Virus record (IMG/VR): IMGVR_UViG_2526164596_000013
Direction: 5' to 3' (one strand)
DNA from: a virus
Lineage: Duplodnaviria; Heunggongvirae; Uroviricota; Caudoviricetes
Length of the DNA stretch: 50,979 bases
In this document: piece by piece, positions 1 through 50,979 of the stretch
Layout of the letters: each line of letters opens with the position of its first letter
Numbering within the stretch: the first letter of the stretch is position 1
The notes under the pieces: model-generated
What the model was told of the DNA's origin: nothing
Seen by the model: the letters and a program-made list of their open reading frames with translations, nothing else
Database searches by the model: none
Translations under genes and position numbers: made by a program

Positions 1-573
1 GTGTTATCTTACTTAATAGCAATTCATTTTGTTTTACTTGGGAATTCTTCTGATTTAAAAAGCTTTTGGAAATCTGAAGTAATACGGCGGGAGTATATGG
101 ATATCTGGAGGCTTTTCAGAGAAAAAAAACAGCGTAACAGGAATTTCCTTTTCTGGTGGCGGCTGGCTAACGAAATGTATATTAATGGTAATAAATTACA
201 TAAGAAAGCTGCTAAAAAGTTAAACAATAAAATAATTAACAAATTTGGTTGCGAGATTGGACTGGGAGCAAAAATTGGAAAAGGGCTAACAATTCCTCAT
301 CACGTTGGAATTGTTGTTCATTTTGCTGTTGATGCTGGTGAAAATTTGGTGTTACGACAGAATACTACGATTGGACAGATAGATGGTGACATACCTGGTT
401 CAAGAGTAAAAATTGGTAGTAACGTTGATATCGGAGCTAATTGTTGCATCATTGGATTATCACGTAAAATCGGGGATAATGTAAAAATAGGCGCAATGTC
501 TTTTATAAATAAAGATATACCATCAAACTGCACATATATAACTAAAAAGAGCGGTGTTGTATTGTATAAATAG
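1..573 (+). CDS. hexapeptide-repeat (left-handed beta-helix) acetyltransferase-like protein; may be 5'-partial at window edge
   Basis: ORF begins at base 1 with GTG; product has tandem [LIV]G-hexapeptide repeats (GLGAKIGKG, IGSNVDIGANCCIIG, IGDNVKIGAMS); region is markedly AT-rich relative to the phage body; stop TAG 571-573 followed by hairpin terminator. Confidence 0.55.
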   Translation: MLSYLIAIHFVLLGNSSDLKSFWKSEVIRREYMDIWRLFREKKQRNRNFLFWWRLANEMYINGNKLHKKAAKKLNNKIINKFGCEIGLGAKIGKGLTIPHHVGIVVHFAVDAGENLVLRQNTTIGQIDGDIPGSRVKIGSNVDIGANCCIIGLSRKIGDNVKIGAMSFINKDIPSNCTYITKKSGVVLYK

Positions 574-580
574 AGCACAT

Positions 581-620
581 AAAGCCATCGATATTTCTAT
601 CGATGGCTTTTTCTTTTTAT
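581..620 (+). terminator. rho-independent terminator after acetyltransferase gene
   Basis: inverted repeat aaagccatcgata/tatcgatggcttt with 4-nt loop followed by ttctttttat. Confidence 0.5.
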
Positions 621-1194
621 TGTGGGGCGACTGGCCACTCAATATCCGCTGCTACTGTTGTATCAACACGGTTCAGCAACACCCGATACTTTTTCCAGGC
701 TTCCAGCAATGAGGTTTCTTCCTCCGTTGCGATTTCCAGATCTACAGCATCCTGAAGTGGCGCAATATGCTCACTGGCTACCTGCATCAGGCTGTTTTTG
801 TTTCTTCCGCCTCCCGGATCCGGAACAGTTTTTCTGCTTCTGCATCTTTCACCCAGGCTGTGCCGTTCCACTTCTGAAACTCCCCTTCCGGGGATAACCA
901 AGTGGCATTTTCCGGTAACGGACCGAGTTCAGAAATAAATAACGCGTCGCCGGAAGCCACGTCATAAACCGTTTTACCCCGATGATCTTCAACGAGATGC
1001 CACGATGCCTCATCACTGTTGAAAACAGCCACGAAGCCTGCCGGAATATCTGGCGGTGCAATATCGGTACTGTTTGCTGGCAGACCTGTATGAGGCGGAA
1101 TATATGCGTCACCTTCACCAATAAATTCATTAGTTCCGGCCAGCAGATTATAAATTTTTATGGTCCGTGGTTGTTCACTCATTCTGAATGCCAT
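617..1194 (-). pseudogene. tfa: tail fibre assembly protein Tfa, split into two frames by a 1-nt shortfall in a homopolymer (T5 at 795-799 on plus strand)
   Basis: ORF 787-1194 encodes the Tfa N-terminal part ([24 protein letters not shown]...) and ORF 617-901 in another frame encodes the C-terminal part (...[15 protein letters not shown]...[14 protein letters not shown]); join requires one extra A in the acaaaaac run. Confidence 0.7.
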
Positions 1195-4100
1195 TATGCA
1201 AGCCTCACAATATAGTTAAATGCGATGTTTTTGACGGTGTTTTCCGCGTTACCAGCAGCGTTAACGGTGATGGTATGTCCATGTGAACCAATCGCAACGG
1301 AGTGCGTATGAGCACCAATACCGACAGTATGTGCGTGTGCACCTGCGCTTGCAGCAGTACCCGATACAGAGTGCGTATGAGCGCCTGCAGAAGAAGTGTT
1401 AACACTGTATTTAGAATAATCAGGTGATCCACTTCCCGGAGCACCACTGGAACCACCTGAAACAAATGTCATCGAATGGGTATGTGCACCGGCTGAAGCA
1501 GCCGTACCGCTAACACTATGGGTATGCGCACCAGTGTTATTCGTGGATTTAGTGCCGTAATCAAACGACGATGTGGTTTTCGTCCCCAAATCCGTACTGG
1601 ATGCGCTGGCGCTGTGGGTGTGCGATTTAATGCCGTCCTGTTCCTGAGACAATACGGCACGACCACTGGCGGGCTTGCCCTTAATCGTCCAGCCACGCAT
1701 ATCAGGGATCACGCCTGACGGATAAGCAACTGCAAGTTTCGGGTAAGTAGATTTGTCAAAAGTCTGCCCCTGCATCAGGGCATAACCAGACGGAACGGTA
1801 TCTGATGGCCACGGGATTGGTGCACCGACTGGATAAAACTCTGCAGGAGGATGAGCCGAGGTGTAAAGCTGCGCCCACGGCGACCAGTTTGCGTCGGTCG
1901 TATCCCGTCGTGAACGAATAAATGCCGGAGCATGAGCACCGCTTGTACCACTCCAGCCGATGAGTAACTCACCTTCGCCAACGGCTGTCATCCCTTTCAG
2001 GTGAATGATATTTCCATACGCTGTTGGATATCCGTTGTTATACACCTCGTATAACTCAAGACCTGTTGCCCCCTGTGTATTGTCTGTCAGCGCGGTTACC
2101 CGACCTTTTGAAGACAGATTAACTGATGATACTGCTGTTCCACCTGACGGTAACGCCCCGATCTCTGATGCCGTTGGCTTATTTCTGGAGTTATAGTCCC
2201 TTCGCCAGCCAGGTGAATAATCTGTTCCGTGATTAATATAGGTAAACTGGGCGTTAGTTGTTCCACCACCAGTGGAGGTGGTCGGTGTGGTAATGCGGAT
2301 CGTCATCGCTGACTTTATCCCCATTACTTCAATGACAGCTCCGGCGAGATGAATATTACCGCAGCCAGTATCAGTAATGATTTTATTATTGCCATAAGAC
2401 CAGGAACCCTTGCACATCCAGTATGGATGGTTAAATGCTCCCTGAGAATCCAGCCACTCGATAAACTGTGCAGTCGTCCAGTTTCCTGTTGTTGTGCTTA
2501 CTGACCCACCGAAGGCACGGCAGGCACCAATATTTTTCGTAAAGGTGTCTTTGCCAGGGATATCCGCACCGTTCTGATCTTTCTGCAGACGTTTCTCAGC
2601 ATTGTCATTGGCTGCTTTTACTGCCTTTGGCGTTGCCGCCAGCGTTTCAGACGTGCTGTTGGTCGCGCTGCTTAGCTGGATTATCCCTTTCTGTGCTGTC
2701 GTTGCATCCTGTGCGGTGTATTTCCCGTTAGCCAGGTCATACGCGGCCTTAACGGCTTTTGGCGTTGCCGCCAGCGTTTCAGACGTACTGTTGGTCGCAC
2801 TGCTGAGCTGTACTATCCCCTTTTTCGTCGTGCTCGCATCCTCAAGCGCCACGGCGGATGCAATATCCTCTGCCCGTTTTGCCGCTGTCTCAGCGCGCGT
2901 TGCTGCAGATTCCGCCGTACTTTTGCTCTGAGCTGCCGCCGTCGCACTGCCAGCTGCCTCTGTCGCCTTCGTGGATGCCGTCGTGGCGCTACCCTTCGCT
3001 GCTGACGCCTGTCTGGTCGCCTCATCTTTTGAAGCAGACGCAGATGATGCCGATGACGACGCCGAACTGGCTGACGATGCGGCAGCCGTTTTTGAGGATT
3101 CTGCGCTGGTTTCCGACGCTTTCGCGTTCGTTTCGGATGTCTTCGCTGCGGAAGCAGACCTCGCTGCTGCGCTGGCCTGTTCAGTGGCTTCGCCAGCCTT
3201 CGTTGTGGCTGTTGAAGCAGACGATGCGGCGCTTTCTGCCGATTTTCCGGCGGCGGTGGCACTGGCTGAGGCCTGCCCGGCACTTGTTGACGCTGCACTG
3301 GCAGACGACGCAGCCGCTGTTTTTGAGCCTGCCGCAGCCGAGGCGCTCTGTCCCGCTGCCGTTTCAGAAGACCTGGCGTTCGTCTCTGACGTTTTTGCCG
3401 CCTTCGCGGAATTTCCTGCCGCTGTTGCCGAGGAAGCTGCGCTACTGGCGCTCGAGGATGCGTTCGTTTCTGATGATTTTGCCGCCTCTTTTGAAGCCGC
3501 CGCATCCCGGGCTGAGGTGGCAGCTTCTGACGCTTTCGTAGTCGCGGTGGATGCAGAAGTGGCTGCTGATTGTTGTGACGCTGCAGCATTCGTTTCTGAC
3601 GTTTTCGCGGCACTGGCACTGGTAGCTGCCGCGCTTTTTGAGGACTCTGCAGCGGCAGCACTTTTTGATGCTTCAGTGGCCTTTGTTGATGCCGTTCCTG
3701 CGCTGGAAGTCGCTGACTGAGCCGACGACGCGGCCTGTCCGGCTGACGTGCTGGCTGCGCGTGCTGAGCCTGCAGCATCAGTCGCATGGGTTGCCGCCTC
3801 ACGGGCTGATGTGCTGGCATCACTGGCTGACTTCTTCGCGGCTGCCGTGTTCTGTGCCACCACGGACGCGTTACGCGCCACCTCTTCCACCATCAGCTCA
3901 AAACGGCGCAGTGCCTCCGGACGGGCATCATCCTCCGTCATGGCACCGAGAAAATCATTCAGCGTACCGGGTCGGGAATCTTCATACACTGTGATGGTCC
4001 CGGCATGTGACGGTGGGAATCCTTCCACCAACAGAATAACGCTGTACTGACCGTACTCAACGTCCATACTGTAACGCCCGGCTTCATCCGGATTTTCAGA

Positions 4101-4223
4101 TGCCAGCGTGTTCACCACCACCGTGGTACTGTTACGTTTTGCTTTCAGCTGGATTGTGCAGTTCTGTACCGGTTTTCCTGTGCCGTCTTTCAGTACACCT
4201 GAAATTTTTACTGCCATATTCAC
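1194..4223 (-). CDS. stf: side tail fibre protein Stf (lambda-like, expanded Ala/Ser/Thr-rich repeat region)
   Basis: 1009-aa ORF; N-terminus [26 protein letters not shown] and C-terminus ...[38 protein letters not shown] match lambda Stf as recalled; overlaps tfa start. Confidence 0.85.
2627..2820 (-). repeat. tandem direct duplication (132-bp period) inside stf
   Basis: near-identical 62-bp cores at 2627-2688 and 2759-2820 (ttggcgttgccgccagcgtttcagacgt[g/a]ctgttggtcgc...), encoding KGI[VI][23 protein letters not shown] twice. Confidence 0.6.
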
Positions 4224-4227
4224 CCCA

Positions 4228-4256
4228 CAAAAAAGCCCGCCTGAACCGGCGGGCTG
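4228..4256 (-). terminator. rho-independent terminator downstream of lom
   Basis: on minus strand hairpin gcccgcc/ggcgggc followed by TTTTTT (plus-strand aaaaaa at 4229-4234). Confidence 0.5.
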
Positions 4257-4281
4257 TCATAACACTGTGTTACCTGGCTAA

Positions 4282-4881
4282 TCAGAATTTATAACCAACA
4301 CCCACGATGAATCCGTCAGTGCGCCAGTCACCACTGCCGGAGCCTTCATAAGCGACATCAATGGCCACGGATTCGGTCGGGTTAAACTGCACGCCAGCTC
4401 CCCACGCCAGAGACGTGTTGCTGTGGCGACCGTCATCACTTCCGGTCAGCACATCGTGCTTTTTCCCCTTGTTGTCAGTTACGCGGAGATAATCCCCGGA
4501 GAAAGTCGACACACGGCTGTAAGCCACACCCGCCATCGCATACGCGCTGAACCATTCATTCACGCGTACAGACGGCCCCGCCATCACGCTGAACCAGCGG
4601 TTACGCACGGAATCTTCATGCCAGCGGGTATCGCTGTAGTGCGTTTTTTGCTCATCCTCAGCATTGGCATAACTGAAGGACGTAATCAGCCCCAGCGCGT
4701 CCGTAAACTCATAACGGTATTTCACGTTAATCCCGTTCAGATTATCGCTGCCGGGAGCGTTCGTACGGGCATGAAGATACCCCGCGCTCAGTGTGGACTG
4801 ATGTTCAGACGCCCATGCAGGCGCACCGGATACGGACAGACAGATGGCTGCGGACAAAATGGCTGCACAAACTTTACGCAT
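4282..4881 (-). CDS. lom: outer-membrane protein Lom (Ail/Lom family)
   Basis: 199-aa ORF with signal peptide MRKVCAAILSAAICLSVSGAPAWA and beta-barrel-like C-terminus ending GYKF; position between J and stf as in lambda. Confidence 0.85.
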   Translation of the reverse strand: MRKVCAAILSAAICLSVSGAPAWASEHQSTLSAGYLHARTNAPGSDNLNGINVKYRYEFTDALGLITSFSYANAEDEQKTHYSDTRWHEDSVRNRWFSVMAGPSVRVNEWFSAYAMAGVAYSRVSTFSGDYLRVTDNKGKKHDVLTGSDDGRHSNTSLAWGAGVQFNPTESVAIDVAYEGSGSGDWRTDGFIVGVGYKF

Positions 4882-4903
4882 AATTACCTCTCGCTTTTCT
4901 GCA

Positions 4904-4930
4904 ATAAAAAAGGCGCCATTTCTGGCGCCC
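4904..4930 (-). terminator. rho-independent terminator downstream of J
   Basis: on minus strand hairpin ggcgcc-agaaat-ggcgcc followed by TTTTTT (plus aaaaaa 4905-4910). Confidence 0.5.
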
Positions 4931-4948
4931 GTATATGGGTTATAAAAT

Positions 4949-7900
4949 TCAGCTGATACTGATGCCTGCGGTGGCTTTCTTCATCACCACAACCAGCAAA
5001 TCGCTGATACTTGCTGTGGGATACCAGTTATTCACCAGCCATGCTGACACCGAAAACTCCAGTGTCATGTGACCGTGACCGGCAGGCATATCAATAACAC
5101 CACTGTAAATCAGCGTATTATCCAGCGCGGTACGGTTATAAATTTCAGCACCGTTTTTCCGCACTATCAGACGGCATGAGGAGTAAATATCAGTATGCTC
5201 TTTCTCATGTTTAGCGCCGCTGAATGCCACCGCCGGAATAACAATCTGCCGGTCAAACGGCTGATCGTCATAAACCCTGACGGTAATGGTCCCTGATGGC
5301 CACCGCTCCGGTGCACGGGAGTCCCGGGGGAAAGCTTTGCCCACTGTTTTAACGAGATCGCCTTCAATCTGGTTGGCGGACAGTTTTCCCAGAACCCGAC
5401 AGTTTTCGTTAATCGTGACGTTGTTGAGCGTCCCGGAGTTCGCATTCACGTTACCGCTGATATCGGCATTTTTCGCCGTCAGCCGCCCGTCCGGTGTCAG
5501 GGAAAATGCCGGAGGATTACCGCCGCTGGTAATGGTGGGAGCCGTCAGGTATTTCAGGAACACTTCGTTCATGAATATCTGATCGCCCTGACCAACAAAC
5601 ATCGGCTTTGTGTTGCCATTCGCAGGATTAATCATCGCAATCCGGTCAGCAGCCAGAAGCACCTGACTCTGCATACCTGCTGGCGTATTCTCAATACCGG
5701 CTCCGATACCCGCAATATAAAGGCGTCCGTCCTTCATCTGCTGCAGTTTCACGGCCCACATGCTGTTCAGGTTATTATTTGTATCAACCTGAACTTTCTG
5801 TATCTGCTGGATTGCCGCGCTCTGATTTTCCAGTTTTTTATTGACGGTCTGCGTGATTTCATTGCTGACATTCGTAATGGACGTCCTGATTTCAGCCAGA
5901 TCAGGCGCAAGCTGACCGTTATCAATCTGTGTCCACAACTCCTGAGCCAGATGGGTTTTCCCTATCTCTCCTTTGAAAAAATCCAGATAGCCGGATGCAT
6001 CATCACTCGGCTGGCCAACAGCCTCCACAAATGCCGATTTGCCAACAGTATTCACACTGCGGATATAAAAATAATAATCATGGCCCGGTTTGATATTGAT
6101 ACTGGCAGCTATCCAGTACAGCGCCGAGCCAAGATAGCGGGCTGCGGTTTCAACCTGCCTGATATCCGCAATCCGCTTTTCCGAGAACCAGAACTCAAAC
6201 TGTACCGTCGGGTCATAAACGGCAAGATGCGGCGTGGCGGTTATCTGAAAATAGCCCGGCGTCAGCTCAATCCGCGACGGTGCTGCCGGTGCGGCAATCC
6301 GGAAGGTGGTGGTGGCAGGTTCACCCTGCTGGCCATAGCTGTTTATCGCCCGCACCGTCAGGGTGTATTCCCCGAGCGGCAGGCCGCTGAAACGGTGCTC
6401 CGTGTCTGCGGTGATGGCGGTGGTCACCAGTCTGGCATCCGTTCCCTTACCACTGGTCAGGCGCAGACTGAAGCGCACACCCTTCACCACCCGCGGCGTG
6501 TCCCATTTCGCCTGCGCCAGATACTGGCCGTCAGCTGCGCTCACCTCCACCGTCAGGTGCTGCACTGCCGGTGGGATGACGCTGTTCAGGGAACCTGACT
6601 GCGGCTCAAAGCGGGCACCGTTATCCACGATGGCTTCTTTTTCCGGTACGTGCTGCACCGCCGTGATGGCAAAGGTGCCGTCCGTGTTTTCCCGGATGGA
6701 GACACAGCGGAACAGGCGACGGCGCAGTGACGGCAGGGAGAGTCCCCACACCCCGTATGTCTCCACACCATCAGGCAGGGTACTGACCTGTATCCGGTCC
6801 GGCGCGGGGTGTTCGGTGATGTCCACACTCACCGGCTTACCGCTGCCGTTAATCAGGTTCACCGTGGCGGCACCGGTCTCCGGAAGTGTCACTTCACGGT
6901 CCAGCGTCAGGGTGCGGGTGGCAGCATCAATGGACAGGACACGTCCGCCGGTCAGAGTCCCGGCATAGTCGTTATCACAGATTTCAATGATGTCACCGGG
7001 TGTGTGCCGCAGCCCCTGAGACCCGAGCGTGAAATCCACCGTCTGCGTTTCCAGCAGTTCAGTCTTTATCACCCACAGTCCGGCACGGTGGGCCTGACCG
7101 CGGCTGGTACAGCCGAACGCGTCCATCTTCAGCAGGTTGCGTCCGTAGCGCAGTATGGCTTCCGGGTCTTCCACCAGTTCCGTGGAGGTCTGCCAGCCGT
7201 TCTGCGGGTCGGTGTAATTCACCTCCACCGCCGTGTGCCGGTCCTTCAGGGCACTGAAGCTGTAGCGGAATCCCACGCCGTTATCATCCACCACCACATC
7301 GCTGTTGGTGTACGGCCACACCACATCCGACGGGCGGTCCTGAACGAACGTCAGCGTCTGACCGTTCCATACCGGCATACAGCGCATCGCAGAGCAGAAA
7401 TCACTGAGAACGTCCCACGCCTTACGCTGTTGTGCCAGGTACGCATTAAAGGTCATCCGCGGCTCTGTCCCCCCGAAACCATCCGGGACCGTCTGGTCGC
7501 AGTACTGCCCGATGGCATACAGCGCCCACTTGTCCACATCCGCCGCCCCCAGACGTTTTCCCATGCCGTAGCGCGGGTGAGTCAGCATGTCCCACAGGCA
7601 CCAGGCCGGGTTGTTGCTGTATGCCGGTTTCAGACTGCCGTCCCAGATACCACTGTACGTGCGTTTTTCCGGGTCATAGTTTGACGGCACCTGGATGATG
7701 CGACCGCGGATATGGTAGTTCACCGTCATCTGCTGGCCGCCGAACTGCTCCGCATCCACCTGCAGCCCCACAATGGCCGTGTTCGGGTAGCACTGTTTCA
7801 CATCGATGATTTCGGTGTATGACGACCACAGCGTCTTATTCTGCAGCTGGTCCGTGGTGCTGTCCGCCGTCTCCCTGACCATCCGGATGTTAAAGGGCCG

Positions 7901-8422
7901 GGGAGGCAGATTATCCAGAATCACCGAGGCCAGGAACTGTGAGGTGGTCTTGCCGTTAATGGTGACGTCCTTTTCCGTCACCCAGCGGCCATTACGCTGT
8001 AACTGAATCAGAATCCGGACAGAGGAAGGATTACGGTCGCCCTTTGACGTGGTCTGCACCAGTGACTGCACCCCGAAGGTAACCCGCAGGCGGTCAATGT
8101 TCGCGGACGTAATGGTGCGCGTCACCGGTTTTGCCTTCGTCACTTCCACGCCCAGTCCGGTTTCAGCTCCGGAGGACTCAAAGCCTTCCGGTGGTGTCTG
8201 CTCCTGCTCCCCGGCGCGCCAGACCGCCGTCACACCGTGTATCACGGGATTGCCGTCCGTGTCCGTCAGTGGGGTTTTGTTCACCAGAATACTCTGCAGT
8301 CCCTTCACCGGACCTTCTATCGGTCCCTCACCAATCGCATCAATCACACTCATCATCTGCGTGGATTTGAGATTATCCTTCGCCTCACGAGGCGTGTGTG
8401 CCTTACCGCCACCTTTTCCCAT
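4949..8422 (-). CDS. J: tail tip / host-specificity protein J
   Basis: 1157-aa ORF; N-terminus [37 protein letters not shown] and long internal stretches match lambda J as recalled. Confidence 0.9.
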
Positions 8423-8627
8423 ACAGCCTTCCCCTGAATAAATTAACCGCCACTTGCCATTCCGTACAGAAGTCGGATATCCTTCGCCCGAAAAGCATGA
8501 AACACATTTCTGCCATGCTAAAGAGAAACCCCGGTATCAGCAGATACCGGGGTTTTCTTTCATGCCCACCGATAATCCTGTTGGTTAAAACCGGTAATGG
8601 CATAAAAATTCTGAATATCTTCACATT

Positions 8628-8760
8628 TTCACACACTGACTGTGGCGCTTATAATTTCGCTGCGTTAGTGTTTTTTTGCCCGAGTAACAAAAACAACTCC
8701 TTAACATTGATCTTCATTTGTCTGTCCCCGCAGCTCCGCGATCACTGCGGGATTTTTTTA
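8628..8760 (+). ncRNA. candidate small RNA: sigma70-like promoter plus intrinsic terminator inside the I-J intergenic insertion
   Basis: TTCACA (8628-8633) - 16 nt - TATAAT (8650-8655); about 70 nt downstream a hairpin ccccgcag/ctgcggg (8726-8751) followed by attttttta; no convincing ORF in between. Confidence 0.3.
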
Positions 8761-8764
8761 TGTT

Positions 8765-9445
8765 TTATCCCTGTCGCCCGATAACCACGACCGTTCCGCC
8801 CCCGCCTTCATCACGGGTGCTGATGTCCTGGGATATACGGCGGGAGCCAACCAGCATTTCCCCGTAAGGCACCGGCATCGGGTTCCCCTGGGCAATCATG
8901 TTATCCAGCGAGGAAAAGTACGTGTTCTGTCTGCCGTTATCCGTTGCGCGGTAATCCGGTGTTTTTGCCTTCGGGGCCAGCATCTGGGCCACACCGCCCA
9001 GAATCATGCTGGCTCCAAGTGAAAACAGCATCGTGGTGGCAGAAAAACCACCGGCTGCCAGGGCTGAACCCCATAACGCCATTGATGCCCCGGCAGTGAA
9101 GAAAGAGCCCACGATGGCTGCCGCCCCCAGCACAATCTGCAGTCCACCCTTTCCGGCCCCGGCCAGTCGCGGCACAATATGGATGACCGTTCCCTCACCC
9201 AGCTGTTCGTGAAGACGGGCGTACACCGCCTCCGGTGCCGTGTCATAACCGGCAATACGTATCTGGTACCAGCCTTCGTTCATCTGACGGCGAAAGCCCG
9301 GCACCTGTAACGACAGCGCCCGGATGGCTTCCGCTGCCGTGTTCACATACAGGCTGAGGCGGCGGCCAAATCGTTGTAAATCCCCGTGAAGGCAGATGCG
9401 TGCCAGTGGCGGTGACGCCAGACAGAATGCGTTCGTCGTTGCCAT
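8765..9445 (-). CDS. I: tail assembly protein I
   Basis: 226-aa ORF; MATTNAF...ARICLHGDLQRFGRR...TYFSSLDNMIAQGN...VVVIGR matches lambda I as recalled. Confidence 0.8.
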   Translation of the reverse strand: MATTNAFCLASPPLARICLHGDLQRFGRRLSLYVNTAAEAIRALSLQVPGFRRQMNEGWYQIRIAGYDTAPEAVYARLHEQLGEGTVIHIVPRLAGAGKGGLQIVLGAAAIVGSFFTAGASMALWGSALAAGGFSATTMLFSLGASMILGGVAQMLAPKAKTPDYRATDNGRQNTYFSSLDNMIAQGNPMPVPYGEMLVGSRRISQDISTRDEGGGGTVVVIGRQG

Positions 9446-10086
9446 TTTTCGGAATACCTCTCCCGTTTACTCAGTTGTTCAGGCAGATGGTGAAGCAGCT
9501 CACCGTTGCCGCAGTAAATGGCGGCATGGTTCGGTACCGAAGCACCAAAGCAGCACAGCAGAATATCGCCCGCCTGTGCAGAGGACAGGGGCACCCGGTA
9601 AAAGCCGGTGACCGCCATATTGTCCAGGTAAAGGTTCTGACCGTTGCGCCACCAGTCATCCTCGCGATGAAAATCCGGCATCTCAGTCCCCGCCAGATGA
9701 TAAGCATCCCGGAACAGCGTGTAACAGTCCGTCACCCCGTGCTCAAAGCGCCGTCCTGTCAGATGTGGCACACAGCGGAATTTGTGAATGTCACCCCGGC
9801 AGACCAGCCACCAGGGCAGTGCGCTTTTTATCTGCAGCCGCCGGTCAGCCTCGCTCAGCCAGGGCAGCCCACCGGGATGACTGTGGACCAGTGCCACAAT
9901 CTCCCCCTGCATCTCTGCCCGCAGCCAGTCTTCCGGTGCGATACGAAAATACGCCTCCGGCTCTGCAGAAATATTCACACAAGGGATATACCACTCCCCC
10001 TCCGGCGTGCTTATCACGAAGCCACACGACTCCGCAGGCGCACACCGCCGGGCATGCGCCAGAATCGCTGATTCAGTCTGTGTCAT
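9343..10086 (-). CDS. K: tail assembly protein K (NlpC/P60-MPN family); 3' end overlaps I in another frame
   Basis: start chosen at MTQTESAILAHARRCAPAESCGF (ATG at 10086) inside the longer ORF 9343-10347; HSHPGG motif and catalytic Cys region present; 3' extent uncertain. Confidence 0.65.
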   Translation of the reverse strand: MTQTESAILAHARRCAPAESCGFVISTPEGEWYIPCVNISAEPEAYFRIAPEDWLRAEMQGEIVALVHSHPGGLPWLSEADRRLQIKSALPWWLVCRGDIHKFRCVPHLTGRRFEHGVTDCYTLFRDAYHLAGTEMPDFHREDDWWRNGQNLYLDNMAVTGFYRVPLSSAQAGDILLCCFGASVPNHAAIYCGNGELLHHLPEQLSKRERYSEKWQRRTHSVWRHRHWHASAFTGIYNDLAAASACM

Positions 10087-10096
10087 AAACCGGGAT

Positions 10097-10795
10097 TTAC
10101 TGCGAAAGTTTATTAATGGAAAGGAAACCGCCAAAATTGCCGACATTCCTGCGCAGTTCACACCCGCGCATGCACTTGCTGCATCTGTCCTTACGGATAT
10201 CCGTGGTGGGGTTGTCGAACTCATCCGCCACCGCAGGACCGTTATACCCGCATTCATCTCCCCGGTAATCCCACATACAGGTGTTCGCCAGCATGATGCG
10301 ACCGGGAAACAGCGCCCCGTCCGTCTCGGTCGGTGTAGCCAGCACAAACGAGGCCGTCATGGCTGTCAGCTGCGACATCTGCTCCACCACCCAGCGGTCA
10401 CTCAGCTCCTGCTCCGGGTCCGCCTCCGGATTGCCCGCAACGAAATTCACCGCATCCAGAAAACGGGCATACACCCGGCGGCGGACCACCGTGGCCCCCA
10501 CCAGACTCTGCAGGTCTTCCGCCATCCCGGTGACCAGACCGAACAGATTGGACACCGTCAGCGACGGTCTGGCACTGCTGCCCCGGCCGTTCATCTCAAA
10601 GCCGCTGCCGTCAATCGGGTATGCCTCATACTTACGCCCCTGCCAGGTGACCGGCTCCCCTTTTTCATTCAGCTCATTACAGAAAAAATACCGCTCACCA
10701 CCCTGTACCGTCAGGTCGATTTCCCAGAGTACCACCCGCGGTGACTGCTCTGACTTAACCGACTCGTTCAGACTTTCTTCGCGAATATCCTGCAT
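10097..10795 (-). CDS. L: minor tail protein L
   Basis: 232-aa ORF, same length and position as lambda L; Cys-rich C-terminus. Confidence 0.75.
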   Translation of the reverse strand: MQDIREESLNESVKSEQSPRVVLWEIDLTVQGGERYFFCNELNEKGEPVTWQGRKYEAYPIDGSGFEMNGRGSSARPSLTVSNLFGLVTGMAEDLQSLVGATVVRRRVYARFLDAVNFVAGNPEADPEQELSDRWVVEQMSQLTAMTASFVLATPTETDGALFPGRIMLANTCMWDYRGDECGYNGPAVADEFDNPTTDIRKDRCSKCMRGCELRRNVGNFGGFLSINKLSQ

Positions 10796-11124
10796 CAGTT
10801 CACCACCTGCTTAAACTCCGCGCTGAACTCAACGCGCAACATCCCGACCCGCGCAGACCACCCGGCACAGGTCACCTTTATCTGCCGGTATGCATAGGGT
10901 GGCTTCCACAAAAATGCCTTCCAGCCACCGTGCTCTGCCAGGAACGCTTCCAGATGCCGGGCCTCCTCCCGGGTCACGGAAAGCGTCACCCTGTATGTTT
11001 TCAGGTCAGCATTCAGCCCTGCCGCCATACGCTGTGAGTACCCGTCACCAAAACGCACTTCACGCACCGATGGCTGCGAGTTCACCTCCATATCCGGCTT
11101 CACTTTCCAGCGAAAGGTTTTCAT
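10795..11124 (-). CDS. M: minor tail protein M
   Basis: 109-aa ORF, same length and position as lambda M. Confidence 0.75.
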   Translation of the reverse strand: MKTFRWKVKPDMEVNSQPSVREVRFGDGYSQRMAAGLNADLKTYRVTLSVTREEARHLEAFLAEHGGWKAFLWKPPYAYRQIKVTCAGWSARVGMLRVEFSAEFKQVVN

Positions 11125-13693
11125 CCACCGCTCCCTGATAACATACCGCCATCACGCAACTGCAGCCGGAGTTCATCCTGTGCCCCCTTGCGGGCCATCT
11201 CATACACCGCTTTCATCAGCTGCGGCCCTGCCCGCCCGTTGGGGCCGTCGTTCTGAATCACCACGTGATTGTTCTGATTAAAATTAATGCCTTCCGCCCG
11301 CCGCATCTGCGCCGGACTTCCGGCACCGCCGACATAACCACCTTCCGCATAGCCCCGCATCAGGCGGTACAGATTGCCGACACCAATCCGGCTGGTCGCC
11401 TCCTTCGTGAAGACAAACTCCCCGCGATGAACAATCCCCGCAGGTTCATATTTACCCCCGTCCCCGTAAATCCCCCGGTCGCGAAATGGAAGTTCGCCGC
11501 CGCAGCCTGAATGGCTGTACCGCCTGACGCGGATGCGCCGCCACCAACAGCCCCGCCAATGGCGCTGCCGATACTCCCGACAATCCCCACCATTGCCTGC
11601 TTAAGCAGAATTTCTGTCATCATGGACAGCACGGAACGGGTGAAGCTACGCCAGTTCTGTTCACTGCCGGTCAGCATCGCCGCCATATTCTGTGCAATAC
11701 CATCAAAGGTCTGCGTGGCCGCGTTTTTAACCTGCGAAAAACTGTCCGTCGCACTTTCCGCCCACTCGCCCCAGCCGGACTTCATCCCGGACATCCAGCT
11801 TCCACGAAGCTGCTCCTCCGCAGACCAGGTGTTCTTCAGTGCCGATGTGGCCTTCGCCAGCGCAGCCGGATTATCACCGTACACCTCACGAAGGCGCTGC
11901 TCTTCCGACTCCCGCTGCGCCTGACGGTCGGTGAGGCCGCGGGCTTTTGCTCTGATTGCCGCCTGCTTCGCGCTCTGCTGCTGTTCAAACCGCGCCGCCT
12001 GCTGTGCCAGCTCATTCAGCCGTTTCTGGTGTTCAATCTTGTCGCCCAGCTCAGCCAGCTGGCGTTTGTACTCCAGCGTTTCTTTCTCATGGGCCAGCAG
12101 GGATTTTTCCTGCTCAGATAACTGCCGTTTCGTGGCGGCCTCTTTCAGGACCACATACTGATTTTCCGCTTCCCATAAATCCCGGCGCTGCTGGCTGATT
12201 TTCTCATTCACACCGCTGTGTTTTTCCAGCGTCCTGAGCTCGGTTTCAAGCGCCAGCATGGCTGCATGCGCCCGGTCTTCCTGGCGCTCACCGGCAGACA
12301 CCTTCACACCTGACGGCTTTTTCAGCGTCGATTCATAATCCTTTTTTGCCGACGCCATCAGCGTGTTGTAATCCGCCTGCAGGATTTTTCCGTCTTTCAG
12401 GGCCTTATTCAGCTCTTCCTGCCGGGCGGTATATTTATCCAGCGGCGTCTGCAGGCGCTCATACGCCTTCTGCGCCTCTCCGGTATACTTCAGCTGTGAC
12501 GCCTCACGCTCAGCCCGGTCCCTTGCCGCCAGTTCACCGGCTTTTTCCATATCCGACTGCAGCGTGGCCGCTGCCAGACCCAGACGGGCATTTTCCCGGT
12601 CATCCCATGCCCCCTGAAGGTTCGCACGAAAAGAGGAGGTCTTTCCCCGGCGCTGGCTCCGGCTCTGGTACCACTGCCATTTTTTATCCGCCTCATCAAA
12701 TGCCTTCTGCGCACTGGCGAGCATATCCGCTGAGGATTCAGGACGACCGATATCCAGAATGGCATCCCACATCGATTTGAATGCCTTCCCTGTTTTATCC
12801 GCCCAGGTCTCCAGTGTTCCCATGTTTTCTTTCAGGCGACGGGTCTGCTCATCAAAGCCTTTCGTGGCGATATCGTTCGCCGCCTGCAATGCCCCGGCCT
12901 CGTCTCCGGAACGCTGCAGCTGTGCAACATACGCAATCTGCTCTGCCGTCACGTTACGGAACTGGCGCGCCATCGCCATTAGTCCCGACGTCGGGTCAGT
13001 GGTCAGCTTCCCGAAGGCTTCAGCGACTTTATCCACCTCCACACCGGATGCAGAGGAGAAACGCGCCACACTCTGGTTGATGGCATCAAACTGTTCACCA
13101 CCACGCACACCGGCATTCACCAGGGCTGCCAGTGACTCTCTCGCCTGGTTAAACGTCAGCCCTGCTGCCTGCCCGGCTCTTGAGAGAGTCAGCATACGAT
13201 CGGCAGTCAGTCCGGACTGATTACCGGAAAGAACCAGGGTTTTATTAAACGCTGAAAGCGTGGAATCTCCCTGGTACCAGGCGTACACCAGCGCACCTGT
13301 CGCCACCGCCAGCGAGGTGACCCCGACCATCGGCAGGGTGATCGCACCGGCGAGCCCCCTGAACATGGGGATCATCCCGCCGAAGGAGTCCTTCACCTGA
13401 CCGCCCTGTTGCAGCAGGATCAGCCAGGGATTCTGACCACCGGCAAGCTGCGTGGCGATATCCGTAAACTGTGCGGGCAGGGTTCGCATGGCCGCTTTAT
13501 ACTGCCCGACGGAAATCCCGGCTTTTTGTGCAGCCAGCGCCTGGCGGCTCAGGCCCTGTTCAACAGCACTGGCGGTTTTTCTGGCGTCGGTATCCAGACC
13601 TGAAAAATGACGCCTTACCCGGCTCATCTGCTCATCGAAACGGACAGCATCCAGACTCAGGTCAATAACAAGATCACCAACCGGCTGGGACAT
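11121..13693 (-). pseudogene. H: tail tape-measure protein H, split by a 1-nt shortfall in a homopolymer (C5 at 11455-11459 on plus strand)
   Basis: ORF 11360-13693 matches lambda H from MSQPVGDLVIDLSLDA... to ...FHFATGGFTGTG then goes out of frame; ORF 11121-11360 encodes the expected H C-terminus (MRGYAEGGYVGG...QNNHVVIQNDG...); one extra G in the acggggg run restores GKYEPAGIVHRGEFVFTKEATSRIGVGNLYRLMRGYA. Confidence 0.75.
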
Positions 13694-14545
13694 ATCTCAC
13701 ACCTCCCGGAATCCCCGCTGAAGCCATCATTAATGCGGCATCATCCACCATGACATCCGCCACATCCGCAGACGATAAAATATCGCGCCCTCCGTCCCCA
13801 CCGAACCGGACGCCTCCGGCAAGTCCTGCCGCTTTCTGCATCAGCATTTTGTCCTCATCCGGCCTCTCCACCTGCTCTTCCTCATGCCGGGGGACAAGCA
13901 GACTGAAATCAGAGGGATGCATATCCGGATCGCAAAAAAACAGGCTGAGTACAGCGTACGTCAGCCCGGAAAAATGCATATCCAGCTGGGTATCCTGAAA
14001 ATAATGCGTGCGGTAAAAACGGTGCCAGTCGGCATATTCGGTGGATGTCATCCCGGCAAGCATGGCGCGCCAGTCGGGTCTCCCCATCTCACGCGCCAGT
14101 CTGAGGGCAAAGTTCAGCTCGCCGTCGAAGACTTTCCCGCAGAAAAATCATCATCAGTCAGCGTGTTATTTTTCGCCACTTCAGTAATATCAGTATCCGG
14201 ACGAACAGCTTCGATCATCCCGGACAGGCACAACACCACGTCTTCCGCCCGGGCAATGGCATCGGCAGGCCAGGTGGTGAGCACTTCCTGCTCTATCTTC
14301 ATCACGGCCTCATTCATTGACGGTGACTGCGTTTTCTGTGGATGGTTATGCCACAGGGACATCGCCACCAGAAACGCGCCGGTTCTGACGAGATCTTCCA
14401 CGCTTACCTGCAGGTTGCCGCAGGATTCTGCCTGTTCTGCACGCCGTTTCAGGAGGGCAAGATGCTCGATACGCTGCAGCGCAGACAATTCGGAAAGCGT
14501 GACAGACACACCGTTATATTCAAATTGTTCTGTTTTCAGAAACAT
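13674..14545 (-). CDS. GT: tail assembly chaperone GT fusion made by programmed -1 ribosomal frameshift
   Basis: slippery heptamer G GGA AAG (rc of 14132-14138) near end of G; the -1 frame continues open to 13674 (T part), as in lambda G/GT. Confidence 0.65.
14114..14545 (-). CDS. G: tail assembly chaperone G
   Basis: 143-aa ORF upstream of H; ends ...DDDFSAGKSSTAS with slippery GGGAAAG near the 3' end. Confidence 0.75.
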   Translation of the reverse strand: MFLKTEQFEYNGVSVTLSELSALQRIEHLALLKRRAEQAESCGNLQVSVEDLVRTGAFLVAMSLWHNHPQKTQSPSMNEAVMKIEQEVLTTWPADAIARAEDVVLCLSGMIEAVRPDTDITEVAKNNTLTDDDFSAGKSSTAS

Positions 14546-14558
14546 GTATTACCTCCGT

Positions 14559-15311
14559 TTACCCTGCAGCGCCCGCTTCAGTAACGGTGACTTCAGCCAC
14601 TGCGGCGAACTGACCATTTCCGCTCACCACAGGGATCTGCACCTTACCTGTCGCCACGCCGTTTACCGTAATTGTCATATCTTTCACACTAATGGTGGCT
14701 TTCGACGGATCGGCGGAAACCGCTCTGAACGTCTTGTCGGTTGCACTTTCCGGCTCAAAAGAAACCGTCAGGGTGGTTGTTTTCCCTTTTGCCACCGTAC
14801 CGGATGTCGGCGTCACCTTAATCGCACTGACCGGCGTAATTTTGCTGCGTTCTTCCGCTACAGAAGGTTTACCCACGTTAGTGACTTTCACCGTGCGGGT
14901 GATCACTTCTTTCGCCGTCACGGCCTTACCGATACTGCTGACCCAGCCACGAAACACATCCACCGTGCCATTCGGAAAACGGATTTTATAGGCCCGGACA
15001 TCGCCGCTTTCAAACCAGCCTATAAGCCCTTTCTGGCCTTCCTCTCCCGGTTTCCAGGCCAGCGTAAAACTGGTATCACCTGCAGATTTCTGCCCCTGCC
15101 CGGTCGCGGTCCAGTCTGCGTCTTCATCATCCAGGTAGTTATCATCGTAGGATTCTGCCGTCATCTCGCCCGGCGTCAGATCCTTCACCTTAGCCAGTCG
15201 CTGCCAGTCAGCGTCTGACAACGGGTTTGCATAAGCATCACCCTTGCCGTTGTAAACCCACAGAGTGGTACCGGCACCTTTTACTGGCTCCAGGGGATTT
15301 GGTGTTGCCAT
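14559..15311 (-). CDS. V: major tail protein V (with C-terminal Ig-like region)
   Basis: 250-aa ORF in lambda V position; N-terminal [20 protein letters not shown]. Confidence 0.8.
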
Positions 15312-15318
15312 ATCGTCC

Positions 15319-15714
15319 TCACATCTCGTATGTAATGGAATAAGTCAGATCCGCAGAGCTCCATAACGCCATATCGTCATCACGACGATACTCATAGCCC
15401 TGCGTAACCATCGTGGTAATCAGTCCTGCCAGTGCCGGGATCGCAGTCATCGCCGGATAAATCCGGCTTTCCATCCACTGATCAAGCTCTGAATCCGGTA
15501 CCTGTGCCGGTAAAAACACCTCAATATGCAGTGTGGCCCGCCAGGTATCTGCATCCAGCTCTTCACCGGTATACTCTGCATCCGTCAGATAAACCGCGAT
15601 CGCAGGAAAATCCTCTTCGTCAAAAACAACGGGGCGACCATCAAACAGCGTCGCCCCGTGTTCATGCTGCTCGAGTGCATCCAGCACTGCGGCACGAATG
15701 TCAGTGTGTTTCAT
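15319..15714 (-). CDS. U: tail terminator protein U
   Basis: 131-aa ORF, lambda U length and position. Confidence 0.75.
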
Positions 15715-16286
15715 CGTTTTATCGCAATCCTCAGTTGTTGTTTCAGCGCGTATGCCAGTTCTTTGGGCAGGCGTTCACGACGGATACGGTCAACGTTTTC
15801 ATCAAACGCCTGTTTCAGTGGGGCTGCCATCGGGATTTTCACCACCTGAATGGGAAGGCGATTACGCTTTTTCCTGCCCTTGTCGTCATTGCCCTCCTCA
15901 TATCTGGCCTGGGGAAGACGTTGCATAACATGCCAGCGCCCATTATTTAATCGCTGGATAAATGCCCGCTGATAACGATGCTGACCGGCTTTGAGTATGC
16001 TGTCCGGACGACGCCCCAGCATTCTGATCCCCAGCTTAATCACAGGGAGATCACCGCGGTTAACGATAATTCTGGCATTCGGATTTCTGACCGTCGCCCG
16101 TTTCAGTCTGGACCGTTCCTTAACCAGTTTCCGTCTCACCCTGGTTTCCCGGGCAACCTGTGACGAAGACTGATTAATCGCCGTTGTGGCCACGCGGTTA
16201 ATCGTCATTGCTGAAGCCGCCGGAATGGCGTTTTTACGAACCCGGCTCAGATTGTCAATCGCCTGATCAAGCCCTTTTATCGCCAT
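15711..16286 (-). CDS. Z: tail completion protein Z
   Basis: 191-aa ORF, lambda Z length and position; 4-nt overlap with U. Confidence 0.75.
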   Translation of the reverse strand: MAIKGLDQAIDNLSRVRKNAIPAASAMTINRVATTAINQSSSQVARETRVRRKLVKERSRLKRATVRNPNARIIVNRGDLPVIKLGIRMLGRRPDSILKAGQHRYQRAFIQRLNNGRWHVMQRLPQARYEEGNDDKGRKKRNRLPIQVVKIPMAAPLKQAFDENVDRIRRERLPKELAYALKQQLRIAIKR

Positions 16287-16300
16287 AATTCACCCTGCGT

Positions 16301-16654
16301 TTATCGTCGCCGGTTAACTGCGGGTGGTTGCCCACGGTTGAGCCAGAGATAACAGCTGCCCCCGTCATCCGGAGAAACACGATCCACCCAGAATGTCTCA
16401 CCATTAATGGTCAGCGTGTCACCACGCCGCACGGCACGAACCGTATCCGTCCGCACAAATAATGACGGGCTGCTTCCTTCAATACGGACCCCGCCACCGG
16501 CAAACCCCAGCGACTCCGGATCGTCAAAAACCCCCTGAACTTCGCTGCCACACTGTGCCCCCGAGGTGAACTGCGCACAGAGCCCCATCACTTCAACGAT
16601 CGTACTGTCCACCCCGGCGAGGGCAGCATCAAAGGCATTCTGAAAATCACGCAT
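16301..16654 (-). CDS. FII: head-tail connector protein FII
   Basis: 117-aa ORF, lambda FII length and position. Confidence 0.75.
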   Translation of the reverse strand: MRDFQNAFDAALAGVDSTIVEVMGLCAQFTSGAQCGSEVQGVFDDPESLGFAGGGVRIEGSSPSLFVRTDTVRAVRRGDTLTINGETFWVDRVSPDDGGSCYLWLNRGQPPAVNRRR

Positions 16655-17078
16655 ATTCAGCCGTTCCGTGCTGTATCATGGCCGTTGCCAGTGATGATGG
16701 CACCAGAACACGCATACCCCGTAACGCCAGCTCAACGGGACGACCTGTCTCCGGGCAATACCCCATTACTTGCAGGCACTTCCGTACCCGGACGGCTTTA
16801 ACATCATCCGGAGCATCCGTGTTGTTCAACTGCTCACCATCGTCTGTGTGATTTTGATCAGCCCCGCTCTCATCAGAGTGCATAATGCCCTCCGGGGAAA
16901 CAGCAAGCTCCTCTTCCCACTCAGACACACGTTGCGCAATATCCGCAGCACTCCCCGACATATCCGCCTCGCGCCCCAGCAGGCCAGCCAGTTGACGAAG
17001 ACGATTCAGATTTTCTTCTTTTGTTGCCATCTCAGCCTCCTGTGAAAAAAGACACGGGGGCATTTCGCCCCCGCTCAC
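16647..17078 (-). CDS. FI: DNA packaging protein FI
   Basis: 143-aa acidic ORF between E and FII. Confidence 0.7.
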   Translation of the reverse strand: MSGGEMPPCLFSQEAEMATKEENLNRLRQLAGLLGREADMSGSAADIAQRVSEWEEELAVSPEGIMHSDESGADQNHTDDGEQLNNTDAPDDVKAVRVRKCLQVMGYCPETGRPVELALRGMRVLVPSSLATAMIQHGTAEYA

Positions 17079-17081
17079 GGA

Positions 17082-18110
17082 TTATTTCACCTGCACCACC
17101 ACAAACTCATCCGGATCCGGCAGCACCATCAGCGGTGCGGACTGCGTCATGGTGAATTCACGGGCCGGATCGCCCACAGTCAGCCAGTGTTTCGGATAAC
17201 GGGAAGAGGCCACCACACCTTCGGACAACGCCTGCGCATCCTGAATGGCACCATAGCAACGAATGCCCTCTGCTGCCGTATTCCCCAGGACCAGTATGCC
17301 CACCGGCAGATAACGTTTTTCGGTACCGTCGTCTGCCACATAAGACGTTTTCGCCACCACAATGGCCAGATCACCGTAATACCCTTTGAAAGACACCACC
17401 GCGCCCAGGTCTTTCACTGCCGTTTCGAGTTGTGAATTTGAGCCGCGACGGGTATCCAGTTTTTCGCGGAACAGCTTAAAGCCATTCAGCAGACGCCAGA
17501 CCGTACCGTCCATAATGGCAATATTCACAAGACCGCTGGCCTGATCGCAGTAAAGGTCAATATCATGCGTCGGATCAAACGTATCACGGTCCTGCTCAGA
17601 CCATTTTTTACCGTCGGCCTGCTCAATGTTATTTCCTTCAGAGCGTCCGAAATCCACCTCGACCGTGTCAAACTGTTCCCCTTCCATGGTGTATTTGCCA
17701 TACAGCACGGCATTCACCGCCTGCATTTCTTCCACCTGGACAATAGCGTGCTCTTCCTGTTTGAGGTTATCGGTAATGATACGCAGACGACGGTAGGCCG
17801 GGTCGTTCAGCTGAGCCGGATCTTCACCAGGAAGGCGCTCAACCGCCTGCTGGTAATTAAATTCGTGTTTGGGCTTGACGTAGCCCGGACGTAACACGCG
17901 GGTTTCACCACCGCGATGGCGAAGCACTTTTCCTTCAACGATCGGGGAGACATAGGCCGCCACCGGCGTTTTTCCGGTAATTTTGTCCAGCATCACCTCT
18001 TCGGTGTGGAAATTCACCGTACGGCGGAAAAACAGCTCCAGAAACAGCGCACGGAATTTAACTTTTTGTTCGGTATAACCGAGTAACTGGCGGGTCGTAA
18101 ACAATCCCAT
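17082..18110 (-). CDS. E: major capsid protein E
   Basis: 342-aa ORF; long colinear identity to lambda E as recalled (...RGGETRVLRPGYVKPKHE..., ...KLDTRRGSNS.LETAVKDLG..., ...GDPAREFTM.QSAPLM...). Confidence 0.9.
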   Translation of the reverse strand: MGLFTTRQLLGYTEQKVKFRALFLELFFRRTVNFHTEEVMLDKITGKTPVAAYVSPIVEGKVLRHRGGETRVLRPGYVKPKHEFNYQQAVERLPGEDPAQLNDPAYRRLRIITDNLKQEEHAIVQVEEMQAVNAVLYGKYTMEGEQFDTVEVDFGRSEGNNIEQADGKKWSEQDRDTFDPTHDIDLYCDQASGLVNIAIMDGTVWRLLNGFKLFREKLDTRRGSNSQLETAVKDLGAVVSFKGYYGDLAIVVAKTSYVADDGTEKRYLPVGILVLGNTAAEGIRCYGAIQDAQALSEGVVASSRYPKHWLTVGDPAREFTMTQSAPLMVLPDPDEFVVVQVK

Positions 18111-18167
18111 AAATCAGTTCCTTTCATTAAGAAATCAGTCAGGCCAACGCGGTGGCCTGATAACGTG

Positions 18168-18515
18168 TTACGGCAGCGCCGCGTGACTCAGGGCACTGCC
18201 GGTAAAGGCGTTGGCCTTTTTGTGTTCATCCACACTTTCAGGCCAGCGGATTGCCTCCGTCGCAAAGGTCCCCGACTTGTAATACGTCAGCACCGCCTCT
18301 GTGCCTTCAAGCGGCAGTACCAGTATGCCAACCGCACTACCGGCTTTCTGTCCGTCCCAGACCACCAGTTTCCCGGTGGCTTCATCCAGCATCAGGGGCG
18401 TCAGAGCCGGTGTTGCAGAAGAAATCCCGCTGCTGCCTGTGGCGGTATGAGCCGGATCATTACCGGCAAAAATACGTACTTCCGCACGCTGTTCAGTGAT
18501 GGTTTTCGTCACCAT
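18168..18515 (-). CDS. D: head decoration protein D
   Basis: 115-aa ORF; DPAHTATG...TPLMLD...KLV.WDG...AVGIL...YKSGTF match lambda D as recalled. Confidence 0.85.
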   Translation of the reverse strand: MVTKTITEQRAEVRIFAGNDPAHTATGSSGISSATPALTPLMLDEATGKLVVWDGQKAGSAVGILVLPLEGTEAVLTYYKSGTFATEAIRWPESVDEHKKANAFTGSALSHAALP

Positions 18516-18551
18516 TTTGTTAAAACCTCATATTGATGGTCAGCACTGACT

Positions 18552-20057
18552 TCATGGCATGGCCATGAGCATTTTCACGTCCGCATCACCGTCTTCTGAC
18601 GCCTGTGACACGCCCCCCTGGACCGCTGCCGGTGAATGGTTCGCCATGAAATGTTCAAACATGGCGGCTGTGGATGCAGAGACCGGTTCGGCCTTACCTG
18701 ATCCCGCAGCCAGCACAGCCCGGGCGTTCTCCACGGTCATTCCCGGGCAGGCCGCCAGTTTTTCAGCCTGCGCTTCTGCCCCTTTTGCCTCATCCAGGGC
18801 CATGATCTGATCACGAAGTGAGGGCCCGGCATCCGCCAGTGGTGCAGCCGCCAGGATCGGGCGGGCTTTTTCCACCGTCATCTCCGGCATCGCCGCCAGC
18901 GTTGCTGCCAGTTGTTCACGACCGTTCGCTTCTTCACACGCCATAATGCGATCGGCTTCACTCTGCGCGGATGCCACCGGCTGCTGCGGTGCCGCCGCGG
19001 CCAGAATCGCCCGGGCCTGTTCAACGCTCATGCCCTGTTGCCCTGCCAGCATCGTGGCAAGCTGTTCACGTCCTTTCGCTTCCTGGCATGTCAGGATCCC
19101 CATCACTCGCTGGTTCTCCTGCACGGCGGCTTCCGTTGCAGTTAATTGCGGCATAGTGCCTCCTCTGACATTACTGTTCAGCGCCGTGGCCATCACACTG
19201 ATGGCATCCGACGCATTGATTAATTCATCCGCCAGCCCGGCCTCAATGCCGGACTGACCTTCAAAAACGGCGGCCTCTGTTCCCGTGACCGCATCCACAG
19301 ACAACCCGGTATACATCGCCACTTTTTCGGCAAACATCCGGTGCGCCGCATCAATCCGCTGCTGCATATCCTGGCGAACCTCTGCCGGCAACGCTTCAAA
19401 CTGATTGCCATCCACCTTGTGCGCCCCGGCATAAATCAGCGTGATATCCACACCGGCCTGCGCCAGATGACCGGCATAGCTGACATGGCTCATCATCACG
19501 CCAATGGAGCCGATACGGGATGTCTGGGTAACCAGCCGTCGGGAGCAGGCCGACGCCAGCAGCATGGCTGCAGAACAGGCCGTGTCATTGCACAGTGCCC
19601 AGACCGGCTTCTGCTGACGGAGGCGGTAAATCATGTCAGCGCAGTCAAACGCGCCGGCGGCCTGCCCGCCCGGACTGTCAATGTCCAGCAGTATGCCCCG
19701 CACCTGGCTATCTGCCATTGCCTGCTGAAGACAGGCGACAATGCCGTCATAGCCAGTCATTCCGGAAAATGGCCGCATCCCCCCCAGCCGGTGCACCAGC
19801 GTGCCGGTCACCGGCAGTACCGCAATACCGTTCACCACCCGGTAAACACGGGCCGGTCGTTTACCTCCGGCCATGTACTCGTCCGTTTCAGCCAGCATTC
19901 CGGGAGCATCAAGCTGTACCTGCTGTTGCGGTACCGAAAGACTTGCTGCCCCCATCTCGCGCCCCAGCGCGCAAAAGAAAACCCGCGCATAGGCGGACTC
20001 CAGAAGCAGCGGTTCATTGAATGCTGCTGCAATAATGTGTGAAAGATTACGTCTCAC
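18552..20057 (-). CDS. C: head maturation protease C (S49/ClpP-like) with C-terminal Nu3-like scaffold repeats
   Basis: 501-aa ORF in lambda C/Nu3 position; C-terminal third has three tandem ~36-aa repeats (...EAKGREQLA.MLAGQQGMSVEQARAILAAA...). Confidence 0.8.
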   Translation of the reverse strand: MRRNLSHIIAAAFNEPLLLESAYARVFFCALGREMGAASLSVPQQQVQLDAPGMLAETDEYMAGGKRPARVYRVVNGIAVLPVTGTLVHRLGGMRPFSGMTGYDGIVACLQQAMADSQVRGILLDIDSPGGQAAGAFDCADMIYRLRQQKPVWALCNDTACSAAMLLASACSRRLVTQTSRIGSIGVMMSHVSYAGHLAQAGVDITLIYAGAHKVDGNQFEALPAEVRQDMQQRIDAAHRMFAEKVAMYTGLSVDAVTGTEAAVFEGQSGIEAGLADELINASDAISVMATALNSNVRGGTMPQLTATEAAVQENQRVMGILTCQEAKGREQLATMLAGQQGMSVEQARAILAAAAPQQPVASAQSEADRIMACEEANGREQLAATLAAMPEMTVEKARPILAAAPLADAGPSLRDQIMALDEAKGAEAQAEKLAACPGMTVENARAVLAAGSGKAEPVSASTAAMFEHFMANHSPAAVQGGVSQASEDGDADVKMLMAMP

Positions 20058-21639
20058 GTGGTGTTGTCTCCTCTTCCGGCCTGCGACTCTCCGCTATCTG
20101 CTGCTGATACGCCTGCGCTATCCACACCGGACGTGAGAGTCCGGCTTTTTCCCGCTCTGCAGATTCCCTGACCTGCTGGCGGAAAATGTCCTGATAATCC
20201 TCGCCCATCAGCGCCAGCTCTTTCTCATACGTGCTCAGTCCGGCCTCAATGCGCATCACTGATTCCTGAACCTCCTTGAGCCCGTCAATGGCCATTCTTC
20301 CGGCTCCAATCCACTCAGCCCGTGACCAGGCTGATCGCGCCTGATAAAAATCAAACCGTGCCCGTGGCGGACGAATAATCCCCCGAAGAAGTGCCTCTTC
20401 CAGCCAGCAGGAAAACATCTGCGTGGCCAGCCGGGACGCAATAAATTTTCGCCGCCCCATAAAATAGCGCCACGACTCATTGGCGGATGCGCGGGCACTT
20501 GAGTAACTGACCTTCGAGTAATCACGGGACAACTGTTCGTAGGAAACGCCAAGACCGGCGGCGATATACCGCAGCAGCGCCTGTTCAAGCGCCGAAAATC
20601 CATTGTCTGAATCCTGCGCGGTCTGAAGTTTCAGATCATCACCGGGGAAAAGGTGCGGAATTTTGACACCGCCCAGCGTCACGCTATTCGTGTCATACCA
20701 GGTGGAGAACTTATCCAGAATATTAATAAGCGGATTATCCTTCTGCCCCTGCGGCGCACCGGCGATATATTCAAAGGCCTTTTCGGTATCAAGGTCACTT
20801 TCAATCGTCGCTGCATACATCGCCTTCACTATGGCCGACTGAAGCTGTGTTGCCTGCAGGGAATCCAGCATCTTCAGCCGTTCCATAACGCTGTAAAACT
20901 GATTGGCTCCACGGGTCTGCCCGTCCTCCACCGGCTCGAAAATATGCAGCATGGCCGGACGCCCGGTGGGTAGTTCACGCGGGATCCGTTCCCATCGTCC
21001 ACTCCCGGAGCGAGGAAAATCATCCTCACAGATATGGTACGCAACGGCACGGCCATATCGATCAACCTCCACACCGGCCCGCAGAAAACGGTTCCCGATA
21101 CCGTGTCCTGGCGTGTCCACCCGTTTCGGACTCACGGCTTTAAAACGCGTACGAAACAGTTGCGTACTCTCCGTATCCCAGACCGGCTGCACAAAGATTT
21201 CGCCGTTAAACGCATGAACGCCCACACCTTCACGGATAAATTCCGTAAACGTGCGTTTCCCTTCCACGTCGATCTCACCAAACATCCCTTCTGCGTATTC
21301 TGACCAGGCCGCCTCCACCTCATCGACAAAACTTTTTGCCGCGGTCTCCCGCATCCCCAGCCAGCGCCAGTTCGGACGGTAGCTGATAAGAAACATATGC
21401 CCGACAATGTGATCCTTATGCAGGGCCACCGCATTGGCCGCTATTCCGTTATTGCGCACCAGATCATCTGCACGGGCATTCCCCAGACGCAACGCGGGCA
21501 GCAGGGCCGCATCGGCACTCTGCGAGGGTGGCAACCACTCTGCCATTTGCCCGCCAAATCCTGCACCGCCACCGTTGTAGCTGAGGCTCTCCCGAAGCGG
21601 AACGCCGTTCACATCAATCAGGACAGGCGTTCGTTTCAT
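20047..21639 (-). CDS. B: portal protein B
   Basis: 530-aa ORF (lambda B about 533 aa) between W and C. Confidence 0.85.
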   Translation of the reverse strand: MKRTPVLIDVNGVPLRESLSYNGGGAGFGGQMAEWLPPSQSADAALLPALRLGNARADDLVRNNGIAANAVALHKDHIVGHMFLISYRPNWRWLGMRETAAKSFVDEVEAAWSEYAEGMFGEIDVEGKRTFTEFIREGVGVHAFNGEIFVQPVWDTESTQLFRTRFKAVSPKRVDTPGHGIGNRFLRAGVEVDRYGRAVAYHICEDDFPRSGSGRWERIPRELPTGRPAMLHIFEPVEDGQTRGANQFYSVMERLKMLDSLQATQLQSAIVKAMYAATIESDLDTEKAFEYIAGAPQGQKDNPLINILDKFSTWYDTNSVTLGGVKIPHLFPGDDLKLQTAQDSDNGFSALEQALLRYIAAGLGVSYEQLSRDYSKVSYSSARASANESWRYFMGRRKFIASRLATQMFSCWLEEALLRGIIRPPRARFDFYQARSAWSRAEWIGAGRMAIDGLKEVQESVMRIEAGLSTYEKELALMGEDYQDIFRQQVRESAEREKAGLSRPVWIAQAYQQQIAESRRPEEETTPRET

Positions 21640-21842
21640 AACCTCACTCCCAGCGGACGACGGCGACGGCGGGTTGTCCCCAGTACCGACTCCGCATCAT
21701 TGATCGCCCGGTTAAGCTCATCCAGAGAAGCTGCCGTATATTCAATTCTGCGACCATCTTTCTGGACAGACACCACCCGTTTACCGGTTAATAAATCAAG
21801 GCGCGCCTGACGCAGCGCCTGCAGTTCAGCGACTGTAACCAT
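21636..21842 (-). CDS. W: head-tail joining protein W
   Basis: 68-aa ORF, lambda W length and position. Confidence 0.75.
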   Translation of the reverse strand: MVTVAELQALRQARLDLLTGKRVVSVQKDGRRIEYTAASLDELNRAINDAESVLGTTRRRRRPLGVRL

Positions 21843-23753
21843 TCACTCCTCCGGACAGCTTCGCTGCCAGTTCTTTAAGGGTTGGCCGGGTCGTCTCTTC
21901 TTCCCGGGATTTTGCCAGTACAGCCAGATCAAGCTGCCAGCGTTGCACGGACACACGTAATGCCGCGTAGGCATACACCAGGCAGTCCAGCGCTTCGTTA
22001 CGCCGCTTTTTGTTATCCCACAGCAGACGCATCTTTCCTTTTTCCCACTTCTCCACAAGCTCTTCCGCGACCAGTTGCTGCGCCTCTGTCTGCGAAAAAA
22101 TCTCCGGATCATCAGGAAAACGGATGGCATACGACGTGGCTTCATCCGCAGGCGTGGGCTCGGCTTTCATACGGGCATAGAGAATTTCTTTTGCGGTGTC
22201 CGTCCCCACTTCACACAGATAAACGCCCCGCTGATTGCGGGTTTTCGGCATGGTGATCACCGGCTTGCCATAGACAGACGCGCCTTTTACCGGCAGCACA
22301 CGGAAAACACCGTGTTTTTTGACCTCTGGTAGACGATTTCACCATCGATCCCCCCGGTGTCCCAGCAGACACGGGAAATGGTCATTTCGGTGCCATCCGC
22401 ATGGCGGTATTTTTTGTTGATCGCCGCATCCACACGTAACAGCGTCTCTTCCTCATCGGGACGTCCCATAATGATGATTTTATCCACCAGAAAGGCTTCC
22501 TCTCCCGGAGCCCATCCCCAGACATACATCTCAAAACGGTTTCGCTGCGAGTCAATGCCCGCCGTCAGATAAACCACCCGGGCAGGCACCGCCGCCGTGT
22601 AATGAACAACCTTATCCATCAGTACCTGGTGATCGAGTTTTTCGCCCACGGCCTCTTCCCAGGTCTCGCCCAGCGTGGTGTTCACAAAGGTTTTCAGGCC
22701 GTTGGGATCTTTCAGTGCATCCAGCCAGTCATAGACAATCTGTACCCAGGTGGTGAACGGACTGTACGCCGTCCAGATATGGAATGTGATGGAGCGCGGC
22801 GGCGGAATTTCATTATCCGCGGCGCTGAAAAACGTCAGACCGTCGCGGGTCCACATCCCCGTGTTTTCGCAGATCCACCGCCCGTTGCTCTGGTCAAGCT
22901 CAGACTGATGGATCACGCAGCCATGATGTTCACAGAGGTAGAAAACGCTTTCGGGGCTGTCCTTCTCCCATTTAAGGCCAAAAGGCGTGGACTCATCGCC
23001 AAATTTCAGATACTGCGCCTCCCCACAGTGCGGGCAGGGCACATAAAAACGCATGAAATGCGCCGACTCGTTGGCCGCTTTTTCGATCTGGCAGGAGCCT
23101 TTTATTTTAGGCGTCGAGCCGCGAATGGATTTTGGCCATACCGAGCCCTCAATACGCTTATCCCCCAGCAGGGTTGGCGAGCCCTCTTTTTCGACATCCG
23201 GCTCGAACGAGGAAAGTTCGTCATAGCAGACCACGTCCACGGATTTTTCACGGTAGTTTTTTGCTGCCGCACCACCCAGGCACCAGAAGCCCACCCCCGA
23301 TGAAAAGCGTTTCAGCGTAAGAGTATTGTCACGATGTTTACGACCCAGCCACGGGGAAAGATCTTTCAGGCATGGCACGTCCCGAATCGTCGCCTCCACG
23401 TGAGACTTCATAAAATCTTCAGCGGCAGAATCCGTGGGCTGAAAAAGCAGACTGTTTCGGGATTTATGCTCAATAAAATACCCGGCGACTCCCAGCAACA
23501 TCTTTGTATAGCCAACACGGGCAGATTTAATCAGATTAACAGTGCGGATCTGATCATTCCCCATACTGTTCATGATGGCGATCTGGAACGGCAGCGTTTT
23601 CCATTCGCCGTCACCGTATGAGGATTCTTTCGGCAGATAATAATACTGGTCAGCCCATTCAACTGCCGTCATCGGTACAACCCTGACCAGAGGCTGCAGC
23701 GCAACCGAAACGGCGGCCACCATATTATTCAGTTGTTGCTCTGATATATTCAT
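21826..23753 (-). pseudogene. A: terminase large subunit A, split by a 1-nt shortfall in a homopolymer (T6 at 22315-22320 on plus strand)
   Basis: ORF 22287-23810 matches lambda gpA from MNISEQQ (ATG at 23753) to ...IVYQRSK then goes out of frame; ORF 21826-22299 continues the gpA C-terminus (VKGASVYGKPV...WDNKKRRNEALDCLVYAYAALR); tcaaaaaacacggtg needs one more A to read SKKHGVFRVLPVKG. Confidence 0.8.
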
Positions 23754-24231
23754 CCAGCAAATCCGGTAATTTATCCCCTGCCCGCGCACACTGATTTGCG
23801 CCCTTTGCAATAAGGGTTTTCAGATGGTCAATATGACGTGGCGTTAAATCCGGGAACTGTCGCTGCATGGATAACGGAATGGAATCAAGCGTACTGGACA
23901 ATGCCATCGCCAGTTTGCTGAGGGCGAAAACGCAGAAGTCTGAATCGATGAGCTTACCTTCGGTTACCTGATTTTTAAGTTTTTGAGCTACAGCCTGTTC
24001 TTCTGTCAGTTCAGCTCTGGCCCGAAGCAGCCTTTCCTCCAGTTCTCCCCCGTCATCAGGTGTTCTCTGATTGTGTTGTCGCCGCTCGCGATCTATCTCC
24101 AGTACAGTTTTAACGTCATATAAAACTTCCCTCCCCCGACGTTCAACAGGAGGAACGCCCCATTTATCAAATGCCTGAACAGAGATACCGATGGAGGAGG
24201 CCATATCACTTTTATTCAATAAAAAGGCCAT
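23725..24231 (-). CDS. Nu1: terminase small subunit Nu1
   Basis: product ...MASSIGISVQAFDKWGVPPVERRGREVLYD...FCVFALSKLAMALSSTLDSIPLSMQRQFPDLTPRHIDHLK resembles lambda Nu1; start chosen at ATG 24231 (alternative 24249); 3' end overlaps A start. Confidence 0.75.
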   Translation of the reverse strand: MAFLLNKSDMASSIGISVQAFDKWGVPPVERRGREVLYDVKTVLEIDRERRQHNQRTPDDGGELEERLLRARAELTEEQAVAQKLKNQVTEGKLIDSDFCVFALSKLAMALSSTLDSIPLSMQRQFPDLTPRHIDHLKTLIAKGANQCARAGDKLPDLLDEYIRATTE

Positions 24232-24447
24232 CTCCTCTCCATAAGTCATCGATAAAAAGCGAAACAACAACCATGTGTTTTTGCAAAACCATTTGATATC
24301 ATTGACATTTTTCGCATTGACGACATCAAAACACATCGTAAGGTTGTTGTATTTATTTTATTTTCACCTTACTTATCAATTAGATATACCAAACAATTAA
24401 ACAACAACCACCCCCTCAAAAAATCTCATAAATAGTGAAAACGCGCG

Positions 24448-24459
24448 AGGTCGCCGCCC
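24448..24459 (-). other. cos: cosN cohesive-end site (12-nt GGGCGGCGACCT identical to lambda)
   Basis: rc of 24441-24470 reads GGGGCGGCGACCTCGCGCGTTTTCAC, matching the lambda left-end sequence GGGCGGCGACCTCGCGGGTTTTCGC; lies about 200 bp upstream of Nu1 as cosN/cosB does in lambda. Confidence 0.85.
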
Positions 24460-24665
24460 CGTAACCGGTCGGATCGCCGGAAAGGACCCACGAAATGATA
24501 ATGATTATCATCTATATAAGGTTTATCACAACATGTGTGTACGCCATCAAACCACGAGAAATAATCAATTATGACGCAGGTATCGTATTAATTGATCTGC
24601 GTCAAATTAACGTAAAAGCAACTTCAGATAATACAAATCAGCAACACTGAATATGGGGAAACATT

Positions 24666-24851
24666 ATGTCATCAAAGAACAGAACCCGCAGAACAACAAC
24701 CCGCAACATCCGATTTCCAAACCAGATGATTGAACAAATTAACATCGCTCTTGATCTGAAAGGTTCAGGAAACTTTTCAGCGTGGGTTATTGAAGCCTGC
24801 AGAAGAAGGCTGTCAACAGAGAGTTCGGGTATGAATTACATAATTAAGTAA
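24666..24851 (+). CDS. small ribbon-helix-helix-like protein (hypothetical), moron between Rz and cos
   Basis: 61-aa ORF opposite to the late genes; IRFPNQMIEQINIALDLKGSGNFSAWVIEACRRRL resembles an RHH (Arc/MetJ/CopG-type) fold; weak SD ggggaa. Confidence 0.4.
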   Translation: MSSKNRTRRTTTRNIRFPNQMIEQINIALDLKGSGNFSAWVIEACRRRLSTESSGMNYIIK

Positions 24852-24983
24852 CATGGTGTTCACAGAACACGCAGTTACCGGACACATCAGTTTTCCATTC
24901 GCTCCCCGGCAGTACAGGCTTCCCCTCTGACGGGATAGCCTGAAAAAATAACACAGAAAATTATTTGTTATAATTAATATAAC

Positions 24984-25124
24984 TTACTCAAAAAAAAGCG
25001 ACGAGAAAATCAGCATCAACGAACAATAAGCGCCAATACGTGATAACAAATGGCAGCCATATTTATCTGCAGTATAAGCAATGGACAGGATAACCACACC
25101 AGAAACCGTCAGCATAAAATCCAT
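24984..25124 (-). CDS. hypothetical 46-aa hydrophobic peptide
   Basis: ATG at 25124 preceded by GGGGAAG SD at 7-nt spacing; product MDFMLTVSGVVILSIAYTADKYGCHLLSRIGAYCSLMLIFSSLFFE; below ORF-track size cutoff; no homologue recognised. Confidence 0.3.
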   Translation of the reverse strand: MDFMLTVSGVVILSIAYTADKYGCHLLSRIGAYCSLMLIFSSLFFE

Positions 25125-25474
25125 TTGAACTTCCCCGGACAAAATCGACTCATCTAAAGATTTACAGCTCTTTTTATTATCAATATGTTAAAAGTAAAAT
25201 AAACAGATGTTCAATAACACGAATACAAAAACGTGCTGAAATTCAATGAATCCATTTCTGTGTCATCAATTAATAGTGATAAACATCCGGCTTCTTCCAC
25301 CATCGCACCGGACAGGCGACTATGAGGGGACAACGCCGCGCTCCGTTAACGCGGTAAACCCCGGTGTGTATCGTTTTTGATTATCCCCGCACACTCGCGC
25401 AGAGGAGTCTCCCTGTCGGGCTGCGGTCTCTGTTAATGAGGGAATACAGCGACGATACGGCGCATCAACAAAAC

Positions 25475-25948
25475 TTATTTCAGGCACTGAGTGCGGATAT
25501 AGTCCTGTGCCCCTTCCAGTTGCTTGTGCATCGTCATCAGCCGCTCTCTGAGGGTGAAATAATCCCGTGTAACGGTGTCTGCCAGTTGGGGGCCGGTTGC
25601 ATTATCCACGCCGGAGGTGGTGGGGGCTTCACGCACGGAGCCTGGACAGGTGGCGTTGATCCGCAGGCGCTTACGACCAGCGGCAACATCAGCGCGCAGA
25701 GTTTCATTTTCAGCTCTCGCATCGGATAATTCCCTCGAGTATTTTGCATCGAGCGCAGCAACATCGCGCTGGCGCACCTGCATATCAGTAATGGTTGCGT
25801 TCGCCAGCTTCAGTTCACTGGCTTTGTTATCGCGCTGCGCTTTGTAGGTAATCGCGTTATCACGGTAATGGTCTGTTGCCATCCACAGCGCACCACAGGC
25901 CACCAGCAGAATAACGATAAACGCGGAAAGCATTCGGTTTATGTTCAC
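25475..25948 (-). CDS. Rz: i-spanin Rz
   Basis: 157-aa ORF; [44 protein letters not shown]...[18 protein letters not shown] matches lambda Rz as recalled; N-terminal TM helix. Confidence 0.9.
25537..25722 (-). CDS. Rz1: o-spanin Rz1 (lipoprotein) embedded in Rz in +1 frame
   Basis: [22 protein letters not shown] lipobox followed by [14 protein letters not shown] proline-rich segment as in lambda Rz1; start at 25722 chosen by alignment. Confidence 0.8.
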
Positions 25949-26076
25949 CCCAGCAACCCCGACGAAGACAACATCATCCAGGCCATGGAAAGAAAAAGAG
26001 CAACCAGCATTAGTGAAAATGAAATGCCGACAATTACACAGAGGATCTTCGCCAGCGTTATGAGTTTGTCTGACAT
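25945..26076 (-). CDS. hypothetical 43-aa membrane peptide between endolysin and Rz
   Basis: ATG at 26076 preceded by AGGGAGG SD; product [43 protein letters not shown]; stop overlaps Rz start. Confidence 0.4.
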
Positions 26077-26090
26077 GCTTAATCCTCCCT

Positions 26091-26273
26091 TCACGATTTC
26101 AACGCAATGACCAGTTTTGCCAGCCCATACAGCATCGGGGACACAGCAACACCGACCGCTACCCACTTAATGGCAAAAGCCAGTGCTCTGCTGATGTCAT
26201 CAGTTACAGGCGCTTTCAGTTCAAGGCCATTTTTCATAGTCAACCTCAACAGAATTCGTTTATACTTCGCCAT
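26091..26273 (-). CDS. hypothetical 60-aa protein with C-terminal hydrophobic helix
   Basis: ATG at 26273 with AGGGAG-like SD; product [60 protein letters not shown]; start uncertain (ORF extends to 26306). Confidence 0.3.
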
Positions 26274-26304
26274 GTTCTCCCTTGCCTTACTCAAGGTCAG
26301 AAAC

Positions 26305-26345
26305 ACAAAACCCCGCTTGGTGCCAACAAACGGGGTTTTTACTTT
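26305..26345. terminator. hairpin with flanking T-runs on both strands between endolysin and downstream small ORFs
   Basis: aaaaccccg-(15 nt)-cggggttttt; T-rich on plus after the stem and on minus (ttttgtgttt) after the stem. Confidence 0.4.
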
Positions 26346-26429
26346 TATTCACTTACGTTTCGCCAGTTCGCAGGATTTCGTGTTATCCGCCCGCGTGGCC
26401 ATACCTTATTTTTCAGCAAAATATTCTGC

Positions 26430-26963
26430 TTATCTGTCGATTCCCCAGCACGCCAGCGCGCTCTCCTGGTCACGACGGGATACCTGACCATAACAGTTAT
26501 TTGAGCGGATACGGCAGTCTCTGCCACCGTCCTTAATCCACCAGCGAATCGCCTCACACGCTCCCCTGCGGTCACCAGCATTCAGCCGCTTATAAAACGT
26601 CGACGGGAAACACTTACCGGGGCCAATGTTATAGGGACAGAATGACGCTATACCCGCTTTCTGTGGTTCGGTCAGTGGAACTTTAATATTGCGCTCCACC
26701 CATGCCAGCGCCTTATCCCGTTCAATGGCATTAACCTGGTCGCATTTTTCCTTCGACAGTTTCATGCCCGGAATAACAGGTTTACCATCCACCATTGTGG
26801 CACCGCGGCAGATGGTCCAGATACCCGCACCATCACGGTATGCCGTTGTGTGGTTACCTTCTTTTTCATCCAGAAACTGGTCGAGAATATCAGGCGCAGG
26901 CGCACCGATGGCAATCAACGCCAGAACGGCAGCCGACAGGCCATATTTGATTTTGGTGTTCAT
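26430..26963 (-). CDS. R: SAR endolysin (phage-lysozyme family, phage 21 R-like)
   Basis: 177-aa ORF; N-terminal hydrophobic signal-anchor LSAAVLALIAIGAPAP followed by lysozyme core (EGNHTTAYRDGAGIWTICRGAT...); downstream of a pinholin. Confidence 0.8.
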   Translation of the reverse strand: MNTKIKYGLSAAVLALIAIGAPAPDILDQFLDEKEGNHTTAYRDGAGIWTICRGATMVDGKPVIPGMKLSKEKCDQVNAIERDKALAWVERNIKVPLTEPQKAGIASFCPYNIGPGKCFPSTFYKRLNAGDRRGACEAIRWWIKDGGRDCRIRSNNCYGQVSRRDQESALACWGIDR

Positions 26964-27091
26964 GGATATTTATCAGGATTTATCGGTTCCGAATCCCTGG
27001 ATATGTTAAATCTTCAGCCCGCCAGAGGTAGGACACTGGCGTTTTTCCTGATGGCTGAAATATATCTGACAATTTCAGTAGAGGATTAACC

Positions 27092-27406
27092 ATGCATAAC
27101 GATCAACATAATTATGATTTATGCCTGCAAGCCATAAATGAGCGGGTAAAATCAGAGTGCCTCTTACTCCTCCCACAAGAACACGATGCAGTAAAATCCA
27201 TTCAGGCTGAGCCGTATGGACATCTCACACCTGTGACTCTCGGCATTATCGCCAGAGCATTAACACAGCCCATGCTTATGCGTATTAAGACCAATATAAA
27301 TAACTGGTTGAATGAAGAATTAAGCTACCTTGATTGTGAGTGGGACAATCATTACGCAAAAACACAAAAAGAACGCATCTTCAGTCGATTATCCAGCAAC
27401 AGATAA
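27092..27406 (+). CDS. hypothetical protein (104 aa), oriented against the late operon
   Basis: ATG 27092 preceded by GAGGA SD at 7 nt; no recognised domain; convergent with 27416-28222. Confidence 0.45.
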   Translation: MHNDQHNYDLCLQAINERVKSECLLLLPQEHDAVKSIQAEPYGHLTPVTLGIIARALTQPMLMRIKTNINNWLNEELSYLDCEWDNHYAKTQKERIFSRLSSNR

Positions 27407-27415
27407 CGAGCCACC

Positions 27416-28222
27416 TTATATACGCCCTTTCAGATAAGTCATCCCCGGCTGCATCCAGTCAACAGGTGCTTTCTTAAAGGGCGTATTATCAAAATCACGC
27501 AGAAGAGCCTCCAGCACAACTGCATCATTGTCAGCACCACTGGCCATCATTTCAATCTCAGCTGCTACCTGCAGATATCCCATGCAACGACCAATGCGCT
27601 TCATCAGCCCCTGCTTTTTATTGTTCTTCAGGTAATCAATGGCAAATTCAATGAGCGCCTCACTATGCTGGTGCGATGGCGGTGTTAATTTCCCATTTTC
27701 TGAGATGGTTATTTTCCCGCCATCTCCGTATACAACAAAGGATGGCCGGTTACACTCCCATTCCTGATCTTTATCAGGTGCAGACGCAATAAAATAACGT
27801 TTATTTCCTTCCTCTCCGGCACTTTTAACCGTAATGGAGTACTCAGACTGCAGACAAGACGCCTCTTTTTCTGACCGCAGTGTTGACGGCGGCATCTTCA
27901 GAGAACCAGTAATTCTTCCCGGTAGCTTTCCTTTGTAGGTTATCAACACATCCTGCGCCTCTAAAATTATGGGGCGCTTTTCCGGCAACGGTTCGTTCCC
28001 TTCACATAACCCGGCAGCAACATCCATGAAAAACTGCTTCGCCTGCTTTTTCGCCTCAGCTTCGTAAAACTCCAGCGTGGCACCTTCAGTACGGTCAAGA
28101 CTAATCGCCACATCTGGCAACAACAGTGACGGATACCCACCAATTTCCAGTGCCACAGTAACAGTAATCTTATCCGGATAATTATTTATCCCTTTAACAC
28201 CCAGTTCGTATTTTTTCTTCAT
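27416..28222 (-). CDS. hypothetical protein (268 aa) inserted between holin and endolysin
   Basis: ATG 28222 lies 4 nt after the holin stop with GGGGGGAG SD inside the holin 3' end; no recognised domain. Confidence 0.55.
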   Translation of the reverse strand: MKKKYELGVKGINNYPDKITVTVALEIGGYPSLLLPDVAISLDRTEGATLEFYEAEAKKQAKQFFMDVAAGLCEGNEPLPEKRPIILEAQDVLITYKGKLPGRITGSLKMPPSTLRSEKEASCLQSEYSITVKSAGEEGNKRYFIASAPDKDQEWECNRPSFVVYGDGGKITISENGKLTPPSHQHSEALIEFAIDYLKNNKKQGLMKRIGRCMGYLQVAAEIEMMASGADNDAVVLEALLRDFDNTPFKKAPVDWMQPGMTYLKGRI

Positions 28223-28226
28223 CGCT

Positions 28227-28442
28227 TTACTCCCCCCGCGCCGCCTTACGACGGTCCTCTCTGATTTTGAAATACAGGTTAGTCAGATATGTCAGCAGCC
28301 CAAACAGCAGACTCCCCAGCACGCCTATTGCCGCCCACTGAGACGGGGAAACCCTGTCCAGCAACTGCAGGAACCAGTAGCCCGTTCCCACCGCTGACGT
28401 GGTGTATGACACACCTGTTGTGATTTTTTCCATCTGGTACAT
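28227..28442 (-). CDS. S: pinholin (phage 21 S21-like) with dual-start MYQM motif
   Basis: [71 protein letters not shown] closely resembles S21 (two TM domains, Met1/Met4 dual start, charged C-terminus); ORF extends upstream to 28547. Confidence 0.85.
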
Positions 28443-28591
28443 ACCCCGTCTCCCGTTATCCGGAAGCTGACAACAATAAAAAAGCCACCAGTTAACTACT
28501 GATGGCTCTGATAACTCATGCAGGCGTCTCAGACGATCCACTGACACTACCGGTGAGTTTAACGATACCTTCCATTTGACTGGCTCACTTT

Positions 28592-30445
28592 TTATGATGA
28601 TGCCGGTGCATTTATCTCCAGCACCAGACTTTCTATCTCAACGCCATACGTTGCATTTTTGGTAATATCCGTCAGCGTCAGTGCATTTAGTCCCACTGCC
28701 AGACTGTCTTTTATGGCCTGGAATGCCGGGCCAGCCACTCCATTCAGTTTCGGAGTAACCGTGGCACTGCCGGCGGTGAACACCAGTTCCAGCGTTTGCC
28801 AGTCATTACTGTAATTCCCGAACTCGCCCAACTTTGTGTTTCCTGCTTTCTTGTGATGCATCAGATTCAGTTTGCCGTCTGTGGTCTGGGTGAAGAACGA
28901 CATCAGGAACGGGTTACCAGTCCCGGTCATCGCCACGACGTCAGGTAACGCTACATCGGTATACAGATAAATTCCCAGGCCGAACTGGTTGTTGGTCAGT
29001 GCGCCTGACAGTCGAAACTTACAGCTCAGTCTGCCACCCCGTGTCAGCAGGGAGACTGCGTCATCCACCGGGCGCGTCAGGGACCAGGCTTTATTGCTCT
29101 GCTTGGTGATCTTAAATACACCCTCTGACAACTGAATTCCGCCATTCTTAATGCTCCAGCCCTGCGCAGCAGCGTCTCCGGCTGTCGGCAACAGGGAGAT
29201 TGTGCGTACGGATGCATCTTCAGACGGCCCCGATGGCGTGTCGCCGCCGGGCGAGGGTTTGATTTCCGGTGCCTTACCACTGATGAAGGCTGAGGTGCGC
29301 CCGGCTGCGTTCAGAATAGCGGTTGCCATACGATCCGGAATAATGCTCCTGCGCGCCCATGAACTGAAATGTGTCGGGCGGTTTGATGATACCTGGTTTC
29401 CATTCGTTCTCGATGCCGCACCGTAATATCCTGATGCCGGAATATCCGGATCTTCTGCCGGTGCGTTAGTGGCGGTATTGACGCCGTTACCGTCTGTCAT
29501 GAAGGGCACAAAATAAACGCCCTCACTCTCCCTGTTTTTATACCCGCCGTACACGGTGTCGTACTGGGTAGCGTATGTATTTTTCCAGTAATACGTCGTG
29601 TCACCACAAATCCACGGCACATTTACAGCACTGCCACCATGACACTGCGCGTTAAACACAGTGAGGTCAGCACGAAACTGCTTCAGCATGGCTGTAAACA
29701 GCGCAGGTTGCTGTGCGTAGGTGGCGGCGTTCATGTCAAACTCTCCCTGCATCCAGCACACCGCCAGCAACACATTTTTCGGGTTCTTCTGTAATGCAGC
29801 TTTAGTGCGCGCAATCAGGTCCTGATATAACGGTTTACCCACACCCCAGCGTGCCGAATCCTGGCTGGCCCCCGCGTCCGCACTGAATGTCCCCTCCGCG
29901 CCCTTGGTGAATGCCGAACCACCACGACAGCATGGTACCAGCAGGATCCCCGCGTTATTCGGGATATACGGGAGCAGTTTTTTGGCAATATGTAAGCCCT
30001 GGCCGACACAGCCGTACTGCCCTTTGCTCAGGTCTGCCTTCGGATGATTCAGCGTACTCATATCCTGCACATCATGCAGACAGTGGTCAGCCGGGATGAT
30101 GTCGTTATACGTACAACTCTCTCCACCCGGAGTTACCGTGCTGCGGCGCGCCAGCTGTTTAATGCGCGGATCCGGAGCATCGTAAGAATCCGGTAACGGA
30201 AGCCCTTCACCGTAGGCCATGCCGTTGGACTGTCCGGCAAGCACAACCACGTAGAACCAGTCCGGCTCAGATGAAGGGCCGACCTGTGGATCTCCTTCAA
30301 TAGCCACCGCCTGCATCAGTGTGTACGGCGTAATGGCAACCGGTCCGCCATATGGCTGCCAGCCCTCTTTCAGTTTGTGTGTCAGCTTTTCCGCAAGGTC
30401 TGACGGCGACGCCGCCCTGACAACATCATAGTGTTTAAATGCCAT
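28592..30445 (-). CDS. NanS-p-like sialate O-acetylesterase (N-terminal DUF1737-like region + SASA esterase), Stx-phage-type moron
   Basis: 617-aa ORF starting [38 protein letters not shown]..., GGSAF/GQSN-type esterase motifs; same position (between tRNA cluster and S) as the large esterase ORF of Stx phages; GGGAGGA SD. Confidence 0.7.
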
Positions 30446-30892
30446 GAATCCTCCCGGCCGGGATAATATTGTGAGTAAAATGAGGAGCGGGCTGAAGTCC
30501 GGAAGTTACAGGACAATGGCAGAAGAGAGACAATAGCCCGCAATACGAAAAAGGCCGCGCTATTGCGCAGAGTGATTACTGTCGGATATTATTCGCCAGC
30601 TGAAATATTACTTCACGTTTTGTTGTTTATTCCTTGCCGCCCGCGTCTCCCTGCGCGGGATTTTTTTGTCCATAAGAAAGCCCCTCCGGAGAGGGCTGGA
30701 GAGTGGCGCTATGTGCCATTGCATGGTGCCGGGTGCCTCCCGGTGAATTCAGTACCAGCACCTGAATCCGCGATTATCCCATATACCTACTCGCTGATTG
30801 CCCCTCCGCACAGGGGGATTCACCATGCCAGTTTCTTTTAACAAACTCCCCGCAAAACAGACAACTGTCAACCGTCTGAATTGTGAGACATT

Positions 30893-30920
30893 TAAAAAAA
30901 AGGCCCGCAAAAGCGAGCCA
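30893..30920 (-). terminator. rho-independent terminator immediately 3' of tRNA-Arg(UCU)
   Basis: minus strand hairpin ggctcgc-tttt-gcgggcc followed by TTTTTTTT. Confidence 0.5.
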
Positions 30921-30933
30921 GGGAAAATAAGTG

Positions 30934-31010
30934 TGGCGCGTTGTACTGGATTCGAACCAGTGACCGATTGCTTAGAAGGCAATTGCTCTGTCCGGCTGAG
31001 CTAACAACGC
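30934..31010 (-). tRNA. argO: tRNA-Arg (anticodon UCU)
   Basis: rc gives GCGTTGTTAGCTCAGCCGGACAGAGCAATTGCCTTCTAAGCAATCGGTCACTGGTTCGAATCCAGTACAACGCGCCA; cloverleaf with 7-bp acceptor, anticodon loop CTTCTAA, encoded CCA. Confidence 0.85.
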
Positions 31011-31023
31011 AGGGTACAGATAA

Positions 31024-31100
31024 TGGACCGCCATCGAGGACTCGAACCCCGCGCAACCAGCTTCGAAGGCTGGCGCTCTATCCTGATGAGCTAATGGCGG
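31024..31100 (-). tRNA. argN: tRNA-Arg (anticodon UCG)
   Basis: rc gives CCGCCATTAGCTCATCAGGATAGAGCGCCAGCCTTCGAAGCTGGTTGCGCGGGGTTCGAGTCCTCGATGGCGGTCCA; anticodon loop CTTCGAA; acceptor stem CCGCCAT/ATGGCGG; encoded CCA. Confidence 0.75.
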
Positions 31101-31107
31101 TATGTGA

Positions 31108-31179
31108 TGGTGGCCCTTGCTGGATTTGAACCAGCGACCTGGCGATTATGAGTCGCTCTCACCACTGAGCTAAAGGGCC
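31108..31179 (-). tRNA. ileZ: tRNA-like gene with CAU anticodon (Ile2/Met-type), atypically short
   Basis: rc gives GGCCCTTTAGCTCAGTGGTGAGAGCGACTCATAATCGCCAGGTCGCTGGTTCAAATCCAGCAAGGGCCACCA (72 nt); good acceptor and T arms, loop CTCATAA, but the anticodon stem 5' side appears about 4 nt short. Confidence 0.55.
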
Positions 31180-31340
31180 GGGAGCCGCATAATAACGACG
31201 CGTAATTAATTCTTCAATATCATCCGTTCTGGCTGACTAAATCCTGTACTTCCCGAACCGTCTGCTCAAAACATTCAGTCTCCAGCTCAACGCCAATTGC
31301 ACGACGCCCGAGCGCCAGTGCTGCTTTGACGCTACGGACA

Positions 31341-31371
31341 TAAAAAAGCCAGCCACTGGGGGAGGCTGGCG
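31341..31371 (-). terminator. candidate intrinsic terminator on minus strand upstream of the tRNA cluster
   Basis: minus strand hairpin gccagcc-tcccccagt-ggctggc followed by TTTTTT. Confidence 0.4.
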
Positions 31372-31550
31372 AAACTCGTAGAGCAAAAGTGTTGTTACAC
31401 TAACTTCGTCACAGGGTTATCCTGCAATACTCAAAATACACAATATTTACAAAACTAATAGTATACAAGGCGATCTTTAAGATTTTGTTATAAATTATTG
31501 CCTTTCTCCTCTTTCCATGAGCTTTCTGGGTAGCCACAGAATTCCGGGTA

Positions 31551-31577
31551 CAGAAAAACCCGCTCAGCGGCGGGTTT
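31551..31577 (-). terminator. second candidate intrinsic terminator on minus strand
   Basis: hairpin aacccgc-cgctga-gcgggtt followed by TTTTTCT on minus strand. Confidence 0.3.
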
Positions 31578-32004
31578 AAGCTGTGTGACGAAGTAACCAC
31601 TCTTAACAGCATAACCAATTTTTTACGTACGTAAACCACTAAATGATATTTGCGAGAATGCTACCGAGTATTGAAAACACCACTACAAATACATAAGCAA
31701 ATCTCAACAAATAACCAACAAATAATTTCCAGTGTTATTTTTAGCCTGTTTAAATTGAACCTTCAAATTATAGAGCACTTATAAATAACAGCCGTTAATA
31801 TAAATTGGCTAATAGATTTATTTTTATTCAGCCAAGAGCCATGAATAGGATTCGATAGAAAAAAGTTCAGATAAAAATAGAGATCTACTTCACAAATCAA
31901 ACGAGAAACCAAAACTTACATCTTGAAATAATCACATTGATTAGATGAATATTTATCGCGCAGTGACATCATTTTTTAATAATAGTTCAAAAAAAGGGCT
32001 CACG

Positions 32005-33087
32005 ATGAAAAAATTAACAGTGGCAATTTCTGCTGTAGCTGCATCAGTACTGATGGCGATGTCTGCTCAGGCAGCTGAAATTTATAATAAAGACAGTAAC
32101 AAGCTGGATCTGTACGGGAAAGTTAATGCTAAGCACTATTTCTCCTCTAATGATGCAGATGATGGTGATACTACTTATGCCCGTCTTGGCTTCAAAGGTG
32201 AAACCCAAATCAACGATCAACTGACTGGTTTCGGTCAGTGGGAATATGAATTCAAAGGCAACCGCGCTGAATCTCAAGGTTCCTCCAAAGATAAAACCCG
32301 TCTTGCCTTCGCTGGCCTGAAATTCGGTGACTACGGCTCAATCGATTACGGCCGTAACTACGGTGTAGCATACGACATCGGTGCGTGGACTGACGTTCTG
32401 CCAGAATTCGGTGGCGATACCTGGACCCAAACAGATGTGTTCATGACTGGTCGCACCACTGGTGTTGCAACTTATCGTAACAACGACTTCTTTGGTCTGG
32501 TTGATGGTCTGAACTTTGCTGCTCAGTATCAGGGTAAAAATGACCGCACTGACGTAACTGAAGCTAATGGTGATGGTTTCGGTTTCTCCACTACTTATGA
32601 GTATGAAGGATTCGGTGTAGGTGCAACCTATGCTAAATCTGACCGCACTAATAATCAGGTTATCTACGGTAACAACAGCCTGAATGCATCTGGTCAAAAT
32701 GCTGAAGTATGGGCAGCTGGTCTGAAATATGATGCGAACAACATCTATCTGGCTACCACCTATTCTGAAACCCAGAACATGACTGTTTTTGGTAATAACC
32801 ATATTGCCAACAAAGCACAAAACTTCGAAGTAGTTGCACAATATCAGTTCGACTTCGGTCTGCGTCCGTCCGTTGCTTACCTGCAATCTAAAGGAAAAGA
32901 CTTGGGTGCGTGGGGTGATCAGGACCTGGTTGAATATATTGATGTAGGTGCAACCTATTACTTCAACAAAAATATGTCCACTTTTGTTGATTACAAAATC
33001 AACCTGATTGATAAGAGCGATTTCACGAAAGCATCTGGCGTTGCTACCGATGATATCGTTGCTGTAGGTATGGTTTACCAGTTCTAA
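32005..33087 (+). CDS. outer-membrane general porin (OmpC/NmpC/Lc-like), phage-borne moron
   Basis: signal peptide [23 protein letters not shown] then [17 protein letters not shown]... and C-terminal ...VAVGMVYQF typical of enterobacterial trimeric porins; opposite strand to the late genes, between Q and the lysis genes as nmpC is in DLP12. Confidence 0.85.
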
Positions 33088-33102
33088 TTTGATTACTAAA
33101 AG

Positions 33103-33158
33103 ATATGTTGCGGGAGGCTTTGCCTCCCCAACATATAAGTGGCTCCCTCAAGCCACTT
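33103..33158. terminator. two adjacent hairpins immediately 3' of the porin gene
   Basis: inverted repeats atatgttgcgggaggc/gcctccccaacatat (33103-33136) and aagtggct/agccactt (33137-33158); T-rich flank on minus strand. Confidence 0.4.
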
Positions 33159-33223
33159 CCTTTAGGAGCACAACCTTGCTTCTAACTATATAAACCTTCT
33201 GTTATATATTACCCTTTATTTTT

Positions 33224-33258
33224 GGGGGCGTTGCAACGCCCCATTTTTAATAATTTTT
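33224..33258 (+). terminator. rho-independent terminator (plus strand)
   Basis: perfect palindrome gggggcgttgcaacgcccc followed by atttttaataattttt. Confidence 0.5.
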
Positions 33259-33275
33259 AGTAAACAATTGGCATA

Positions 33276-33659
33276 TTAATTAGAGTTATTAACAACGATA
33301 TCCATCTCTAACCGGATATCTAATGCCATTAACATCCCTTCAATTATGCCCTCAGCCTTCTGTAACCTTTTCCCGATATAACCATCAGAGCAGCAATGCT
33401 TACCTGCCAGTGACATGAATGTCATACCGACTACATAATAATCTACTAATAAATCGTGCAAATCGCTGTTGTTCTTTTTCAGACGGGCCATGCACCCGCA
33501 AATAATCATCGCGTCATCGTCACAACATTGCGGGCGAGATTTTACTTTTGAAGTAATTAATCCCTTAAAACCGGCGGCAATGGACGACCAGGTCACATCT
33601 TCATGATTATTTGCCGCCCACGCTCCCCAGCGTTCGAGAACCATCTGAATATCACGCAT
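33276..33659 (-). CDS. Q: late-gene antiterminator Q (QuuD-type)
   Basis: 127 aa from [24 protein letters not shown]... with Cys-rich putative zinc-binding segment ([20 protein letters not shown]); matches the DLP12 QuuD family as recalled. Confidence 0.8.
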
Positions 33660-33676
33660 CAACTTTCTCCACAAAA

Positions 33677-34696
33677 TCAGGACAGCACACCAATCGCCAG
33701 CGCGCGATCGATAAAACGAAATATCAGCTCCAGTTGGGAACCATACTTCTCTTCAAATGCCACGGTATCCGCATGTAGTTCGTCATGGTGTTTTCTGCAC
33801 AAAGGCAACACAAAAAGGTCATGCGCTTTTGTACCCATTCCACCCTGACCATGACCAATCAGGTGATGAGGATCGTCGGCTGGCTTACCACAACATGCAC
33901 ACGGCTGCGTCTTAACCCAGCGCGTGTACTTTTCATTAACCCAGCGACGACGTTTTGGGCGTAACATAAAAGACTCCGGCGACTCCGGATCCACTTTCAG
34001 CGCCAGCACCTTTTTCGCTTTATCCTGGATGATGCTGGTGGCAGGAACCGAAGGCACAAGGTCACTTTCCCGGGTGACAGACGGCACAACAGGCTTCGGT
34101 AATCTCAGTGCCTTACGGGCTGCACTTTCCGGTAAGGCATCCGCCAGGTCATTACGAATCAGCCACCAGCACAGTTCCGGCATTGTCACAACGTGACTGT
34201 CATCAAAACCGAGATCCCGACGCACAACAGACAACACCCAGCGGGCACAGTTATCCGTTGCCATTGATTCCAGCCGTTCCGTGAACTGATCGCGCAGCTG
34301 GTTATCGCAGTGCCAGCACAGACGGATTGCACCCGGAGCGTGTCGCATTGTGGTCATGTTCTCGCTGTGCCTGTCGGAATGAGGCCACTGGCAGCCTTTT
34401 TCACGAAGTAACCAGCTTTCAAGACATTCCACGCCACCAGCACGACGGATCACTGCCTCATTGCGGAACACGGCCCGAACGGCAGGATCATCCGCCAGCG
34501 GTTGTGATGCCGCCGGAACGGCACCACTGGCGAAAGATGAATAACGTTCCGGCTCAGGCTCCAGCAGGACACGCCCCTGCATAAACAGGGGCATCAGCTC
34601 TGAACCGGGCCTGAACAATACAATCCCCATACGCGGGGCAATTTCAGGGGTCAGCAGTGCTCTCACGGTCACCTCAGCAAACGATATTGAATGCAT
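33677..34696 (-). CDS. DUF968-like phage protein with C-terminal Cys/His-rich (HNH-like) motif
   Basis: 339-aa ORF; C-terminus [43 protein letters not shown]; sits in the nin-equivalent position between replication genes and Q; start codon uncertain. Confidence 0.55.
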
Positions 34697-34717
34697 ACAG
34701 AGAAAAAAACTCAGTCA

Positions 34718-34921
34718 TCACGCAGTAAACTCCTTCACCAGTATTTCAAACTGGCTTACCTGTCCTTCCAGTTCCTCCACGCAATCCACCAGCTCATCCA
34801 CCGCCTTTTGTGTACGGTGTTTTGCCTGCAGCAGATCACGAAGCGCCGGAGTAAGCTGCTTGCGGAGCGTATCTTTTGCCACGCTCGTTTTTTCCATCTG
34901 TTCAGCACAACGAAGCATCTC
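34718..34921 (-). CDS. hypothetical small coiled-coil protein
   Basis: ORF 34718-34975 (TTG at 34975 overlapping dnaB stop; first ATG at 34921); fills gap between helicase and DUF968 genes. Confidence 0.35.
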   Translation of the reverse strand, partial: EMLRCAEQMEKTSVAKDTLRKQLTPALRDLLQAKHRTQKAVDELVDCVEELEGQVSQFEILVKEFTA

Positions 34922-34971
34922 CTGCGCCTGCCGACGAAGTTGTTCCGGTGAAACAGTGGTTGTTCTGTTGT

Positions 34972-36372
34972 TCAAAATAAACGCTCCGTTTTACTGCCCG
35001 ACATGCGGTTATTGCTGTATCTGCGCGGATTGCCCGGCGTCATGGGTGTGGAAAGAACCCGGGCACTCTCCTGGTCCACAGGCAGAAAATGTCCGTTATG
35101 AAAACGCCGGTAAATGGTCCCGAGCGTGCCATTACGCTGTTTCGTGATGTTGATTTCTGCTATGCCTCTGGCCTGAGTTTCCGGGTTGTATACCTCATCC
35201 CTGTAAAGCATCAGAATGATGTCGGCATCCGCCTCGATTTCCCCGGAGTTTTTCAGGTCCGAGTTCATTGGGCGTTTATTGGGTCTGGATTCCACGCCGC
35301 GGGAGAGCTGGCTCAGAGCAATCAGCGGAAAACCGCCGGATTTTGCCAGGCTTTTAAGTCCCTTTGAGATTTCCCCCACCGCAAGGTCGTGACGCCCCGT
35401 GCTGCGGGTTTTAATCAGGCCGAGGTAATCGACCACCACCAGCGCCGTTTCCGGGTGTTTCATCCGGTGGTGCTTCGTGGTTGCACATATCTCATCAATG
35501 GTCAGGTTTGCCTGGTCCACCATCCAGATATTACGCCCCGTCATTCGTCCCACGCCCTGCGAGAAACGCGCCCAGTCTTCATCTTCAAAACGGGCAACAG
35601 ACTTAAGACGGGATACCGGCATTCCACCGGCAGCAGACACCATACGTTCACCAATCTGGATGTTCGCCATCTCCATGGTGAACAGAAGCACGCCATGCCC
35701 CTGCTCAGTCACCTTGTCGATGATGTCCAGCGCAAGTTCGGTTTTCCCCATCGAAGGACGGGCGGCAATGAATACCAGGTCTCCGGGCTCCATACCGCCC
35801 GTTTTTGCGTCCAGTTCATCAATACCGGTCATCAGCGCCCTGGATTTCTCCAGTCCCTGATTGCGGCATTCAACACGGTCGACCACTTCCGGAAGGACAT
35901 CATCAATGTGAACCGGCTGAATGACGCCCTTTCCGGTCGACAGTGAGGCCATCATGTTCTGCGCATCCTTCAGGGCATCCTCGGCTGCTTCACAGGTATA
36001 CGCATCACGTAAATTCTGTAATGCTTCAGTCAGTGTTTTTTCTGCATCGCGCAGTGCGGCATTGCGCCGTAACGCTGCGACATAGTGCTCCAGTGAAGAC
36101 TTCACCCAGGTTTTGCGTCCGGTGTCGGTAATCACCGGGGCAAGTTCCGGCATCTCATTGCACAGCAGTACGGGGTCAATGACGCCGGATATGCGAGCCT
36201 GTCTGCAAATCCCCGCGTAAATATCCCGGTACTGACGCACAAAAAATACATCCGCCGGAAGTGTGGCCAGAATATCCATCACTTCCGGATCGGCCCCACG
36301 CAGAAAAAACGCACCGATGACAGCGCCTTCCAGGTCATCGTTACGCCATGCCGGGGTGTTCTGGCTGGTCAT
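34972..36372 (-). CDS. replicative DNA helicase (DnaB family)
   Basis: 466-aa ORF; Walker A GARPSMGKTELAL, DnaB-like C-terminal RecA fold motifs (IALSQLSRGVESR..., EIEADADIILMLYRDEVYN). Confidence 0.85.
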   Translation of the reverse strand: MTSQNTPAWRNDDLEGAVIGAFFLRGADPEVMDILATLPADVFFVRQYRDIYAGICRQARISGVIDPVLLCNEMPELAPVITDTGRKTWVKSSLEHYVAALRRNAALRDAEKTLTEALQNLRDAYTCEAAEDALKDAQNMMASLSTGKGVIQPVHIDDVLPEVVDRVECRNQGLEKSRALMTGIDELDAKTGGMEPGDLVFIAARPSMGKTELALDIIDKVTEQGHGVLLFTMEMANIQIGERMVSAAGGMPVSRLKSVARFEDEDWARFSQGVGRMTGRNIWMVDQANLTIDEICATTKHHRMKHPETALVVVDYLGLIKTRSTGRHDLAVGEISKGLKSLAKSGGFPLIALSQLSRGVESRPNKRPMNSDLKNSGEIEADADIILMLYRDEVYNPETQARGIAEINITKQRNGTLGTIYRRFHNGHFLPVDQESARVLSTPMTPGNPRRYSNNRMSGSKTERLF

Positions 36373-37277
36373 GCGGCAACACCTCCGATACGAGAACGGT
36401 AGCTGGGCCAGTTAAACGACAACCAGTTGCGCCCGCCATCGGTGATCCTGTCGGCAATCCGGGGACTGATGAACGCCCACAATTCTTCCGGTGAAAGGTT
36501 GCTGATCAGGATAGTTGGCAAAATACCCTCATACCGGGCATTGATAATTTCCTGCAAAATGGCCATTTCAGCCGCACTGCCAAACTGAACGCCGACTTCG
36601 TCGACAATCAGCAAATCCAGTGACGCATAATGCTCAATGACGTCATCCGCTGTTTTTTCACTGTCATTCCGCCAGCAGTTTTTCACAGCCCGGGTAAGGC
36701 GCATCACGTCGGTGATCTCCACACTGGCCAGATAGTTACGGATGATGTGTTTTGCCATTGATACCGCCAGATGATTTTTCCCGGTACCGCAACTGCCGGT
36801 CATAACAAGACTGGTACCGTTCTCCAGCATATCTGGCCAGTTCTCCGCATAGCGGCGACAGGCCGCAAGATTTCTGGCTGCGTCAGGATTAACCTCCAGA
36901 TAATTATCAAACTCGCAGTCCCGAAAACGCAGAGCAATTCCGGCGTTATCAGTCAGTTCTTCCGCCTTGAGGGACGACAGTTCCATGGTCAAATCACTGG
37001 CCTCAGCGATCAAGCAGTCAGGGCAGCATGAAATTTTTTCTCTGTCCTCGCCATTACGATCGATCCACACCAGTATATGCGTACGATATTTACCGTGTTT
37101 TTCGCAATATCCGCGACCTTCACGCATCAGGCAGGAACGATAAGGCCATGGCTTTTCGCCCTTCTGAGCAAATGCAATCTCTGCCCGTAACTCATCCATT
37201 TCTGCCCGTAACTCATCCATTCGCGCCTGTAGTCTTGTTTGTTTCTCACGTTGGTCAATCGTCATCATCGCTGTCAC
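36369..37277 (-). CDS. helicase loader, DnaC/IstB-like AAA+ ATPase
   Basis: 302-aa ORF; Walker A TGSCGTGKNHLAVSMA, Walker B LLIVDEVG; N-terminal Cys-rich segment; ATGA overlap with dnaB. Confidence 0.8.
   Translation of the reverse strand: MTAMMTIDQREKQTRLQARMDELRAEMDELRAEIAFAQKGEKPWPYRSCLMREGRGYCEKHGKYRTHILVWIDRNGEDREKISCCPDCLIAEASDLTMELSSLKAEELTDNAGIALRFRDCEFDNYLEVNPDAARNLAACRRYAENWPDMLENGTSLVMTGSCGTGKNHLAVSMAKHIIRNYLASVEITDVMRLTRAVKNCWRNDSEKTADDVIEHYASLDLLIVDEVGVQFGSAAEMAILQEIINARYEGILPTILISNLSPEELWAFISPRIADRITDGGRNWLSFNWPSYRSRIGGVAA
37180..37221 (-). repeat. perfect tandem duplication of a 21-bp unit inside the helicase-loader gene
   Basis: tctgcccgtaactcatccatt at 37180-37200 and again at 37201-37221; encodes RMDELRAEMDELRAE in frame. 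Confidence 0.8.
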
Positions 37278-37278
37278 C

Positions 37279-38205
37279 TCAGAATGTCAATTTGTTACTG
37301 GATTTACCGAATTTGTCAGACATGGCTCCCAGGCCAGCCAGGACATCGACCTGTCGCTGTCGCCCACCTCCGTGAGCGGCTGGCTGTTGCCAGTAATCTT
37401 CGAAGTGACGATCGGGTCCAAAGAACGTCGCAGCCTGCTTCACGAACTGTGTGCCGGTATTTCCTGTAGCACGTACCCAGGCGGCATACCGCTTCACGCC
37501 ATCAAGCATGGTCTCCGGTTTTATTCCCTCCCTGATACGGGCTTTCCAGGCTTTGAAGGCTGCTGACTTGGAATTGCCACCAGCACGTTTGGGATATTCC
37601 TGCCAGGCCTGTTCAAATTCCGGTGAATATTCCTGTCGGGCAGAACGCGCTGGTGCAGACGCGTCAGCGGATGCGCCAATATCTTGCGGTTCATGTTTTG
37701 AATTTACTGGTGGTTCATGTTTTAAACCTTGTGGATCTGGAGTCAGATTCTGAAGGGTCAAACGCGTATTTTTGCCAGAATCTGAAGGGTCAAACACGCC
37801 TGAACATACAGATTCTGACGGTTCAGATTTTGAAGGTTCAGAATCTGAAGGGTCACGTAATACTGAAAGTCTGCGCTGCTGTTTCAGTTCTGCAACCTTA
37901 TCCCGCTCAGTTCTGGCAAGCTGCTCAAGCCGATCAGCATTCAGATGATAAAGATTGGACGTATTACGGTTACCTTTGCGGCGTGACTGACGCGTCAGCC
38001 AGCCATCAGCCTCCAGTTCGGAGATTGCCGTTCTGACTGTACTTTCTCCCAATCCAAGCTGTCGACATATGGTTTCAACACCCGGGTAGCACACCCCGTC
38101 ATCATTCGAATAATCAGCCAGGCGCGCCATAATCATCAGTTTTGCACCTTTGACGCCATATGCTGCGCATGCATCCCAGACATTACCGAGGATCTTGCTA
38201 CTCAT
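37279..38205 (-). CDS. O: replication initiator (lambda O-like) with internal origin iterons
   Basis: 308-aa ORF; N-terminal DNA-binding-like domain, acidic/Pro-rich linker, iterons inside the coding sequence as for lambda O/ori. Confidence 0.7.
   Translation of the reverse strand: MSSKILGNVWDACAAYGVKGAKLMIMARLADYSNDDGVCYPGVETICRQLGLGESTVRTAISELEADGWLTRQSRRKGNRNTSNLYHLNADRLEQLARTERDKVAELKQQRRLSVLRDPSDSEPSKSEPSESVCSGVFDPSDSGKNTRLTLQNLTPDPQGLKHEPPVNSKHEPQDIGASADASAPARSARQEYSPEFEQAWQEYPKRAGGNSKSAAFKAWKARIREGIKPETMLDGVKRYAAWVRATGNTGTQFVKQAATFFGPDRHFEDYWQQPAAHGGGRQRQVDVLAGLGAMSDKFGKSSNKLTF
37687..37860. repeat. ori: origin-like iteron cluster inside O-like gene
   Basis: four copies of cag[at][at]tctga[ac]gg[gt]tca at about 37744, 37776, 37809 and 37839, plus two copies of ggttcatgtttt at 37687-37730. 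Confidence 0.6.
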
Positions 38206-38426
38206 ACGACACCTCCCAGACGCTTAAACATTTTTCCGGACTGAAACGCCACCAGCGGGTAACTCAGGGTATAAGTACGCCCCTGCACCTGGCAGACAAC
38301 CTTCTGACTTTCTGCATTGACCAGGCAAACCCGCAGAACGAGGCCGTTGCTGGTGGTAAACCACTGCCCCACTCGGGGGCAACGGTTGTATCGGTGATAC
38401 AGGAAATTAACGATGTGGCGGATCAT
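38202..38426 (-). CDS. hypothetical protein (74 aa), translationally coupled upstream of O
   Basis: ATGA overlaps at both ends (with O at 38205 and with upstream ORF at 38423-38426). Confidence 0.4.
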   Translation of the reverse strand: MIRHIVNFLYHRYNRCPRVGQWFTTSNGLVLRVCLVNAESQKVVCQVQGRTYTLSYPLVAFQSGKMFKRLGGVV

Positions 38427-38617
38427 GGACGCACCTCCGCCGTAGTTACGTATTTAACCGGGCTACCTTTCATTGAGATGGTTTCACACATCTCTGCCGC
38501 TTTCAGTTCCGCTGTTTTTCTGGATTTATAGCGACGGTGCCAGACAGATACATCCGTGCGAACTGATACATCGTTTCTGTATTCCGTAGTGGAGATGATG
38601 ATTTCGTAACTAATCAT
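38423..38617 (-). CDS. hypothetical protein (64 aa), translationally coupled
   Basis: start overlaps stop of 38614-39468 ORF; part of a chain of 4-nt-overlapping genes. Confidence 0.4.
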   Translation of the reverse strand: MISYEIIISTTEYRNDVSVRTDVSVWHRRYKSRKTAELKAAEMCETISMKGSPVKYVTTAEVRP

Positions 38618-39468
38618 GGGCGAACCTCCTTGTCAGAACCATTCAGCCTGGAATCAACAAGTGCAGCGCCAAAAACAGCATCACCAACACGGTCGTACAG
38701 TTTGCTAGCCAGCGGAGATTCAACGGCCTTAAGCATTGGATAAAGCTGGCTTGTCCAGATTTGATGGATTTCACGCAAATGCAGGTATACGCCTCTGGCG
38801 TTTCGTGCGACAGCTGACATATCAACCGCGTCAGCACCAGATAAATTCTTCTCCATCTGGTTAAAGGCGTTGATGTATGCCTCTTTGAACTGGGCAGCAC
38901 GTTTACCAGTGAAGCCCATGGCAAGAAACGCAAAACCGTCGCGGGTGATTTGGTAACAAGGGAGTTTGCGGCCTGATGCGTCGGTGTATTCACTTAACAC
39001 AAAATTGTGTTCAGTAAATTCAGCGGAACATTCGAGGTTTCTAATTCTATCTAAAACCCGCTCATGCCGTTTAGTAAAGTAATTAGCTACTGCAAGAGAT
39101 GTGGTGACAACGCGACCATTGATAATCGTGATTTCAGGGCGAGATTGGGTTGGGAGAGTAGTCATGGTGACAGCCCCTATGTTGAATTCAATGAACTCAC
39201 CACCAAGGCTTTCCACGACCATATAGGTGGTGAGACGTACAGGGGTGGAAATACCGGTCAACATAGAACCCGGCCCAACCGAAGTTGGCCCTGCACGCCC
39301 CACCATAATTTGGGCGTAACGATGCTCATGACACGAAAAAACCGCATGAGCGCGGTTGTGCTCTATATTGAATTTCGGGTTTCCACGCCCGGCACCCGCT
39401 TTATAAGGTGCAGAGACAGTGTAACGTCCCGAAATTGCAGAATCAATATTTGGTCTTGAAATGATCAT
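38614..39468 (-). CDS. phage regulatory protein, Rha-family domain in C-terminal half
   Basis: segment VVTTSLAVANYFTKRHERVLDRIRNLE...FVLSEYTDASGRKLPCYQITRDGFAFLAMGFTGKRAAQFKEAYINAF resembles the Rha phage-regulator domain as recalled; N-terminal 110 aa unassigned. Confidence 0.5.
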   Translation of the reverse strand: MIISRPNIDSAISGRYTVSAPYKAGAGRGNPKFNIEHNRAHAVFSCHEHRYAQIMVGRAGPTSVGPGSMLTGISTPVRLTTYMVVESLGGEFIEFNIGAVTMTTLPTQSRPEITIINGRVVTTSLAVANYFTKRHERVLDRIRNLECSAEFTEHNFVLSEYTDASGRKLPCYQITRDGFAFLAMGFTGKRAAQFKEAYINAFNQMEKNLSGADAVDMSAVARNARGVYLHLREIHQIWTSQLYPMLKAVESPLASKLYDRVGDAVFGAALVDSRLNGSDKEVRP

Positions 39469-39576
39469 ATAGCTGCTGATATCTTTAGAACTGTTCTTGG
39501 ATGTTTCGGAGCCGTTTTATGCGAAACAGCTCCCCGTTATTGATGTTGAGTGAGCCGGGTTACTCCCGGCTTTTTT

Positions 39577-40290
39577 TCATCGCTGCCAACCAATAACCTG
39601 AAATAACCCCATTTTCGGGTGATACCAGCGAGTCCCTCGCGGTTCTGCTTCCTCCATAACCCGATAAAAAGCAGCCATAAACGGTTCCACAGCAACAATT
39701 GCGCGACGTGACAACAATCCGTCCGGCGTCATGAACTCATGGGTGTCTGTAGGAATCTGATAGGCGTTCACCAGATTGCGGCATTTATCATCTGACAAAC
39801 CGGTTTTTGCTTTCAGTTGGCGATATCCGGCATAGCCCTCACGAATAGTGCCCTTTTTAATTTGCTCGACTGTTTCAGCAACGTGGCTGACTTTTTCTTC
39901 CACCTGAGTGATCCGTTTCTGTTGGCGAACGGCTTCAAGAGCCATCGCGGCAACCATTTCGATTTCGCTCATTGGCTTACGGATCTGTTCTTCCAGTTCG
40001 CGCCAGCGATCTACCAGGCGAGCAGTGAATTCAGGGCAGAGCTGTGCGACGACAATGATGCTGTCGCGCTTACCTTGTTCTCCTTCAAACAGGTAATGCT
40101 CATATTGAACTTTAAAACCTAAGTTATTGATTTTCTCGGAAACAGCCATTGGCGGTTTCCGGATGATGTTTTTAGCAACCAGGCGTTCGATACTACGTTT
40201 AACATCTGAGTGCTGACTACCCACCAGCTCTGCGATCTCAACGCTGGTCATGGATGCTTTGTCGTTAAAAATTGCGGTGTTCACTGCCAT
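39577..40290 (-). CDS. phage regulatory / antirepressor-like protein (Rha/Ant-type N-terminal motif)
   Basis: MTSVEIAELVGSQHSDVKRSIERL... motif; start at ATG 40290 preferred over 40326 (SD taaggag directly adjacent, so start uncertain). Confidence 0.45.
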   Translation of the reverse strand: MAVNTAIFNDKASMTSVEIAELVGSQHSDVKRSIERLVAKNIIRKPPMAVSEKINNLGFKVQYEHYLFEGEQGKRDSIIVVAQLCPEFTARLVDRWRELEEQIRKPMSEIEMVAAMALEAVRQQKRITQVEEKVSHVAETVEQIKKGTIREGYAGYRQLKAKTGLSDDKCRNLVNAYQIPTDTHEFMTPDGLLSRRAIVAVEPFMAAFYRVMEEAEPRGTRWYHPKMGLFQVIGWQR

Positions 40291-40403
40291 CTCCTTACGG
40301 ATAAATTCTTTTAAGATTCCGCACATTCGTACTTATTGGTGCCGAACCTTCCTTCAGTTATCCTTTTGATCCCTATAAACAAAAGAACCAAAGGAGGTTC
40401 GAC

Positions 40404-40697
40404 ATGAAAGTTCAGGCCGTTGGTTTATTCTGGTTTCGCGATGCGATTCAGTATCATGAGCTCAAAAATATTTTTACTGATGCTGATGTGCTCTCCGACA
40501 GTTACACCGAGTGGAAACACGACGCTGAAAAATTGATTAAGCGTGTCGAAAGAGGCGGGCAACGAGTTATTAAAGTTGAAGCGGATACAGCCGAGTTCAT
40601 CACCTGGTGTACAAGCGAAGGCATTGGAATCAATGCCGAAGGTAGAATGCAGTTCGCATCCTTTAAGGCTTACCAACAACTTCTCAGCGAACGCTAA
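40404..40697 (+). CDS. hypothetical protein (97 aa) between the cro-like gene and the Rha-like gene, opposite strand
   Basis: strong SD AAGGAGG 7 nt before ATG 40404; G-rich first codon positions; fully overlapped by an antisense ORF (40425-40757), so strand assignment is not certain. Confidence 0.45.
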   Translation: MKVQAVGLFWFRDAIQYHELKNIFTDADVLSDSYTEWKHDAEKLIKRVERGGQRVIKVEADTAEFITWCTSEGIGINAEGRMQFASFKAYQQLLSER

Positions 40698-40767
40698 TGT
40701 GATCGGGGCAATCGAAATGGTTGTCCCATCGTATTTAATAGTTATTTTTTCGCTCATATCACCACCA

Positions 40768-40977
40768 TCACTTCCCATCTTCCGTGTGCGCTAGGCTTGG
40801 GTGTGTATATGGAATGCTCGGATCCAAATGACAAAGAATGGCAACATCCTCCGGAACACCTCGCGTTTTCCACTTTCCAACACCTTGACTGCCACGAGGC
40901 CTTCCTTTCTTTGGGAACCTGCGACCAATAGCGGCATTGGTTTTAAATTGAATTTTTAATATTTCATAAAGGGTCAT
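40768..40977 (-). CDS. cro: Cro-like regulator (DicC/YdaS-type HTH)
   Basis: 69-aa ORF divergent from cI across a 111-bp operator region; FKTNAAIG...VGKWKTRGVPEDVAIL resembles the YdaS/DicC Cro-like family as recalled; no obvious SD. Confidence 0.5.
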   Translation of the reverse strand: MTLYEILKIQFKTNAAIGRRFPKKGRPRGSQGVGKWKTRGVPEDVAILCHLDPSIPYTHPSLAHTEDGK

Positions 40978-40989
40978 TCTTTAGTCTCA

Positions 40990-41070
40990 CACCAGATACT
41001 TTGTTATCCAACGATGTTAACCACAGGAATCCAAAGTATCAAGAAATTCTGTTACTTTAGTATCAACAAC
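40990..41070. promoter_or_regulatory. OR-like operator/promoter region between cro-like gene and cI
   Basis: inverted half-sites GATACTTTG (40995-41003) and CAAAGTATC (41032-41040), plus related TACTTTAGTATC (41054-41065). Confidence 0.5.
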
Positions 41071-41088
41071 CATGAGAGGAGAAGAAAA

Positions 41089-41745
41089 ATGAAGTCTTTA
41101 GGTGAACGTCTCATCAACGCACGGCAAAAAGCTGGGTTAACACAAGATGCGTTGGCTAAAAAAGCTGGGATCACCAGAGTTGCAATCAGTAAAGCCGAGC
41201 AAGGCCTTACAAAAAGTTTCAACGGTGACACCCTTTTTAAAGTTGCAGCTGCACTGCGGTGTTCACCGCAGTGGCTTCAGAACGGAGATGAAAAAGATAA
41301 GCATTGGGAAAATAATGTTAAGAGCTGCCCACAGAGAGACACAGCACACTCTTACCCTGTAATTAACTGGGTTCAGGCAGGATTATTCGCAACTTCTGGT
41401 GATGACTACAACATGTATGATCAGGATAATTGGAGGCATTCTGTAAAATACGCTGGTGAGAGGGGGTTCTGGCTGGAAGTGCACGGAGACTCAATGACTT
41501 CGCCCGTAGGAATAACATTTCCTGAAGGAATGTCGATCCTTGTCAACCCAGATAAAGAAGTTTTTTCAGGGTGTTACGTCATCGCCAGAAAAAAATCCAC
41601 CAATGAAGCAACATTCAAAAAATATATTTCTGACATGGGAAAGGCGTTTCTAAAGCCCCTTAATCCACAATATCCAATCATAGAAATGGACAATGATTGC
41701 GAAATAGTAGGTGTTGTGGTTGATGCCAGGTGGGATATTTTCTGA
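41089..41745 (+). CDS. cI: prophage repressor cI (N-terminal HTH, C-terminal S24 LexA-like autopeptidase)
   Basis: ATG 41089 with GGAGAAG SD; HTH LTQDALAKKAGITRVAISKAEQG; C-terminal GDSM Ser and downstream Lys (ATFKK) of S24 peptidases. Confidence 0.85.
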   Translation: MKSLGERLINARQKAGLTQDALAKKAGITRVAISKAEQGLTKSFNGDTLFKVAAALRCSPQWLQNGDEKDKHWENNVKSCPQRDTAHSYPVINWVQAGLFATSGDDYNMYDQDNWRHSVKYAGERGFWLEVHGDSMTSPVGITFPEGMSILVNPDKEVFSGCYVIARKKSTNEATFKKYISDMGKAFLKPLNPQYPIIEMDNDCEIVGVVVDARWDIF

Positions 41746-41747
41746 CC

Positions 41748-41850
41748 AGACACAAAACACAAAACACAAAAAGAAACCAAAGTATCAAAAATCACTTGCC
41801 ACACCTTGATACCTTAGTTACCATAAAACAAAGTTCGTAACTGAGGTATC
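41748..41850. promoter_or_regulatory. OL/pL-like operator region downstream of cI
   Basis: (CACAAAA)x3 at 41751-41773 followed by repeats of the same half-site as OR: CAAAGTATC (41778-41786), TTGATACCTT (41807-41816), GAGGTATC (41843-41850). Confidence 0.45.
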
Positions 41851-41855
41851 ATCTC

Positions 41856-42272
41856 ATGATCAATAAAGCTACAACTCTTGACTGTCTCGAAGAACTGAAA
41901 AACCTCGGCAGCCTCATTACACTAATAGCAAAAGCAACACCTGATGCTACGCTCTCTAGCGATATAGAGTCATGCGCAGGGCTGGCATGGGATATGACAA
42001 ATAGCATATCCAGAAAGCTATCGTCAGCAATGCTTTTACAGAATAAAAATTCTGCAATCAACAACCGTCTTCGCACCCAACGCGAAGCCTGCGGCTTAAC
42101 AACCGCCGAACTCGCCAGGCTGCTCGATCTCGATGAAGAAATTATCATCCAGTGGGAGAGCGGAGAGTATGAACCAACTATCAGTATGCTTATCCCACTG
42201 GCAAATATTCTTGGCTGCGATCCGATGTGGCTGTTAACTGGTAAACCAACAGGTGGGGATACTTGCGCATGA
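41856..42272 (+). CDS. hypothetical protein with C-terminal XRE-family helix-turn-helix
   Basis: 138-aa ORF; C-terminal LRTQREACGLTTAELARLLDLDEEIIIQWESGEYEPTISMLIPLANILGCDPMWLL is a Cro/C1-type HTH; first gene after the OL-like operators. Confidence 0.55.
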   Translation: MINKATTLDCLEELKNLGSLITLIAKATPDATLSSDIESCAGLAWDMTNSISRKLSSAMLLQNKNSAINNRLRTQREACGLTTAELARLLDLDEEIIIQWESGEYEPTISMLIPLANILGCDPMWLLTGKPTGGDTCA

Positions 42273-42511
42273 AAAACTGTGATGCTTACCATATTTGTCT
42301 CATTGGTGAATTGCTTGATTTCATACAAAAAAGCACTGCGCGCAATAATAAAAATATAACATATGGTGATCTGGTAATAATTTCAGAGGATATAAAGAGC
42401 ATCGCTCTTAAATTCAAGAGCGACGCGAGTATTGATGACGCTATTTACGCTTATCTTGCGAAAATAATTGACGGATCCAAAATCCAGCCTCTGGATGAAC
42501 CTCGTCAGTGA
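42269..42511 (+). CDS. hypothetical protein (80 aa), ATGA-coupled to the HTH gene
   Basis: ATG 42269 overlaps stop of 41856-42272; GGTGGGGA upstream. Confidence 0.45.
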   Translation: MKNCDAYHICLIGELLDFIQKSTARNNKNITYGDLVIISEDIKSIALKFKSDASIDDAIYAYLAKIIDGSKIQPLDEPRQ

Positions 42512-42668
42512 AAAACTCCTTTGATGAAGATGAGAACTGCTTCATAAACTTTACTTTATCTTCAGGTGAAACTACCTGACGAATTAATGCGGAGATAGCA
42601 ACTTTGTGCCAAATTAATTCTTTTTTGAGTTCTGAAATCTCTTTTTCGAGTTGCTCTGCGTTAATCAT
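42441..42668 (-). CDS. hypothetical coiled-coil protein (75 aa), convergent with the early-left operon
   Basis: ATG 42668 preceded by GGAGGA at 5-nt spacing; 3' end overlaps 42269-42511 on the other strand. Confidence 0.45.
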   Translation of the reverse strand: MINAEQLEKEISELKKELIWHKVAISALIRQVVSPEDKVKFMKQFSSSSKEFFTDEVHPEAGFWIRQLFSQDKRK

Positions 42669-42847
42669 TTATCCTCCATTGAGAGCTGAATTGAAAATGG
42701 GGACCAACACGCGGCTACGTGTGGTCGTGCGCCGGACACGGATAAGCATCCGGTAACTGATTATCAATCATTGCGGAAACAGTCTCAATATGAAAACACT
42801 TCTGAGACTCGCTATATAGCAGGACATATAAGTCAGCTGAGGAAGCC

Positions 42848-43213
42848 ATGAAAAAGTTCGAAAACATAACTGTTCTCCATGTTGATGACTTTGATTATAC
42901 AAACCCGGAACTTCTCCCGGAGGTTGTAAAGGCAATAGATGTTGCCGATATAGTGATTAGAGAAAAGAGAATTGTCAAAAACAGGCTCGCATGCACTTCA
43001 GGAGCAATGACAGAAACAACCTCACAGCAAGATAATTACGAAGGCATTTGTCTGGAGCCTGATTCATTTGCGGTAAATGTTTATCATTTATTGCATGCAA
43101 CACAGGTATTACATATGTCCAGTAATCACGAAACGAAAACACTCGGCAGCGAAATTCTGAGTTTTGCATGTGAGTATACAAAAGCTGCTGCCGAAAAAGA
43201 ATTAGCGCAATAA
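42848..43213 (+). CDS. hypothetical acidic protein (121 aa)
   Basis: ATG 42848 preceded by GAGGAAG SD. Confidence 0.45.
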   Translation: MKKFENITVLHVDDFDYTNPELLPEVVKAIDVADIVIREKRIVKNRLACTSGAMTETTSQQDNYEGICLEPDSFAVNVYHLLHATQVLHMSSNHETKTLGSEILSFACEYTKAAAEKELAQ

Positions 43214-43407
43214 CAACAAATATGCCCTGAACGTTTATTGCGGTTTTATCGCCGGGGATTGTTACAACCTTAATCCACAGGAGGCTTTATTGTGACTTTT
43301 ATAAAGAATATGGCATCACACAAGACCGCCTGCCTTATTGCACAATACGGTGAAAATTACATGCATATTGCCTGCTTATTTCTGCGTAAAGCATACGGGA
43401 GATAATA

Positions 43408-43620
43408 ATGCATCAGAAAACAGCAGAACACGAACAAACCAGAGTATTGCTGACCATCAAAAACGGGAAAGTAATATTCATTCGCCATGTTCATGACGAT
43501 GAACTTGTAGGAACTCTTTCAACATTCCTGTTTATTGCAGAAAGGGCAGGATATGACGTTATTGCACCAGCAGATGAAGATGAAGATGAAGATGAAGATG
43601 AAGATGAAGATGAGGAATAA
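43408..43620 (+). CDS. hypothetical protein with poly(Glu-Asp) C-terminal tail
   Basis: ATG 43408 with GGGAG SD; ends ...APADEDEDEDEDEDEDEE encoded by a hexanucleotide repeat. Confidence 0.5.
   Translation: MHQKTAEHEQTRVLLTIKNGKVIFIRHVHDDELVGTLSTFLFIAERAGYDVIAPADEDEDEDEDEDEDEE
43573..43614 (+). repeat. hexanucleotide microsatellite (GATGAA)6+GATGAG
   Basis: seven tandem 6-bp units at the 3' end of ORF 43408-43620. Confidence 0.9.
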
Positions 43621-43856
43621 ATATCATGCAATACGATGAATTCCAGGCTGAAGCAACAGCCAATGGTATACGAACTGGCAGTATGACGATTGATTATCAC
43701 GACGCCATACGTCGTCTGGATGCCGGAGAATTCGATACTCCTAATGTGCGAGGTTTACGTATCCTTCAGTGTCTGGCGCAAGCCGACGAAGCAGGATTAC
43801 TGGGTAAACTTCCGGTTGAGATGAAGGTTGCTCAGTGGCGATGGTTGGATTTGCCC

Positions 43857-44762
43857 CTATATTTCCAGACATCTGTTATCACTTAACCCATTACAAGCCC
43901 GCTGCCGCAGATATTCCCGTGGCGAGCGATAACCCAGCGCACTATGCGGATGCCATTCGTTATAATGCTCGAACGCCTCTGCAAGGTTCTTTGCTGCCGT
44001 TAACCCGTCTGGTTTGGGCATGATACTGATGTAGTCACGCTTTATCGTTTTCACGAAGCTCTCTGCTATTCCGTTACTCTCCGGACTCCGCACCGCCGTG
44101 TTCTTCGGTTCAAGTCCCAACATCCGGGCGAACTGGCGTGTTTCATTAGCCCGGTAGCATGAACCATTATCCGTCAGCCACTCCACTGGAGACGACGGAA
44201 GATCGTTGCCGAAGCGGCGTTCCACCGCTCCCAGCATGACGTCCTGTACTGTTTCACTGTTGAAGCCGCCGGTAGTCACCGCCCAGTGCAGTGCCTCACG
44301 ATCACAGCAGTCCAGCGCGAACGTGACACGCAGTCTCTCTCCGTTATCACAGCAGAACTCGAACCCGTCAGAGCACCATCGCTGATTGCTTTCTTTCACG
44401 GCCACTCTGCCTGTATGTGCCCGTTTCGATGGCGGTACAGCAGGTTTTCGCTCAAGCAACAGCGCATTCTGGCGCATGATCCGGTAAACACGTTTGGCAT
44501 TGATCGCAGGCATACCATCAAGTTCTGCCTGTCTGCGAAGCAGCGCCCATACCCGACGATAACCATACGTGGGCAGCTCTCCGATAACATGGTGTATACG
44601 GAGAAGCACATCCGTATCATCAGTGTGACGACTGCGGCGGCTATCCATCCAGTCATCGGTTCGTCTGAGAATGACGTGCAACTGCGCACGCGACACCCGG
44701 AGACAACGGCTGACTAAGCTTACTCCCCATCCCCGGGCAATAAGGGCGCGTGCGCTATCCAC
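43857..44762 (-). CDS. insD: IS2 transposase OrfB (DDE integrase core)
   Basis: 301-aa ORF matching IS2 InsD as recalled. Confidence 0.85.
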
Positions 44763-45085
44763 TTTTTTGCCCGTCCATATTCAACGGCTTCTTTGAGGAG
44801 TTCATTTTCCATCGTTTTCTTGCCGAGCAGGCGCTGGAGTTCTTTAATCTGCTTCATGGCGGCAACAAGTTCAGAGGCAGGAACAACCTGTTCTCCGGCG
44901 GCGACAGCGGTAAGACTTCCTTCCTGGTATTGCTTACGCCAGAGAAATAACTGGCTGGCTGCTACACCATGTTGCCGGGCAACGAGAGAGACCGTCATCC
45001 CCGGTTCAAAGCTCTGCTGAACAATTGCGATCTTTTCCTGTGTGGTACGCCGTCTGCGTTTCTCCGGCCCTAAGACATCAATCAT
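44720..45085 (-). CDS. insC: IS2 OrfA (HTH transposase subunit)
   Basis: [56 protein letters not shown]... matches IS2 InsC as recalled; overlaps orfB as expected for a -1 frameshift fusion. Confidence 0.85.
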
Positions 45086-45553
45086 CTGTTCTCCAATGAC
45101 TAGTCTAAAAACTAGTATTAAGACTATCACTTATTTAAGTGATACTGGTTGTCTGGAGATTCAGGGGGCCAGTCTAATGGTTGTATGTGACGACATTCAT
45201 CAACGAAGAAGAAGACAAGAACGGCACAATTGATATCTTGAATGAACACGGAACAACTGAACACGCCGTGGTATATAACGGGATGTATGGGTTTATGACG
45301 ATATATCCCGGCCCCATTCGATTTGCCTTACAACAGTATATTGAATGGAATTTAATTCAAAAATACGGCGAAGCTGAAGGAATGGGAAGAGCGCTGTTTC
45401 TTTATCAGAAAATGCTCACTACTTCCCCTGATAAAGGTTTCATTCTTTCAGATATGGGTCGAGAAGGGCTTGAAATCCTTCTGGATGAAATTATTAACGA
45501 AATGAATACTCATGGCATGCAATCCGAAACAGATATTAAGTAAAAGGGACCAC

Positions 45554-45775
45554 ATGACCGTTATCGAGCATATCCAGGAAAATCCAGATTGCAGTAGAGA
45601 AGATATATCCCTCGCACTTGGAAGAAGCGCAACTTCTATCAGTAATGAATTATCACGGTTATTGTGGAATGGGTTAATAGTACGAACTGGAGAAAAAAAC
45701 AAAATGATTCTGTACTGCGTAAACAATCTGCCGTTTGGATACAGCAATCCCCTAAGTGTTATGTTCAACCAGTGA
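45554..45775 (+). CDS. hypothetical small winged-helix-like protein
   Basis: ATG 45554 with AAGGGA SD just after the stop of the IS2-disrupted ORF; fold assignment is only an impression. Confidence 0.4.
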   Translation: MTVIEHIQENPDCSREDISLALGRSATSISNELSRLLWNGLIVRTGEKNKMILYCVNNLPFGYSNPLSVMFNQ

Positions 45776-45818
45776 TAGTGATGTTCCGACAGGAGAGAGC
45801 AGAGAAAGGGGAATCAGC

Positions 45819-46478
45819 ATGAAATTTTCCAAATTTTCTGAGTTGGTGAATCGTATTTTGTCCAACAACCACAGCCATCGTCGCGATATGGATGTAACGA
45901 TCGTTGTTCATTCGCCTGGCAGCATTGGTTCAACACCCTCAGTTGAAGTTCAGTCAATTCACGCTGGTTTTGATTGGGATTCCGGGAAAGTGCTGATTTT
46001 CCCAGCACAGCCACTGACCACTCTAACACCAGAACAGATTACTGATATTACTGATAGTGTGCGCAAAGGTCAGTCCTGGCACGCATATCAGGAATACAAG
46101 AAGCATAAAGAGCAGTTGGAAAAATTATCGATTGAACTTGATGCCGCAAAACAGCGCATTGCAGAGCTGGAGGGTAATTTCACGGCGCTGGCAGCGGAGA
46201 ATGCGGGGCTAAAGGCGATATGTGATGACCGTCGCAGGTTCATCATGAATGGGGTGCAGATGGGTTATATCAAGGTGCCAGCAGCGGAAACAGATCCAGA
46301 CCTTGAGACAATTCGCATTGCTATATCACCACAAAAGCCCATTCCAGCCACCGATGCTTTCCTGGCTGAAGTACGGGCGCAGGGCGTGGAGATGTTTGCG
46401 GAGTGTGCATACACGCTTGAACATCATGATCACGCAGTAGCCTTCGCCGCTGAGCTTCGCAAAGGAGGCAACCAGTGA
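45819..46478 (+). CDS. Ead/Ea22-like protein, paralog 1
   Basis: ATG 45819 with AAAGGGGA SD; coiled-coil segment ...ALAAENAGLKA... and C-terminus ...PATDAFLAEVRAQGVE...AAELRKGGNQ shared with the next gene. Confidence 0.5.
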   Translation: MKFSKFSELVNRILSNNHSHRRDMDVTIVVHSPGSIGSTPSVEVQSIHAGFDWDSGKVLIFPAQPLTTLTPEQITDITDSVRKGQSWHAYQEYKKHKEQLEKLSIELDAAKQRIAELEGNFTALAAENAGLKAICDDRRRFIMNGVQMGYIKVPAAETDPDLETIRIAISPQKPIPATDAFLAEVRAQGVEMFAECAYTLEHHDHAVAFAAELRKGGNQ

Positions 46479-47161
46479 GCAAGATTGACTATCAAGAACT
46501 GCGCGAGGCGGCGGAACAGGCAACGCAAGATGAATGGGTAGCATATATTTTGCCGGGTCATAACGGCATTTATCCTGCGCGCACGTCTGAGGGTAGGCAT
46601 TGCGGATACTTTATTGACTGGCCTGGCGTCTGTCAGGGGCGGGAGAGCATCAACATGAGCATCAGAACCTACGCAGTGAATTGCAATGACGCATGGCTAA
46701 ACACCGAAGGTGATGACATCTCCGGCTCATACGTTAAGTACAAAGACCATCAGGAAGTGGTTGCCGCTCTTGAGGCCAAGTGCGCGGCGCTGGCAGCGGA
46801 GAATGCGGGAATAAAGTCTGCAATTCCAGAATCACGGGATATTGAAGATGACAATGACAATATGGATGACGTATCTCTCGCGGAAGACTTCGGGTTCAAT
46901 CATGCAATAGAACGGATGAGGAGACAGATACCTGAAACGCCAACCACTGATGCTTTCCTGGCTGAAGTCCGGGCGCAGGGGGTGGATGCTGCTATAGAAG
47001 CTGCAAAAAATCTGGTGGCCCAAGAATATGAGTATAAGGATTTCAAAGCGGCGCAGAGTGATTGCTGTATGTACCCTGGTTCAGACCTGGTAGGGAAGGT
47101 TGAAATGACTGAGTGGTTAGTTGACTTTGCTGCCCAGCTTCGCAAAGGAGGCAACCAGTGA
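46475..47161 (+). CDS. Ead/Ea22-like protein, paralog 2
   Basis: GTG start overlapping previous stop (GTGA); N-terminus MSKIDYQELREAAEQA; repeats ALAAENAGIK and TTDAFLAEVRAQGVD...AAQLRKGGNQ. Confidence 0.5.
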   Translation: MSKIDYQELREAAEQATQDEWVAYILPGHNGIYPARTSEGRHCGYFIDWPGVCQGRESINMSIRTYAVNCNDAWLNTEGDDISGSYVKYKDHQEVVAALEAKCAALAAENAGIKSAIPESRDIEDDNDNMDDVSLAEDFGFNHAIERMRRQIPETPTTDAFLAEVRAQGVDAAIEAAKNLVAQEYEYKDFKAAQSDCCMYPGSDLVGKVEMTEWLVDFAAQLRKGGNQ

Positions 47162-47643
47162 GCGAAATTAATTACCAGGCACTGCGTGAGGTGGCGGAAC
47201 GTGCAATTCCAGCAATGGAACGCCTGTTAATGTTGCCAGCTGATGATGACTTGTTAAGTGAACAGGAACTTAAAGATTACGGTGTGGATATTGATGCGCT
47301 CAACGCCTTCAAATTTCTGACCGGACCAGAAACCGTGCTGGCACTGCTGGATGAACGGGAAAGAAACCTGCAATACATCAAAAGCCGCGATCAGGAGAAC
47401 GAGGATATTGCGCTAACGGTAGGGAAGCTGCGCGTTGAGCTTGAAGCAGAAAAACAGCGGGCAAAAGTTCTATTTATGGAAAATGCTCGGCTTAAGTCAG
47501 GCATAGCCGGTCTGATACACCTCGGTATTCGATATGCAGATGTTGAGGTCATGAAAATTGCTGGAGATGCCCAGCTTTCTACCCCATGCACTGACAGCAT
47601 CATAAACAGCATTGCAACAGGCATTCGCATCAAAGGAGAGTGA
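47158..47643 (+). CDS. Ead/Ea22-like protein, paralog 3 (N-terminal module only)
   Basis: GTG start overlapping previous stop; N-terminus MSEINYQALREVAERA parallels paralog 2. Confidence 0.45.
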   Translation: MSEINYQALREVAERAIPAMERLLMLPADDDLLSEQELKDYGVDIDALNAFKFLTGPETVLALLDERERNLQYIKSRDQENEDIALTVGKLRVELEAEKQRAKVLFMENARLKSGIAGLIHLGIRYADVEVMKIAGDAQLSTPCTDSIINSIATGIRIKGE

Positions 47644-47644
47644 T

Positions 47645-48160
47645 ATGGCGTTAACACACCACGAACTCTGTCAGATTGCGTACAAGTTCCTTAAGCGCAA
47701 CGGGTTCAAGGTTTGCTTTCATGACCGCTTTGTTGCTGTAACCAGTACCGGAGAACAGCCAGATGCTATGGGATTCAGAAATTCAGCATCATGCCTGATA
47801 GAGGCGAAGTGTTCTCGTGCTGACTTGTTGGCAGATAGAAAAAAGCGTTTCCGTAAAAATCCCTCACTTGGCATGGGCGACTGGCGATTCTTTATTAGTG
47901 AGCCGGAAATTATTTCAGTTGAGGATTTACCTCCCGGCTGGGGATTACTTCACGTTGTTAACGGAAGAGTACGGAAAGTACATGGATGGCCCAGGGGTAA
48001 TTGCTGTTGGGGTAATCCTGACGATAAGCCATTTACTGGGAATAAGCAGGTTGAATGCGATTACATGTTATCTGCATTAAGGCGCATGGAGTTGAGAGGG
48101 CACCTTAATGAAATATATGACGGTGTGATTGTTAATAAGAAAGAAGGAAACGCGGCATGA
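47645..48160 (+). CDS. hypothetical protein with PD-(D/E)xK nuclease-like motif
   Basis: ATG 47645 with AAAGGAGAG SD; product has ...TGEQPDAMGF...(12 aa)...CLIEAKCS (D ... E-x-K spacing typical of restriction-endonuclease-fold nucleases) and a Cys-rich segment GNCCWGNPDDKPF. Confidence 0.45.
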   Translation: MALTHHELCQIAYKFLKRNGFKVCFHDRFVAVTSTGEQPDAMGFRNSASCLIEAKCSRADLLADRKKRFRKNPSLGMGDWRFFISEPEIISVEDLPPGWGLLHVVNGRVRKVHGWPRGNCCWGNPDDKPFTGNKQVECDYMLSALRRMELRGHLNEIYDGVIVNKKEGNAA

Positions 48161-48888
48161 TCACTATTACCAAAGGGCGACTGCTGACAATCAAGCAGTG
48201 GCGCGAAACATACGGACCGGGTAGCAACGTTGTGCTTCCAGCAGAAGAAGCGGAAGAGCTGGCACGGATTGCGCTGGCATCACTGGCAGCAGAGCCGGTG
48301 GCAAAGATTATAGCTCATTACCCATTAGGAGTTGACGCAGGCAAACAAAAATTCGTACAGGCCATTAGAGAGCTTCCTGACTTTGGCGGATATCTATTTG
48401 CCGCCCCTCCAGCGCCGATAGTGCCGGAAGAAATGTATTGGCAGGATGCGCCAGTTGAAGGCAGCAGCAAAGCGGCTGCATACGCTACAGGCTGGAACGA
48501 TTGCCGCGAAGCCATGCTTCAGTCCGGAAACTTTCGGGAAAATAAAGATTCGTCAACCAATAATTTTCGGAAAATCCCGGAAGCGTCAACCAGCTCTCCG
48601 GTAACTCCGGCTCTTCTGCCTGGTGGTTTCACCATTGAGGAGGCGAAGGAATTACATGAAGACCTGGTACGCAGCCACATAAGCAAGGCCTTAAGTGGCG
48701 AAAAGATGAAAAAGAAAGATCGCGATGCTGATTTGCGCTGGATTCATGGCGTTATAGTTCAGGCAGCGTGGTTTGTAAAAGCATCACTGGAGCAGAATGC
48801 ACTATCGGGCAACTCTCCGGTAACTCCGGATGGTTGGATAAGCTGTAGTGAGCGAATGCCGGACGACAGGCAGGAGGTGAATCAATGA
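48157..48888 (+). CDS. hypothetical protein (243 aa) ending in a WIS..ER.P motif reminiscent of DUF551
   Basis: ATGA-coupled to the upstream gene; contains an internal direct repeat (ctctccggtaactccgg at about 48590 and 48810, SPVTP twice). Confidence 0.45.
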   Translation: MITITKGRLLTIKQWRETYGPGSNVVLPAEEAEELARIALASLAAEPVAKIIAHYPLGVDAGKQKFVQAIRELPDFGGYLFAAPPAPIVPEEMYWQDAPVEGSSKAAAYATGWNDCREAMLQSGNFRENKDSSTNNFRKIPEASTSSPVTPALLPGGFTIEEAKELHEDLVRSHISKALSGEKMKKKDRDADLRWIHGVIVQAAWFVKASLEQNALSGNSPVTPDGWISCSERMPDDRQEVNQ

Positions 48889-48968
48889 GCTGGCCTGATG
48901 CAATCGTAACTCTGGGGGTGGTATTCGCAGCAGCGTTTGTTGTGTTCTCGATTTGTCGATGGGGATAA
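48885..48968 (+). CDS. hypothetical 27-aa hydrophobic peptide
   Basis: ATG 48885 overlaps upstream stop (ATGA), AGGAGG 9 nt upstream; product MSWPDAIVTLGVVFAAAFVVFSICRWG. Confidence 0.3.
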   Translation: MSWPDAIVTLGVVFAAAFVVFSICRWG

Positions 48969-48972
48969 CCAC

Positions 48973-49215
48973 ATGTTCGCTTTGATTCAACGCGGTCAGA
49001 TATACACGGACAGAGCCGGATACCCCGTGGTGATTACTCGCATCACTGAGCACTCAGTGTTCTTTCGACGGATGGACGGACGATCCGGGCGGGTACGCAT
49101 TGGTGAGTTAAACTGCCTGTTCGAACATATTGACCACCAGGAGTACCGCAAAATTCTCGCGGACACTGAGCAGGAAAAGCACCTGAAAAAATTACGAGCC
49201 ATAAAAAGGAAGTAA
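48973..49215 (+). CDS. hypothetical protein (80 aa)
   Basis: ATG 48973 within ORF 48937-49215; basic C-terminus. Confidence 0.4.
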   Translation: MFALIQRGQIYTDRAGYPVVITRITEHSVFFRRMDGRSGRVRIGELNCLFEHIDHQEYRKILADTEQEKHLKKLRAIKRK

Positions 49216-49218
49216 AGA

Positions 49219-49365
49219 ATGAATAAAGCATTTGAACGATGGGTCCACCAGCGTTACGGCAATCGCTATGACCTGACGCGAGATGTTGACGGCTTCCACT
49301 GTCGTGAAGTTGTGAAGCGAATGTTTGAAGTGTGGTGCCACTGCCGTGGGCTGAGTGTTGTGTGA
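49219..49365 (+). CDS. hypothetical 48-aa Cys/His-containing protein
   Basis: ATG 49219 preceded by AAAGGAAG; product MNKAFERWVHQRYGNRYDLTRDVDGFHCREVVKRMFEVWCHCRGLSVV; below ORF-track cutoff. Confidence 0.35.
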   Translation: MNKAFERWVHQRYGNRYDLTRDVDGFHCREVVKRMFEVWCHCRGLSVV

Positions 49366-49373
49366 GGTAATAC

Positions 49374-49610
49374 ATGGGCAATGTGATTCAACTGGCTCCC
49401 AATGAATGGGTTTGTGAAAGCGTTCTTATCGCAATTACCGGGCTCAAACCAGGCACAATTCTTCGGGCCCGGAAAGAATGCTGGATGGTTGGAAGAGAGT
49501 ATATTCACGTATCACCAGACGGTAATCCAAAGCCTTCCAGTGAATGTATGTATAACAGAAAAGCAATAGATGCCTGGGTCGCCTCAATGAAAAACAAACA
49601 ACCCAGGTGA
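49374..49610 (+). CDS. xis: excisionase-like protein (Xis)
   Basis: 78-aa ORF immediately upstream of int with GAGG SD; small basic protein in the canonical xis position. Confidence 0.6.
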   Translation: MGNVIQLAPNEWVCESVLIAITGLKPGTILRARKECWMVGREYIHVSPDGNPKPSSECMYNRKAIDAWVASMKNKQPR

Positions 49611-49665
49611 TTTAATATCATGAAATATGTAAGCTCGTATCGCTCTTGGGCGTCTGGAGGTATCG

Positions 49666-50979
49666 ATGGATAAAGTCAAATATCCAACAGGCGTCGAAAA
49701 CCACGGCGGCACATTACGCATCTGGTTTAATTTTAAAGGTAAACGTGTCAGGGAAAATCTTGGTGTCCCTGACACTGCCAAGAACAGGAAGATCGCCGGG
49801 GAACTGCGGACATCAGTATGTTTTGCCATCCGCACAGGAAGCTTTGATTATGCTGCACAGTTCCCTGACTCCCCCAACCTTCAGGCTTTTGGGGTAAGTA
49901 AAAAAGAAATTACGGTGAAGGAACTTGAAGAAAAGTGGCTGGATCTGAAACGAATGGAAATCTCTGCAAATGCATTCAATCGCTATGAATCCGTTGCAAG
50001 AACGATGGTTCCGAAAATTGGAGGCAGTAGACTGGTATCATCGGTAACCAAAGAGGAATTGCTGTATATCAGGAAAGATTTGCTTACCGGGTATCAGAAT
50101 TCAACGAAAAACAAAGCAGCAGCAAAAGGACGGAGCGTCGTTACTGTAAATTATTACATGACGACAATCGCTGGAATGTTTCAGTTTGCTGCAGATCACG
50201 GTTACTTAGAAGCAAATCCCTTCCAGGGAATTAAGCCTCTTAAAAGAGCCAGGGCAGAGCCAGATCCGCTAACTCGTGACGAATTTATTCGCCTGATAGA
50301 TGCTTGCCGACATCAGCAGACGAAAAACCTGTGGTCATTGGCTGTGTACACAGGAATGCGTCACGGTGAACTGGTCTCCCTGGCCTGGGAAGATATCGAT
50401 CTGAAGGCAGGAACAATTACCATCAGGCGCAATTATACGAAACTTGGTGAGTTCACTCTACCGAAAACTGAAGCAAGCACAAACAGGGTTGTGCACCTTA
50501 TCCAGCCCGCTATCAGTGTCCTGAAAAATCAGGCTGAAATGACAAGACTGGGTAAGCAGTACAACATCAAGGTGCAACTACGTGAATATGGACGTTCAGT
50601 GAACCATGAATGTACTTTCGTGTTTAACCCTCAAGTGGTTAGAAAAAGCGAACAGGTAGGTTTTGTCTACAAAGTCGATTCTGTAGGTGACTCATGGGAA
50701 ACAGCCATTAAGCGTGCAGGGATCAGGCATCGAAAGGCATACCAGTCACGACACACTTATGCGTGCTGGTCATTATCTGCCGGAGCAAACCCAAGCTTCA
50801 TTGCCAGCCAGATGGGCCATGCAAGTGCCCAGATGGTATTCAATGTATACGGAGCATGGATGACTGACAGCAATGCAGAACAGATCGCAATGCTGAATCA
50901 GAAGCTGACAGATTATGTCCCAATGATGCCCCATAGTCACCAAAGTGACACCAGAGGCTTATTAAAATCAGTAAGTTAA
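49666..50979 (+). CDS. int: tyrosine integrase (phage integrase family)
   Basis: 437-aa ORF with GGAGG SD; C-terminal catalytic residues in ...RHTYACWSLSAGANPSFIASQMGHASAQMVFNVYGAWM...; stop at the last bases of the window. Confidence 0.9.
   Translation: MDKVKYPTGVENHGGTLRIWFNFKGKRVRENLGVPDTAKNRKIAGELRTSVCFAIRTGSFDYAAQFPDSPNLQAFGVSKKEITVKELEEKWLDLKRMEISANAFNRYESVARTMVPKIGGSRLVSSVTKEELLYIRKDLLTGYQNSTKNKAAAKGRSVVTVNYYMTTIAGMFQFAADHGYLEANPFQGIKPLKRARAEPDPLTRDEFIRLIDACRHQQTKNLWSLAVYTGMRHGELVSLAWEDIDLKAGTITIRRNYTKLGEFTLPKTEASTNRVVHLIQPAISVLKNQAEMTRLGKQYNIKVQLREYGRSVNHECTFVFNPQVVRKSEQVGFVYKVDSVGDSWETAIKRAGIRHRKAYQSRHTYACWSLSAGANPSFIASQMGHASAQMVFNVYGAWMTDSNAEQIAMLNQKLTDYVPMMPHSHQSDTRGLLKSVS

Follow-up and report, generated by a model that had tools for sequence, protein, structure and literature searches.

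We begin with the genes at the locus. The window, that is, the whole stretch of 50,979 nucleotides that was analysed, comes from an E. coli prophage, and the locus flagged in an initial annotation of the sequence lies between its holin and endolysin genes. The lysis cassette is on the minus strand, where the late transcript runs in order through an esterase gene, S, a 268-aa ORF, R and Rz/Rz1, with a 104-aa ORF placed on the opposite strand ahead of R. The esterase, of the SASA/NanS-p type (28592-30445), is the first gene listed along this transcript. It is followed by S (28227-28442), a 71-aa class II holin of the S21 type, i.e., a pinholin (PF04971, E = 9e-33), which RefSeq likewise labels a class II holin. 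Next come the 268-aa ORF (27416-28222, minus strand), a spacer of 9 nt (27407-27415) that separates two convergent stop codons, and the 104-aa ORF (27092-27406, plus strand), which is headed by a leader/promoter cassette on its own strand (26964-27091) that is conserved both upstream of distant relatives of the gene and upstream of unrelated cargo. R (26430-26963, minus strand) is a 177-aa endolysin of the Phage_lysozyme family (PF00959, E = 2.8e-25), and its N-terminus, MNTKIKYGLSAAVLALIAIGAPAP, reads as hydrophobic, Gly/Ala-rich and of the SAR type. The Rz spanin (25475-25948, minus strand; PF03245, E = 7e-47) carries the Rz1 ORF embedded within it (25537-25764, minus strand, from the ORF list). 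With an S21-family holin, a SAR-type lysozyme and an Rz that encloses Rz1, this is a phage-21-type lysis cassette.

The start of the 268-aa ORF is tied to S, as its ATG lies 4 nt past the S stop codon and its Shine-Dalgarno sequence, GGGGGGAG, is formed by the last codons of S; the gene is thus translationally coupled to the holin and rides the late transcript. The 104-aa ORF has a Shine-Dalgarno sequence of its own on the opposite strand, AGAGGA (27080-27085), 6 nt ahead of its ATG. The ORF positions, the 4-nt gap to S, this AGAGGA and the 9 nt from stop to stop (given as 10 bp in the initial annotation) all bear out the coordinates and the anatomy that had been proposed.

The question that this arrangement raises is how R is transcribed. 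From the preceding late-strand stop to R there are 452 nt, and in the interval from the 104-aa gene to R our scan finds nothing that resembles a terminator, and immediately ahead of R no consensus promoter; the closest match on the minus strand (27555-27527) lies within the 268-aa gene. Because of this combination, late transcripts probably cross the 104-aa gene antisense to reach R, so that what had been put forward as a necessity is retained as a probability based on the terminator and promoter scan.

The 268-aa protein had been described as having no recognisable domain. It does have one: residues 1-100 match PF07041 (DUF1327/YdfR) with E = 7.4e-44 and 148.3 bits against a cut-off of 25, phrog_1085 matches the whole protein, and the RefSeq name for the ORF is "YdfR family protein". 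Alignments show the family to be a mosaic of modules. Module A, the DUF1327/YdfR domain defined by PF07041, covers residues 1-75 (27998-28222, minus strand) of the window protein; module A' (residues 76-118, 27869-27997, minus strand) is a linker found by alignment to be common to gp52 of phage 2H10 and other long YdfR forms; module C1 (residues 119-155, 27758-27868, minus strand) is a segment, YSITVKSAGEEGNKRYFIASAPDKDQE, that locus comparison reveals to be optional; and module C23 (residues 156-268 and the stop, 27416-27757, minus strand) is a conserved C-terminal domain, homologous at 33-42% identity to distant partners, with the motifs HxH, GRCMGxLQVAAEIE, DFDNPPFK and W..PG..YLK. A further module, the coiled coil B, is missing here and occurs in other forms of the family. 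The architectures range from A alone (YdfR, 103 aa) through A-A'-B (phage 2H10), B-C23 (185 aa) and B-C1-C23 (213 aa) to the A-A'-C1-C23 of the window (268 aa), and there are also forms of 296 and 329 aa. Profile searches find no Pfam or PDB relative of C23 and nothing meaningful among PDB sequences for the entire 268-aa protein. Since the AlphaFold2 model is unusable past residue 72, with pLDDT below 50 in C23, we draw no fold inference for C1 and C23. Among GTDB species representatives, C23 is found in Escherichia and Shigella only.

The closest well-known relative of the N-terminal domain is K-12 YdfR (b1555, Qin prophage), which is 45% identical to it over 78 aa and also stands right after an S21-type holin. 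It differs in being 103 aa long, with a stop that overlaps the start of the rrrQ endolysin gene, while the window protein has an extra 190 residues (A', C1 and C23) and an opposed gene before R. In the only experimental study of the family, residues 1-72 of K-12 YdfR bind the N-terminal half of RNase E by two-hybrid and co-purification, and RNA co-purifies with the protein (PMC13232886). By homology, the catalytic half of RNase E is probably a binding partner of the N-domain of the 268-aa protein as well, and RNA perhaps another. The reported binding belongs to K-12 YdfR, a different protein with the 45% identity given above. The module mosaic of the family fits the placing of RNase E binding in residues 1-72 (PMC13232886), and the YdfR domain weakly resembles dsRNA-binding domains. 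A 118-aa ORF at locus L107 was considered as another YdfR homologue, but its support is weak (pairwise E = 0.003, no Pfam match).

We now ask what usually sits between S and R. For this purpose we use a sample of 80 loci from IMG/VR, chosen for a holin with 97% identity or more to the S of the window; R is retained in 72 of them. S abuts R in only 10 of these 72 loci, one further locus has a 110-bp S-R gap that contains none of the defined modules, and the others have a YdfR-type or related gene there; 62 of the 72 are counted as carrying an intervening gene. The order in the Qin prophage of K-12, essQ-ydfR-rrrQ, follows the same pattern, with a 4-nt gap from S to ydfR as in the window. In this holin lineage it is thus normal for a gene to intervene between S and R, and S followed directly by R is the exception, which reverses the premise on which the pair had been seen as an insertion. 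The initial annotation had named, as a finding that would speak against its own reading, a 268-aa protein that is a conserved accessory of most phage-21-type cassettes; to a large extent this is what we find, because the YdfR/DUF1327 family fills the post-S slot in most S21-type cassettes. In short, cassettes of this type have a resident gene after the holin, and here it is the 268-aa gene, which is late, translationally coupled to the pinholin and has a soluble product.

The 104-aa ORF is another matter. Its five alleles, which range from 100 to 60.6% identity, are every one exactly 104 codons long, their pairwise dN/dS is 0.25-0.49, and all other reading frames contain 2-13 stops. Relatives are few: a profile search that went exhaustively through 1.84 billion proteins returns only 21. 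The ORF is a true gene under purifying selection. AlphaFold2 predicts a five-helix bundle (pLDDT 89.9, pTM 0.83) for its product, which is soluble, without membrane segment or signal peptide (maximum 19-residue hydropathy 1.16). Apart from a match to phrog_1853, searches of Pfam, NCBIfam and PADLOC place the protein in no family, it has neither a structural relative nor a known fold, and the profiles of the 104-aa and C23 families find nothing meaningful among PDB sequences. The earlier view that neither protein is recognisable fails for the 268-aa member of the YdfR family. The proposal of a defence module gains nothing from the searches either, as PADLOC-DB v2 (0 families at E up to 1) and NCBIfam have no match for either protein.

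Whether the two genes travel as a unit had been raised as a check, and comparison of loci supports this. Every relative of the 104-aa gene with a readable context, down to 28-43% identity, is convergent with a gene for a C23 domain (L003, L006-L010, L096, L097-L099, L100-L103 and L107). The two genes may be as much as 19 nt apart or overlap by up to 33 nt, against a spacing of 9 nt in the window, and the C23 partners of the distant relatives are 33-42% identical and have the C23 motifs given above in common. The placing of the pair relative to the holin is variable. It lies between S and R in the E. coli variants (L003, L006-L010) and, as a 104-aa relative with a 65-aa C23 remnant, in L097-L099; it is found upstream of an S21-type holin in L096, upstream of an HP1-type holin with a SAR lysozyme in L107, upstream of a PF05106 holin in L100 and L101, and next to a PF16080 holin in L103. 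Across the loci examined, three holin families adjoin the pair.

The reverse association is much looser. Among 5426 complete E. coli genomes, C23 DNA is present in 787, and the 104-aa gene is kept in only 95 while 692 are without it. Intact C23 proteins of 185, 209, 268, 296 and 329 aa exist without the 104-aa gene, the 185-aa form without it being the commonest of all, and they include proteins with both C1 and C23 (268 aa in L108, L111, L118 and L147; 209 aa in L105 and L106). Since most C23 genomes lack the 104-aa gene and intact C23 proteins occur alone, any partnership is dispensable. The association is old, and the pair is not obligate.

How the 104-aa gene comes to be absent can be seen in collinear prophages. 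In L012 and L094 a 409-bp segment (26987-27395 by BLAST breakpoints) is missing, and this clean indel holds the 104-aa gene with its upstream region and nothing else. The idea of an inserted two-gene cassette therefore stands for this gene and its upstream region and falls for the 268-aa gene, which is outside the indel. The junction in L012 and L094 keeps the final 11 nt of the 104-aa ORF (GCAACAGATAA), and the breakpoints fall in GATTTATC and GATTATC. The remnant and the breakpoints together indicate that the absence in these two loci is a secondary deletion. L011 and L013 have another junction, in which part of the upstream region is kept, so that two distinct deletions seem to have occurred.

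Repeated loss of this kind, together with the 692 of 787 genomes without the gene, would be expected if the 104-aa gene were decaying passenger DNA with no function now in E. coli prophages. We regard this as very improbable. The dN/dS values and the unvarying length of the five alleles speak for a maintained protein, the fold is predicted with confidence, and the gene is retained in distant phages.

The constancy of the pairing brings up a second alternative, in which the C-terminal domain is harmful, the 104-aa protein is its antidote in the lysogen, and antisense transcription removes the antidote late. In being small, adjacent and on a mobile element, the two genes are reminiscent of a type II toxin-antitoxin system, and their convergent pairing, present in E. 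coli, is kept in relatives with only 28-43% identity. Of 26 loci that have the 104-aa gene, 25 also contain C1, as against 11 of the 56 that lack the gene. In L012 and L094, from which the 409-bp deletion has taken the gene, annotations describe the partner as frameshifted or partial. The prophage of the O104:H4 outbreak strain, however, has the reverse, an intact 104-aa gene beside a frameshifted long partner, and intact C1+C23 proteins occur without the 104-aa gene, as does the prevalent 185-aa form, so that the supposed antidote is usually missing. The two genes are convergent, not an operon, and they have neither toxin-antitoxin domains nor a PADLOC family. An obligate toxin-antidote pair is rejected on the common occurrence of intact C23 proteins alone, and a toxin-antidote relation in general appears unlikely to us.

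We turn to the leader, which is where the 104-aa unit is linked to a much larger set of genes. The leader is about 130-150 nt long, and the TATCAGGATTT box is one of its elements. In the window it has a weak -10 (TATGTT, 27002-27007) and two helices: P1, of 6 bp, pairs TCAGCC (27014-27019) with GGCTGA (27053-27058), and P2, of 8 bp, pairs CGCCAGAG (27020-27027) with CACTGGCG (27034-27041). The window contains it once (27014-27041), where chance alone would give 0 copies. In the distant 104-aa relatives, the 50-66 nt ahead of the ATG keep three elements, of which the first is TCAGCCCG(C/T)CAGTG, the second a loop with CACTGGCG after it, and the third ATGGCTGA. By blastn the leader is present in 224 E. 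coli genomes and is unannotated in all 25 hits listed. Rfam release 15 gives no match to it, at E up to 1 for the window and up to 10 for locus L193.

The 65 unique leaders among the matches listed yield a consensus that is about 150 nt long, and its core is close to 90-100% conserved. P1 and P2 are paired in 59-65 of the 65, and a third helix, P3, is unsupported in the register that was examined in this set. What varies in the helices is nearly always T-G, as in 55 of the 65 leaders at one pair of P2. T-G gives a wobble pair in RNA of the cargo sense alone and points to the strand on which a helix would form. Two-sided covariation, on the other hand, is almost absent, and for this reason the leader could act as DNA (an operator, a promoter or a recombination linker) rather than as RNA. 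The copy in the window has an A-A mismatch in P2, and its folding is unexceptional, with z-scores of -1.57 (plus strand) and -0.77 (minus strand).

As to expression, the scan finds no consensus sigma-70 promoter upstream of the 104-aa gene, and attempts by eye to read the leader as a sigma-54 site, a LexA box or an extended -10 were rejected for misfits of spacing and consensus. There is no terminator-like site after 27406, where the stop of the partner is 9 nt off, and the sole hairpin followed by a T-run (27020-27046) is upstream of the gene. With neither a consensus promoter nor a terminator after the gene, we go no further than to infer that the 104-aa unit is transcribed independently.

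The cargo behind the leader is diverse. A pattern scan of IMG/VR finds the leader in at least 120 contigs, and 94 instances were analysed. The 89 ORFs that can be called behind these 94 leaders belong to at least 24 unrelated families, mostly of 65-105 aa. Among the matches listed none has a known function; Pfam gives one DUF1883 match, and the PHROG matches are all "unknown". An instructive case is L095, where the same leader is followed by an unrelated ORF of 95 aa in the slot of the 104-aa gene. The cargo is antisense to the flanking genes in 6 of 6 loci mapped by ORF and in 4 of 4 annotated phage records, the latter being HK022 gp23 ("srb protein; moron gene product"), which is convergent with the moron gp22; ES18 gp25 ("possible moron"), which is convergent with the DUF1327 protein gp24; HK633 gp65; and mEp213 gp72. 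The leader units are sited between tail genes M/L or I/J, beside the tape-measure gene, near terminase and HNH genes, and in the lysis cassette. In the open-access literature, a scope outside which the original HK97/HK022 and ES18 genome papers fall, we find no description of DUF1327 morons, of the leader, or of orf5/orf6 of phage 86 (see below), and the paper on the LF82 moron transcriptome contains no data on the leader element.

A DUF1327 neighbour is detectable in only 15 of the 94 leader instances, among the matches listed, and in 14 of these 15 it is convergent and directly after the cargo. A leader that serves as the RNA target of the DUF1327 protein was considered, and this candidate is weakened by the count; with so few DUF1327 neighbours, the leader is neither dependent on YdfR nor a target specific to it.

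The placing of the leader units also bears on whether the locus is in essence a lysis timer at the RNA level, in which convergent transcription yields complementary RNA that lowers or delays R and the spanins, the proteins being secondary. The late transcripts must traverse the 104-aa unit before R; the ydfR gene of K-12 Qin overlaps the rrrQ start whereas R in the window begins 452 nt from the preceding late-strand stop; and the YdfR domain has its link to RNase E and RNA and its weak likeness to dsRNA-binding domains. Against this, the 104-aa protein sequence is under purifying selection, and the same leader occurs among tail and packaging genes, where the timing of lysis is not at stake. 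We consider this reading quite improbable.

The swappable cargo can be taken to favour yet another explanation, namely that the 104-aa protein is a stand-alone factor of lysogenic conversion or superinfection exclusion, like HK97 gp15, with its neighbour irrelevant and the pairing a matter of physical linkage only. The class of cargo driven by the leader includes annotated morons, morons often exclude other phages (PMC3594210), the cargo can be exchanged behind the same leader, and most leader instances, among the matches listed, have no DUF1327 or C23 neighbour. But the 104-aa protein is soluble, with neither membrane segment nor signal peptide, and it has no PADLOC match. Linkage alone is also a poor explanation of why C23 stands beside the 104-aa family in every locus examined even though both move relative to the holin. 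We give this explanation a low probability.

It is useful to compare the locus with systems that are already on record. The Stx2-converting phage 86 (AB255436 / NC_008464) has the same arrangement, S-orf5-(orf6)-R, with no substantive difference; its orf5 and orf6 are 99.6% and 100% identical to the pair in the window and were deposited as hypothetical proteins. A COG0188 topoisomerase note on orf5 has no support in our analysis. Phage 86 also has bor after Rz. Measured against the moron concept of Juhala et al. 2000, as reviewed in PMC3594210, the 104-aa unit is extra DNA between otherwise adjacent genes, as the presence or absence of the 409 bp demonstrates, and its base composition is deviant, with GC of 0.41 in the gene and 0.42 in the leader against 0.53 in R and 0.55 in S. 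It has no terminator of its own after 27406 and no consensus sigma-70 site, and it has its strongly conserved upstream cassette in common with annotated morons. HK022 gp23/gp22 and ES18 gp25/gp24 resemble it in having the same leader and a small ORF antisense to the late genes, and in ES18 gp25 is convergent with a DUF1327 protein as in the window. These morons lie between tail genes, however, and not within a lysis cassette; their cargo is unrelated to the 104-aa protein, and the late-strand partner in the window additionally carries C23. The bor gene of lambda is likewise a moron, an accessory gene on the opposite strand beside S-R-Rz, but Bor is a lipoprotein encoded outside the S-R interval, with no such leader and no convergent partner.

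Combining this information, we think it rather likely that the locus is a late gene of the YdfR family and an antisense moron side by side. In the late protein, the YdfR/DUF1327 N-domain is fused to an optional C-terminal part made up of C1 and C23. The 104-aa unit would be transcribed on its own from the repressed prophage and then silenced when Q-driven late transcription passes through it. On the strength of the convergent neighbourhood that persists down to 28-43% identity, the 104-aa protein may act on or with C23, e.g., by binding leaky late product, in which case it would be an accessory and not an essential antidote. Roles in the timing of lysis or in exclusion, as first suggested for the pair, are guesses.

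A broader proposal can be made only tentatively, and we hold it as a possibility on the doubtful side. The leader may be an undescribed cis-regulatory element, i.e., a promoter with a structured 5' leader and near-invariant P1 and P2, by which many antisense morons of enterobacterial lambdoid phages would be defined as one family with freely swapped cargo; the 104-aa protein and C23 would then be an old interacting pair attached to lysis cassettes, and the YdfR domain would tie the module to RNase E and RNA decay.

The pair itself is mostly ordinary, being a late gene of a common post-holin family with one more moron beside it. Its value is in the questions to which it gives access. Few unexplained residents of E. 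coli lysis cassettes are as common as the YdfR-type genes, which Stx phages carry as well as the O104:H4 outbreak strain, and RNase E binding is the only recent functional lead on them; the 104-aa/C23 pair, which is conserved, narrowly distributed and easily manipulated, offers a handle on the function of these proteins. The unexpected part, and the one worth following up, is the conserved leader with its swappable cargo, which flags more than 90 moron genes at once. Should the leader turn out to be a specialised promoter or a regulatory RNA, we would have an explanation of how these morons stay on in lysogens and off in lytic growth.

We begin by considering the leader, a conserved stretch of about 150 nt that in the window lies at 26964-27091 (plus strand), directly upstream of the 104-aa gene. 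In lambdoid phages it stands upstream of at least 24 unrelated families of small ORFs (this window, loci L187-L306 and L307-L310), and in all the loci with flanks examined the leader-cargo units are antisense to the late genes on either side. A match to the leader is not found in Rfam, and it is without annotation in every one of the E. coli matches listed.

At the 5' end of the consensus (positions 1-21), most copies are preceded by AAAAGCCGC-ACGAT-GGCGGCT; in the leader of the window, these positions are not conserved. Read on the opposite strand, the same motif gives a hairpin followed by TTTT, and this element may be a terminator of the flanking late-strand gene.

The slot before the endolysin gene R can also hold another cargo. 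A 95-aa gene (phrog_10490), unrelated to the 104-aa gene, occupies it behind the same leader in six loci (L095, L014, L138, L149, L218 and L220). In L095 this gene (1453-1740, plus strand) converges on a DUF1327 gene of 75 aa, which itself comes after a 213-aa gene of the B-C1-C23 form. In phage Perceval (OV696612.1; L311, 1472-1841) the leader is reduced to its first 53 nt. These lie in a gap of 370 nt that bears no annotation, with the endolysin gene on one side and, on the other, a hypothetical gene of 104 aa after the holin; the piece looks like a remnant without cargo.

We turn our attention to the genes around the cargo. In the stretch upstream of R (26964-26999, minus strand) there is no obvious Shine-Dalgarno, the ATG being preceded by CCTGATAAATATCC, and R is not coupled to the late gene before it, unlike rrrQ of K-12 Qin, whose start is overlapped by the stop codon of ydfR. 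E. coli O104:H4 2011C-3493 (NC_018658.1), the outbreak strain of 2011, has an intact 104-aa gene, but its version of the 268-aa gene carries the annotation of a truncated pseudogene (L001, 6988-7323); the region has 1602 bases against 1601 in the window, one extra base. The window also holds, upstream of the esterase gene, a tRNA (30937-31000, minus strand) and a match to the STnc100 sRNA (30668-30857, minus strand; 129.5 bits, E 3.7e-29). Stx phages carry tRNAs and stx at this place; no stx gene is seen within the examined part of the window.

The 104-aa family profile matches short parts of three giant proteins, P0120 (6458 aa), P0121 (3579 aa) and P0133 (2532 aa), in 5-11 separate stretches each (E 2e-20 to 2e-4); they may be repeat proteins. 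In locus L107, an ORF of 118 aa (3184-3540, plus strand) that lies shortly before the C23 gene has a weak likeness to YdfR (pairwise E 0.003) and is without a match in a Pfam search. If this likeness is real, module A (DUF1327/YdfR), C23 and a relative of the 104-aa protein would all stand together upstream of an HP1-type holin in L107.

Follow-up and report, generated by a model that had tools for sequence, protein, structure and literature searches.

A probable late-operon leader with an empty moron slot in a stx-negative lambdoid prophage

The late region described here belongs to a 50,979-nt stretch of viral DNA (IMG/VR record IMGVR_UViG_2526164596_000013; the whole stretch is called the window below). 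It raises the question of whether a prophage with the late gene order of an Stx phage and no toxin genes is a former toxin carrier or something more ordinary. An earlier note had favored a stx-negative relative or a phage that lost its cassette. The features it listed are all where it had placed them, on the minus strand except for the porin gene, and the spacer it put at about 490 bp measures 488 bp (30446-30933). The reading preferred here, with a probability of about 0.9, is that the late operon of an ordinary, stx-negative lambdoid prophage has its leader in this interval, made up of tRNAs with a promoter (pT) and a terminator, an empty moron slot, a convergent sRNA pair, and the leader of nanS-p. 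Coordinates are collected in Table 1.

Table 1. Features of the late region, in window coordinates.
Feature	Position	Strand	Basis
Q late antiterminator, QuuD/933W-Q type	33276..33674	-	Pfam PF06530, E = 4e-53
OmpC/NmpC-like porin gene	31945..33087	+	Pfam Porin_1, E = 3.7e-153
Putative 933W-type late promoter block	31342..31636	-	homology to 933W
DNA methyltransferase 3' remnant (pseudogene)	31221..31334	-	PGAP and homology
pT-like promoter of tRNA cluster, TTGAAG-17-TATTAT	31189..31217	-	promoter scan, 9/12 matches
ileZ-like tRNA (CAU), 72 nt	31108..31179	-	ARAGORN; Rfam 58.2 bits
argN-like tRNA-Arg (UCG)	31024..31100	-	ARAGORN; Rfam 56.0 bits
argO-like tRNA-Arg (UCU)	30934..31010	-	ARAGORN; Rfam 70.1 bits
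Intrinsic terminator after tRNA cluster, GGCTCGC-TTTT-GCGGGCC + T8	30894..30919	-	terminator scan
Unoccupied cargo ("moron") junction, AAATGTC	30887..30893	-	homology break in Stx2 phages
STnc100-family sRNA gene	30668..30857	-	Rfam RF02076, 129.5 bits, E = 3e-28
EcOnc08-type small-RNA gene, convergent with STnc100	30563..30667	+	scan, folding, homology
Esterase leader	30446..30575	-	terminator scan, fold, motif coordinates
NanS-p-like sialate O-acetylesterase, 617 aa	28592..30445	-	DUF1737 + SASA + DUF6645
Holin S, class II (P21-type), 71 aa	28227..28442	-	Pfam PF04971, E = 3.7e-32
Lysozyme gene	26430..26963		downstream of esterase and holin

Layout of the late region and possible signs of decay

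The minus-strand order is Q, (porin), tRNA-CAU, tRNA-Arg(UCG), tRNA-Arg(UCU), the 488-bp spacer, the NanS-p-like esterase, and the holin. The closest match to the prophage is in E. coli O111:H21 strain 15A (NZ_CP077477), stx-negative at this locus, where a gene identical to Q is named quuD by PGAP; the Q protein of the window is 78-81% identical in amino acids to its counterparts in 933W and YYZ-2008. The porin gene, which carries the annotation OmpC in the near-identical NZ_CP077477 prophage, is convergent with Q and lies between Q and the pR'-like block, a strand detail absent from the earlier note; it separates Q from pR' here, unlike in 933W. The structural genes also differ, with a lambda-like long-tail set in the window and a short-tail set in 933W. 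The methyltransferase remnant has its homolog in the 3' end of a methylase gene that is intact in Stx2_14040, and the equivalent stretch of NZ_CP077477 is labeled "site-specific DNA-methyltransferase, incomplete" by PGAP. The holin gene begins with an ATG at 28442, and a 216-bp holin is annotated by PGAP in NZ_CP077477. A YdfR-family gene is present in truncated or fused form, and additional DNA separates the holin from the lysozyme.

Terminator-like hairpins are concentrated in this region, with six between 30300 and 31700 against 1.7 +/- 1.4 in shuffled sequences. From 31636 to 30893 the window is 87% identical to a 933W segment (L005 2166-2912) annotated with pR', qut, and two terminators. 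The pR'-like hexamers are TTTACG (31630-31635) and TATGCT (31608-31613), with tR' at 31554-31576 and a second terminator at 31342-31370; the late-promoter role suggested for this block is carried over from the 933W homology. The pT-like site ends 10 nt before the first tRNA, in the position of the 933W feature "pT; putative tRNA promoter".

The three tRNAs (Rfam E-values from 4e-10 to 2e-13) have CAU, UCG, and UCU anticodons in that order and are homologous to those of 933W, as in a phage ileZ-argN-argO cluster. The argN-like tRNA matches 933W argN at 74 of 77 nt and the argO-like one matches argO at 76 of 77, the sole change being G37 to A37. The ileZ-like tRNA is identical to 933W ileZ save for one missing GAGC unit, a 4-nt deletion that may have left it non-functional. 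It may or may not keep the 4-bp D stem of the canonical cloverleaf: its Rfam score is down to 58.2 bits from 72.5, and it is still called a tRNA by ARAGORN and PGAP, the latter listing an identical gene as tRNA-Ile. The terminator that follows the cluster folds well (-13.8 kcal/mol, z = -4.15) and is homologous to the 933W [quoted passage not shown].

The esterase is assigned as NanS-p-like by its domains and identity, with a catalytic SASA domain flanked by the phage-specific DUF1737 (N-terminal) and DUF6645 (C-terminal), all above Pfam cut-offs, and a GQSN motif at residue 71. Its amino acid identity is 93.5% to ECs_1088 of Sakai Sp4, 90% to the YYZ-2008 esterase, and 54% to L0105 of 933W. 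Activity of such enzymes as 9-O-acetyl esterases on Neu5,9Ac2 has been shown for the NanS-p alleles of EDL933 and O104:H4 (PMC8065619), and nanS-p genes are known from non-Stx prophages (PMC10462455; PMC8065619). The leader of the gene includes a hairpin with a T-run (30555-30570) and the ribosome binding site GGAGG (30450-30454); it shares 91% identity with the DNA that precedes the esterase gene in both 933W and YYZ-2008, and its folding is uninformative (z = -1.21).

Several of these details could be taken to mean that the locus is the decayed remnant of a cryptic prophage, with elements that no longer work: the methylase pseudogene, the 4-nt deletion in the ileZ-like tRNA, the YdfR-family gene and the extra DNA beyond the holin, and an STnc100 score below that of 933W. 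Against this, 933W has the methylase remnant too and is a functional phage. The ORFs of Q, esterase, holin, and lysozyme are intact and have full-length domain matches, and the two Arg tRNAs are nearly the same as their 933W counterparts. The near-identical relative is a prophage integrated beside yecE whose alignment covers most of the window, and its integrase, terminase, head, and tail genes carry annotations as intact. General decay appears unlikely, and the reading given at the outset is retained.

The cargo junction and the absence of stx

Searches of all 50,979 bases for stx gave matches at chance level only (best E = 0.57 by tblastn with Stx1A/B and Stx2A/B, 0.065 by blastn with both cassettes), so that the stxA and stxB genes that mark the late region of an Stx-converting phage are absent. 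As a prophage without stx anywhere in the window, it is therefore a stx-negative relative, as the earlier note had suggested.

The place where the toxin genes would lie can be given closely. In 933W, Stx2_14040, and Stx2_EC3283, which are of different types, 1,332 bp of stx2AB are inserted between window positions 30893 and 30890, just after the post-tRNA terminator and between the tRNA block and the esterase. The toxin genes of the Stx1 phage YYZ-2008 are likewise directly upstream of an STnc100 copy. The 933W order (Q, pR', ileZ-argN-argO, stx2AB, STnc100/EcOnc27, AsxR, L0105/nanS-p, S-R-Rz) is collinear with that of the window, with the same terminator ahead of the cargo slot and the STnc100 family behind it; the window differs in having no 1,332-bp stx2AB, a convergent RNA other than AsxR, and an esterase with the low identity to L0105 given above. 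The comparison makes clear that stx2AB acts as a single discrete 1,332-bp cargo module, placed directly behind the post-tRNA terminator and directly ahead of the STnc100-type sRNA.

Loss of such a cassette from a former Stx-converting phage is the obvious alternative. Both flanks are homologous to stx2-flanking DNA, the homology breaks exactly at the cassette borders, and ATCTG, a 5-bp direct repeat flanking the cassette in the three Stx2 phages, could in principle mediate a deletion. A repeat this short is not meaningful, with an estimated chance probability of roughly 0.1 near two breakpoints, and the single-copy AAATGTC of the junction is unlike the product of an ATCTG-mediated deletion in a 933W-type locus. 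When the interval was aligned with the stx-flanking DNA of three Stx2 phages and one Stx1 phage, a check for deletion scars proposed in the earlier note, none appeared at the junction; the module borders are clean, with no stx remnant. The flanks are also closer to those of stx-negative prophages (~98.8% identity for Sakai Sp4, 99.9% for O111:H21 strain 15A) than to those of Stx phages (87-93% on the left, 72-93% on the right), and no closely related Stx phage was found.

The junction is moreover nearly uniform, where independent deletions should leave heterogeneous ones. At least 120 IMG/VR viral contigs have an empty junction, and T8-AAATGTC-TCACAATTCAG, or a variant in T-run length or at one base, was found in 118 of the 120 sampled; 118 have the short spacer, and 51 have a spacer exactly equal to that of the window. 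Among 5,426 complete E. coli genomes the junction is empty in 1,016 and occupied by stx2 in 592, and the 1-kb region is contiguous in 985. The empty slot is thus the common E. coli allele and not a recent deletion in this prophage. The junction sequence alone fits an ancestral empty state as well as it does one ancient deletion that then spread. Loss of the cassette from a former Stx-converting phage is accordingly considered very improbable; the slot of an ordinary stx-negative leader is simply unoccupied.

Close and more distant relatives have the same arrangement. Sp4 of E. coli O157:H7 Sakai has ileZ1-argN1-argO1, a 489-bp spacer, ECs_1088, and no stx, in the order found here, with both sRNA genes and 95.9% identity to window 31182-28580. 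Its spacer differs at six of 491 aligned positions (~98.8% identity), all point or indel differences, one of them inside the STnc100 terminator stem. Otherwise, the window's ileZ-like tRNA has 4 nt fewer than ileZ1, Sp4 carries CAAX-protease and AraC-family genes as upstream cargo in place of the porin gene and methylase remnant, and an IS629 element follows the esterase in Sp4. The stx-negative vB_EcoP_phi296, TL-2011a, PPwrbA phages, Nil3, and Lahn2 have the tRNA cluster, the sRNA region, and NanS without toxin genes, and align across the empty site at 88-95% identity. Of these, phi296 is collinear across the site with 28 extra bp at the junction (a 44-nt spacer against 16 nt in the window) and a 933W-type esterase allele, and Nil3 follows the window without a break over the 443 bp after argO; the Nil3 and Lahn2 records are partial. 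A literature search on stx-negative lambdoid phages with ileZ and argO gave no match.

The likeness to Stx phages seen in the earlier note therefore holds as far as collinearity with Stx2 phages goes, with the stx2AB slot mapping to the junction, and fails as a sign of an Stx-specific architecture given the genome counts above; its suggestion of a lost toxin cassette finds no backing in the remnant search, junction, or flanks. It had also held that lack of similarity to stx-flanking regions, together with an identical arrangement in related non-Stx prophages, would speak against its reading: the second point applies, as such prophages do share the identical arrangement, and the first does not, the interval being similar to stx-flanking DNA.

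A convergent pair of predicted small-RNA genes

The spacer, described in the earlier note as non-coding with hairpins, does have hairpins and lacks protein-coding genes, but it holds two convergent small-RNA genes. On the minus strand the STnc100 match covers model positions 1-206 of 206, well above the gathering cut-off of 47 bits, and has the same position upstream of the esterase gene. It is the homolog of EcOnc05 (Sp4) and EcOnc27/sRNA103 (Sp5/933W), and in 933W and YYZ-2008 a member of the family immediately follows stx2B and stx1B, respectively, on the 3' side. The window allele has diverged, scoring 129.5 bits against 207.7 for the 933W copy, with an internal deletion (~15 nt of the central hairpin are missing), a bulged stem in the terminator hairpin (30679-30697), and no adjacent stx. 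Upstream there is a consensus TTGACA (30866-30871) with no good -10 hexamer after it. Folding of this copy is uninformative (z = -0.69), and the case for a predicted sRNA rests on the covariance model and homology, not on thermodynamic folding. STnc100 has been linked to EcOnc27 and PasD (PMC12711010; preprint 10.64898/2026.05.13.724894). In Sakai the Hfq-CRAC peak EcOnc05, on the plus strand, lies within the Sp4 copy (Tree et al. 2014, PMC4104026), and northern blots gave sizes of ~235/247 nt for EcOnc27 and ~222 nt for EcOnc05.

On the plus strand a promoter-like site (TTGCGC at 30563-30568, an 18-nt spacer, and TATTAT at 30587-30592) precedes a predicted RNA of ~68 nt (~30600-30667) with a putative 5' end and a terminator at 30640-30659 followed by T7. 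The terminator comes from the scan and is supported by folding; the fold of the 68-nt RNA as a whole is marginal (z = -1.98). The near-identical sequence in Sp4 is covered by the Hfq peak EcOnc08 (Sakai 1179938-1180010, minus strand; Tree et al. 2014, PMC4104026), so both spacer RNAs are Hfq-bound there, EcOnc05 from the plus strand and EcOnc08/21 from the minus (Tree et al. 2014, PMC4104026). On a Sakai northern EcOnc08/21 is ~271 nt, longer than the RNA predicted here. The 3' end of the EcOnc08-type gene is present in 63 of the 120 sampled empty-site viral contigs.

In position and convergent orientation this gene matches AsxR of 933W and AgvB of YYZ-2008 (Rfam RF02703 and RF02702), and it shares with them the TTGCGC -35 box, the 18-nt spacer, and an intrinsic terminator. 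The transcribed part differs. AsxR, AgvB, and EcOnc03 form a group with a conserved ~42-nt 3' region (…GTATCTCATGC..TTGCCCGAACCCACTCGGGCTTTTT) and a variable 5' seed; this 3' region is absent from the window RNA, and the 5' region is GU-rich and has no CACAACA GcvB-target motif. Membership in the AsxR/AgvB group was rejected on the different 3' region and on the lack of any Rfam match at E <= 10. EcOnc33 (Sp6) and the Sp3 sRNAs were also discarded as its identity, as their loci do not have its sequence. The body of this RNA is thus unrelated to AsxR and AgvB, though it sits in their anti-sRNA slot. No published function was found for the EcOnc08-type RNA, and a full-text literature search gave no match to its sequence. 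A regulatory role can be put forward tentatively: it might represent a third class of prophage anti-sRNA/sRNA, or act as a cis-antisense RNA on nanS-p translation if the ~271-nt form starts inside the esterase gene.

A spacer encoding a small protein, either a 92-aa TTG-start ORF (30563-30841, plus strand) or the fragment called "hypothetical protein" by PGAP in relatives, is the least probable alternative and was rejected: ORFs of 44-92 aa do exist here, a partial hypothetical CDS is annotated by PGAP in NZ_CP077477, and small ORFs were placed over the stretch by PHANOTATE and by the YYZ-2008 depositors, but the PGAP feature is flagged as incomplete (pseudo), no CDS is annotated in the Sp4 spacer, the stretch is accounted for by the full-length covariance match and the Hfq-bound Sakai RNAs, a 1-nt indel separates the 92-aa ORF of the window from Sp4, and in most related gap sequences, including the commonest variant, this ORF is split into two overlapping matches, the sign of a frameshift in most relatives.

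The sRNA pair fits the late-operon leader proposed here. A "moron insertion site" 3' of pR' with convergent sRNAs has been described in Sp3, Sp4, Sp5, Sp9, Sp10, Sp11, Sp15, and Sp17 (Tree et al. 2014, PMC4104026). The window agrees with that description, having the site downstream of Q and of a pR'-type block with a predicted promoter (31636-31342), and a convergent sRNA gene pair between the cargo position and a conserved downstream ORF.

Proposed operation of the leader and its meaning

In the lysogen, the tRNAs would be transcribed from pT and halted at the terminator that follows them, and the STnc100/EcOnc05-type RNA and the EcOnc08-type RNA on the opposite strand would be made as Hfq-binding sRNAs. 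On induction, the 933W-like pR'/qut block (~31608-31636) would be where Q loads onto RNA polymerase, and the antiterminated transcript would pass tR', the tRNAs, their terminator, and the sRNA region to reach the esterase and lysis genes. We infer this promoter use, Q read-through, and sRNA production from the annotation of 933W and the data for Sakai Sp4. In Stx2 phages the toxin operon occupies the slot that is empty here, and because it sits directly behind the post-tRNA terminator, toxin synthesis would depend on Q.

The arrangement itself is already known: Sakai Sp4, part of the reference EHEC genome, has it, and the RNAs encoded there were mapped in 2014. For annotation, the spacer is better labeled as two sRNA genes than as non-coding DNA or small hypothetical ORFs. 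A tRNA cluster and then nanS-p downstream of Q marks neither an Stx phage nor toxin loss, and more complete E. coli genomes have the slot empty than filled by stx2.

The late region and its toxin slot

The late region of the prophage lies on the minus strand, and ARAGORN, Rfam, domain matches, a hairpin scan and stx searches confirmed the gene order stated in the earlier note (Table). A P21-type holin gene and then a phage lysozyme gene follow 3' of the esterase ORF. Stx1 and Stx2 proteins and both toxin cassettes, searched across the whole window, gave no match above chance, and the slot is shared with Stx2 phages, as expected of the stx-negative relative that had been proposed.

Table. Features of the late region and elsewhere in the window.
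Feature	Position	Strand	Remarks
IS009	654-851	-	Rfam, 219.1 bits, full length; near tail end of window
104-aa ORF	27092-27406	+	opposite strand, between holin and lysozyme
268-aa ORF	27416-28222	-	DUF1327/YdfR N-terminus joined to unrelated tail; PGAP: equivalent gene truncated
Esterase ORF	28592-30445	-	617 aa; DUF1737, SASA and DUF6645 domains
Esterase leader	upstream of esterase gene	-	hairpin and RBS
Spacer	30446-30933		488 bp, last tRNA to esterase start codon
STnc100 match	30668-30857	-	full-length, late strand; Rfam 129.5 bits, gathering score 47
Terminator behind argO	30894-30919	-	fold z = -4.15; annotated in 933W as terminator upstream of stx
tRNA Arg-UCU	30934-31010	-	ARAGORN; Rfam tRNA model agrees
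tRNA Arg-UCG	31024-31100	-	ARAGORN; Rfam tRNA model agrees
tRNA CAU (ileZ-like)	31108-31179	-	ARAGORN; Rfam tRNA model agrees
pT-like promoter	10 nt ahead of first tRNA	-	position as in 933W
Porin gene	31945-33087	+	upstream of tRNAs, convergent with Q
Q antiterminator	33276-33674	-	upstream of tRNAs
C4 antisense RNA	39223-39310	-	Rfam, 82.4 bits
isrK	39335-39411	-	Rfam, 61.6 bits

Three Stx2 phages were compared, 933W, Stx2_14040 and Stx2_EC3283, whose records are classified differently (genus Traversvirus, without a genus, and genus Oslovirus). In all three, the match to the window extends from the pR' region across the tRNAs and the post-argO terminator as far as 30893 and picks up again at 30890; between these points each has exactly 1,332 bp with stx2A and stx2B, the toxin operon lying directly behind the terminator. 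The window junction reads GGGCC-T8-AAATGTC-TCACAATTCAG, with AAATGTC at 30887-30893. Phage phi296, which is stx-negative, keeps the window's order through this junction, with 28 bp more there, and the partial record of phage Nil3 matches without a break for 443 bp beyond argO. The Stx1 phage YYZ-2008, unlike the window, has no tRNA cluster, and its stx1 cassette replaces the equivalent of 31333-30570; its toxin genes, like those of the Stx2 phages, stop just upstream of an STnc100 copy. The picture of a slot shared with Stx phages is therefore right, the Stx2 insertion point falling at the window junction. In phage vB_EcoS-640R1 (stretch L008, 2541-4434), the slot, bounded by the CAU tRNA and by a DUF1737 gene that is truncated, has other cargo, including an opposite-strand IraM-like anti-adapter gene, so the slot exchanges cargo besides stx.

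Unoccupied allele or lost cassette

Among 5,426 complete E. coli genomes, 1,016 contain a 131-nt probe across the empty junction (counted when at least 80% covered), and 592 contain the corresponding probe from argO into stx2A. A pattern scan of IMG/VR found the empty junction in at least 120 contigs. Among the matches listed, 118/120 have the short form (T-run, AAATGTC or a single-base variant, TCACAATTCAG) and 51/120 match the window spacer exactly. The window flanks are ~98.8-99.9% identical to those of stx-negative prophages, versus 87-93% (left) and 72-93% (right) for Stx phages. No toxin remnant was found at the empty site or elsewhere in the window. The suggestion that this phage lost a toxin cassette is thus not borne out; a common allele with an unoccupied slot agrees with the data, and deletion within this prophage does not. 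A single ancient deletion that spread afterwards could formally still lie behind the empty state.

The search for deletion scars against stx-flanking DNA yielded, besides the missing remnant, only an uninformative repeat. In 3/3 Stx2 phages the 1,332-bp cassette has the 5-bp direct repeat ATCTG on either side (2909-2925 and 4236-4252 in the 933W stretch, L005, and the same in the other two, L001 and L003). Its chance probability is an estimated ~0.1, and it is therefore no evidence of transposition-like insertion. The repeat is also too short to inform on deletion, and the window junction differs from the product that it would predict.

Neighboring features

The porin gene sits between Q and the 933W-like pR'/qut/tR' block (31636-31342, minus strand). 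Homology to 933W starts exactly at the pR' -35, a point inside the final 14 nt of Q in 933W, which places the late promoter ~1.6 kb from its Q gene; from this layout the porin gene appears to be outside the late transcript. Directly after Q is a second promoter-like, hairpin-rich stretch (33088-33275). The Q protein is 78-81% identical to those of 933W and YYZ-2008.

The ileZ-like tRNA is 72 nt, not 76 nt, one unit of a tandem GAGCGAGC at the D stem/anticodon stem junction being absent relative to 933W and Sakai ileZ1. Its Rfam score drops from 72.5 to 58.2 bits, and just 2/99 IMG/VR empty-site loci with this tRNA, among the matches listed, have the deletion, so it may be crippled or have a non-canonical D arm.

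The 149-bp esterase-holin spacer (28443-28591, minus strand) closes with a terminator-like hairpin, GCCATCAGTAGTTAACTGGTGGC, then T6, immediately upstream of the holin gene. Other prophages have PasA/PasC sRNAs here; in the window the spacer gave no Rfam match. Within the lysis cassette, 27092-28222 looks like a further small cargo insertion. C4 and isrK (39223-39411, minus strand) form a P1/P7-type antirepressor-control RNA module, also present in phi296. Over aligned stretches the window is 99.98% identical to the prophage integrated next to yecE in E. coli O111:H21 strain 15A (NZ_CP077477); in the compared span, all of it beyond position 10301, the sole difference is at 43853-46165, with IS903B there and different DNA in the window.

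Small RNAs of the spacer

The spacer had been described as non-coding with hairpins. Its length (488 bp) and the enrichment of terminator-like hairpins in the region (6 observed, 1.7 ± 1.4 in shuffles) agree, but it is not empty, having the STnc100 match and a convergent RNA gene. A 92-aa ORF was dismissed as coding sequence because it is frameshifted in most relatives. STnc100-family copies lie 75 bp past stx2B in 933W and past stx1B in YYZ-2008, followed directly on the opposite strand by the anti-sRNAs AsxR and AgvB, respectively. The window's allele at this point is another one, with the TTGCGC -35 box and 18-nt spacer in common, a TATTAT -10 hexamer, a GU-rich transcribed body unrelated to AsxR or AgvB, and a strong terminator (30640-30659) followed by T7. 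An Rfam search rejected its membership in either family.

In the reference EHEC genome, E. coli O157:H7 Sakai, prophage Sp4 has the window's arrangement: ileZ1-argN1-argO1 are separated by a 489-bp spacer from esterase ECs_1088, without stx. The spacers differ at 6/491 aligned positions, and the esterases are 93.5% identical. Hfq-bound EcOnc05 (plus strand, ~222 nt) and EcOnc08/EcOnc21 (minus strand, ~271 nt) are listed with Sakai coordinates (Tree et al., 2014, Table S2; PMC4104026), which coincide with the Sp4 equivalents of the window's two RNA genes. The same study describes the site as a moron insertion site 3' of pR' with convergent sRNAs, occupied by stx2 in Sp5 and found also in Sp3, Sp4, Sp9, Sp10, Sp11, Sp15 and Sp17.

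The window holds the parts; how they operate is inferred from the 933W annotation and the Sakai data. In the lysogen, the tRNAs would be driven from pT and end at the post-argO terminator, with both sRNAs produced and Hfq-bound. After induction, Q would act at the 933W-like pR'/qut block (~31608-31636), and readthrough of all terminators would lead to the esterase and lysis genes. The stx-free late region is thus confirmed, as an ordinary arrangement that was described before. A search for a published function of the EcOnc08-type RNA found none; widespread, and with evidence of Hfq binding in Sakai, it is the least-explored element of the locus.

What the first reader, a model, noticed from the sequence alone, without database searches (positions are those of the whole stretch)
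40404..40697. Strong-RBS 97-aa gene on the opposite strand inside the early-right regulatory block
Between the Cro-like gene and the Rha-like gene lies an ORF on the plus strand with AAGGAGG at ideal spacing and protein-like composition, fully overlapped by a minus-strand ORF in the cII/YdaT-equivalent position. Only one can be real. If the plus-strand gene is genuine it is an independently transcribed moron in the immunity region.
Basis: seen in the sequence. Interest (0 to 1): 0.45.

Follow-up and report, generated by a model that had tools for sequence, protein, structure and literature searches.

The report
Real reverse-oriented accessory gene beside cro
The plus-strand 97-codon reading frame is a genuine, conserved protein gene of unknown function. 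It sits backwards between the prophage's cro-like gene and its early genes as a self-contained cassette, and the overlapping minus-strand frame is almost certainly just its antisense shadow.

Summary
ORF 40404-40697 (+) has AAGGAGG six bases before its ATG, and 273 of its 294 bases are overlapped by a minus-strand ORF (40425-40778).

The plus frame is the gene:
- RefSeq annotates it as a hypothetical protein.
- It matches PHROG family phrog_4753 over its full length.
- Its relatives differ mostly at third codon positions (dN/dS 0.08).
- An exhaustive search finds 953 family representatives.
- The predicted fold is confident (pLDDT 94.8).

The minus frame is the codon-aligned antisense frame. 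Its lack of stop codons is what chance predicts, its product is far less conserved than the plus product on the same DNA, and it has no family and no CII or YdaT similarity.

The gene lies in a conserved cassette: a 5' element with a weak promoter-like site and the ribosome-binding site (RBS), the ORF, and a hairpin that pairs only on the plus strand. In E. coli this cassette is 97-100% identical next to unrelated cro/cI alleles. The same 5' element and ATG drive a BssS-family gene in other prophages. This is moron-like architecture.

Distant relatives (29-37% identity) occupy the same reversed position in other mobile elements. The fold resembles only SO3848, an Aca2-like regulator, but lacks the helix-turn-helix (HTH) DNA-binding domain. 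Function and expression remain untested.

The parts
40404..40697 (+). ORF97: real protein-coding gene, 97 aa, 11.3 kDa, pI 5.7. RefSeq WP_000867910.1 'hypothetical protein'; member of phrog_4753.
   Evidence: PGAP annotation in a 100% identical E. coli O111:H21 record. phrog_4753 positions 1-97 of 97, E 3e-49. Variable sites 30/13/76 by codon position and dN/dS 0.079. 953 representatives at E<=1e-3. AlphaFold2 pLDDT 94.8.
40391..40397 (+). Shine-Dalgarno sequence AAGGAGG, 6 nt before the ATG.
   Evidence: Sequence. GGAG.TTCG.CATG is invariant in 8 diverged sequences. The same RBS and ATG serve a BssS-family gene in L059.
40336..40364 (+). Candidate weak sigma-70 promoter: TTGGTG (40336-40341), 17-nt spacer, TATCCT (40359-40364). 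This is an inference.
   Evidence: Conserved across lineages whose upstream genes are unrelated. It scores only 7/12, below the threshold of the promoter scan, which found no plus-strand site here.
40340..40404 (.). Long inverted repeat (arms 40340-40354 and 40390-40404) that encloses the -10-like hexamer and pairs with the RBS and start codon. The structure is stronger in minus-strand (early-operon) RNA.
   Evidence: repeat I3. RNA folds: -22.4 kcal/mol, z -4.2 on the plus strand; -29.3 kcal/mol, z -5.4 on the minus strand. Similar in L037 and L049, absent in Pectobacterium L035. The consensus fold has little covariation.
40705..40727 (+). GC-rich hairpin 7 nt after the stop codon (GGGGCAATC-GAAAT-GGTTGTCCC) followed by a T-rich tail. 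Probable terminator or 3' stabiliser of the ORF97 transcript.
   Evidence: Flagged as terminator-like. All 9 pairs are kept in 7 distinct sequences, and 4 pairs vary on one side through G.U, which works only on the plus strand. -15.6 kcal/mol on the plus strand against -7.0 on the minus strand. The T tail is imperfect.
40425..40778 (-). Antisense 'shadow' ORF (117 aa; 110 aa from the conserved ATG at 40757). Not a conserved protein gene in this clade.
   Evidence: It is the codon-aligned antisense frame, so stops arise only from sense TTA, CTA or TCA codons. The observed number of stops is as expected (P 0.06-0.66). Its first codon position is the most variable. Amino-acid identity is 43-76% against 76-94% for the plus product. 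No family match. Only 5 database clusters, 70-194 aa long.
40768..40977 (-). Context: Cro-like first gene of the early (minus-strand) operon, convergent with ORF97.
   Evidence: In related loci the gene at this position matches P22_Cro or YdaS.
39577..40284 (-). Context: Rha-family regulator, next gene of the early operon, divergent from ORF97.
   Evidence: Pfam PF09669 and phrog_63. PGAP coordinates.
41089..41745 (+). Context: CI-type repressor (HTH_3 plus Peptidase_S24), same orientation as ORF97.

Best explanation
ORF97 is a genuine gene in a self-contained, reverse-oriented accessory ('moron-type') cassette. The cassette sits where the immunity module (cI-cro) meets the rest of the early operon.

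Shown here:
- The plus frame is under strong purifying selection and belongs to a large family of roughly 100-aa proteins with no Pfam, NCBIfam or PADLOC match in the copies searched here.
- The cassette (5' element, ORF, hairpin) is conserved as a unit next to unrelated cro/cI alleles and unrelated downstream genes.
- The same 5' element, RBS and ATG are fused to a different gene (BssS family) in other prophages.
- The hairpin after the stop pairs only on the plus strand.

Inferred:
- A weak promoter (TTGGTG-17 nt-TATCCT) inside the 5' element produces a monocistronic mRNA of about 360 nt that ends at the hairpin before cro.
- Because the unit points against the early rightward promoter PR, it is free to be expressed while CI keeps PR silent (lysogeny). 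After induction it is shut off by convergent PR transcription and antisense RNA.
- The product is a small soluble alpha/beta protein. Its only clear structural relative is SO3848, an Aca2/YdiL-like regulator, and ORF97 appears to correspond to that protein's non-HTH C-terminal domain. In Aca2 that domain packs against the HTH domain of the partner subunit. ORF97 therefore most likely acts as a binding module, on an HTH protein or a small ligand, rather than as an enzyme or a DNA binder.
- Because the cassette travels with many different cro/cI alleles, the target is more likely a host or incoming-phage component than this phage's own switch proteins.
For: Gene reality:
- PGAP annotation and phrog_4753 full length.
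- 17 close clusters, nearly all of 97 aa, from E. coli, Salmonella, Klebsiella, Serratia and Pectobacterium.
- Variable sites 30/13/76 by codon position; dN/dS 0.079.
- 953 representatives, with W10, D26, W37, G52, W68, C69 and R81 conserved.
- pLDDT 94.8.

Cassette:
- Upstream spacer, ORF and downstream spacer are 97-100% identical in E. coli loci. Rha drops to 79%, and cro/cI are replaced by alleles that do not match.
- The full cassette is in 75 of 5426 complete E. coli genomes. The 73-nt 5' element alone occurs in 13 more. It is joined at the same ATG to a BssS-family gene that has a canonical terminator in L059, and to a third, unannotated ORF in L060.
- Plus-strand-specific hairpin.

Position:
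- A reversed singleton after the first regulator of an opposite-strand operon is also seen in Klebsiella, Pectobacterium and Phytobacter prophages.
- It recurs at 29-37% identity in L047, EKP1, L050 and L057.

Fold:
- The secondary-structure order beta-alpha-alpha-alpha-beta-alpha-alpha matches the description of the SO3848 C-terminal domain in PMC8434428.
Against: - No expression data were available.
- The promoter-like site scores only 7/12 and was not reported by the scan.
- The T tract after the hairpin is imperfect, and in the EKP1-type allele the hairpin has no T tail.
- Base composition does not differ from the flanks (GC 0.449 against 0.43-0.48), unlike many morons.
- The same reversed position recurs in very distant relatives, which suggests a tie to the genetic switch rather than free-floating cargo.
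- Two E. coli alleles carry nonsense mutations, so the gene is dispensable in at least some prophages.
Confidence: 0.6

Rival explanations
1. Switch component rather than cargo. The cassette is an integral, reverse-oriented part of the lysis-lysogeny circuit. Its transcription, in the cI direction, would oppose PR and cover cro in antisense (like lambda PRE or oop) if the hairpin leaks. Alternatively, its protein would modulate Cro, CI or Rha through their HTH domains.
For: The position is the same (convergent with the first regulator of the early operon) at 29-37% protein identity in unrelated elements: L047 with a YdaS-like gene 2 nt away, L050 with a 186-CII-like (CP76) gene, EKP1, and L057. 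The orientation matches cI. The promoter is weak, as activator-dependent promoters are. In Aca2 the related domain contacts an HTH domain. In Bcep176 the homologue gp17 lies in a plus-strand cluster with an HTH protein, divergent from a CII-like gene.
Against: The identical cassette sits next to unrelated cro/cI alleles. At the same site and ATG it can be replaced by a BssS-family gene or another ORF. Many prophages that share other parts of this region lack it: 351 genomes match some part of the 1.6-kb region, but only 75 have the full cassette. A conserved hairpin sits between the ORF and cro. Most family members are lone chromosomal genes with no phage context.
Confidence: 0.2
2. Both strands are used. 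ORF97 is real, and the minus frame is also translated. It would be either a spacer ORF that keeps ribosomes on the PR transcript between cro and the next gene (preventing polarity and allowing translational coupling), or a true antisense gene in some clades.
For: Every lineage has an SD-like motif and a start codon in this frame just after the cro stop. In L003 and L034-L037 the frame runs to a stop that overlaps or immediately precedes (TGA-ATG in L003) the ATG of the next minus-strand gene. The 48 nt beyond the plus stop vary 12/5/9 by minus codon position 3/2/1 (minimum changes 19/7/11). In the EKP1-type clade the differences fall 12/2/4 by plus codon position, the minus product is 91% identical against 80% for the plus product, and indels in the minus-only N-terminus are in frame. 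Gene callers and the EKP1 depositors called the minus ORF.
Against: In the window's clade, plus-frame synonymous sites are saturated (dS 1.17), so minus-frame first codon positions vary freely. The minus product diverges to 43% identity. The absence of stops is as expected by chance. At plus-synonymous differences the minus-frame replacements are not significantly conservative (P 0.055-0.17). In the window the frame stops about 100 nt before Rha, so coupling is not possible there. The pattern downstream of the stop is also explained by the hairpin and its T-rich tail. The EKP1-type signal rests on one long branch with 18-21 substitutions.
Confidence: 0.12
3. The minus-strand ORF is the real gene (a CII/YdaT-type regulator after cro), and the plus ORF is its shadow.
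For: Its position after cro is the classical cII position. The frame is open in all relatives. It is annotated that way in the EKP1 record.
Against: Its first codon position is the most variable (76 of 97 sites). It has no CII, YdaT or any other family match. It gives only 5 database clusters of inconsistent length. The plus protein belongs to a 953-representative family that also occurs as a lone chromosomal gene, and it folds confidently.
Confidence: 0.02

Closest known systems
phrog_4753 (PHROGs family, function unknown); RefSeq WP_000867910.1 'hypothetical protein'
   Same: Full-length profile match, positions 1-97 of 97, E 3e-49. All 60 diverse relatives tested also match it. The window's protein is annotated in a 100% identical E. 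coli record.
   Different: Nothing differs. This is the family, and it has no assigned function and no Pfam, NCBIfam or PADLOC model in the copies searched.
Phage morons (autonomous promoter-gene-terminator units expressed from prophages, such as lambda bor and lom); comparison drawn from general knowledge
   Same: A compact unit with its own RBS, a conserved upstream element and a hairpin after the stop. It is sporadic among related prophages, and the cargo is replaceable at the same site.
   Different: It lies inside the early operon between cro and the next gene, on the opposite strand. Its base composition is not atypical. The position is kept in very distant relatives. Expression in lysogens has not been shown.
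SO3848 of Shewanella oneidensis (PDB 2OX6), an Aca2/YdiL-like HTH regulator
Lambda PRE transcript and oop RNA (cI-direction transcription from downstream of cro); comparison drawn from general knowledge
   Same: The transcription unit lies downstream of cro, points toward cI, and is convergent with PR.
   Different: It encodes a strongly conserved protein. A conserved hairpin lies before cro. No CII homologue or CII-type site was identified, and the cargo is exchangeable.
Prophage BssS-family gene (phrog_10846) at the same site in E. coli UMNF18-type prophages
   Same: The 5' element is identical (98.6% over 71-73 nt), as are the RBS, the ATG, the reversed orientation and the slot between a Rha gene and a cro-like gene.
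   Different: The protein is unrelated and the terminator is canonical.

Membership tests
phrog_4753 | Full-length match to the family profile | tested here: met
   E 3e-49, 166 bits, residues 1-97 on profile positions 1-97 of 97. 60 of 60 relatives match.
The ~100-aa W-D-W-G-WC-R family defined here | Conserved W10, D26, W37, G52, W68, C69 and R81, length about 95-105 aa, beta-alpha-alpha-alpha-beta-alpha-alpha fold | tested here: met
   Alignment A2, exhaustive search, structural model.
Moron (autonomous accessory cassette) | Own promoter | tested here: inconclusive
   The scan found no plus-strand sigma-70 site at its threshold of 9/12. A conserved TTGGTG-17 nt-TATCCT scores 7/12.
Moron (autonomous accessory cassette) | Own terminator | tested here: met
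   Terminator-like site at 40705-40727. All 9 pairs are kept with plus-strand-only G.U changes. The plus-strand fold is twice as stable as the minus-strand fold. The T tail is imperfect.
Moron (autonomous accessory cassette) | Presence, absence or replacement among otherwise related phages | tested here: met
   75 of 5426 genomes carry the cassette. 13 more have the same 5' element, joined to other ORFs in the two examples inspected, L059 and L060. 351 genomes share other parts of the region.
Moron (autonomous accessory cassette) | Base composition unlike the flanking phage genes | tested here: not met
   GC 0.449 against 0.484 (Rha), 0.457 (cro) and 0.434 (cI).
Moron (autonomous accessory cassette) | Expressed from the repressed prophage | not testable with these tools
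   No transcriptome or proteome data were available. Literature searches for the accession numbers and the PHROG identifier found nothing.
Aca2 / YdiL / SO3848 regulators | N-terminal HTH DNA-binding domain | tested here: not met
   No HTH family match. The model starts with a beta strand at residue 5 and has no room for an HTH domain.
Aca2 / YdiL / SO3848 regulators | C-terminal alpha/beta domain with a two-stranded parallel sheet | tested here: inconclusive
CII / YdaT-type regulator (tested for the minus ORF) | Sequence similarity to CII, YdaT or any regulator family | tested here: not met
   Pfam best hit DUF5003, E 0.18; PHROGs best hit E 0.017 to a family of unknown function; no NCBIfam or PADLOC match. 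Longer versions from L035, L037 and EKP1 have no PHROG match.
CII / YdaT-type regulator (tested for the minus ORF) | Purifying selection on the minus frame | tested here: not met
   The minus first codon position is the most variable. Amino-acid identity is 43-76% against 76-94% for the plus product. The test for conservative replacements gives P 0.055-0.17.
Lambda PRE-type establishment transcript | Transcript reads antisense through cro into cI, under CII control | not testable with these tools
   The geometry fits, but a conserved hairpin lies before cro and no CII homologue is present between cro and Rha.

The most novel reading that the evidence does not exclude
The reversed cassette is not casual cargo. 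It is a widespread, previously unrecognised element at the cro / early-operon junction of temperate phages. Its HTH-less SO3848/Aca2-C-terminal-domain-like protein would dock onto an HTH regulator, and its transcription would oppose PR. The same DNA would also be read by ribosomes on the other strand: the minus frame is kept startable after cro and, in some lineages, runs exactly to the next gene's ATG. In the EKP1-type clade it shows a minus-coding substitution pattern.
Probability: 0.1. Interest if true: 0.7.

Novelty: new member of a known kind. Interest (0 to 1): 0.3.

Why it matters
For annotation, this settles which strand to call. The plus gene is correct in RefSeq, while at least one deposited phage genome (EKP1) and some automatic callers picked the shadow ORF.

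For biology, it flags a large family of roughly 100-aa proteins (953 representatives at 50% identity) that has no Pfam, NCBIfam or PADLOC match in the copies searched. The family has a confident fold and one structural relative among regulators.

In temperate phages the family repeatedly occupies one unusual slot: backwards, directly after cro. That slot carries a portable expression element with exchangeable cargo. It is therefore a candidate place to look for lysogen-expressed functions such as exclusion, defence or host modulation, and this protein is the commonest occupant of the slot among the E. coli genomes searched here (75 genomes, against 13 with the element alone). None of this is surprising in kind, because reverse-oriented accessory genes in prophages are well known.

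Tried and rejected
- **Minus ORF as a CII/YdaT-like gene.** Rejected: no family match, a non-coding substitution pattern, and only 5 database clusters.
- **Unusual stop-codon avoidance in the antisense frame.** Rejected: synonymous-codon randomisation expects 0.6-2.3 stops and 0-1 are observed, P 0.06-0.66.
- **Frameshift as evidence against the minus ORF.** I first took a 1-nt deletion that removes the minus ATG to mark a six-locus lineage. Re-checking showed it in one locus only (L025), so the argument was dropped.
- **Defence or toxin-antitoxin role.** PADLOC gave only a meaningless BrxC fragment (E 0.026). NCBIfam gave a Phd fragment at E 0.055, below its cut-off.
- **Fused domains as functional clues.** Longer family members carry only extra copies of the same domain or low-complexity linkers.
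- **Conserved gene partner in chromosomal relatives.** None found. Rubrerythrin or ferritin lies upstream in two contigs, but the other neighbours are unrelated.
- **Sequence link to a solved structure.** None, even at E 10.
- **The 5' inverted repeat as an intrinsic terminator of the early transcript.** Only a 5-bp stem variant was flagged. The stem is broken in L037 and the T tract is lost in L034 and L037.
- **Searches that did not work or found little.** The afdb50 fold library was unavailable. Pattern searches with the diverse alignments failed for lack of conserved stretches. P0019 gave no viral loci. The EKP1-type allele is absent from the E. coli genomes and from other phage records.
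- **Literature.** Nothing was found on the accession numbers or the PHROG identifier.

Full report
**1. What is there**

The window has an ORF at 40404-40697 (+), 97 aa. AAGGAGG lies at 40391-40397, six bases before the ATG.

On the other strand an ORF runs 40778-40425 (117 aa). It covers 273 of the 294 bases. It stops inside the plus ORF because the plus Leu8 codon is TTA.

- a Rha-family gene to the left (minus strand; PF09669, phrog_63);
- a 69-aa gene to the right (minus strand; phrog_4749, no Pfam hit, Cro-like by position);
- beyond that, a divergent HTH_3 plus Peptidase_S24 repressor (plus strand).

The window is 100% identical over this region to a prophage of E. coli O111:H21 strain 15A. 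There PGAP annotates the plus ORF as hypothetical protein WP_000867910.1 and does not annotate the minus ORF.

**2. Which strand codes**

*Homologues.* The plus product matches phrog_4753 end to end (E 3e-49). The word-indexed search returned 17 clusters at 74-97% identity, nearly all of exactly 97 aa. They come from E. coli, Salmonella, Klebsiella, Serratia and Pectobacterium.

*Substitution pattern.* I collected the DNA of 41 loci, which gave 16 distinct versions of the ORF. Variable sites fall 30/13/76 on plus codon positions 1/2/3. Nei-Gojobori dN/dS among seven diverged versions is 0.079 in the plus frame, with dS 1.17, which is saturated.

*The minus frame.* The minus ORF lies in the codon-aligned antisense frame. 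Its first codon position is the plus third position, so the minus first position is its most variable one. That is not a coding pattern. On the same DNA the plus products are 76-94% identical and the minus products 43-76%.

*Stop codons.* In this frame, stops arise only where the sense strand uses TTA, CTA or TCA. Randomising synonymous codons with local codon usage predicts 0.6-2.3 antisense stops per sequence, and 0-1 are observed (P 0.06-0.66). The open minus frame is therefore unremarkable.

*Other tests on the minus product.*
- It has no Pfam, NCBIfam, PADLOC or convincing PHROG match. Longer versions from other lineages also have none.
- The large protein database holds only 5 clusters for it, with lengths of 70, 110, 110, 145 and 194 aa.
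- I asked whether plus-synonymous differences cause unusually conservative replacements in the minus frame. The trend was not significant (P 0.055-0.17), and transition bias was not modelled.
- Integrity does not discriminate between the frames. The plus ORF is intact in 31 of 33 E. coli loci (two independent nonsense alleles, W37* in L024 and E36* in L031). The minus start is intact in 31 of 33.

*Conclusion.* In the window's clade the plus gene is real and the minus ORF is its shadow.

**3. The protein family**

An exhaustive HMMER search gave 953 representatives (50% identity clusters) at E<=1e-3. Most are 95-105 aa.

W10, D26, W37, G52, W68, C69 and R81 are invariant or nearly so in 60 diverse members. 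No member matches a Pfam or NCBIfam family, and all 60 match phrog_4753. Longer members carry two or three copies of the domain joined by coiled-coil-like linkers, and no other known domain. Where sources name the proteins, the names are 'hypothetical' or 'putative cytosolic protein', with one automatic 'RNase H fold nuclease' label.

With the 60-sequence alignment, AlphaFold2 gives pLDDT 94.8. The elements in order are: strand 5-10, helix 14-21, short helix 26-28, helix 34-50, strand 54-59, helix 62-72, helix 78-96.

Among predicted viral structures, only two uncharacterised proteins match.

**4. The cassette**

*5' element.* Upstream of the ATG, about 65 nt are conserved in lineages whose upstream genes are unrelated. 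The element contains:
- TTGGTG (40336-40341), a 17-nt spacer and TATCCT (40359-40364). This is a weak promoter-like pair (7/12) and falls below the scan's threshold.
- A long inverted repeat (40340-40354 / 40390-40404). It encloses the -10-like hexamer and pairs with the RBS and start codon.

As RNA the repeat folds well on both strands and better on the minus strand (z -4.2 and -5.4). The same holds in L037 and EKP1, but not in Pectobacterium. A transcript that starts after the -10-like hexamer would lack the left arm, which would leave the RBS free. This last point is an inference.

*3' hairpin.* Seven bases after the stop lies a 9-bp GC-rich hairpin (40705-40727). In seven distinct sequences all pairs are kept. 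Four pairs change on one side through G.U, which works only on the plus strand. The plus-strand RNA folds at -15.6 kcal/mol and the minus-strand RNA at -7.0. The tail is T-rich but imperfect.

*Conservation as a unit.* In E. coli loci the upstream spacer, ORF and downstream spacer are 97-100% identical. Rha falls to 79%, and cro, the operator region and cI are often replaced by unrelated alleles.

*Distribution and cargo exchange.* The full cassette is in 75 of 5426 complete E. coli genomes. Thirteen more genomes have only the first 73 nt, at 98.6% identity.
- In UMNF18-type prophages that element, with the same RBS and ATG, drives a BssS-family gene (phrog_10846, full length once an A-run frameshift in the record is allowed for). 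A canonical terminator follows it, and it occupies the same reversed slot between Rha and a cro-like gene.
- In ETEC1734 the element precedes an unannotated 151-aa ORF.

A portable expression element with exchangeable cargo is the signature of a moron site. Base composition, however, is not atypical.

**5. Position in other elements**

The gene is a reversed singleton, convergent with the first regulator of an opposite-strand early operon, in each of these:
- Klebsiella, Pectobacterium and Phytobacter prophages with different cro-type and downstream genes;
- a GC-rich element at 32% identity, with a YdaS-like gene 2 nt away (L047);
- phage EKP1 at 34% identity;
- an element in which the convergent gene is a 186-CII-like CP76 protein, at 37% identity (L050);
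- a small-gene operon at 29% identity (L057).

In Burkholderia phage Bcep176 the homologue gp17 instead lies in a same-strand cluster that includes an HTH protein. The abundant 101-aa subfamily consists of lone chromosomal genes with varied neighbours.

**6. How it most likely works**

I commit to an autonomous accessory cassette. A weak promoter in the 5' element would produce a monocistronic mRNA that ends at the hairpin. The unit would be expressed while CI keeps PR off and silenced by convergent PR transcription after induction. The product would be a small soluble binding module related to the non-HTH domain of SO3848-type regulators.

Steps shown here:
- the gene is real;
- the cassette is conserved as a unit;
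- the cargo is exchangeable;
- the hairpin is plus-strand specific;
- the fold resembles SO3848.

Steps inferred:
- the promoter;
- the timing of expression;
- the mode of action.

The main rival is that the cassette is part of the lysis-lysogeny switch. The deep conservation of its position supports that reading. Its association with many different immunity alleles and its replaceability argue against it.

**7. Loose ends**

Several observations are not explained by a plain shadow-ORF reading:
- Every lineage keeps an SD-like motif and a start codon in the minus frame just after the cro stop.
- In L003 and L034-L037 that frame runs to a stop that overlaps or immediately precedes the ATG of the next gene.
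- The 48 nt beyond the plus stop vary 12/5/9 by minus codon position 3/2/1. The hairpin and its T-rich tail can also explain this.
- In the EKP1-type clade (plus protein still phrog_4753, E 1.7e-14), L049 and L063 differ 12/2/4 by plus codon position in the overlap. The minus product is more conserved than the plus product (91% against 80%), and indels in the minus-only N-terminus are in frame.

The EKP1-type signal comes from a single long branch with about 20 substitutions, and a metagenome scan added only two more sequences. I therefore record it as unexplained rather than as evidence for dual coding. Shallow comparisons within E. coli give 7/2/8, with equal counts of synonymous changes in both frames. 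That is expected when slightly deleterious changes are still segregating.

**8. Verdict**

The gene is already annotated as hypothetical and sits in a PHROG of unknown function. As a kind of thing, a reverse-oriented accessory gene in a prophage, it is ordinary.

What is new is modest: the size of the uncharacterised family, its fold relationship to SO3848, the recurrent slot beside cro, and the portable 5' element.

Noticed in passing
window 39223-39310 (-) and 39335-39411 (-): Rfam C4 antisense RNA (82.4 bits, gathering score 45) and isrK (61.6 bits, gathering score 50), plus a sub-threshold c4 target element, lie inside the 5' third of the 284-aa 'Rha family phage regulatory protein' CDS (38614-39468, as PGAP calls it). 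The first ~100 residues of that ORF look non-protein-like. The real start is probably the ATG at about 39165 (MTTLPTQ...), giving a P1-c4 / Gifsy isrK-type RNA-controlled antirepressor module.
   Followed up: partly
L059 (E. coli UMNF18) 2501-2821: The same 5' element, RBS and ATG as ORF97 drive a BssS-family gene (phrog_10846, full length). The record has an 8-A run that breaks the frame, and PGAP compensated with an upstream GTG start that reads through the regulatory element.
   Followed up: partly
L060 (E. coli ETEC1734) 2569-3027 (+) and 2846-3238 (-): A third arrangement at this site. An unannotated 151-aa plus ORF starts at the conserved ATG and overlaps by about 180 nt the 3' end of an annotated minus gene (phrog_37051) that follows cro. 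A strong hairpin lies just after the plus stop. Which parts are real was not resolved.
   Followed up: partly
L049 (phage EKP1, OM284015) 4001-4396: The depositors annotated the minus ORF (4064-4396) and not the phrog_4753 homologue on the plus strand. The record is labelled an Elizabethkingia phage, yet this region shares gene content and a 24-nt identical stretch with Klebsiella prophage loci (L037, L040).
   Followed up: partly
L049, L061-L067 (EKP1-type alleles): In this sister clade the substitutions fall 12/2/4 on plus codon positions in the overlap. The minus product (91% identity) is better conserved than the plus product (80%), and indels in the minus-only N-terminus are multiples of three. 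The signal comes from one long branch, so it is weak, but it is the opposite of the window's clade.
   Followed up: partly
L024 and L031 (E. coli viral contigs), ORF97 codons 37 and 36: Two independent nonsense alleles (W37*, E36*) in otherwise 97-99% identical cassettes, so the gene is dispensable in some prophages.
   Followed up: partly
L022, directly after the ORF97 stop codon: The conserved hairpin and spacer are replaced by unrelated DNA immediately after the stop codon (an insertion or a different junction). ORF97 itself is intact.
   Followed up: no
L042 3439-4306 and L044 3310-4324: In two unrelated chromosomal contigs the 101/107-aa family member lies directly downstream of a ferritin-like or rubrerythrin gene on the same strand. 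Other chromosomal members have different neighbours (UvrA, CMD, TctC).
   Followed up: no
P0018 (506 aa), P0041 (319 aa), P0025 (206 aa): Family members with two or three tandem copies of the domain separated by coiled-coil-like linkers (Holophagales metagenome-assembled genomes and others).
   Followed up: no
window 40278-40326 (-): The Rha start is ambiguous. At PGAP's ATG (40284) the AAGGAG motif abuts the start codon. The GTG at 40278 would have a 6-nt spacing. The longest ORF starts at 40326.
   Followed up: no
window 30668-31179 (-) and 654-851 (-): The sRNA STnc100 sits next to a tRNA cluster (Arg-tct, Arg-tcg, Met-cat), and an IS009 RNA match lies near the window start. These are ordinary features of lambdoid prophages of this type.
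   Followed up: no

What the first reader, a model, noticed from the sequence alone, without database searches (positions are those of the whole stretch)
41856..42668. HTH protein, coupled small ORF and convergent strong-RBS gene immediately downstream of cI
The first pL-proximal genes are not N-like. Instead there is a 138-aa protein with an unassigned N-terminal domain and a C-terminal XRE HTH, an ATGA-coupled 80-aa ORF, and a convergent 75-aa coiled-coil gene with a near-ideal SD whose 3' end overlaps the 80-aa gene. The cI-proximal position in lambdoid prophages is where exclusion and abortive-infection functions (rexAB, sieB-type) sit. This is a candidate toxin/antitoxin or superinfection-exclusion module.
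Basis: partly seen in the sequence, partly recalled or inferred. Interest (0 to 1): 0.55.

Follow-up and report, generated by a model that had tools for sequence, protein, structure and literature searches.

The report
Swappable antisense gene cassette beside prophage repressor
The three genes next to this E. coli prophage's repressor are real but are not one toxin-antitoxin unit. The 75-aa gene is one of many interchangeable payloads behind a conserved, structured RNA leader, unannotated in every record read here, that a fifth of complete E. coli genomes carry in the slot where phage lambda keeps its exclusion gene sieB.

Summary
There is a 138-aa protein with a C-terminal XRE HTH (41856-42272), an ATGA-coupled 80-aa ORF (42269-42511), and a convergent 75-aa gene (42441-42668, minus strand) with SD GGAGGA and a 71-nt 3' overlap. 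All lie just downstream of a LexA-type cI and three OL-like operators.

The single-module reading is not supported. The HTH belongs to a prophage-restricted family that usually has two HTH domains, and it mostly occurs without the small ORFs. A related prophage couples the HTH directly to the 121-aa gene. Here a low-GC 579-bp block, flanked by 9-bp repeats, sits between them.

Both small ORFs are orphans but look coding (omega about 0.2, each only in its own frame). No toxin, defence or structural match was found.

The 75-aa gene is driven by an ~86-nt 5' leader (42669-42754) found in 1110 of 5426 complete E. coli genomes and in Edwardsiella and Pluralibacter. The leader has two hairpins and an anti-SD helix supported by covariation. 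It joins at least seven different upstream (promoter) sequences at one predicted +1 and about 20 payload types at the ATG. It has no Rfam family.

The slot and orientation match sieB in lambda and Rac. The most likely reading is a prophage-expressed accessory gene. Its function is unproven.

The parts
41089..41745 (+). cI-type repressor (LexA/S24 family)
   Evidence: Pfam Peptidase_S24 at 78.8 bits plus HTH_3 at 54 bits. PGAP names it 'LexA family protein'.
41773..41850 (.). OL-like operator cluster (41773-86, 41808-21, 41837-50) with a pL-like promoter (TTGCCA 41796-41801, 17-nt spacer, TACCAT 41819-41824)
   Evidence: The operator motif has 4 exact hits in the window against 0.05 expected, all next to cI. 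Repeats are shared with the cI-cro intergenic region. The promoter scan scores 9/12. The third operator covers the SD (GAGG) of the HTH gene.
41856..42272 (+). 138-aa early protein: an N-terminal helical domain (residues 1-70) plus one XRE/HTH_3 domain. It looks like a one-HTH derivative of a tandem-HTH family.
   Evidence: Pfam HTH_3 and phrog_4739. The closest solved domains are P22 C2 and 434 repressor/Cro. The family has 156 listed proteins; the named ones are E. coli, one Salmonella and one Stx2a phage record, and the most frequent length classes are 215-232 aa with two HTH domains. P0100 (218 aa) ends with a near-identical tail, GKPTAGDTCA versus GKPTGGDTCA here. The protein is acidic (pI 4.5), and its presumed recognition helix reads DEEIIIQWESG (sequence).
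42268..42276 (+). Left copy of the 9-bp direct repeat CATGAAAAA that bounds the inserted block
   Evidence: Alignment with L131, where the HTH stop is ATGA-coupled directly to the 121-aa gene.
42269..42511 (+). 80-aa ORF (o80). Its first three codons are borrowed from the 121-aa gene start. It is translationally coupled to the HTH gene and lies in the pL sense.
   Evidence: The ORF is intact in the lineage that is about 9% diverged. Omega is 0.20 (7 synonymous, 6 non-synonymous) in its own frame only. It is an orphan: only 5 near-identical clusters in 5.8 billion proteins. phrog_23054. AlphaFold gives three helices at pLDDT 69, with no fold match. PGAP does not call it.
42399..42426 (-). Terminator-like hairpin 15 nt downstream of the o75 stop codon (12-bp stem followed by TCTTTATATC)
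   Evidence: Terminator scan and inverted repeat I13. The T tail is weak and the lineage that is about 9% diverged carries one mismatch, so this is a prediction only.
42441..42668 (-). 75-aa gene (o75), the payload of the antisense cassette
   Evidence: Omega is 0.21 in its own frame; one antisense frame that shares its third codon positions scores 0.18, as expected for such a frame. It is an orphan with 6 clusters, mostly E. coli and one Citrobacter member. phrog_20080. It is soluble with pI 8.0. AlphaFold gives an N-terminal long helix, with no fold match. GC is 37%, against 46% for the HTH gene.
42669..42754 (-). Conserved structured 5' leader. Hairpin 1 is 42732-42753, hairpin 2 is 42702-42726, the anti-SD is 42696-42701, and the SD GGAGGA is 42672-42677.
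   Evidence: It is found in 1110 of 5426 E. coli genomes and in more than 150 IMG/VR contigs, plus Edwardsiella and Pluralibacter genomes. On the covariance-model alignment, 97% of cells are paired, 6 pairs show compensatory changes, and 0 of 500 shuffles reach the observed values. Invariant G-U pairs in hairpin 1 mean the fold forms only on this strand. No Rfam family matches.
42760..42788 (-). Promoter-like site for o75: TTGAGA (42788-42783), 17-nt spacer, GATAAT (42765-42760). Predicted +1 is near 42754.
   Evidence: It is the joint best match in the promoter scan (10/12, tied with a plus-strand site at 43007-43036). Homology with other leader copies starts right after the -10 hexamer. At least seven unrelated upstream (promoter) sequences in other loci meet the leader at the same point.
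42847..42855 (+). Right copy of the 9-bp repeat CATGAAAAA, at the start of the 121-aa gene
42848..43213 (+). 121-aa pL gene. In L131 it directly follows the HTH gene. Its C-terminal domain is a free-standing copy of the N-terminal domain found in other HTH variants.
   Evidence: L131 gene order. It is 43% identical to the N-terminal domain of the L013-type HTH protein, E 6e-10. phrog_5451.

Best explanation
The region combines two things with separate histories.

1. The first gene of the cI-repressed leftward (pL) operon is an XRE-type HTH protein, not an N antiterminator. It belongs to a prophage-restricted family built from an exchangeable N-terminal helical domain and usually two HTH domains. 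The copy here has lost one HTH. It would be made early after induction or infection. Its target is unknown.

2. A low-GC 579-bp mosaic block lies between this gene and the 121-aa gene that follows it directly in a related prophage. The block carries the 80-aa ORF in the pL sense. That ORF took over the ATGA-coupled start of the displaced 121-aa gene. The block also carries the 75-aa gene on the opposite strand, with its own promoter, an ~86-nt structured leader, a strong SD and a terminator-like hairpin.

The leader is the conserved unit of a widespread cassette system. The same transcribed leader is joined at its predicted +1 to different promoters and at the ATG to many unrelated small soluble proteins. 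It always lies antisense in the early-left operon, in the slot and orientation that sieB occupies in lambda and Rac.

Inferred mechanism:
- In the lysogen pL is shut, so the antisense promoter can fire.
- The 5'-terminal hairpins stabilise the mRNA, and the anti-SD/SD helix sets or gates translation of the payload.
- After induction, convergent pL transcription across the cassette silences the payload while o80 is made.

The payload is therefore most likely a prophage-expressed accessory (moron) protein. Its role could be exclusion of other phages or modulation of the host. Which of these applies is not shown.

Shown: the anatomy, the insertion junctions, the coding signal, the conservation of the leader, its covariation and its strand. 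Inferred: promoter activity, timing of expression and biological role.
For: - Operators and pL.
- The HTH family and its variants occur without the cassette.
- Insertion junction with the 9-bp repeat.
- Low GC of the block.
- Coding signal for both small ORFs.
- Leader distribution.
- Payload and promoter swapping at fixed junctions.
- Another payload (69 aa, E. coli O157) is under purifying selection, omega 0.27.
- RNA structure, covariation and strand-specific G-U pairs.
- Promoter and terminator predictions.
- sieB lies in the same slot and orientation in lambda and Rac.
Against: - There are no expression data. The promoter (10/12 match) and the terminator (weak T tail, one mismatch in the lineage that is about 9% diverged) are predictions.
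- The -10 hexamer here is a hybrid formed at a recombination junction, so it could be fortuitous.
- The coding signal rests on one diverged lineage (13-15 substitutions per ORF; P = 0.003-0.005, or 0.05-0.06 if a 30% synonymous fraction is assumed).
- The covariation was counted on an alignment fitted to the model, and most of it comes from hairpin 2 in a few distant sequences.
- Many copies of payloads are frameshifted, including o75 in phage phiP27, so selection on them may be weak.
- No payload has a demonstrated function. None matched a defence model when tested (o75 and o80 only).
- The HTH recognition helix is acidic, so even DNA binding is uncertain.
Confidence: 0.55

Rival explanations
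1. o75 and o80 are a functional pair. o75 would be an exclusion or abortive-infection effector made in the lysogen. o80 would be its cognate antidote, made from pL so that the phage escapes its own system. This would resemble P22 SieB/Esc, or a convergently arranged toxin-antitoxin pair.
For: The two ORFs are always inherited together, in 16 of 16 IMG/VR loci and about 54 genomes. Their 3' ends overlap by 71 nt, and both show purifying selection. Several other payload types are also linked one-to-one to a payload-specific variable C-terminal part of the preceding pL gene, often with tail-to-tail overlap. In phiP27 o75 is frameshifted while o80 is intact, which is tolerable if o75 is the effector. 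P22 sieB is controlled by an antisense RNA (PMC7067206).
Against: The linkage is also what physical proximity between two recombination anchors would produce. The GhoS-like payload has no such partner. No homology to any toxin, antitoxin or defence protein was found. No interaction or toxicity data exist.
Confidence: 0.2
2. The HTH protein and o80 form a classical type II toxin-antitoxin pair, with an XRE antitoxin and a downstream ATGA-coupled toxin.
For: The genes are co-directional with a 4-nt overlap. The XRE HTH gives weak below-threshold matches to antitoxin models (HipB-like, MqsA-like). The HTH protein is acidic.
Against: The ATGA junction predates o80, because in L131 it couples the HTH to the 121-aa gene. 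Most HTH homologues have no o80. o80 occurs with two unrelated N-terminal domains, so no o80-specific neutralising domain co-varies with it. o80 matches no toxin family or fold. The operon lies behind cI operators and so would be off in the lysogen, which is the opposite of an addiction module.
Confidence: 0.05
3. The leader is conserved only as a recombination linker between phage modules. It has no RNA function, and o75 and o80 are neutral passengers.
For: Module boundaries fall exactly at the ends of the leader. Many payload copies are decayed. This prophage also carries an IS2 in the same operon.
Against: Compensatory changes keep hairpin 2 paired in sequences whose stems are otherwise unrelated, as in Edwardsiella and Pluralibacter. 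The anti-SD/SD pairing and hairpin 1 persist across genera. Promoters differ but meet the leader at the same base. The payloads show omega of 0.2-0.27.
Confidence: 0.15
4. The conserved element acts on the pL (plus) strand, for example as a processing or antitermination signal in the long early transcript upstream of dicF.
For: In Qin-type prophages it lies in the 'long untranslated region' between ydfC and dicF (PMC5069750).
Against: This window has no DicF downstream. The invariant G-U pairs of hairpin 1 become A-C mismatches on the plus strand. The plus-strand fold is no better than shuffled sequence (z = -1.4, against -2.5 for the minus strand). The element ends exactly at the SD-ATG of minus-strand genes. 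The boxA-like CGCTCTTAA match is at chance level.
Confidence: 0.05

Closest known systems
sieB superinfection-exclusion genes of lambda, P22 and Rac
   Same: The slot and orientation are the same. A self-promoted gene lies antisense in the early-left operon and tail-to-tail with the first pL gene or genes. Lambda sieB (34482-35036, +) abuts N. Rac sieB overlaps ydaF by 4 nt. Regulation by antisense RNA is documented for P22 sieB (PMC7067206).
   Different: There is no sequence or family similarity. o75 is a 75-aa soluble protein, whereas lambda sieB encodes about 184 aa and I recall SieB as a membrane protein. The region upstream of Rac sieB has no similarity to the leader. No exclusion phenotype is known for o75.
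Morons (independently transcribed accessory genes of lambdoid prophages, in the sense of Hendrix and colleagues)
   Same: The block is inserted between two genes that are adjacent in a related phage. It has its own promoter-like and terminator-like signals, a lower GC content, and an opposite orientation to the surrounding operon.
   Different: Here the expression unit itself (the transcribed leader plus SD) is a conserved, structured and reusable platform. It is shared by about 20 payload types and at least seven upstream (promoter) sequences. I do not know this to be a described property of morons.
[quoted passage not shown]
   Same: A fixed position between conserved anchors holds highly variable cargo that is exchanged by recombination (PMC9122126, abstract).
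   Different: The cargo here consists of single very small proteins (30-112 aa) with no recognisable defence domains. The right-hand anchor is an RNA leader rather than a gene.
SinR/SinI-type regulator and antagonist pairs
   Same: A free-standing small protein (the C-terminal domain of the 121-aa ORF) is 43% identical to the non-HTH domain of some variants of the neighbouring HTH regulator. Free-standing copies of the N-terminal domain found here also exist (P0221, P0222).
   Different: This is a resemblance in architecture only. The domain lies N-terminal to the HTH, there is no sequence relation to SinR or SinI, and in this window the HTH carries the other domain type.
P22 C2 and 434 repressor/Cro DNA-binding domains
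   Same: These are the best solved matches to residues 68-130 of the HTH protein (E about 1e-5).
   Different: The protein has an extra N-terminal domain and no S24 peptidase. It is acidic overall and has an acidic recognition helix. It lies downstream of the operators rather than controlling them, as far as can be seen.

Membership tests
XRE / HTH_3 transcription-factor superfamily (138-aa protein) | Match to the HTH_3 profile above Pfam's gathering score | tested here: met
   PF01381 at 43.8 bits against a cut-off of 23, residues 72-126. P22 C2 and 434 domains are the best solved matches.
Lambda N-type antiterminator | A small basic arginine-rich protein as the first pL gene, with nut (boxA/boxB) sites downstream of pL | tested here: not met
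   The first pL gene is an acidic HTH protein with pI 4.5. No N-like gene is annotated in the operon. The only boxA-like match is at chance level.
Type II toxin-antitoxin (HTH + o80) | The downstream gene belongs to a toxin family, or the pair is recognised by TA or defence models | tested here: not met
   o80 has no hit above threshold in Pfam, NCBIfam or PADLOC and no fold match.
Type II toxin-antitoxin (HTH + o80) | The two genes are inherited as a unit, and the neutralising domain co-varies with the toxin | tested here: not met
   The HTH occurs without o80 in most loci. o80 occurs with two unrelated N-terminal domains. The ATGA junction predates o80.
Type II toxin-antitoxin (HTH + o80) | The toxin arrests growth and the antitoxin neutralises it | not testable with these tools
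   This needs expression experiments.
SieB family | Sequence or profile similarity to SieB, and a membrane protein of roughly 190 aa | tested here: not met
   o75 has no Pfam or PHROG match to SieB. It is 75 aa and its highest 19-residue hydropathy is 0.77, so it has no membrane segment.
SieB-type slot (position only) | A self-promoted gene antisense in the pL operon, tail-to-tail with the pL-proximal gene or genes | tested here: met
   The layout in the window matches lambda and Rac.
Moron | Inserted between genes that are adjacent in related phages | tested here: met
   In L131 the HTH is ATGA-coupled to the 121-aa gene. In the window a 579-bp block lies between them, flanked by CATGAAAAA repeats.
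Moron | Own promoter and terminator | tested here: inconclusive
   Consensus matches only: the promoter scores 10/12, and there is a 12-bp hairpin with a weak T tail.
Moron | Expressed from the repressed prophage | not testable with these tools
   This needs RNA or protein data from a lysogen.
Any Rfam RNA family (leader) | Covariance-model match | tested here: not met
   No match at the gathering threshold in the window, and none with E <= 5 in 41700-43300 apart from two chance-level hits elsewhere.
GhoS / DUF2622 (one alternative payload, not o75) | Pfam PF11080 match | tested here: inconclusive
   The 94-aa payload scores 21.2 bits against a cut-off of 21. NCBI names it GhoS. It has no bearing on o75.

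The most novel reading that the evidence does not exclude
The leader is a new class of cis-regulatory 5' UTR. On this reading it defines a hypervariable cassette system in the sieB slot of enterobacterial lambdoid prophages. It would gate translation of interchangeable small effector proteins in response to a signal such as temperature, phage infection or a trans-acting RNA or protein. Each payload would be paired with a cognate pL-encoded partner (here o80) that gives the prophage self-immunity. That would amount to a large unexplored reservoir of miniature exclusion or host-control systems.
Probability: 0.2. Interest if true: 0.8.

Novelty: new variant of a known kind. Interest (0 to 1): 0.55.

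Why it matters
The leader-plus-payload unit is present in about 20% of complete E. coli genomes, often in two copies, including O157:H7 and Stx prophages. The leader is unannotated in the records read here, and I found no description of it in the searchable literature or in Rfam.

It gives a precise handle: one conserved RNA of about 90 nt locates a family of swappable small prophage genes. These genes sit where lambda, P22 and Rac keep an exclusion gene, and probably differ in expression between lysogeny and lytic growth.

If the payloads prove to be exclusion, anti-defence or host-modulating factors, the leader would be a simple way to find them. The leader itself would be a compact natural module for mRNA stability and translation control.

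For this particular window, the result also removes a tempting but unsupported toxin-antitoxin annotation.

Tried and rejected
- Toxin, antitoxin or defence homology: Pfam, PHROGs, NCBIfam and PADLOC gave only generic HTH hits for the 138-aa protein, and nothing above threshold for o80 or o75.
- Distant homologues: searches of 5.8 billion proteins found only near-identical relatives of o80 and o75. A full HMMER scan with the N-terminal domain of the HTH protein gave 8 hits.
- Structure: the AlphaFold models are helical with moderate confidence (pLDDT 67-69). Foldseek against the PDB gave nothing with E below 5. Both prediction jobs went to the small ORFs, so the HTH protein was not modelled.
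- nut, boxA or put-like antitermination signals: the single boxA-like match is at chance level. A boxB-like hairpin in the common promoter type is absent from this window.
- Plus-strand function of the leader: rejected on G-U pairs and fold statistics.
- Known sRNA: no Rfam hit.
- Literature: full-text searches for the leader sequence and for the N-termini of the proteins returned nothing. A phiP27 search was uninformative. The DicF operon paper does not mention an antisense unit.
- Paralogues of any of the domains elsewhere in the window: none.
- The degenerate genome-wide pattern scan mostly returned chance hits in GC-rich genomes. Only the enterobacterial hits were genuine.
Full report
**Context.** The window is a lambdoid prophage of E. 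coli. It is identical across the region to a prophage in strain O111:H21 15A, integrated next to yecN/cmoA, and is about 94-98% identical in this region to Stx2e phage phiP27. The plus strand of the window runs in the direction of the leftward (pL) operon. The gene order is: cro-like gene (40768-40977, minus), cI (41089-41745), the finding, then further early-left genes, an IS2, ea22-like genes, xis and int.

**Observation.**
- The 138-aa ORF (41856-42272) has a C-terminal HTH_3 domain (43.8 bits, residues 72-126). Its first 70 residues have no Pfam match.
- Its stop codon overlaps the ATG of an 80-aa ORF (42269-42511).
- A 75-aa ORF lies on the other strand (42441-42668). It is preceded by GGAGGA and overlaps the 80-aa ORF by 71 nt.
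- Between cI and the HTH gene there are three copies of a 14-bp pseudo-palindrome that also occurs in the cI-cro intergenic region. The motif GWWAYYNWRGTATC has 4 exact hits in 51 kb against 0.05 expected, all next to cI. The motif was derived from these sites, so the enrichment is partly circular.
- The three copies bracket a promoter-like site, TTGCCA-17-TACCAT. The HTH gene is therefore the first gene behind a cI-controlled pL.
- No N-like gene exists in the operon.

**The HTH protein.**
- It belongs to a family of 156 listed proteins; the sources that name them give E. coli, one Salmonella and one Stx2a phage record. The most frequent length classes are 215-232 aa: an N-terminal helical domain followed by two HTH domains.
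- P0100 (218 aa) ends with a near-identical tail to the protein here (GKPTAGDTCA versus GKPTGGDTCA). The 138-aa form therefore looks like a derivative that lost one HTH repeat. Variants of 167 and 215 aa differ only after residue 130.
- The same HTH domain (99% identical) is fused in other prophages to an unrelated N-terminal domain. That other domain is 43% identical to the C-terminal domain of the 121-aa ORF at 42848-43213.
- Free-standing copies of the N-terminal domain found here also exist.
- The HTH is closest to the DNA-binding domains of P22 C2 and 434 repressor/Cro. However, the protein is acidic (pI 4.5) and its presumed recognition helix reads DEEIIIQWESG. DNA binding is therefore plausible but not assured.
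- I could not assign it a target.

**The small ORFs are an insertion.**
- In locus L131 the tandem-HTH gene is ATGA-coupled directly to the 121-aa gene.
- Aligning the junctions shows that the window matches L131 up to GCGCATGAAAAA, then diverges, and resumes at CCATGAAAAAGTTCG. A 579-bp block flanked by the 9-bp repeat CATGAAAAA (42268-76 and 42847-55) therefore separates the two genes.
- The 80-aa ORF uses the start codon and coupling that formerly belonged to the 121-aa gene.
- The block has 36-37% GC in its coding parts, against 46% for the HTH gene.
- The whole block occurs in only about 54 of 5426 complete E. coli genomes. It occurs in two lineages that are about 9% apart.

**Are the small ORFs genes?**
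- Between the two lineages, the part of o80 outside the overlap has 7 synonymous and 6 non-synonymous changes (omega 0.20). No other frame scores below 0.6.
- The part of o75 outside the overlap has 8 synonymous and 7 non-synonymous changes (omega 0.21). One antisense frame that shares its third codon positions scores 0.18, as expected for such a frame, and no other frame is below 2.
- Binomial P is 0.005 for o80 and 0.003 for o75. If 30% of random changes are assumed synonymous, P rises to 0.06 and 0.05.
- Both ORFs are intact in the diverged lineage represented by L013, except that o75 is frameshifted in phiP27 itself.
- Both are orphans, with 5 and 6 near-identical clusters among 5.8 billion proteins.
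- AlphaFold gives small helical proteins (pLDDT 69 and 67) with no significant PDB fold match.
- No toxin, antitoxin or defence model matches. Neither protein has a membrane segment.

**The conserved leader.**
- The 575-bp query 42273-42847 matched 1110 of 5426 genomes. Most of those matches cover only about 90 nt, at 42668-42760, where nothing is annotated. This is the 5' untranslated region of o75.
- In E. coli O157:H7 the same sequence precedes an unrelated 69-aa gene. It lies antisense between the ydfA/ydfB-like genes and dicF/dicB.
- Two scans of viral contigs and one of species-representative genomes recovered more than 150 copies.
- The leader is joined exactly at the ATG to about 20 payload types of 30-112 aa, a few of which are distant homologues of one another. 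Two of them are GhoS/DUF2622-like.
- The leader is joined to at least seven unrelated upstream (promoter) sequences just after the -10 hexamer. The predicted +1 therefore always falls one to three bases before the first hairpin.
- In this window that upstream sequence is TTGAGA-17-GATAAT (42788-42760), the joint best match in the scan at 10/12.
- The 69-aa payload shows omega 0.27 in its own frame only.

**Structure of the leader.**
- The leader folds into a 5'-terminal hairpin and a second hairpin. A third helix pairs CUCCAUU with AAUGGAG and so covers part of the SD.
- I built a covariance model and aligned 30 copies, including Edwardsiella and Pluralibacter copies whose second stems have different sequences.
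- On that alignment 97% of cells are paired. Six pairs show changes on both sides, and no shuffle out of 500 reaches the observed values. Shifted registers give only 27-48% pairing.
- The alignment was fitted to the model, which favours the structure. The compensatory stems in distant genera are nevertheless visible in the raw sequences.
- Two invariant G-U pairs in hairpin 1 would be A-C mismatches on the other strand. The plus-strand fold is no better than shuffled sequence. The RNA therefore acts on the o75 strand.
- Rfam has no matching family. Full-text searches for the sequence found nothing.

**Position.**
- In lambda, sieB (34482-35036, plus strand) lies antisense in the pL operon and abuts N.
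- In K-12 Rac, sieB lies antisense and overlaps ydaF by 4 nt.
- K-12 Qin retains the promoter and first hairpin of the leader, antisense between ydfC and dicF. The DicF literature calls that stretch a long untranslated region (PMC5069750).
- The cassette therefore occupies the classical sieB slot. It has no sequence relation to sieB or to the region upstream of Rac sieB.

**Interpretation.**
- The finding is not a three-gene module. I read it as an early XRE-type protein followed by an inserted block. The block holds a pL-sense orphan gene (o80) and an antisense, self-promoted accessory gene (o75) carried on a reusable RNA leader.
- By position and orientation, o75 should be expressed when pL is repressed and be silenced by convergent transcription after induction. 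This step is inferred.
- Each payload type is linked to a payload-specific variable C-terminal part of the preceding pL gene, or to o80 in this window. The two often overlap tail-to-tail.
- That linkage leaves open a model in which the payload is an effector and the pL-sense partner is its self-immunity factor. Linkage between two recombination anchors explains the pattern equally well.
- An HTH/o80 type II toxin-antitoxin pair is disfavoured by the junction history, by the domain swapping and by the position behind cI operators.

**Verdict.** The notable result is the conserved structured leader with exchangeable payloads and promoters, unannotated in the records read here. It is a new variant of the moron theme.

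Noticed in passing
window 39223-39411 (minus strand): Rfam finds a C4 antisense RNA (39223-39310, 82 bits) and isrK (39335-39411, 62 bits) in tandem. They lie inside or just upstream of Rha/antirepressor-type genes of the rightward operon. This suggests a P1/P7-like c4-ant (immI-type) second immunity layer in a lambdoid prophage. The annotated Rha gene start overlaps these RNAs.
   Followed up: no
window 40404-40697 (plus strand), with a hairpin at 40705-40727: A 97-aa gene lies antisense in the rightward operon between the cro-like gene and the Rha gene. It has a strong SD (AGGAGG) and a terminator-like hairpin just after its stop codon. It is 30% identical over its full length (E 2e-21) to a 104-aa payload carried by the conserved leader in Pluralibacter-type phages. 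The immunity region is thus flanked by antisense accessory genes on both sides.
   Followed up: partly
window 42848-43213; locus L013: The C-terminal domain of the 121-aa ORF is 43% identical to the N-terminal domain of the 153- and 230-aa HTH variants found in other prophages. This is a free-standing copy of a regulator's non-DNA-binding domain encoded next to the regulator, a SinR/SinI-like arrangement. PGAP calls only the last 68 codons (43007-43213).
   Followed up: partly
window 43408-43620: A 70-aa ORF ends in a run of alternating Asp/Glu residues (EDEDEDEDEDEDEE) encoded by a GAAGAT repeat. It weakly matches the C-terminal parts of PHROG anti-repressor families. The repeat is shorter in related phages.
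   Followed up: no
window about 43857-45130, with 43626-43886 and 45181-45543: An IS2 (insC/insD-like ORFs on the minus strand) splits an early-left gene that is intact in related phages at about 190 aa. The leftward operon of this prophage is therefore disrupted.
   Followed up: partly
locus L126 (K-12 Qin) 4103-4188, minus strand: E. coli K-12 keeps the promoter region and first hairpin of the leader, without a payload. It points antisense into ydfC, in the spacer upstream of dicF. E. albertii, Shigella and other E. coli strains carry similar remnants.
   Followed up: partly
locus L002 (phage phiP27), about 6190-6420: In the phiP27 reference sequence the 75-aa gene is frameshifted to 35 aa, and the record annotates only a downstream fragment (L09). 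The 80-aa ORF is intact but not annotated.
   Followed up: partly
window 41746-41775: A C/A-rich, G-poor tract (ACACAAAACACAAAACACAAAAAG) directly follows the cI stop codon and precedes the first OL operator. There is no intrinsic terminator between cI and the HTH gene, so read-through from the cI promoter or Rho-dependent termination are both possible.
   Followed up: no
window 30668-31179 and 654-851: Rfam also reports STnc100 (30668-30857), three tRNA genes (30937-31179) and IS009 (654-851) elsewhere in the prophage.
   Followed up: no

Follow-up and report, generated by a model that had tools for sequence, protein, structure and literature searches.

A gene between the repressor and the integrase of a lambda-like prophage is split by a copy of IS2, which raises the question of whether the two pieces were a single gene before the insertion and, if so, whether this gene was hit by chance or because its loss was favorable to the host. 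We addressed this question for the virus record IMGVR_UViG_2526164596_000013 from IMG/VR (Caudoviricetes), a stretch of DNA of 50,979 nt that is denoted here, at its full length, the window. The features of the window that bear on the argument are listed in Table 1.

IS2, its target duplication, and the empty site

The 1331-bp element on the minus strand of the window was identified directly from the sequence. Its first letters, TGGATTTGCCCC, and last letters, GGCCAGTCTA, are the ends of IS2, and over its full length, it is 100% identical to a region of plasmid NZ_CP066033.1 annotated as "IS3-like element IS2 family transposase"; thousands of other copies match it at 95-100% identity. The described anatomy of IS2 comprises a left inverted repeat (IRL) of 42 bp, a right inverted repeat (IRR) of 41 bp, orfA and orfB, and an A6G frameshift site (PMC3299598). 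Alignment of the two ends of the window element showed imperfect terminal inverted repeats of these same lengths, and the -1 shift yields a stop-free fused OrfAB of 409 aa, in which the domain scan detected the HTH_Tnp_1, HTH_21, rve, and rve_3 domains. Its transposase genes and the phage operon are on opposite strands. This IS2 copy is complete and presumably functional; it shows no difference from the IS3-family insertion sequence of Escherichia coli, and the novelty lies in the insertion site alone.

A target duplication of 5 bp is a known signature of IS2. In the window, IS2 is flanked on both sides by a perfect 5-bp duplication, ATGGT, which is present as a single copy at the empty site of a prophage from E. 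coli O111:H21 15A (NZ_CP077477.1). The probability of a 5-bp flank match arising by chance is, on its own, about 0.001, and given that the pre-insertion allele is seen directly in this sibling prophage, the insertion is far beyond chance. Alignment of homologues places the cut point between W73 and L74, within the invariant WRW(L) motif (WRWL) of the family. The insertion of IS2 into a phage gene, with duplication of ATGGT, is thus confirmed as a real event.

TABLE 1 Features of the window surrounding the interrupted gene
Feature	Coordinates	Strand	Basis or remark
cI-type repressor, HTH_3 + Peptidase_S24	41014..41745	+	Domain scan, 15A annotation
Candidate OL/pL downstream of cI	41766..41851	+	Operator-like motifs at 41777-41787 and 41807-41817
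HTH_3 protein, first gene after candidate promoter	41856..42272	+	Domain/profile match
L08-like gene	42848..43213	+	
Upstream neighbor, 70 aa, phrog_340 (function unassigned), poly-(ED) tail	43408..43620	+	Profile match
5' part of disrupted gene, codons 1-73 and first base of codon 74	43626..43845	+	Residues 1-73 align with N-terminal part of phrog_1515 and of intact homologues
ATGGT, left copy of 5-bp target-site duplication	43841..43845		Sequence; one copy at 15A empty site
Complete IS2 (IS3 family), 1331 bp	43846..45176	-	100% identity, anatomy, HTH_Tnp_1 + rve domains
IRR of IS2, 41 bp	43846..43886	-	Alignment of both ends; lengths per PMC3299598
IS2 orfB, 301-aa frame, DDE/rve catalytic domain	43857..44762	-	ORF list, domain scan
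IS2 orfA, 121 aa, start at 45085	44720..45085	-	ORF list, anatomy
A6G slippery site, -1 frameshift to OrfAB transposase (409 aa)	44762..44768	-	Sequence; PMC3299598
IRL of IS2, 42 bp	45135..45176	-	Alignment of both ends; lengths per PMC3299598
ATGGT, right copy of target-site duplication	45177..45181		Sequence
3' part of disrupted gene, last two bases of codon 74, codons 75-193, stop	45182..45543	+	Aligns with C-terminal 119 residues of intact homologues
MarR-like winged-helix protein, 73 aa, first gene downstream of insertion	45554..45775	+	Likely exposed to polarity
Excisionase xis (DUF1233)	49374..49610	+	4.2 kb downstream of IS2, same strand
Tyrosine integrase int, at window end	49666..50979	+	

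Deletion of 43846-45181 joins 43626-43845 to 45182-45543 in frame, resulting in a 582-nt ORF that encodes 193 aa. The restored empty site is identical to that of 15A over 1200 bp (100% identity), and the restored protein is 100% identical to XSB43066.1 from Escherichia phage PhiR49_2, 91% identical to proteins from many Stx1 and Stx2 phages, and 65% identical to L06 of phiP27. The exact 193-aa sequence occurs on at least 1000 contigs in a collection of 15 billion proteins, and residues 1-192 align with positions 12-202 of the 203-position phrog_1515 profile (E-value 3e-90). Because the site is identical in 15A, the protein is identical in PhiR49_2 and is found on so many contigs, and the match to phrog_1515 runs from end to end, the fusion frame is no coincidence. 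Both halves of the split gene map to one protein and are colinear with 46 homologues. These observations bear out the first-pass annotation, which had located IS2 at 43846-45176, recognized the flanking ATGGT copies as the target duplication, and recovered the 193-aa frame by removing 43846-45181; the suspicion that the flanking ORFs could be unrelated, should no intact homologue exist anywhere, is dispelled by the many intact homologues. We propose that ORFs 43626 and 45181 be annotated as one IS2-interrupted pseudogene homologous to phiP27 L06 and phrog_1515.

The prophage of 15A is the same prophage as that in the window, inserted at yecD/yecE, and encodes the gene intact (WP_001199104.1). 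To the left of the site, window positions 34246-43847 are 100% identical to 15A over 9602 bp, and to the right, positions 45177-45786 are 100% identical over 610 bp; the last 4.8 kb (46165-50979) contain one mismatch, and positions 1-35173 are 99.986% identical (1 mismatch and 4 gaps), so that the two prophages differ overall by 2 mismatches and 4 indels over about 50 kb. The 15A prophage lacks IS2 and contains IS903B in place of window positions 45787-46164, an independent insertion accompanied by a 378-bp deletion, about 600 bp downstream of the IS2 site. The presence of this independent element indicates active ISs in this prophage lineage. The 15A annotation describes a lambda-type siphovirus between yecD and yecE, with a head and tail module (gpFI, gpG/T, gpJ, and Lom homologues), the QuuD late antiterminator, an OmpC-like porin moron, a cluster of Ile/Arg/Arg tRNAs, and a SASA/nanS-type esterase. 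The IS2 junction was found in none of 5426 complete E. coli genomes searched with a 2.5-kb query and a 300-bp junction query; an exact 30-mer over the junction had zero matches in IMG/VR and JGI metagenome contigs, and the truncated 86-aa product was absent from the 15-billion-protein collection. As judged from these comparisons, the insertion happened very recently and is private.

The phrog_1515 family and its product

A word-indexed search with the 193-aa protein retrieved 464 database clusters at E-values up to 0.001, and 133 representative clusters were found among 1.84 billion proteins. The named members of the family come chiefly from Enterobacterales prophages, and nearly all are single-domain proteins of about 190-210 aa; the longer homologues (P0146, P0235, and P0178) contain no recognizable extra domain. 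L06 of phiP27, XSB43066.1 of PhiR49_2, and the homologues from Stx1 and Stx2 phages (LC5678xx records) are full-length, single-domain proteins of about 190 aa encoded in the repressor-integrase interval on the integrase strand; compared with these L06-type genes, the window copy is split. Distant members of the family in Klebsiella phage KPP5665-2, Elizabethkingia phage EKP1, and Escherichia phage CharmingMan likewise occupy the repressor-integrase interval, on the integrase strand.

Of 5426 complete E. coli genomes, 283 have the gene, and all but one of these (282) contain it unbroken over 80% of the query or more, a count that reflects DNA contiguity of the best match rather than integrity of the reading frame; 121 of these 282 copies are at least 99% identical. 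A few family members (P0031, P0032, and P0035) are frameshifted. Estimates of dN/dS for the restored gene, 0.23 against the Stx1_EH1992 copy and 0.17 against phiP27 L06, indicate that purifying selection acts on the gene (dN/dS of about 0.2).

In searches of Pfam, NCBIfam, and PADLOC, which included toxin and defense models, the 193-aa protein had no significant match, and a profile search against PDB sequences returned zero matches even at an E-value of 10. AlphaFold2 modeling (pLDDT 86.5, pTM 0.82) predicted, with confidence, three successive units, each consisting of a beta-meander plus a helix, and a Foldseek search with this predicted fold against PDB and BFVD yielded nothing with an E-value below 0.001. 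The predicted fold of the phrog_1515 family, matched to no other, is mildly notable. The first-pass annotation had described the disrupted gene as being without known function, and all of these searches agree with that description. Flags for PF17345 are precomputed on some homologues, and a direct scan did not reproduce them; the label [quoted passage not shown], a RAST-style name given to some Klebsiella copies, is unsupported by Pfam, NCBIfam, or fold comparison. Our best guess is that the product is a dispensable early accessory protein that would be expressed on induction or infection.

The repressor-to-integrase region and predicted effects of IS2

All genes from cI to int lie on the same strand, and the split gene is located between the immunity region and xis-int. 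Translation of the repressor likely begins at the ATG at 41090, in agreement with the 218-aa protein annotated in 15A. A 37-aa ORF is present on the plus strand between the L08-like gene and the phrog_340 gene, and Ea22-like genes followed by a DUF551 gene, also on the plus strand, occupy the interval between the winged-helix gene and xis. An operator motif derived from the cro-cI spacer, TGATACTWWRG, was scanned over the 51-kb window, revealing six matches, four in the cro-cI spacer itself (40979-41065) and two just after the cI stop codon (41777-41817). This second cluster overlaps a promoter-like site on the plus strand, TTGCCA-17-TACCAT (41796-41824), and adjoins a 15-nt inverted repeat (41807-41821/41837-41851). 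The cluster after cI has good circumstantial support, short of proof, as an operator-controlled early-left promoter of the pL/OL type. No N-like antiterminator was recognized among the proteins scanned, and the first gene after the candidate promoter encodes the HTH_3 protein instead.

The placement of the gene in the early-left (pL) operon, as originally suggested for this locus, is supported by the strand shared with cI and int and by the operator-like motifs and the promoter-like site after cI, all of which are sequence features. The upstream neighbor with the poly-ED tail had been singled out along with the disrupted gene as a protein of unknown function; it indeed belongs to phrog_340, which has no assigned function, and the tail itself, encoded by (AGATGA)7 at 43572-43613, turned out to be a variable (AGATGA)n microsatellite that is not conserved. 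In E. coli phages, a small phrog_340 gene (L07) precedes the phrog_1515 gene. We rejected phrog_340 as a conserved partner, given that Klebsiella-type phages have a phrog_1886 protein in this position, to which the phrog_340 protein is unrelated.

In its present state, the 5' ORF enters IS2 and terminates at a stop codon at 43886, so that its 86-aa product ends in 13 residues contributed by the IS. Translation of the 3' fragment is unlikely because its sole in-frame start is a TTG created by the junction, with no convincing ribosome-binding site. The gene would accordingly be null, reduced to an 86-aa N-terminal stub and 119 C-terminal codons that lack a credible start. Once the prophage is induced, transcription from the early-left promoter would run into 1.3 kb of IS2 that is not translated and is antisense to the transposase genes, and Rho would likely terminate the transcripts there, which would lower expression of the winged-helix, Ea22-like, and DUF551 genes that follow, and perhaps also that of xis. 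In the literature on IS2 in prophage early regions, we found nothing relevant; on IS2 polarity, the search recovered the description of galEP3, where an IS2 inserted at the head of the gal operon affects the genes beyond it as a block of Rho-dependent terminators (PMC3737525). IS2 lies inside an operon in both galEP3 and the window; the two insertions may differ in relative orientation, and the phage operon may or may not have antitermination. By this analogy, polarity of IS2 on the downstream genes, possibly including xis, is likely.

A probable chance insertion and the alternatives

We consider it very probable that the gene was struck by chance, in a very recent IS2 hit in codon 74 of the phrog_1515 gene that was selectively near-neutral. 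Under this explanation, a complete and presumably active IS2 inserted into a 193-aa accessory gene homologous to phiP27 L06, which lies between the repressor and the integrase (the early-left region) in a lambda-like prophage at yecD/yecE, and the cause would be a near-neutral event in a silent, dispensable prophage region of a host lineage with active ISs. Both the neutrality of the insertion and the silence of the operon in the lysogen are inferred. The hit truncates the gene and probably reduces downstream transcription. The event is a textbook IS2 insertion and represents routine prophage wear.

The first-pass annotation had raised the possibility that selection against a gene toxic or costly to the host lay behind the insertion. 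Lambdoid early-left regions contain host-killing genes such as kil, and the 193-aa gene, with no assigned function, an unmatched predicted fold, and a few frameshifted relatives, could in principle be a gene of that type. However, the gene remains contiguous at the DNA level in all but one of the complete E. coli genomes that have it, including the many nearly identical copies; the exact intact protein is widespread among sequenced contigs, the near-identical sibling prophage of 15A keeps the gene intact, the gene is under purifying selection, and the disrupted junction is private. None of the toxin or defense models in PADLOC, Pfam, or NCBIfam matched the protein. Furthermore, the operon is apparently controlled by the repressor, and therefore, expression of the gene in the lysogen is not expected. 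The suggestion is thus unsupported, and we regard selection for the knockout of a harmful gene as very unlikely.

Selection could also have targeted the operon rather than the gene, if IS polarity upstream of xis and int lowered excision or induction and thereby stabilized the lysogen. Insertions between the repressor and xis/int have occurred in related prophages as well: besides IS2 in the window and IS903B with its deletion in 15A, ISEc20 is present in Stx1_EH1992 and Stx1_EH1995, and these three independent hits may point to targeting that is not random, or to selection. The Rho-dependent terminators carried by IS2 and the location of xis 4.2 kb downstream on the same strand fit such grounding of the prophage. 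Yet the events number just three and lack a denominator, the majority of relatives are free of an IS in this region, accessory regions are where insertions survive in transmissible phages anyway, and int, perhaps along with xis, may have its own promoter; this explanation appears improbable. A broader version, in which the phrog_1515 protein is a new kind of early-left phage effector and the clustering of IS2, IS903B, and ISEc20 from the repressor to xis-int reflects selection on lysogens for disabling the effector region or excision, strikes us as quite improbable. Elements of the IS3 family can form hybrid outward promoters, and IS2 has historically been tied to activation of adjacent genes, which brings up the possibility that IS2 serves here as a mobile promoter turning on the downstream accessory genes in the lysogen. 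However, it is the IRL that faces these genes, and the IRL promoter reads inward; the upstream stub is faced by the IRR, the end from which part of the minicircle junction promoter Pjunc derives (PMC3299598). A consensus scan detected no plus-strand promoter-like site in 45000-45200. With the IRL end downstream and no such site, IS2-driven activation of the downstream genes was ruled out as a candidate, and the mobile promoter is exceedingly unlikely.

A chance hit in a dispensable region is thus the reading that we retain. As such, the finding matters little beyond annotation, and the adaptive reading is without support. The window and 15A nevertheless make a clean natural example of essentially identical prophages that differ mainly by independent IS events, and therefore, IS transposition, not point mutation, is the fastest change in this prophage. 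The two alleles offer a ready-made isogenic comparison for phrog_1515 or for early-left polarity.

Late regulatory region and left edge of the prophage

The segment at 28592-33087 forms a late regulatory region resembling that of an Stx phage, with which it shares a Q-type antiterminator region, a tRNA cluster, and a nanS-type esterase; stx genes are absent between the tRNA cluster and the esterase gene. A porin gene is encoded in the same region (see the table). The serine acetyltransferase gene at the prophage edge is likely a moron.

Coordinates of features in the window
Feature	Position	Strand	Remarks
Serine acetyltransferase gene	1-573		Left end of window; in the 15A annotation it lies past the gene for tail-fibre assembly
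nanS-type esterase	28592-30445
tRNA cluster Met(CAT)/Arg/Arg	30934-31179		First tRNA annotated as Ile in strain 15A
OmpC/Lc-like porin gene	31945-33087	opposite
Operator-like motif cluster	40979-41065		cro-cI spacer; TGATACTWWRG matches
Operator-like motif cluster	41777-41851		Just after cI; TGATACTWWRG matches
Terminator-like hairpin of phrog_20080 gene	42426-42399	minus	Strong
phrog_20080 gene	42441-42668	minus	75 aa
Promoter-like site of phrog_20080 gene	42788-42760	minus
Perfect (AGATGA)7 microsatellite	43572-43613		Encodes poly-(ED) tail

Probable early-left operon and its surroundings

All six matches to the operator-like motif TGATACTWWRG in the 51-kb window fall in the cro-cI spacer or immediately 3' of cI. 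Their clustering suggests that they mark OR and OL sites for the repressor. Within the probable early-left operon, the phrog_20080 gene lies antisense and overlaps a plus-strand 82-aa ORF (phrog_23054).

The microsatellite encodes the poly-(ED) tail of the 70-aa phrog_340 protein, the product of the gene just upstream of the split gene. The number of AGATGA copies varies among close relatives (about three in PhiR49_2 and in one Logan contig, about two in Stx1_EH1992, and none in the phiP27 homologue L07), and match lengths among relatives in the restored-site search vary by 6-nt steps. The tail is a repeat polymorphic in length and not conserved.

Sibling prophage and occasional decay in the split gene's family

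Across the approximately 50 kb compared, the window and the sibling prophage of E. coli O111:H21 strain 15A (L002) differ by two mismatches, four indels, and two IS events, IS2 and IS903B. The IS2 site lies only some 600 bp upstream of the IS903B copy in 15A (L002 10206-11262, corresponding to window 45787-46164). This IS903B replaces 378 bp, and the first Ea22-like gene has thereby lost its start.

Some database members of the phrog_1515 family, to which the split gene belongs (P0031, P0032, and P0035), carry frameshifts in the C-terminal third; the 193-aa gene has therefore occasionally decayed in other prophages.

What the first reader, a model, noticed from the sequence alone, without database searches (positions are those of the whole stretch)
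47645..48968. PD-(D/E)xK-motif protein followed by coupled ORFs in the early-left operon
The 171-aa protein carries D (PDAMGF) and E-x-K (IEAK) at the spacing typical of restriction-endonuclease-fold nucleases, plus a Cys-rich segment. It is ATGA-coupled to a 243-aa protein with an internal repeat and a DUF551-like C-terminal motif, then a 27-aa hydrophobic peptide with a strong SD. No lambda exo/bet/gam-like recombination genes are recognisable in this operon, so this nuclease may substitute for them or act as an anti-defence or defence nuclease.
Basis: partly seen in the sequence, partly recalled or inferred. Interest (0 to 1): 0.55.

Follow-up and report, generated by a model that had tools for sequence, protein, structure and literature searches.

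The report
Phage MmcB/Hjc-like nuclease gene
This gene of an E. coli lambda-like prophage encodes a small, unannotated DNA-cutting enzyme of the restriction-endonuclease fold, related to the bacterial repair nuclease MmcB; it is a common optional phage gene and not a replacement for the phage's missing recombination genes.

Summary
Window 47645-48160 encodes an intact 171-aa protein with D40 and E53-x-K55. Its stop overlaps (ATGA) the start of a 243-aa ORF, whose stop overlaps a 27-aa hydrophobic ORF.

The nuclease reading is supported.
- D40, E53 and K55 are invariant or nearly so across a family of more than 3,000 sequence clusters.
- A confident AlphaFold model has the alpha-beta-beta-beta-alpha-beta core.
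- Profile searches support distant homology to MmcB.
- The protein fails the Pfam thresholds of MmcB-like and Hjc, so it belongs to an unnamed sister family.

The "substitute for Red" idea is not supported. The window does lack exo/bet/gam. Near-identical genes, however, sit downstream of gam-bet-exo in PhiR5_1 and VT1-Sakai. Relatives also co-occur with NinG, lie in the nin region of other phages, and occur in virulent Ackermannviridae. No defence-system model matches and no partner gene is conserved.

The 243-aa protein is a mosaic EaA/DUF551-type protein that has lost its DUF551 core. The 27-aa ORF looks like a real, conserved, unannotated membrane peptide.

Verdict: an ordinary, widespread accessory nuclease whose function has not been studied.

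The parts
47645..48160 (+). Gene for a 171-aa (19.5 kDa, pI 9.0) PD-(D/E)xK nuclease-fold protein of an unnamed family related to MmcB and Hjc. Active-site codons: D40 47762-47764, E53 47801-47803, K55 47807-47809. Other conserved residues: H5, E37, S57, D60, D64, K67, R70, G78, R81, W99, G100, E137, R146.
48157..48888 (+). Gene for a 243-aa mosaic EaA/DUF551-type protein. The start overlaps the nuclease stop (ATGA). The DUF551 domain is reduced to its first 16 positions by an internal deletion. Function unknown.
   Evidence: Pfam DUF551 on residues 226-241 only. PHROG modules. Separate modules found in different phages. Full 298-aa version with a complete DUF551 domain in phage P8983, with no nuclease gene upstream. 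Stx1_14040 comparison. Conserved 44-nt junction at 48820-48866 shared with P22 eaA, HK022 and HK620.
48885..48968 (+). 27-aa hydrophobic small ORF (MSWPDAIVTLGVVFAAAFVVFSICRWG). Probably a single-pass membrane peptide. Start overlaps the upstream stop (ATGA) and follows an AGGAGGTG Shine-Dalgarno sequence. Unannotated in public records.
   Evidence: A 28-aa allele (MMNWPEAFTAVGVAIAVAFILYSLFRWG) sits at the same place, directly upstream of the DUF4222 gene, in Stx1_14040, VT1-Sakai, phi467 and JLK-2012. The alleles differ at 28 of 84 nt. Only this frame stays open, and the termini and hydrophobic core (Kyte-Doolittle about 2.3) are kept.
47158..47643 (+). Context: last of three tandem Ea22-like genes (45756-46478, 46475-47161, 47158-47643). 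It ends 1 nt before the nuclease start and its 3' end carries the nuclease's Shine-Dalgarno sequence.
   Evidence: Pfam Ead_Ea22, E 4e-31 and 1e-27. Repeated junction sequences between the paralogues.
48973..49215 (+). Context: DUF4222 gene (80 aa) that always follows the small hydrophobic ORF. After it come a 48-aa ORF, the excisionase (49374-49610) and the integrase (49666-50979).
   Evidence: Pfam DUF4222 E 8e-14. DUF1233 excisionase. Linkage to the small ORF.

Best explanation
Window 47645-48160 encodes a small, basic, metal-dependent DNA endonuclease of the PD-(D/E)xK fold. It belongs to a large unnamed phage and prophage family that is a distant sister of the MmcB-like repair nucleases (PF06319, structure 3DNX) and of archaeal Hjc.

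Shown:
- The ORF is intact.
- The fold core is predicted with high confidence.
- The catalytic D40/E53/K55 set and the MmcB-type continuation E-x-K-x-S-R-x-D-F/L-x-x-D-x-x-K are conserved.
- The gene sits in the leftward early operon, between the Ea22-like genes and xis-int, with no promoter or terminator signal above chance.

Inferred:
- It is made early after infection or induction and acts alone.
- It cuts damaged or branched DNA (cross-linked, stalled-fork or junction-like structures) on replicating phage DNA. This would help a genome whose induction is itself triggered by DNA damage.
- It is an optional accessory function. It moves between the nin and exo-xis regions of lambdoid phages and is lost by frameshift in some prophages.

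The two downstream ORFs are neighbours coupled for translation, not functional partners: a mosaic EaA/DUF551-type protein with its DUF551 core deleted, and a conserved 27-aa membrane peptide linked to the DUF4222 gene.
For: Fold and active site:
- AF2 model with pLDDT 88.9 and pTM 0.83. D40 is at the start of strand 2; E53 and K55 are at the end of strand 3.
- D40 is invariant; E53, K55, E37 and H5 are at least 58 of 60 among homologues 33-56% identical.

Relationship to MmcB and Hjc:
- 3DNX is the DUF1052/PF06319 structure (PMC3424549).
- The family profile hits 3dnx at E 1.9e-4, aligning D, ExK and SRxDFxxD.
- hhalign against a bona fide S. meliloti MmcB (PF06319, 265 bits) gives 86% probability and E 5e-6 over 81 columns.
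- BFVD Foldseek hits phage proteins named MmcB-like at E 1e-7 to 1e-3.
- Weak PHROG match to 'DNA repair protein'.
- Sub-threshold Hjc and MmcB-like Pfam hits in 11 and 6 of 60 relatives.
- MmcB is an SOS-induced PD-(D/E)XK endonuclease that protects Caulobacter from mitomycin C and cisplatin (PMC9578287).

DNA-metabolism context:
- In the nin region next to NinB, NinE, NinG, Dam or DUF1367 in Morganella, Pectobacterium, Rahnella, Microbulbifer and Pseudohongiella prophages.
- Next to DNA primase in Ackermannviridae.
- Among replication and recombination genes in Vibrio phage X29.
- Of 34 classifiable IMG/VR loci, 20 are in the nin region and 13 in the pL region.

Acts alone and is optional:
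- No conserved neighbour.
- Frameshifted in VT1-Sakai.
- Present in 928 of 5,426 complete E. coli genomes.
Against: - No biochemical or genetic data exist for any member of this family. Substrate and role are therefore inferred only from distant homology and gene neighbourhood.
- The protein reaches no Pfam or NCBIfam threshold.
- Foldseek against the PDB gave no significant hit and did not list 3dnx.
- The biochemical activity of MmcB itself is not established in the papers I could read.
- The helix-1 acidic residue typical of Hjc (E7 here) is E or D in only about 77% of relatives.
- An IS3-family element inserted upstream in the same operon (43854-45167) may reduce expression in this particular prophage.
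Confidence: 0.6

Rival explanations
1. It is a true Holliday-junction resolvase or debranching enzyme, a functional analogue of lambda Rap (NinG), RusA or T7 endonuclease I. It would be the only such enzyme of this prophage, clearing branches from concatemers before packaging.
For: - Hjc-like N-terminal pattern with nearly identical spacing: E7...D40...E53-x-K55 here, against E12...D42...E55-x-K57 in Hjc (the Hjc residue numbers are from memory).
- Sub-threshold Pfam Hjc hits in 11 of 60 relatives. The Vibrio phage X29 homologue scores 20.4 bits against a cut-off of 21.1.
- The family usually sits in the nin region, where phage resolvases lie.
- This window has no NinG, NinB or RusA.
Against: - It co-occurs with NinG in 14 IMG/VR loci and in the Morganella and Pectobacterium prophages, and with RusA in X29 and Lys8385Vzw. 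It is therefore not an alternative to them.
- E7 is not strictly conserved.
Confidence: 0.2
2. It is a defence or anti-defence nuclease. Either it destroys superinfecting DNA for the lysogen, or it destroys a host immune nucleic acid or host DNA for the phage.
For: - It lies in the variable exo-xis accessory region, where phages keep host-interaction genes.
- PD-(D/E)xK effector domains of Can2, Card1 and Cap4 are among the distant structural matches.
- Its patchy distribution and mobility between genome regions resemble those of counter-defence genes.
Against: - No PADLOC model matches it or its neighbours.
- It has no sensor domain and no conserved partner gene.
- It is embedded, with overlapping stops and starts, in the early lytic operon. 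No promoter-like site lies on its strand, so a lysogen would not be expected to express it.
- Relatives lie in the replication modules of virulent phages.
Confidence: 0.12
3. One reading: it replaces the missing lambda Red (exo/bet/gam) recombination system of this prophage.
For: The window has no exo, bet, gam, ninB, ninG or rusA homologue. The IS3-family insertion upstream is a simple insertion into a phrog_1515 gene, so the Red genes were not lost through it.
Against: - The identical protein in PhiR5_1, and the 97%-identical but frameshifted copy in VT1-Sakai, lie in the same operon as kil-gam-bet-exo.
- exo and/or bet accompany family members in 5 IMG/VR loci.
- The fold is an endonuclease core with no annealase and no lambda-Exo-like toroid. 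The closest relatives are MmcB and Hjc, not lambda Exo, RecE or RecB.
Confidence: 0.04
4. It is a decaying or non-functional remnant, as PGAP's 'frameshifted' label suggests.
For: PGAP marks the identical DNA as a frameshifted pseudogene. O157:H7 alleles really are frameshifted inside the active site.
Against: The window ORF is full length (171 aa), as in the 1,363-member cluster P0004. It keeps every invariant residue of the family. PhiR5_1 and Lys8385Vzw, both deposited as complete phage genomes, carry the identical protein.
Confidence: 0.04

Closest known systems
MmcB-like DNA repair proteins (Pfam PF06319, formerly DUF1052; structure 3DNX, SPO1766; Caulobacter MmcB)
   Same: - Same active-site block, D ... 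E-x-K-x-S-R-x-D-F-x-x-D-x-K, followed by R-x-F and a G-L turn.
- Similar size (about 150-175 aa), single domain, no partner.
- Phage relatives are already labelled 'MmcB-like' in UniProt and PHROG.
   Different: - Fails the PF06319 model (no hit at E < 0.1 for the query; best relative 2.9e-4).
- Has its own conserved features: N-terminal T-H-x-E-L helix, G-E-x-P-D, G-M-G-D-W-R-F, P-x-G-W-G-L-L, and a C-terminal helix with E137, R146 and R147.
- Phage-borne in Gammaproteobacteria rather than chromosomal and SOS-regulated in Alphaproteobacteria (PMC3424549).
Archaeal Holliday junction resolvase Hjc (Pfam PF01870)
   Same: PD-(D/E)xK core, similar size, similar spacing of the acidic and lysine residues, and an 'IE-x-K-S-R-x-D' strand. 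Weak profile matches are seen.
Phage structure-specific nucleases Rap (NinG), RusA and T7 endonuclease I
   Same: Early-expressed small accessory nucleases of phage replication and recombination modules. The family's usual position is the nin region.
   Different: No sequence or family relationship to NinG (an HNH-like protein; from memory) or RusA (its own fold; from memory). Often present together with them.
EaA / DUF551 (PF04448) and Ea22-like mosaic proteins of the lambdoid exo-xis region (comparison for the 243-aa ORF)
   Same: Same modular build. It has an N-terminal 'ELARIALASLEAEPVA' module, an S-P-V-T/I-P-D-G-W linker and the start of a DUF551 domain.
   Different: The DUF551 core (about 55 residues) is deleted here and in PhiR5_1.

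Membership tests
PD-(D/E)xK nuclease superfamily | alpha-beta-beta-beta-alpha-beta core fold | tested here: met
   [not shown]
PD-(D/E)xK nuclease superfamily | Conserved D on strand 2 and (D/E)-x-K on strand 3 | tested here: met
   D40 is 60 of 60; E53 and K55 are 59 of 60 in homologues 33-56% identical. Their positions match strands 2 and 3 of the model.
PD-(D/E)xK nuclease superfamily | Metal-dependent phosphodiester cleavage | not testable with these tools
   Needs enzyme assays.
MmcB-like (Pfam PF06319) | Score at or above the Pfam gathering threshold (22 bits) | tested here: not met
   No PF06319 hit for the query at E < 0.1. Only 6 of 60 relatives hit, best E 2.9e-4. A real MmcB scores 265 bits.
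MmcB-like (Pfam PF06319) | Structural and profile similarity to the family's structure 3DNX and to a bona fide member | tested here: met
   [not shown]
MmcB-like (Pfam PF06319) | Role in tolerance of DNA cross-linking agents; SOS regulation | not testable with these tools
   Known for Caulobacter MmcB only (PMC9578287). Here the gene lies in a phage early operon.
Hjc (Pfam PF01870) | Score at or above the gathering threshold (21.1 bits) | tested here: not met
   No hit for the query. Relatives score at most 20.4 bits. 11 of 60 have sub-threshold hits.
Hjc (Pfam PF01870) | Dimer that cleaves four-way junctions symmetrically | not testable with these tools
   No multimer modelling or assay was available.
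   [not shown]
Lambda Red-type recombination module | Presence of an exonuclease/annealase pair, or mutually exclusive distribution with it | tested here: not met
   The gene co-occurs with gam-bet-exo in PhiR5_1 and VT1-Sakai and with exo and/or bet in 5 IMG/VR loci.
DUF551 (Pfam PF04448), for the 243-aa ORF | A complete DUF551 domain | tested here: not met
   The score (23.5 bits) formally passes the 22-bit cut-off, but only profile positions 1-16 of 68 are present. Full-length relatives carry about 55 more residues.

The most novel reading that the evidence does not exclude
This unnamed family has at least 3,282 clusters at 50% identity. It occurs in 642 phage records, from Stx phages and P1-like plasmids to virulent Ackermannviridae. 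It could be a distinct, so far unrecognised class of early phage endonuclease with one common job. That job might be incising cross-linked or otherwise damaged phage DNA after SOS-triggered induction, so that Stx-phage yield after mitomycin C would depend on it. Alternatively, it might destroy a DNA-based host immune intermediate.
Probability: 0.15. Interest if true: 0.5.

Novelty: new member of a known kind. Interest (0 to 1): 0.25.

Why it matters
The result gives a testable identity to a gene that is labelled 'hypothetical', or even 'frameshifted pseudogene', in about one in six complete E. coli genomes and in most Stx-converting phages. The identity is a likely active MmcB/Hjc-like endonuclease.

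If this enzyme helps phage DNA survive the very damage that induces the prophage, it would bear on Shiga-toxin phage yield after mitomycin C or antibiotic treatment.

More modestly, the family deserves a Pfam/NCBIfam model, and the 27-aa membrane peptide deserves annotation. The analysis also removes the suggestion that this nuclease is a novel replacement for the Red recombination system.

Tried and rejected
Searches that gave nothing:
- Pfam, NCBIfam and PADLOC scans of the 171-aa protein.
- Single-sequence search of PDB sequences: only noise.
- The afdb50 fold library was unavailable.
- tblastn with a 47-aa 3DNX fragment against phages found nothing usable. The plasmid collection then supplied a real MmcB for comparison.

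Context and fusions:
- I first assumed the window was collinear with NZ_CP077477.1. That was wrong. That record carries an IS903B, whereas the window carries an IS3-family element elsewhere.
- Longer family members were checked for informative domain fusions. Only TniB-like, DUF551 and dATP/dGTP pyrophosphohydrolase fusions appeared, one protein each. These may be gene-calling fusions with neighbours.
- I looked for a conserved partner gene among 80 IMG/VR loci and found none. The commonest neighbours are DUF551-type proteins (27 loci, on either side) and Ea22-like proteins (19 loci), which are simply the usual occupants of this region.

Literature: searches on MmcB, DUF1052, the exo-xis region and Hjc in lambdoid phages found no study of this protein.

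Ideas considered and rejected:
- A metal cluster formed by the cysteines (not conserved).
- Loss of the Red genes through the IS insertion. The IS simply splits a phrog_1515 gene.
Full report
**Where we are.** The window is a complete lambdoid prophage of E. coli. The finding lies at the distal end of the leftward early operon, on the + strand.
- Gene order: repressor (41014-41745), several small genes, three tandem Ea22-like genes (45756-47643), the 171-aa ORF, the 243-aa ORF, the 27-aa ORF, a DUF4222 gene, a 48-aa ORF, the excisionase and the integrase (49666-50979).
- The 1,324 bases of the finding are 100% identical to part of a prophage in E. coli O111:H21 strain 15A. The window is not that prophage. 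In the region upstream of the Ea22-like genes that record carries an IS903B, whereas the window carries an IS3-family element at 43854-45167.

**Checking the observation.**
- The 171-aa ORF starts at ATG 47645, one base after the stop of the last Ea22-like gene, and ends at 48160.
- PDAMGF is at residues 39-44 and IEAK at residues 52-55.
- The next two ORFs each begin with an ATG that overlaps the preceding TGA.
- The 27-aa ORF has AGGAGGTG upstream.
- No promoter-like site lies on the + strand, and terminator-like sites are no more frequent than in shuffled sequence. The genes therefore read as one transcription unit.
- The internal repeat of the 243-aa protein is a short 11-aa tandem unit plus a repeated 20-nt linker.
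- The DUF551 match covers only the first 16 of 68 profile positions.

**What the 171-aa protein is.**
- *Family.* Curated libraries do not recognise it (Pfam, NCBIfam, PADLOC). PHROGs places it in two families of unknown function and gives a weak match to a 'DNA repair protein' family. A word-indexed search found 308 homologues, all 'hypothetical'. A profile search of 1.84 billion cluster representatives found 3,282 at E <= 0.001.
- *Conservation.* In an alignment of 59 relatives that are 33-56% identical to the query, D40, D60, G78 and R81 are invariant. H5, E37, E53, K55, S57, D64, K67, R70, W99, G100, E137 and R146 are nearly so. None of the cysteines is conserved outside the enterobacterial subgroup. 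The 'Cys-rich segment' is therefore not a functional motif.
- *Fold.* An AlphaFold2 model built on 61 sequences is confident (pLDDT 88.9, pTM 0.83). It shows helix 5-18, strands 23-26, 41-45 and 48-54, helix 58-65 and strand 80-85. This is the PD-(D/E)xK core, with D40 at the start of strand 2 and E53/K55 at the end of strand 3.
- *Structural matches.*
  - 3DNX is the structure of DUF1052/PF06319, now called MmcB-like (PMC3424549).
  - Foldseek against viral models finds phage proteins named MmcB-like.
- *Sequence support.*
  - The family profile hits the 3dnx sequence at E 1.9e-4, aligning D, E-x-K and S-R-x-D-F-x-x-D.
  - hhalign against a genuine S. meliloti MmcB (PF06319, 265 bits) gives 86% probability and E 5e-6.
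- *Caveats.* Foldseek against the PDB gave nothing significant and did not list 3dnx. The query and its relatives stay below the Pfam thresholds of both MmcB-like and Hjc.
- *Conclusion.* I file it as a PD-(D/E)xK nuclease of an unnamed family, a distant sister of MmcB-like. It is not a member of PF06319.

**Where the family lives.**
- *Phages.* tblastn finds it in 642 phage records. These include Stx1 and Stx2 phages, P7, Klebsiella and Vibrio temperate phages, and virulent Ackermannviridae. In one Ackermannviridae phage a 45%-identical core lies beside a homing endonuclease and the DNA primase.
- *E. coli.* The gene is in 928 of 5,426 complete E. coli genomes at >= 95% identity, always labelled 'hypothetical'. 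There are 248 copies on plasmids.
- *Other Gammaproteobacteria.* In Morganella, Pectobacterium, Rahnella, Microbulbifer and Pseudohongiella prophages it sits in the nin region, between the replication genes and Q. Its neighbours there are NinB, NinE, NinF, NinG, Dam, DUF1367, DUF968 or YbcO.
- *IMG/VR loci.* Of 80 loci, 34 could be placed with a marker panel: 20 in the nin region, 13 in the pL region upstream of int, and 1 ambiguous.
- *Neighbours.* No neighbour is conserved. The commonest are DUF551-type proteins (27 loci, on either side) and Ea22-like proteins (19 loci).

- The window indeed has no exo, bet, gam, ninB, ninG or rusA. The IS element merely splits a phrog_1515 gene, so nothing suggests the Red genes were lost through it.
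- However, the identical 171-aa protein in PhiR5_1 lies downstream of kil-gam-bet-exo, and VT1-Sakai has the same arrangement.
- exo and/or bet accompany the gene in 5 IMG/VR loci, and NinG in 14. The gene is therefore an addition to recombination systems, not a replacement for them.
- In VT1-Sakai and other O157:H7 strains a 2-nt deletion breaks the frame just before the IEAK motif. The gene is therefore dispensable for maintaining the prophage.
- Arguments against a defence role: no PADLOC hit, no sensor domain or partner gene, embedding in the early lytic operon, and presence in virulent phages. An anti-defence role cannot be excluded.

**How it most likely works.**
- *Shown:* an intact PD-(D/E)xK active site in an MmcB-like scaffold, a basic protein (pI 9.0), and early-operon placement.
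- *From established knowledge:* PD-(D/E)xK enzymes with this triad are Mg2+-dependent phosphodiesterases. Caulobacter MmcB is an SOS-induced endonuclease needed for resistance to mitomycin C and cisplatin (PMC9578287).
- *Inferred:* the phage enzyme acts alone on damaged or branched DNA during early replication, as an optional aid. This is plausible for phages whose induction is caused by DNA damage.
- *Main rival:* I rate a dedicated Holliday-junction resolvase role lower because the gene co-occurs with NinG and RusA.
- No paper in the library reports any experiment on this protein or on phage MmcB-like proteins.

**The downstream ORFs.**
- *243-aa protein.* It is a mosaic. Residues 1-152, 85-151, 150-214 and 206-241 each turn up separately in different phages, including P22 EaA.
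- *Full-length form.* Phage P8983 has the 298-aa version with a complete DUF551 domain and no nuclease gene upstream.
- *Deletion.* In the window and in PhiR5_1 about 55 residues of the DUF551 core are missing.
- *Junction.* The 44 nt around the start of the DUF551 domain (48820-48866) are shared by hundreds of phages and mark a mosaic junction.
- *27-aa ORF.* A 28-aa allele sits at the same position in four other phages, directly upstream of the DUF4222 gene whatever gene precedes it.
- *Signs that it is real.* The two alleles differ at a third of their nucleotides. They keep the frame, the length, the W-P-D/E-A start, the R-W-G end and a hydrophobic core. It is probably a real small membrane protein that no held record annotates.

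**Verdict.** The Red-substitute reading is not supported.

The object is a common accessory gene with no experimental study. It is a new member of a known kind (MmcB/Hjc-like PD-(D/E)xK nucleases) that lacks a curated family model.

Interest is modest. It would rise if the enzyme proved important for phage yield after DNA-damaging induction.

Noticed in passing
window 43854-45167: An IS3-family insertion sequence: 33-nt imperfect terminal inverted repeats, with an rve-type transposase ORF at 43857-44762 on the minus strand. It sits inside a phrog_1515 gene of the leftward early operon. The N-terminal part of that gene is at 43626-43886 and the C-terminal part at 45181-45543. It lies upstream of the finding and could be polar on it.
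   Followed up: partly
window 48885-48968; also L004 3246-3332, L013 8223-8309, L020 1510-1596, L021 1722-1808: A conserved, unannotated 27/28-aa hydrophobic ORF, always immediately upstream of the DUF4222 gene and preceded by a GGAGGTG-type Shine-Dalgarno sequence (GGGGGTG in JLK-2012). It is likely a real small membrane protein.
   Followed up: partly
L001 12001-12179 (NZ_CP077477.1 99007-99185): PGAP annotates DNA identical to the intact 171-aa gene as a 179-bp 'frameshifted' pseudogene and leaves the remaining 333 bp unannotated. This looks like an artefact of a short reference protein (phrog_16308 is a 58-position profile matching residues 1-55).
   Followed up: partly
L013 6971-7514 (VT1-Sakai, AP000400.1): In the Stx1 prophage of O157:H7 Sakai the nuclease gene is frameshifted just before the IEAK motif and is unannotated. 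Many O157:H7 genomes share this 514-nt allele. The 111-aa C-terminal fragment is itself a large protein cluster (P0052, 645 members).
   Followed up: yes
window 45756-47643: Three tandem Ea22-like paralogues whose junctions and internal blocks repeat at 80-91% identity (88-nt, 56-nt and 47-nt repeats spaced about 600-680 nt apart). This is a substrate for unequal recombination.
   Followed up: no
window 48820-48866: A 44-47-nt block coding S-P-V-T-P-D-G-W-I-S-C-S-E-R-M-P (linker plus the start of DUF551). It is 91-100% identical in hundreds of phages, including P22 eaA, HK022 and HK620. Sequence diverges abruptly on both sides, which marks a mosaic recombination junction.
   Followed up: partly
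NC_050152.1 / AF503408.1 (phage P7) 89016-89983; E. coli plasmids of 60-100 kb: The nuclease gene (97% identical) and part of the 243-aa gene also occur on P1/P7-type phage-plasmids, under the features annotated upf89.0 and upf89.5. E. coli plasmids carry 248 copies of the nuclease gene.
   Followed up: no
L057-L070 (IMG/VR contigs of 87-107 kb): A group of large viral contigs carries 58-62%-identical family members. Their neighbours are small Cys-rich proteins of unknown function, and none of my lambdoid marker proteins matched. The phage type was not identified.
   Followed up: no
window 33276-36372 (minus strand): The nin region of this prophage is minimal: DnaB-type helicase, an 85-aa ORF, a 339-aa DUF968/HNH endonuclease and the QuuD-type antiterminator. 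It has no NinB, NinG or RusA.
   Followed up: partly
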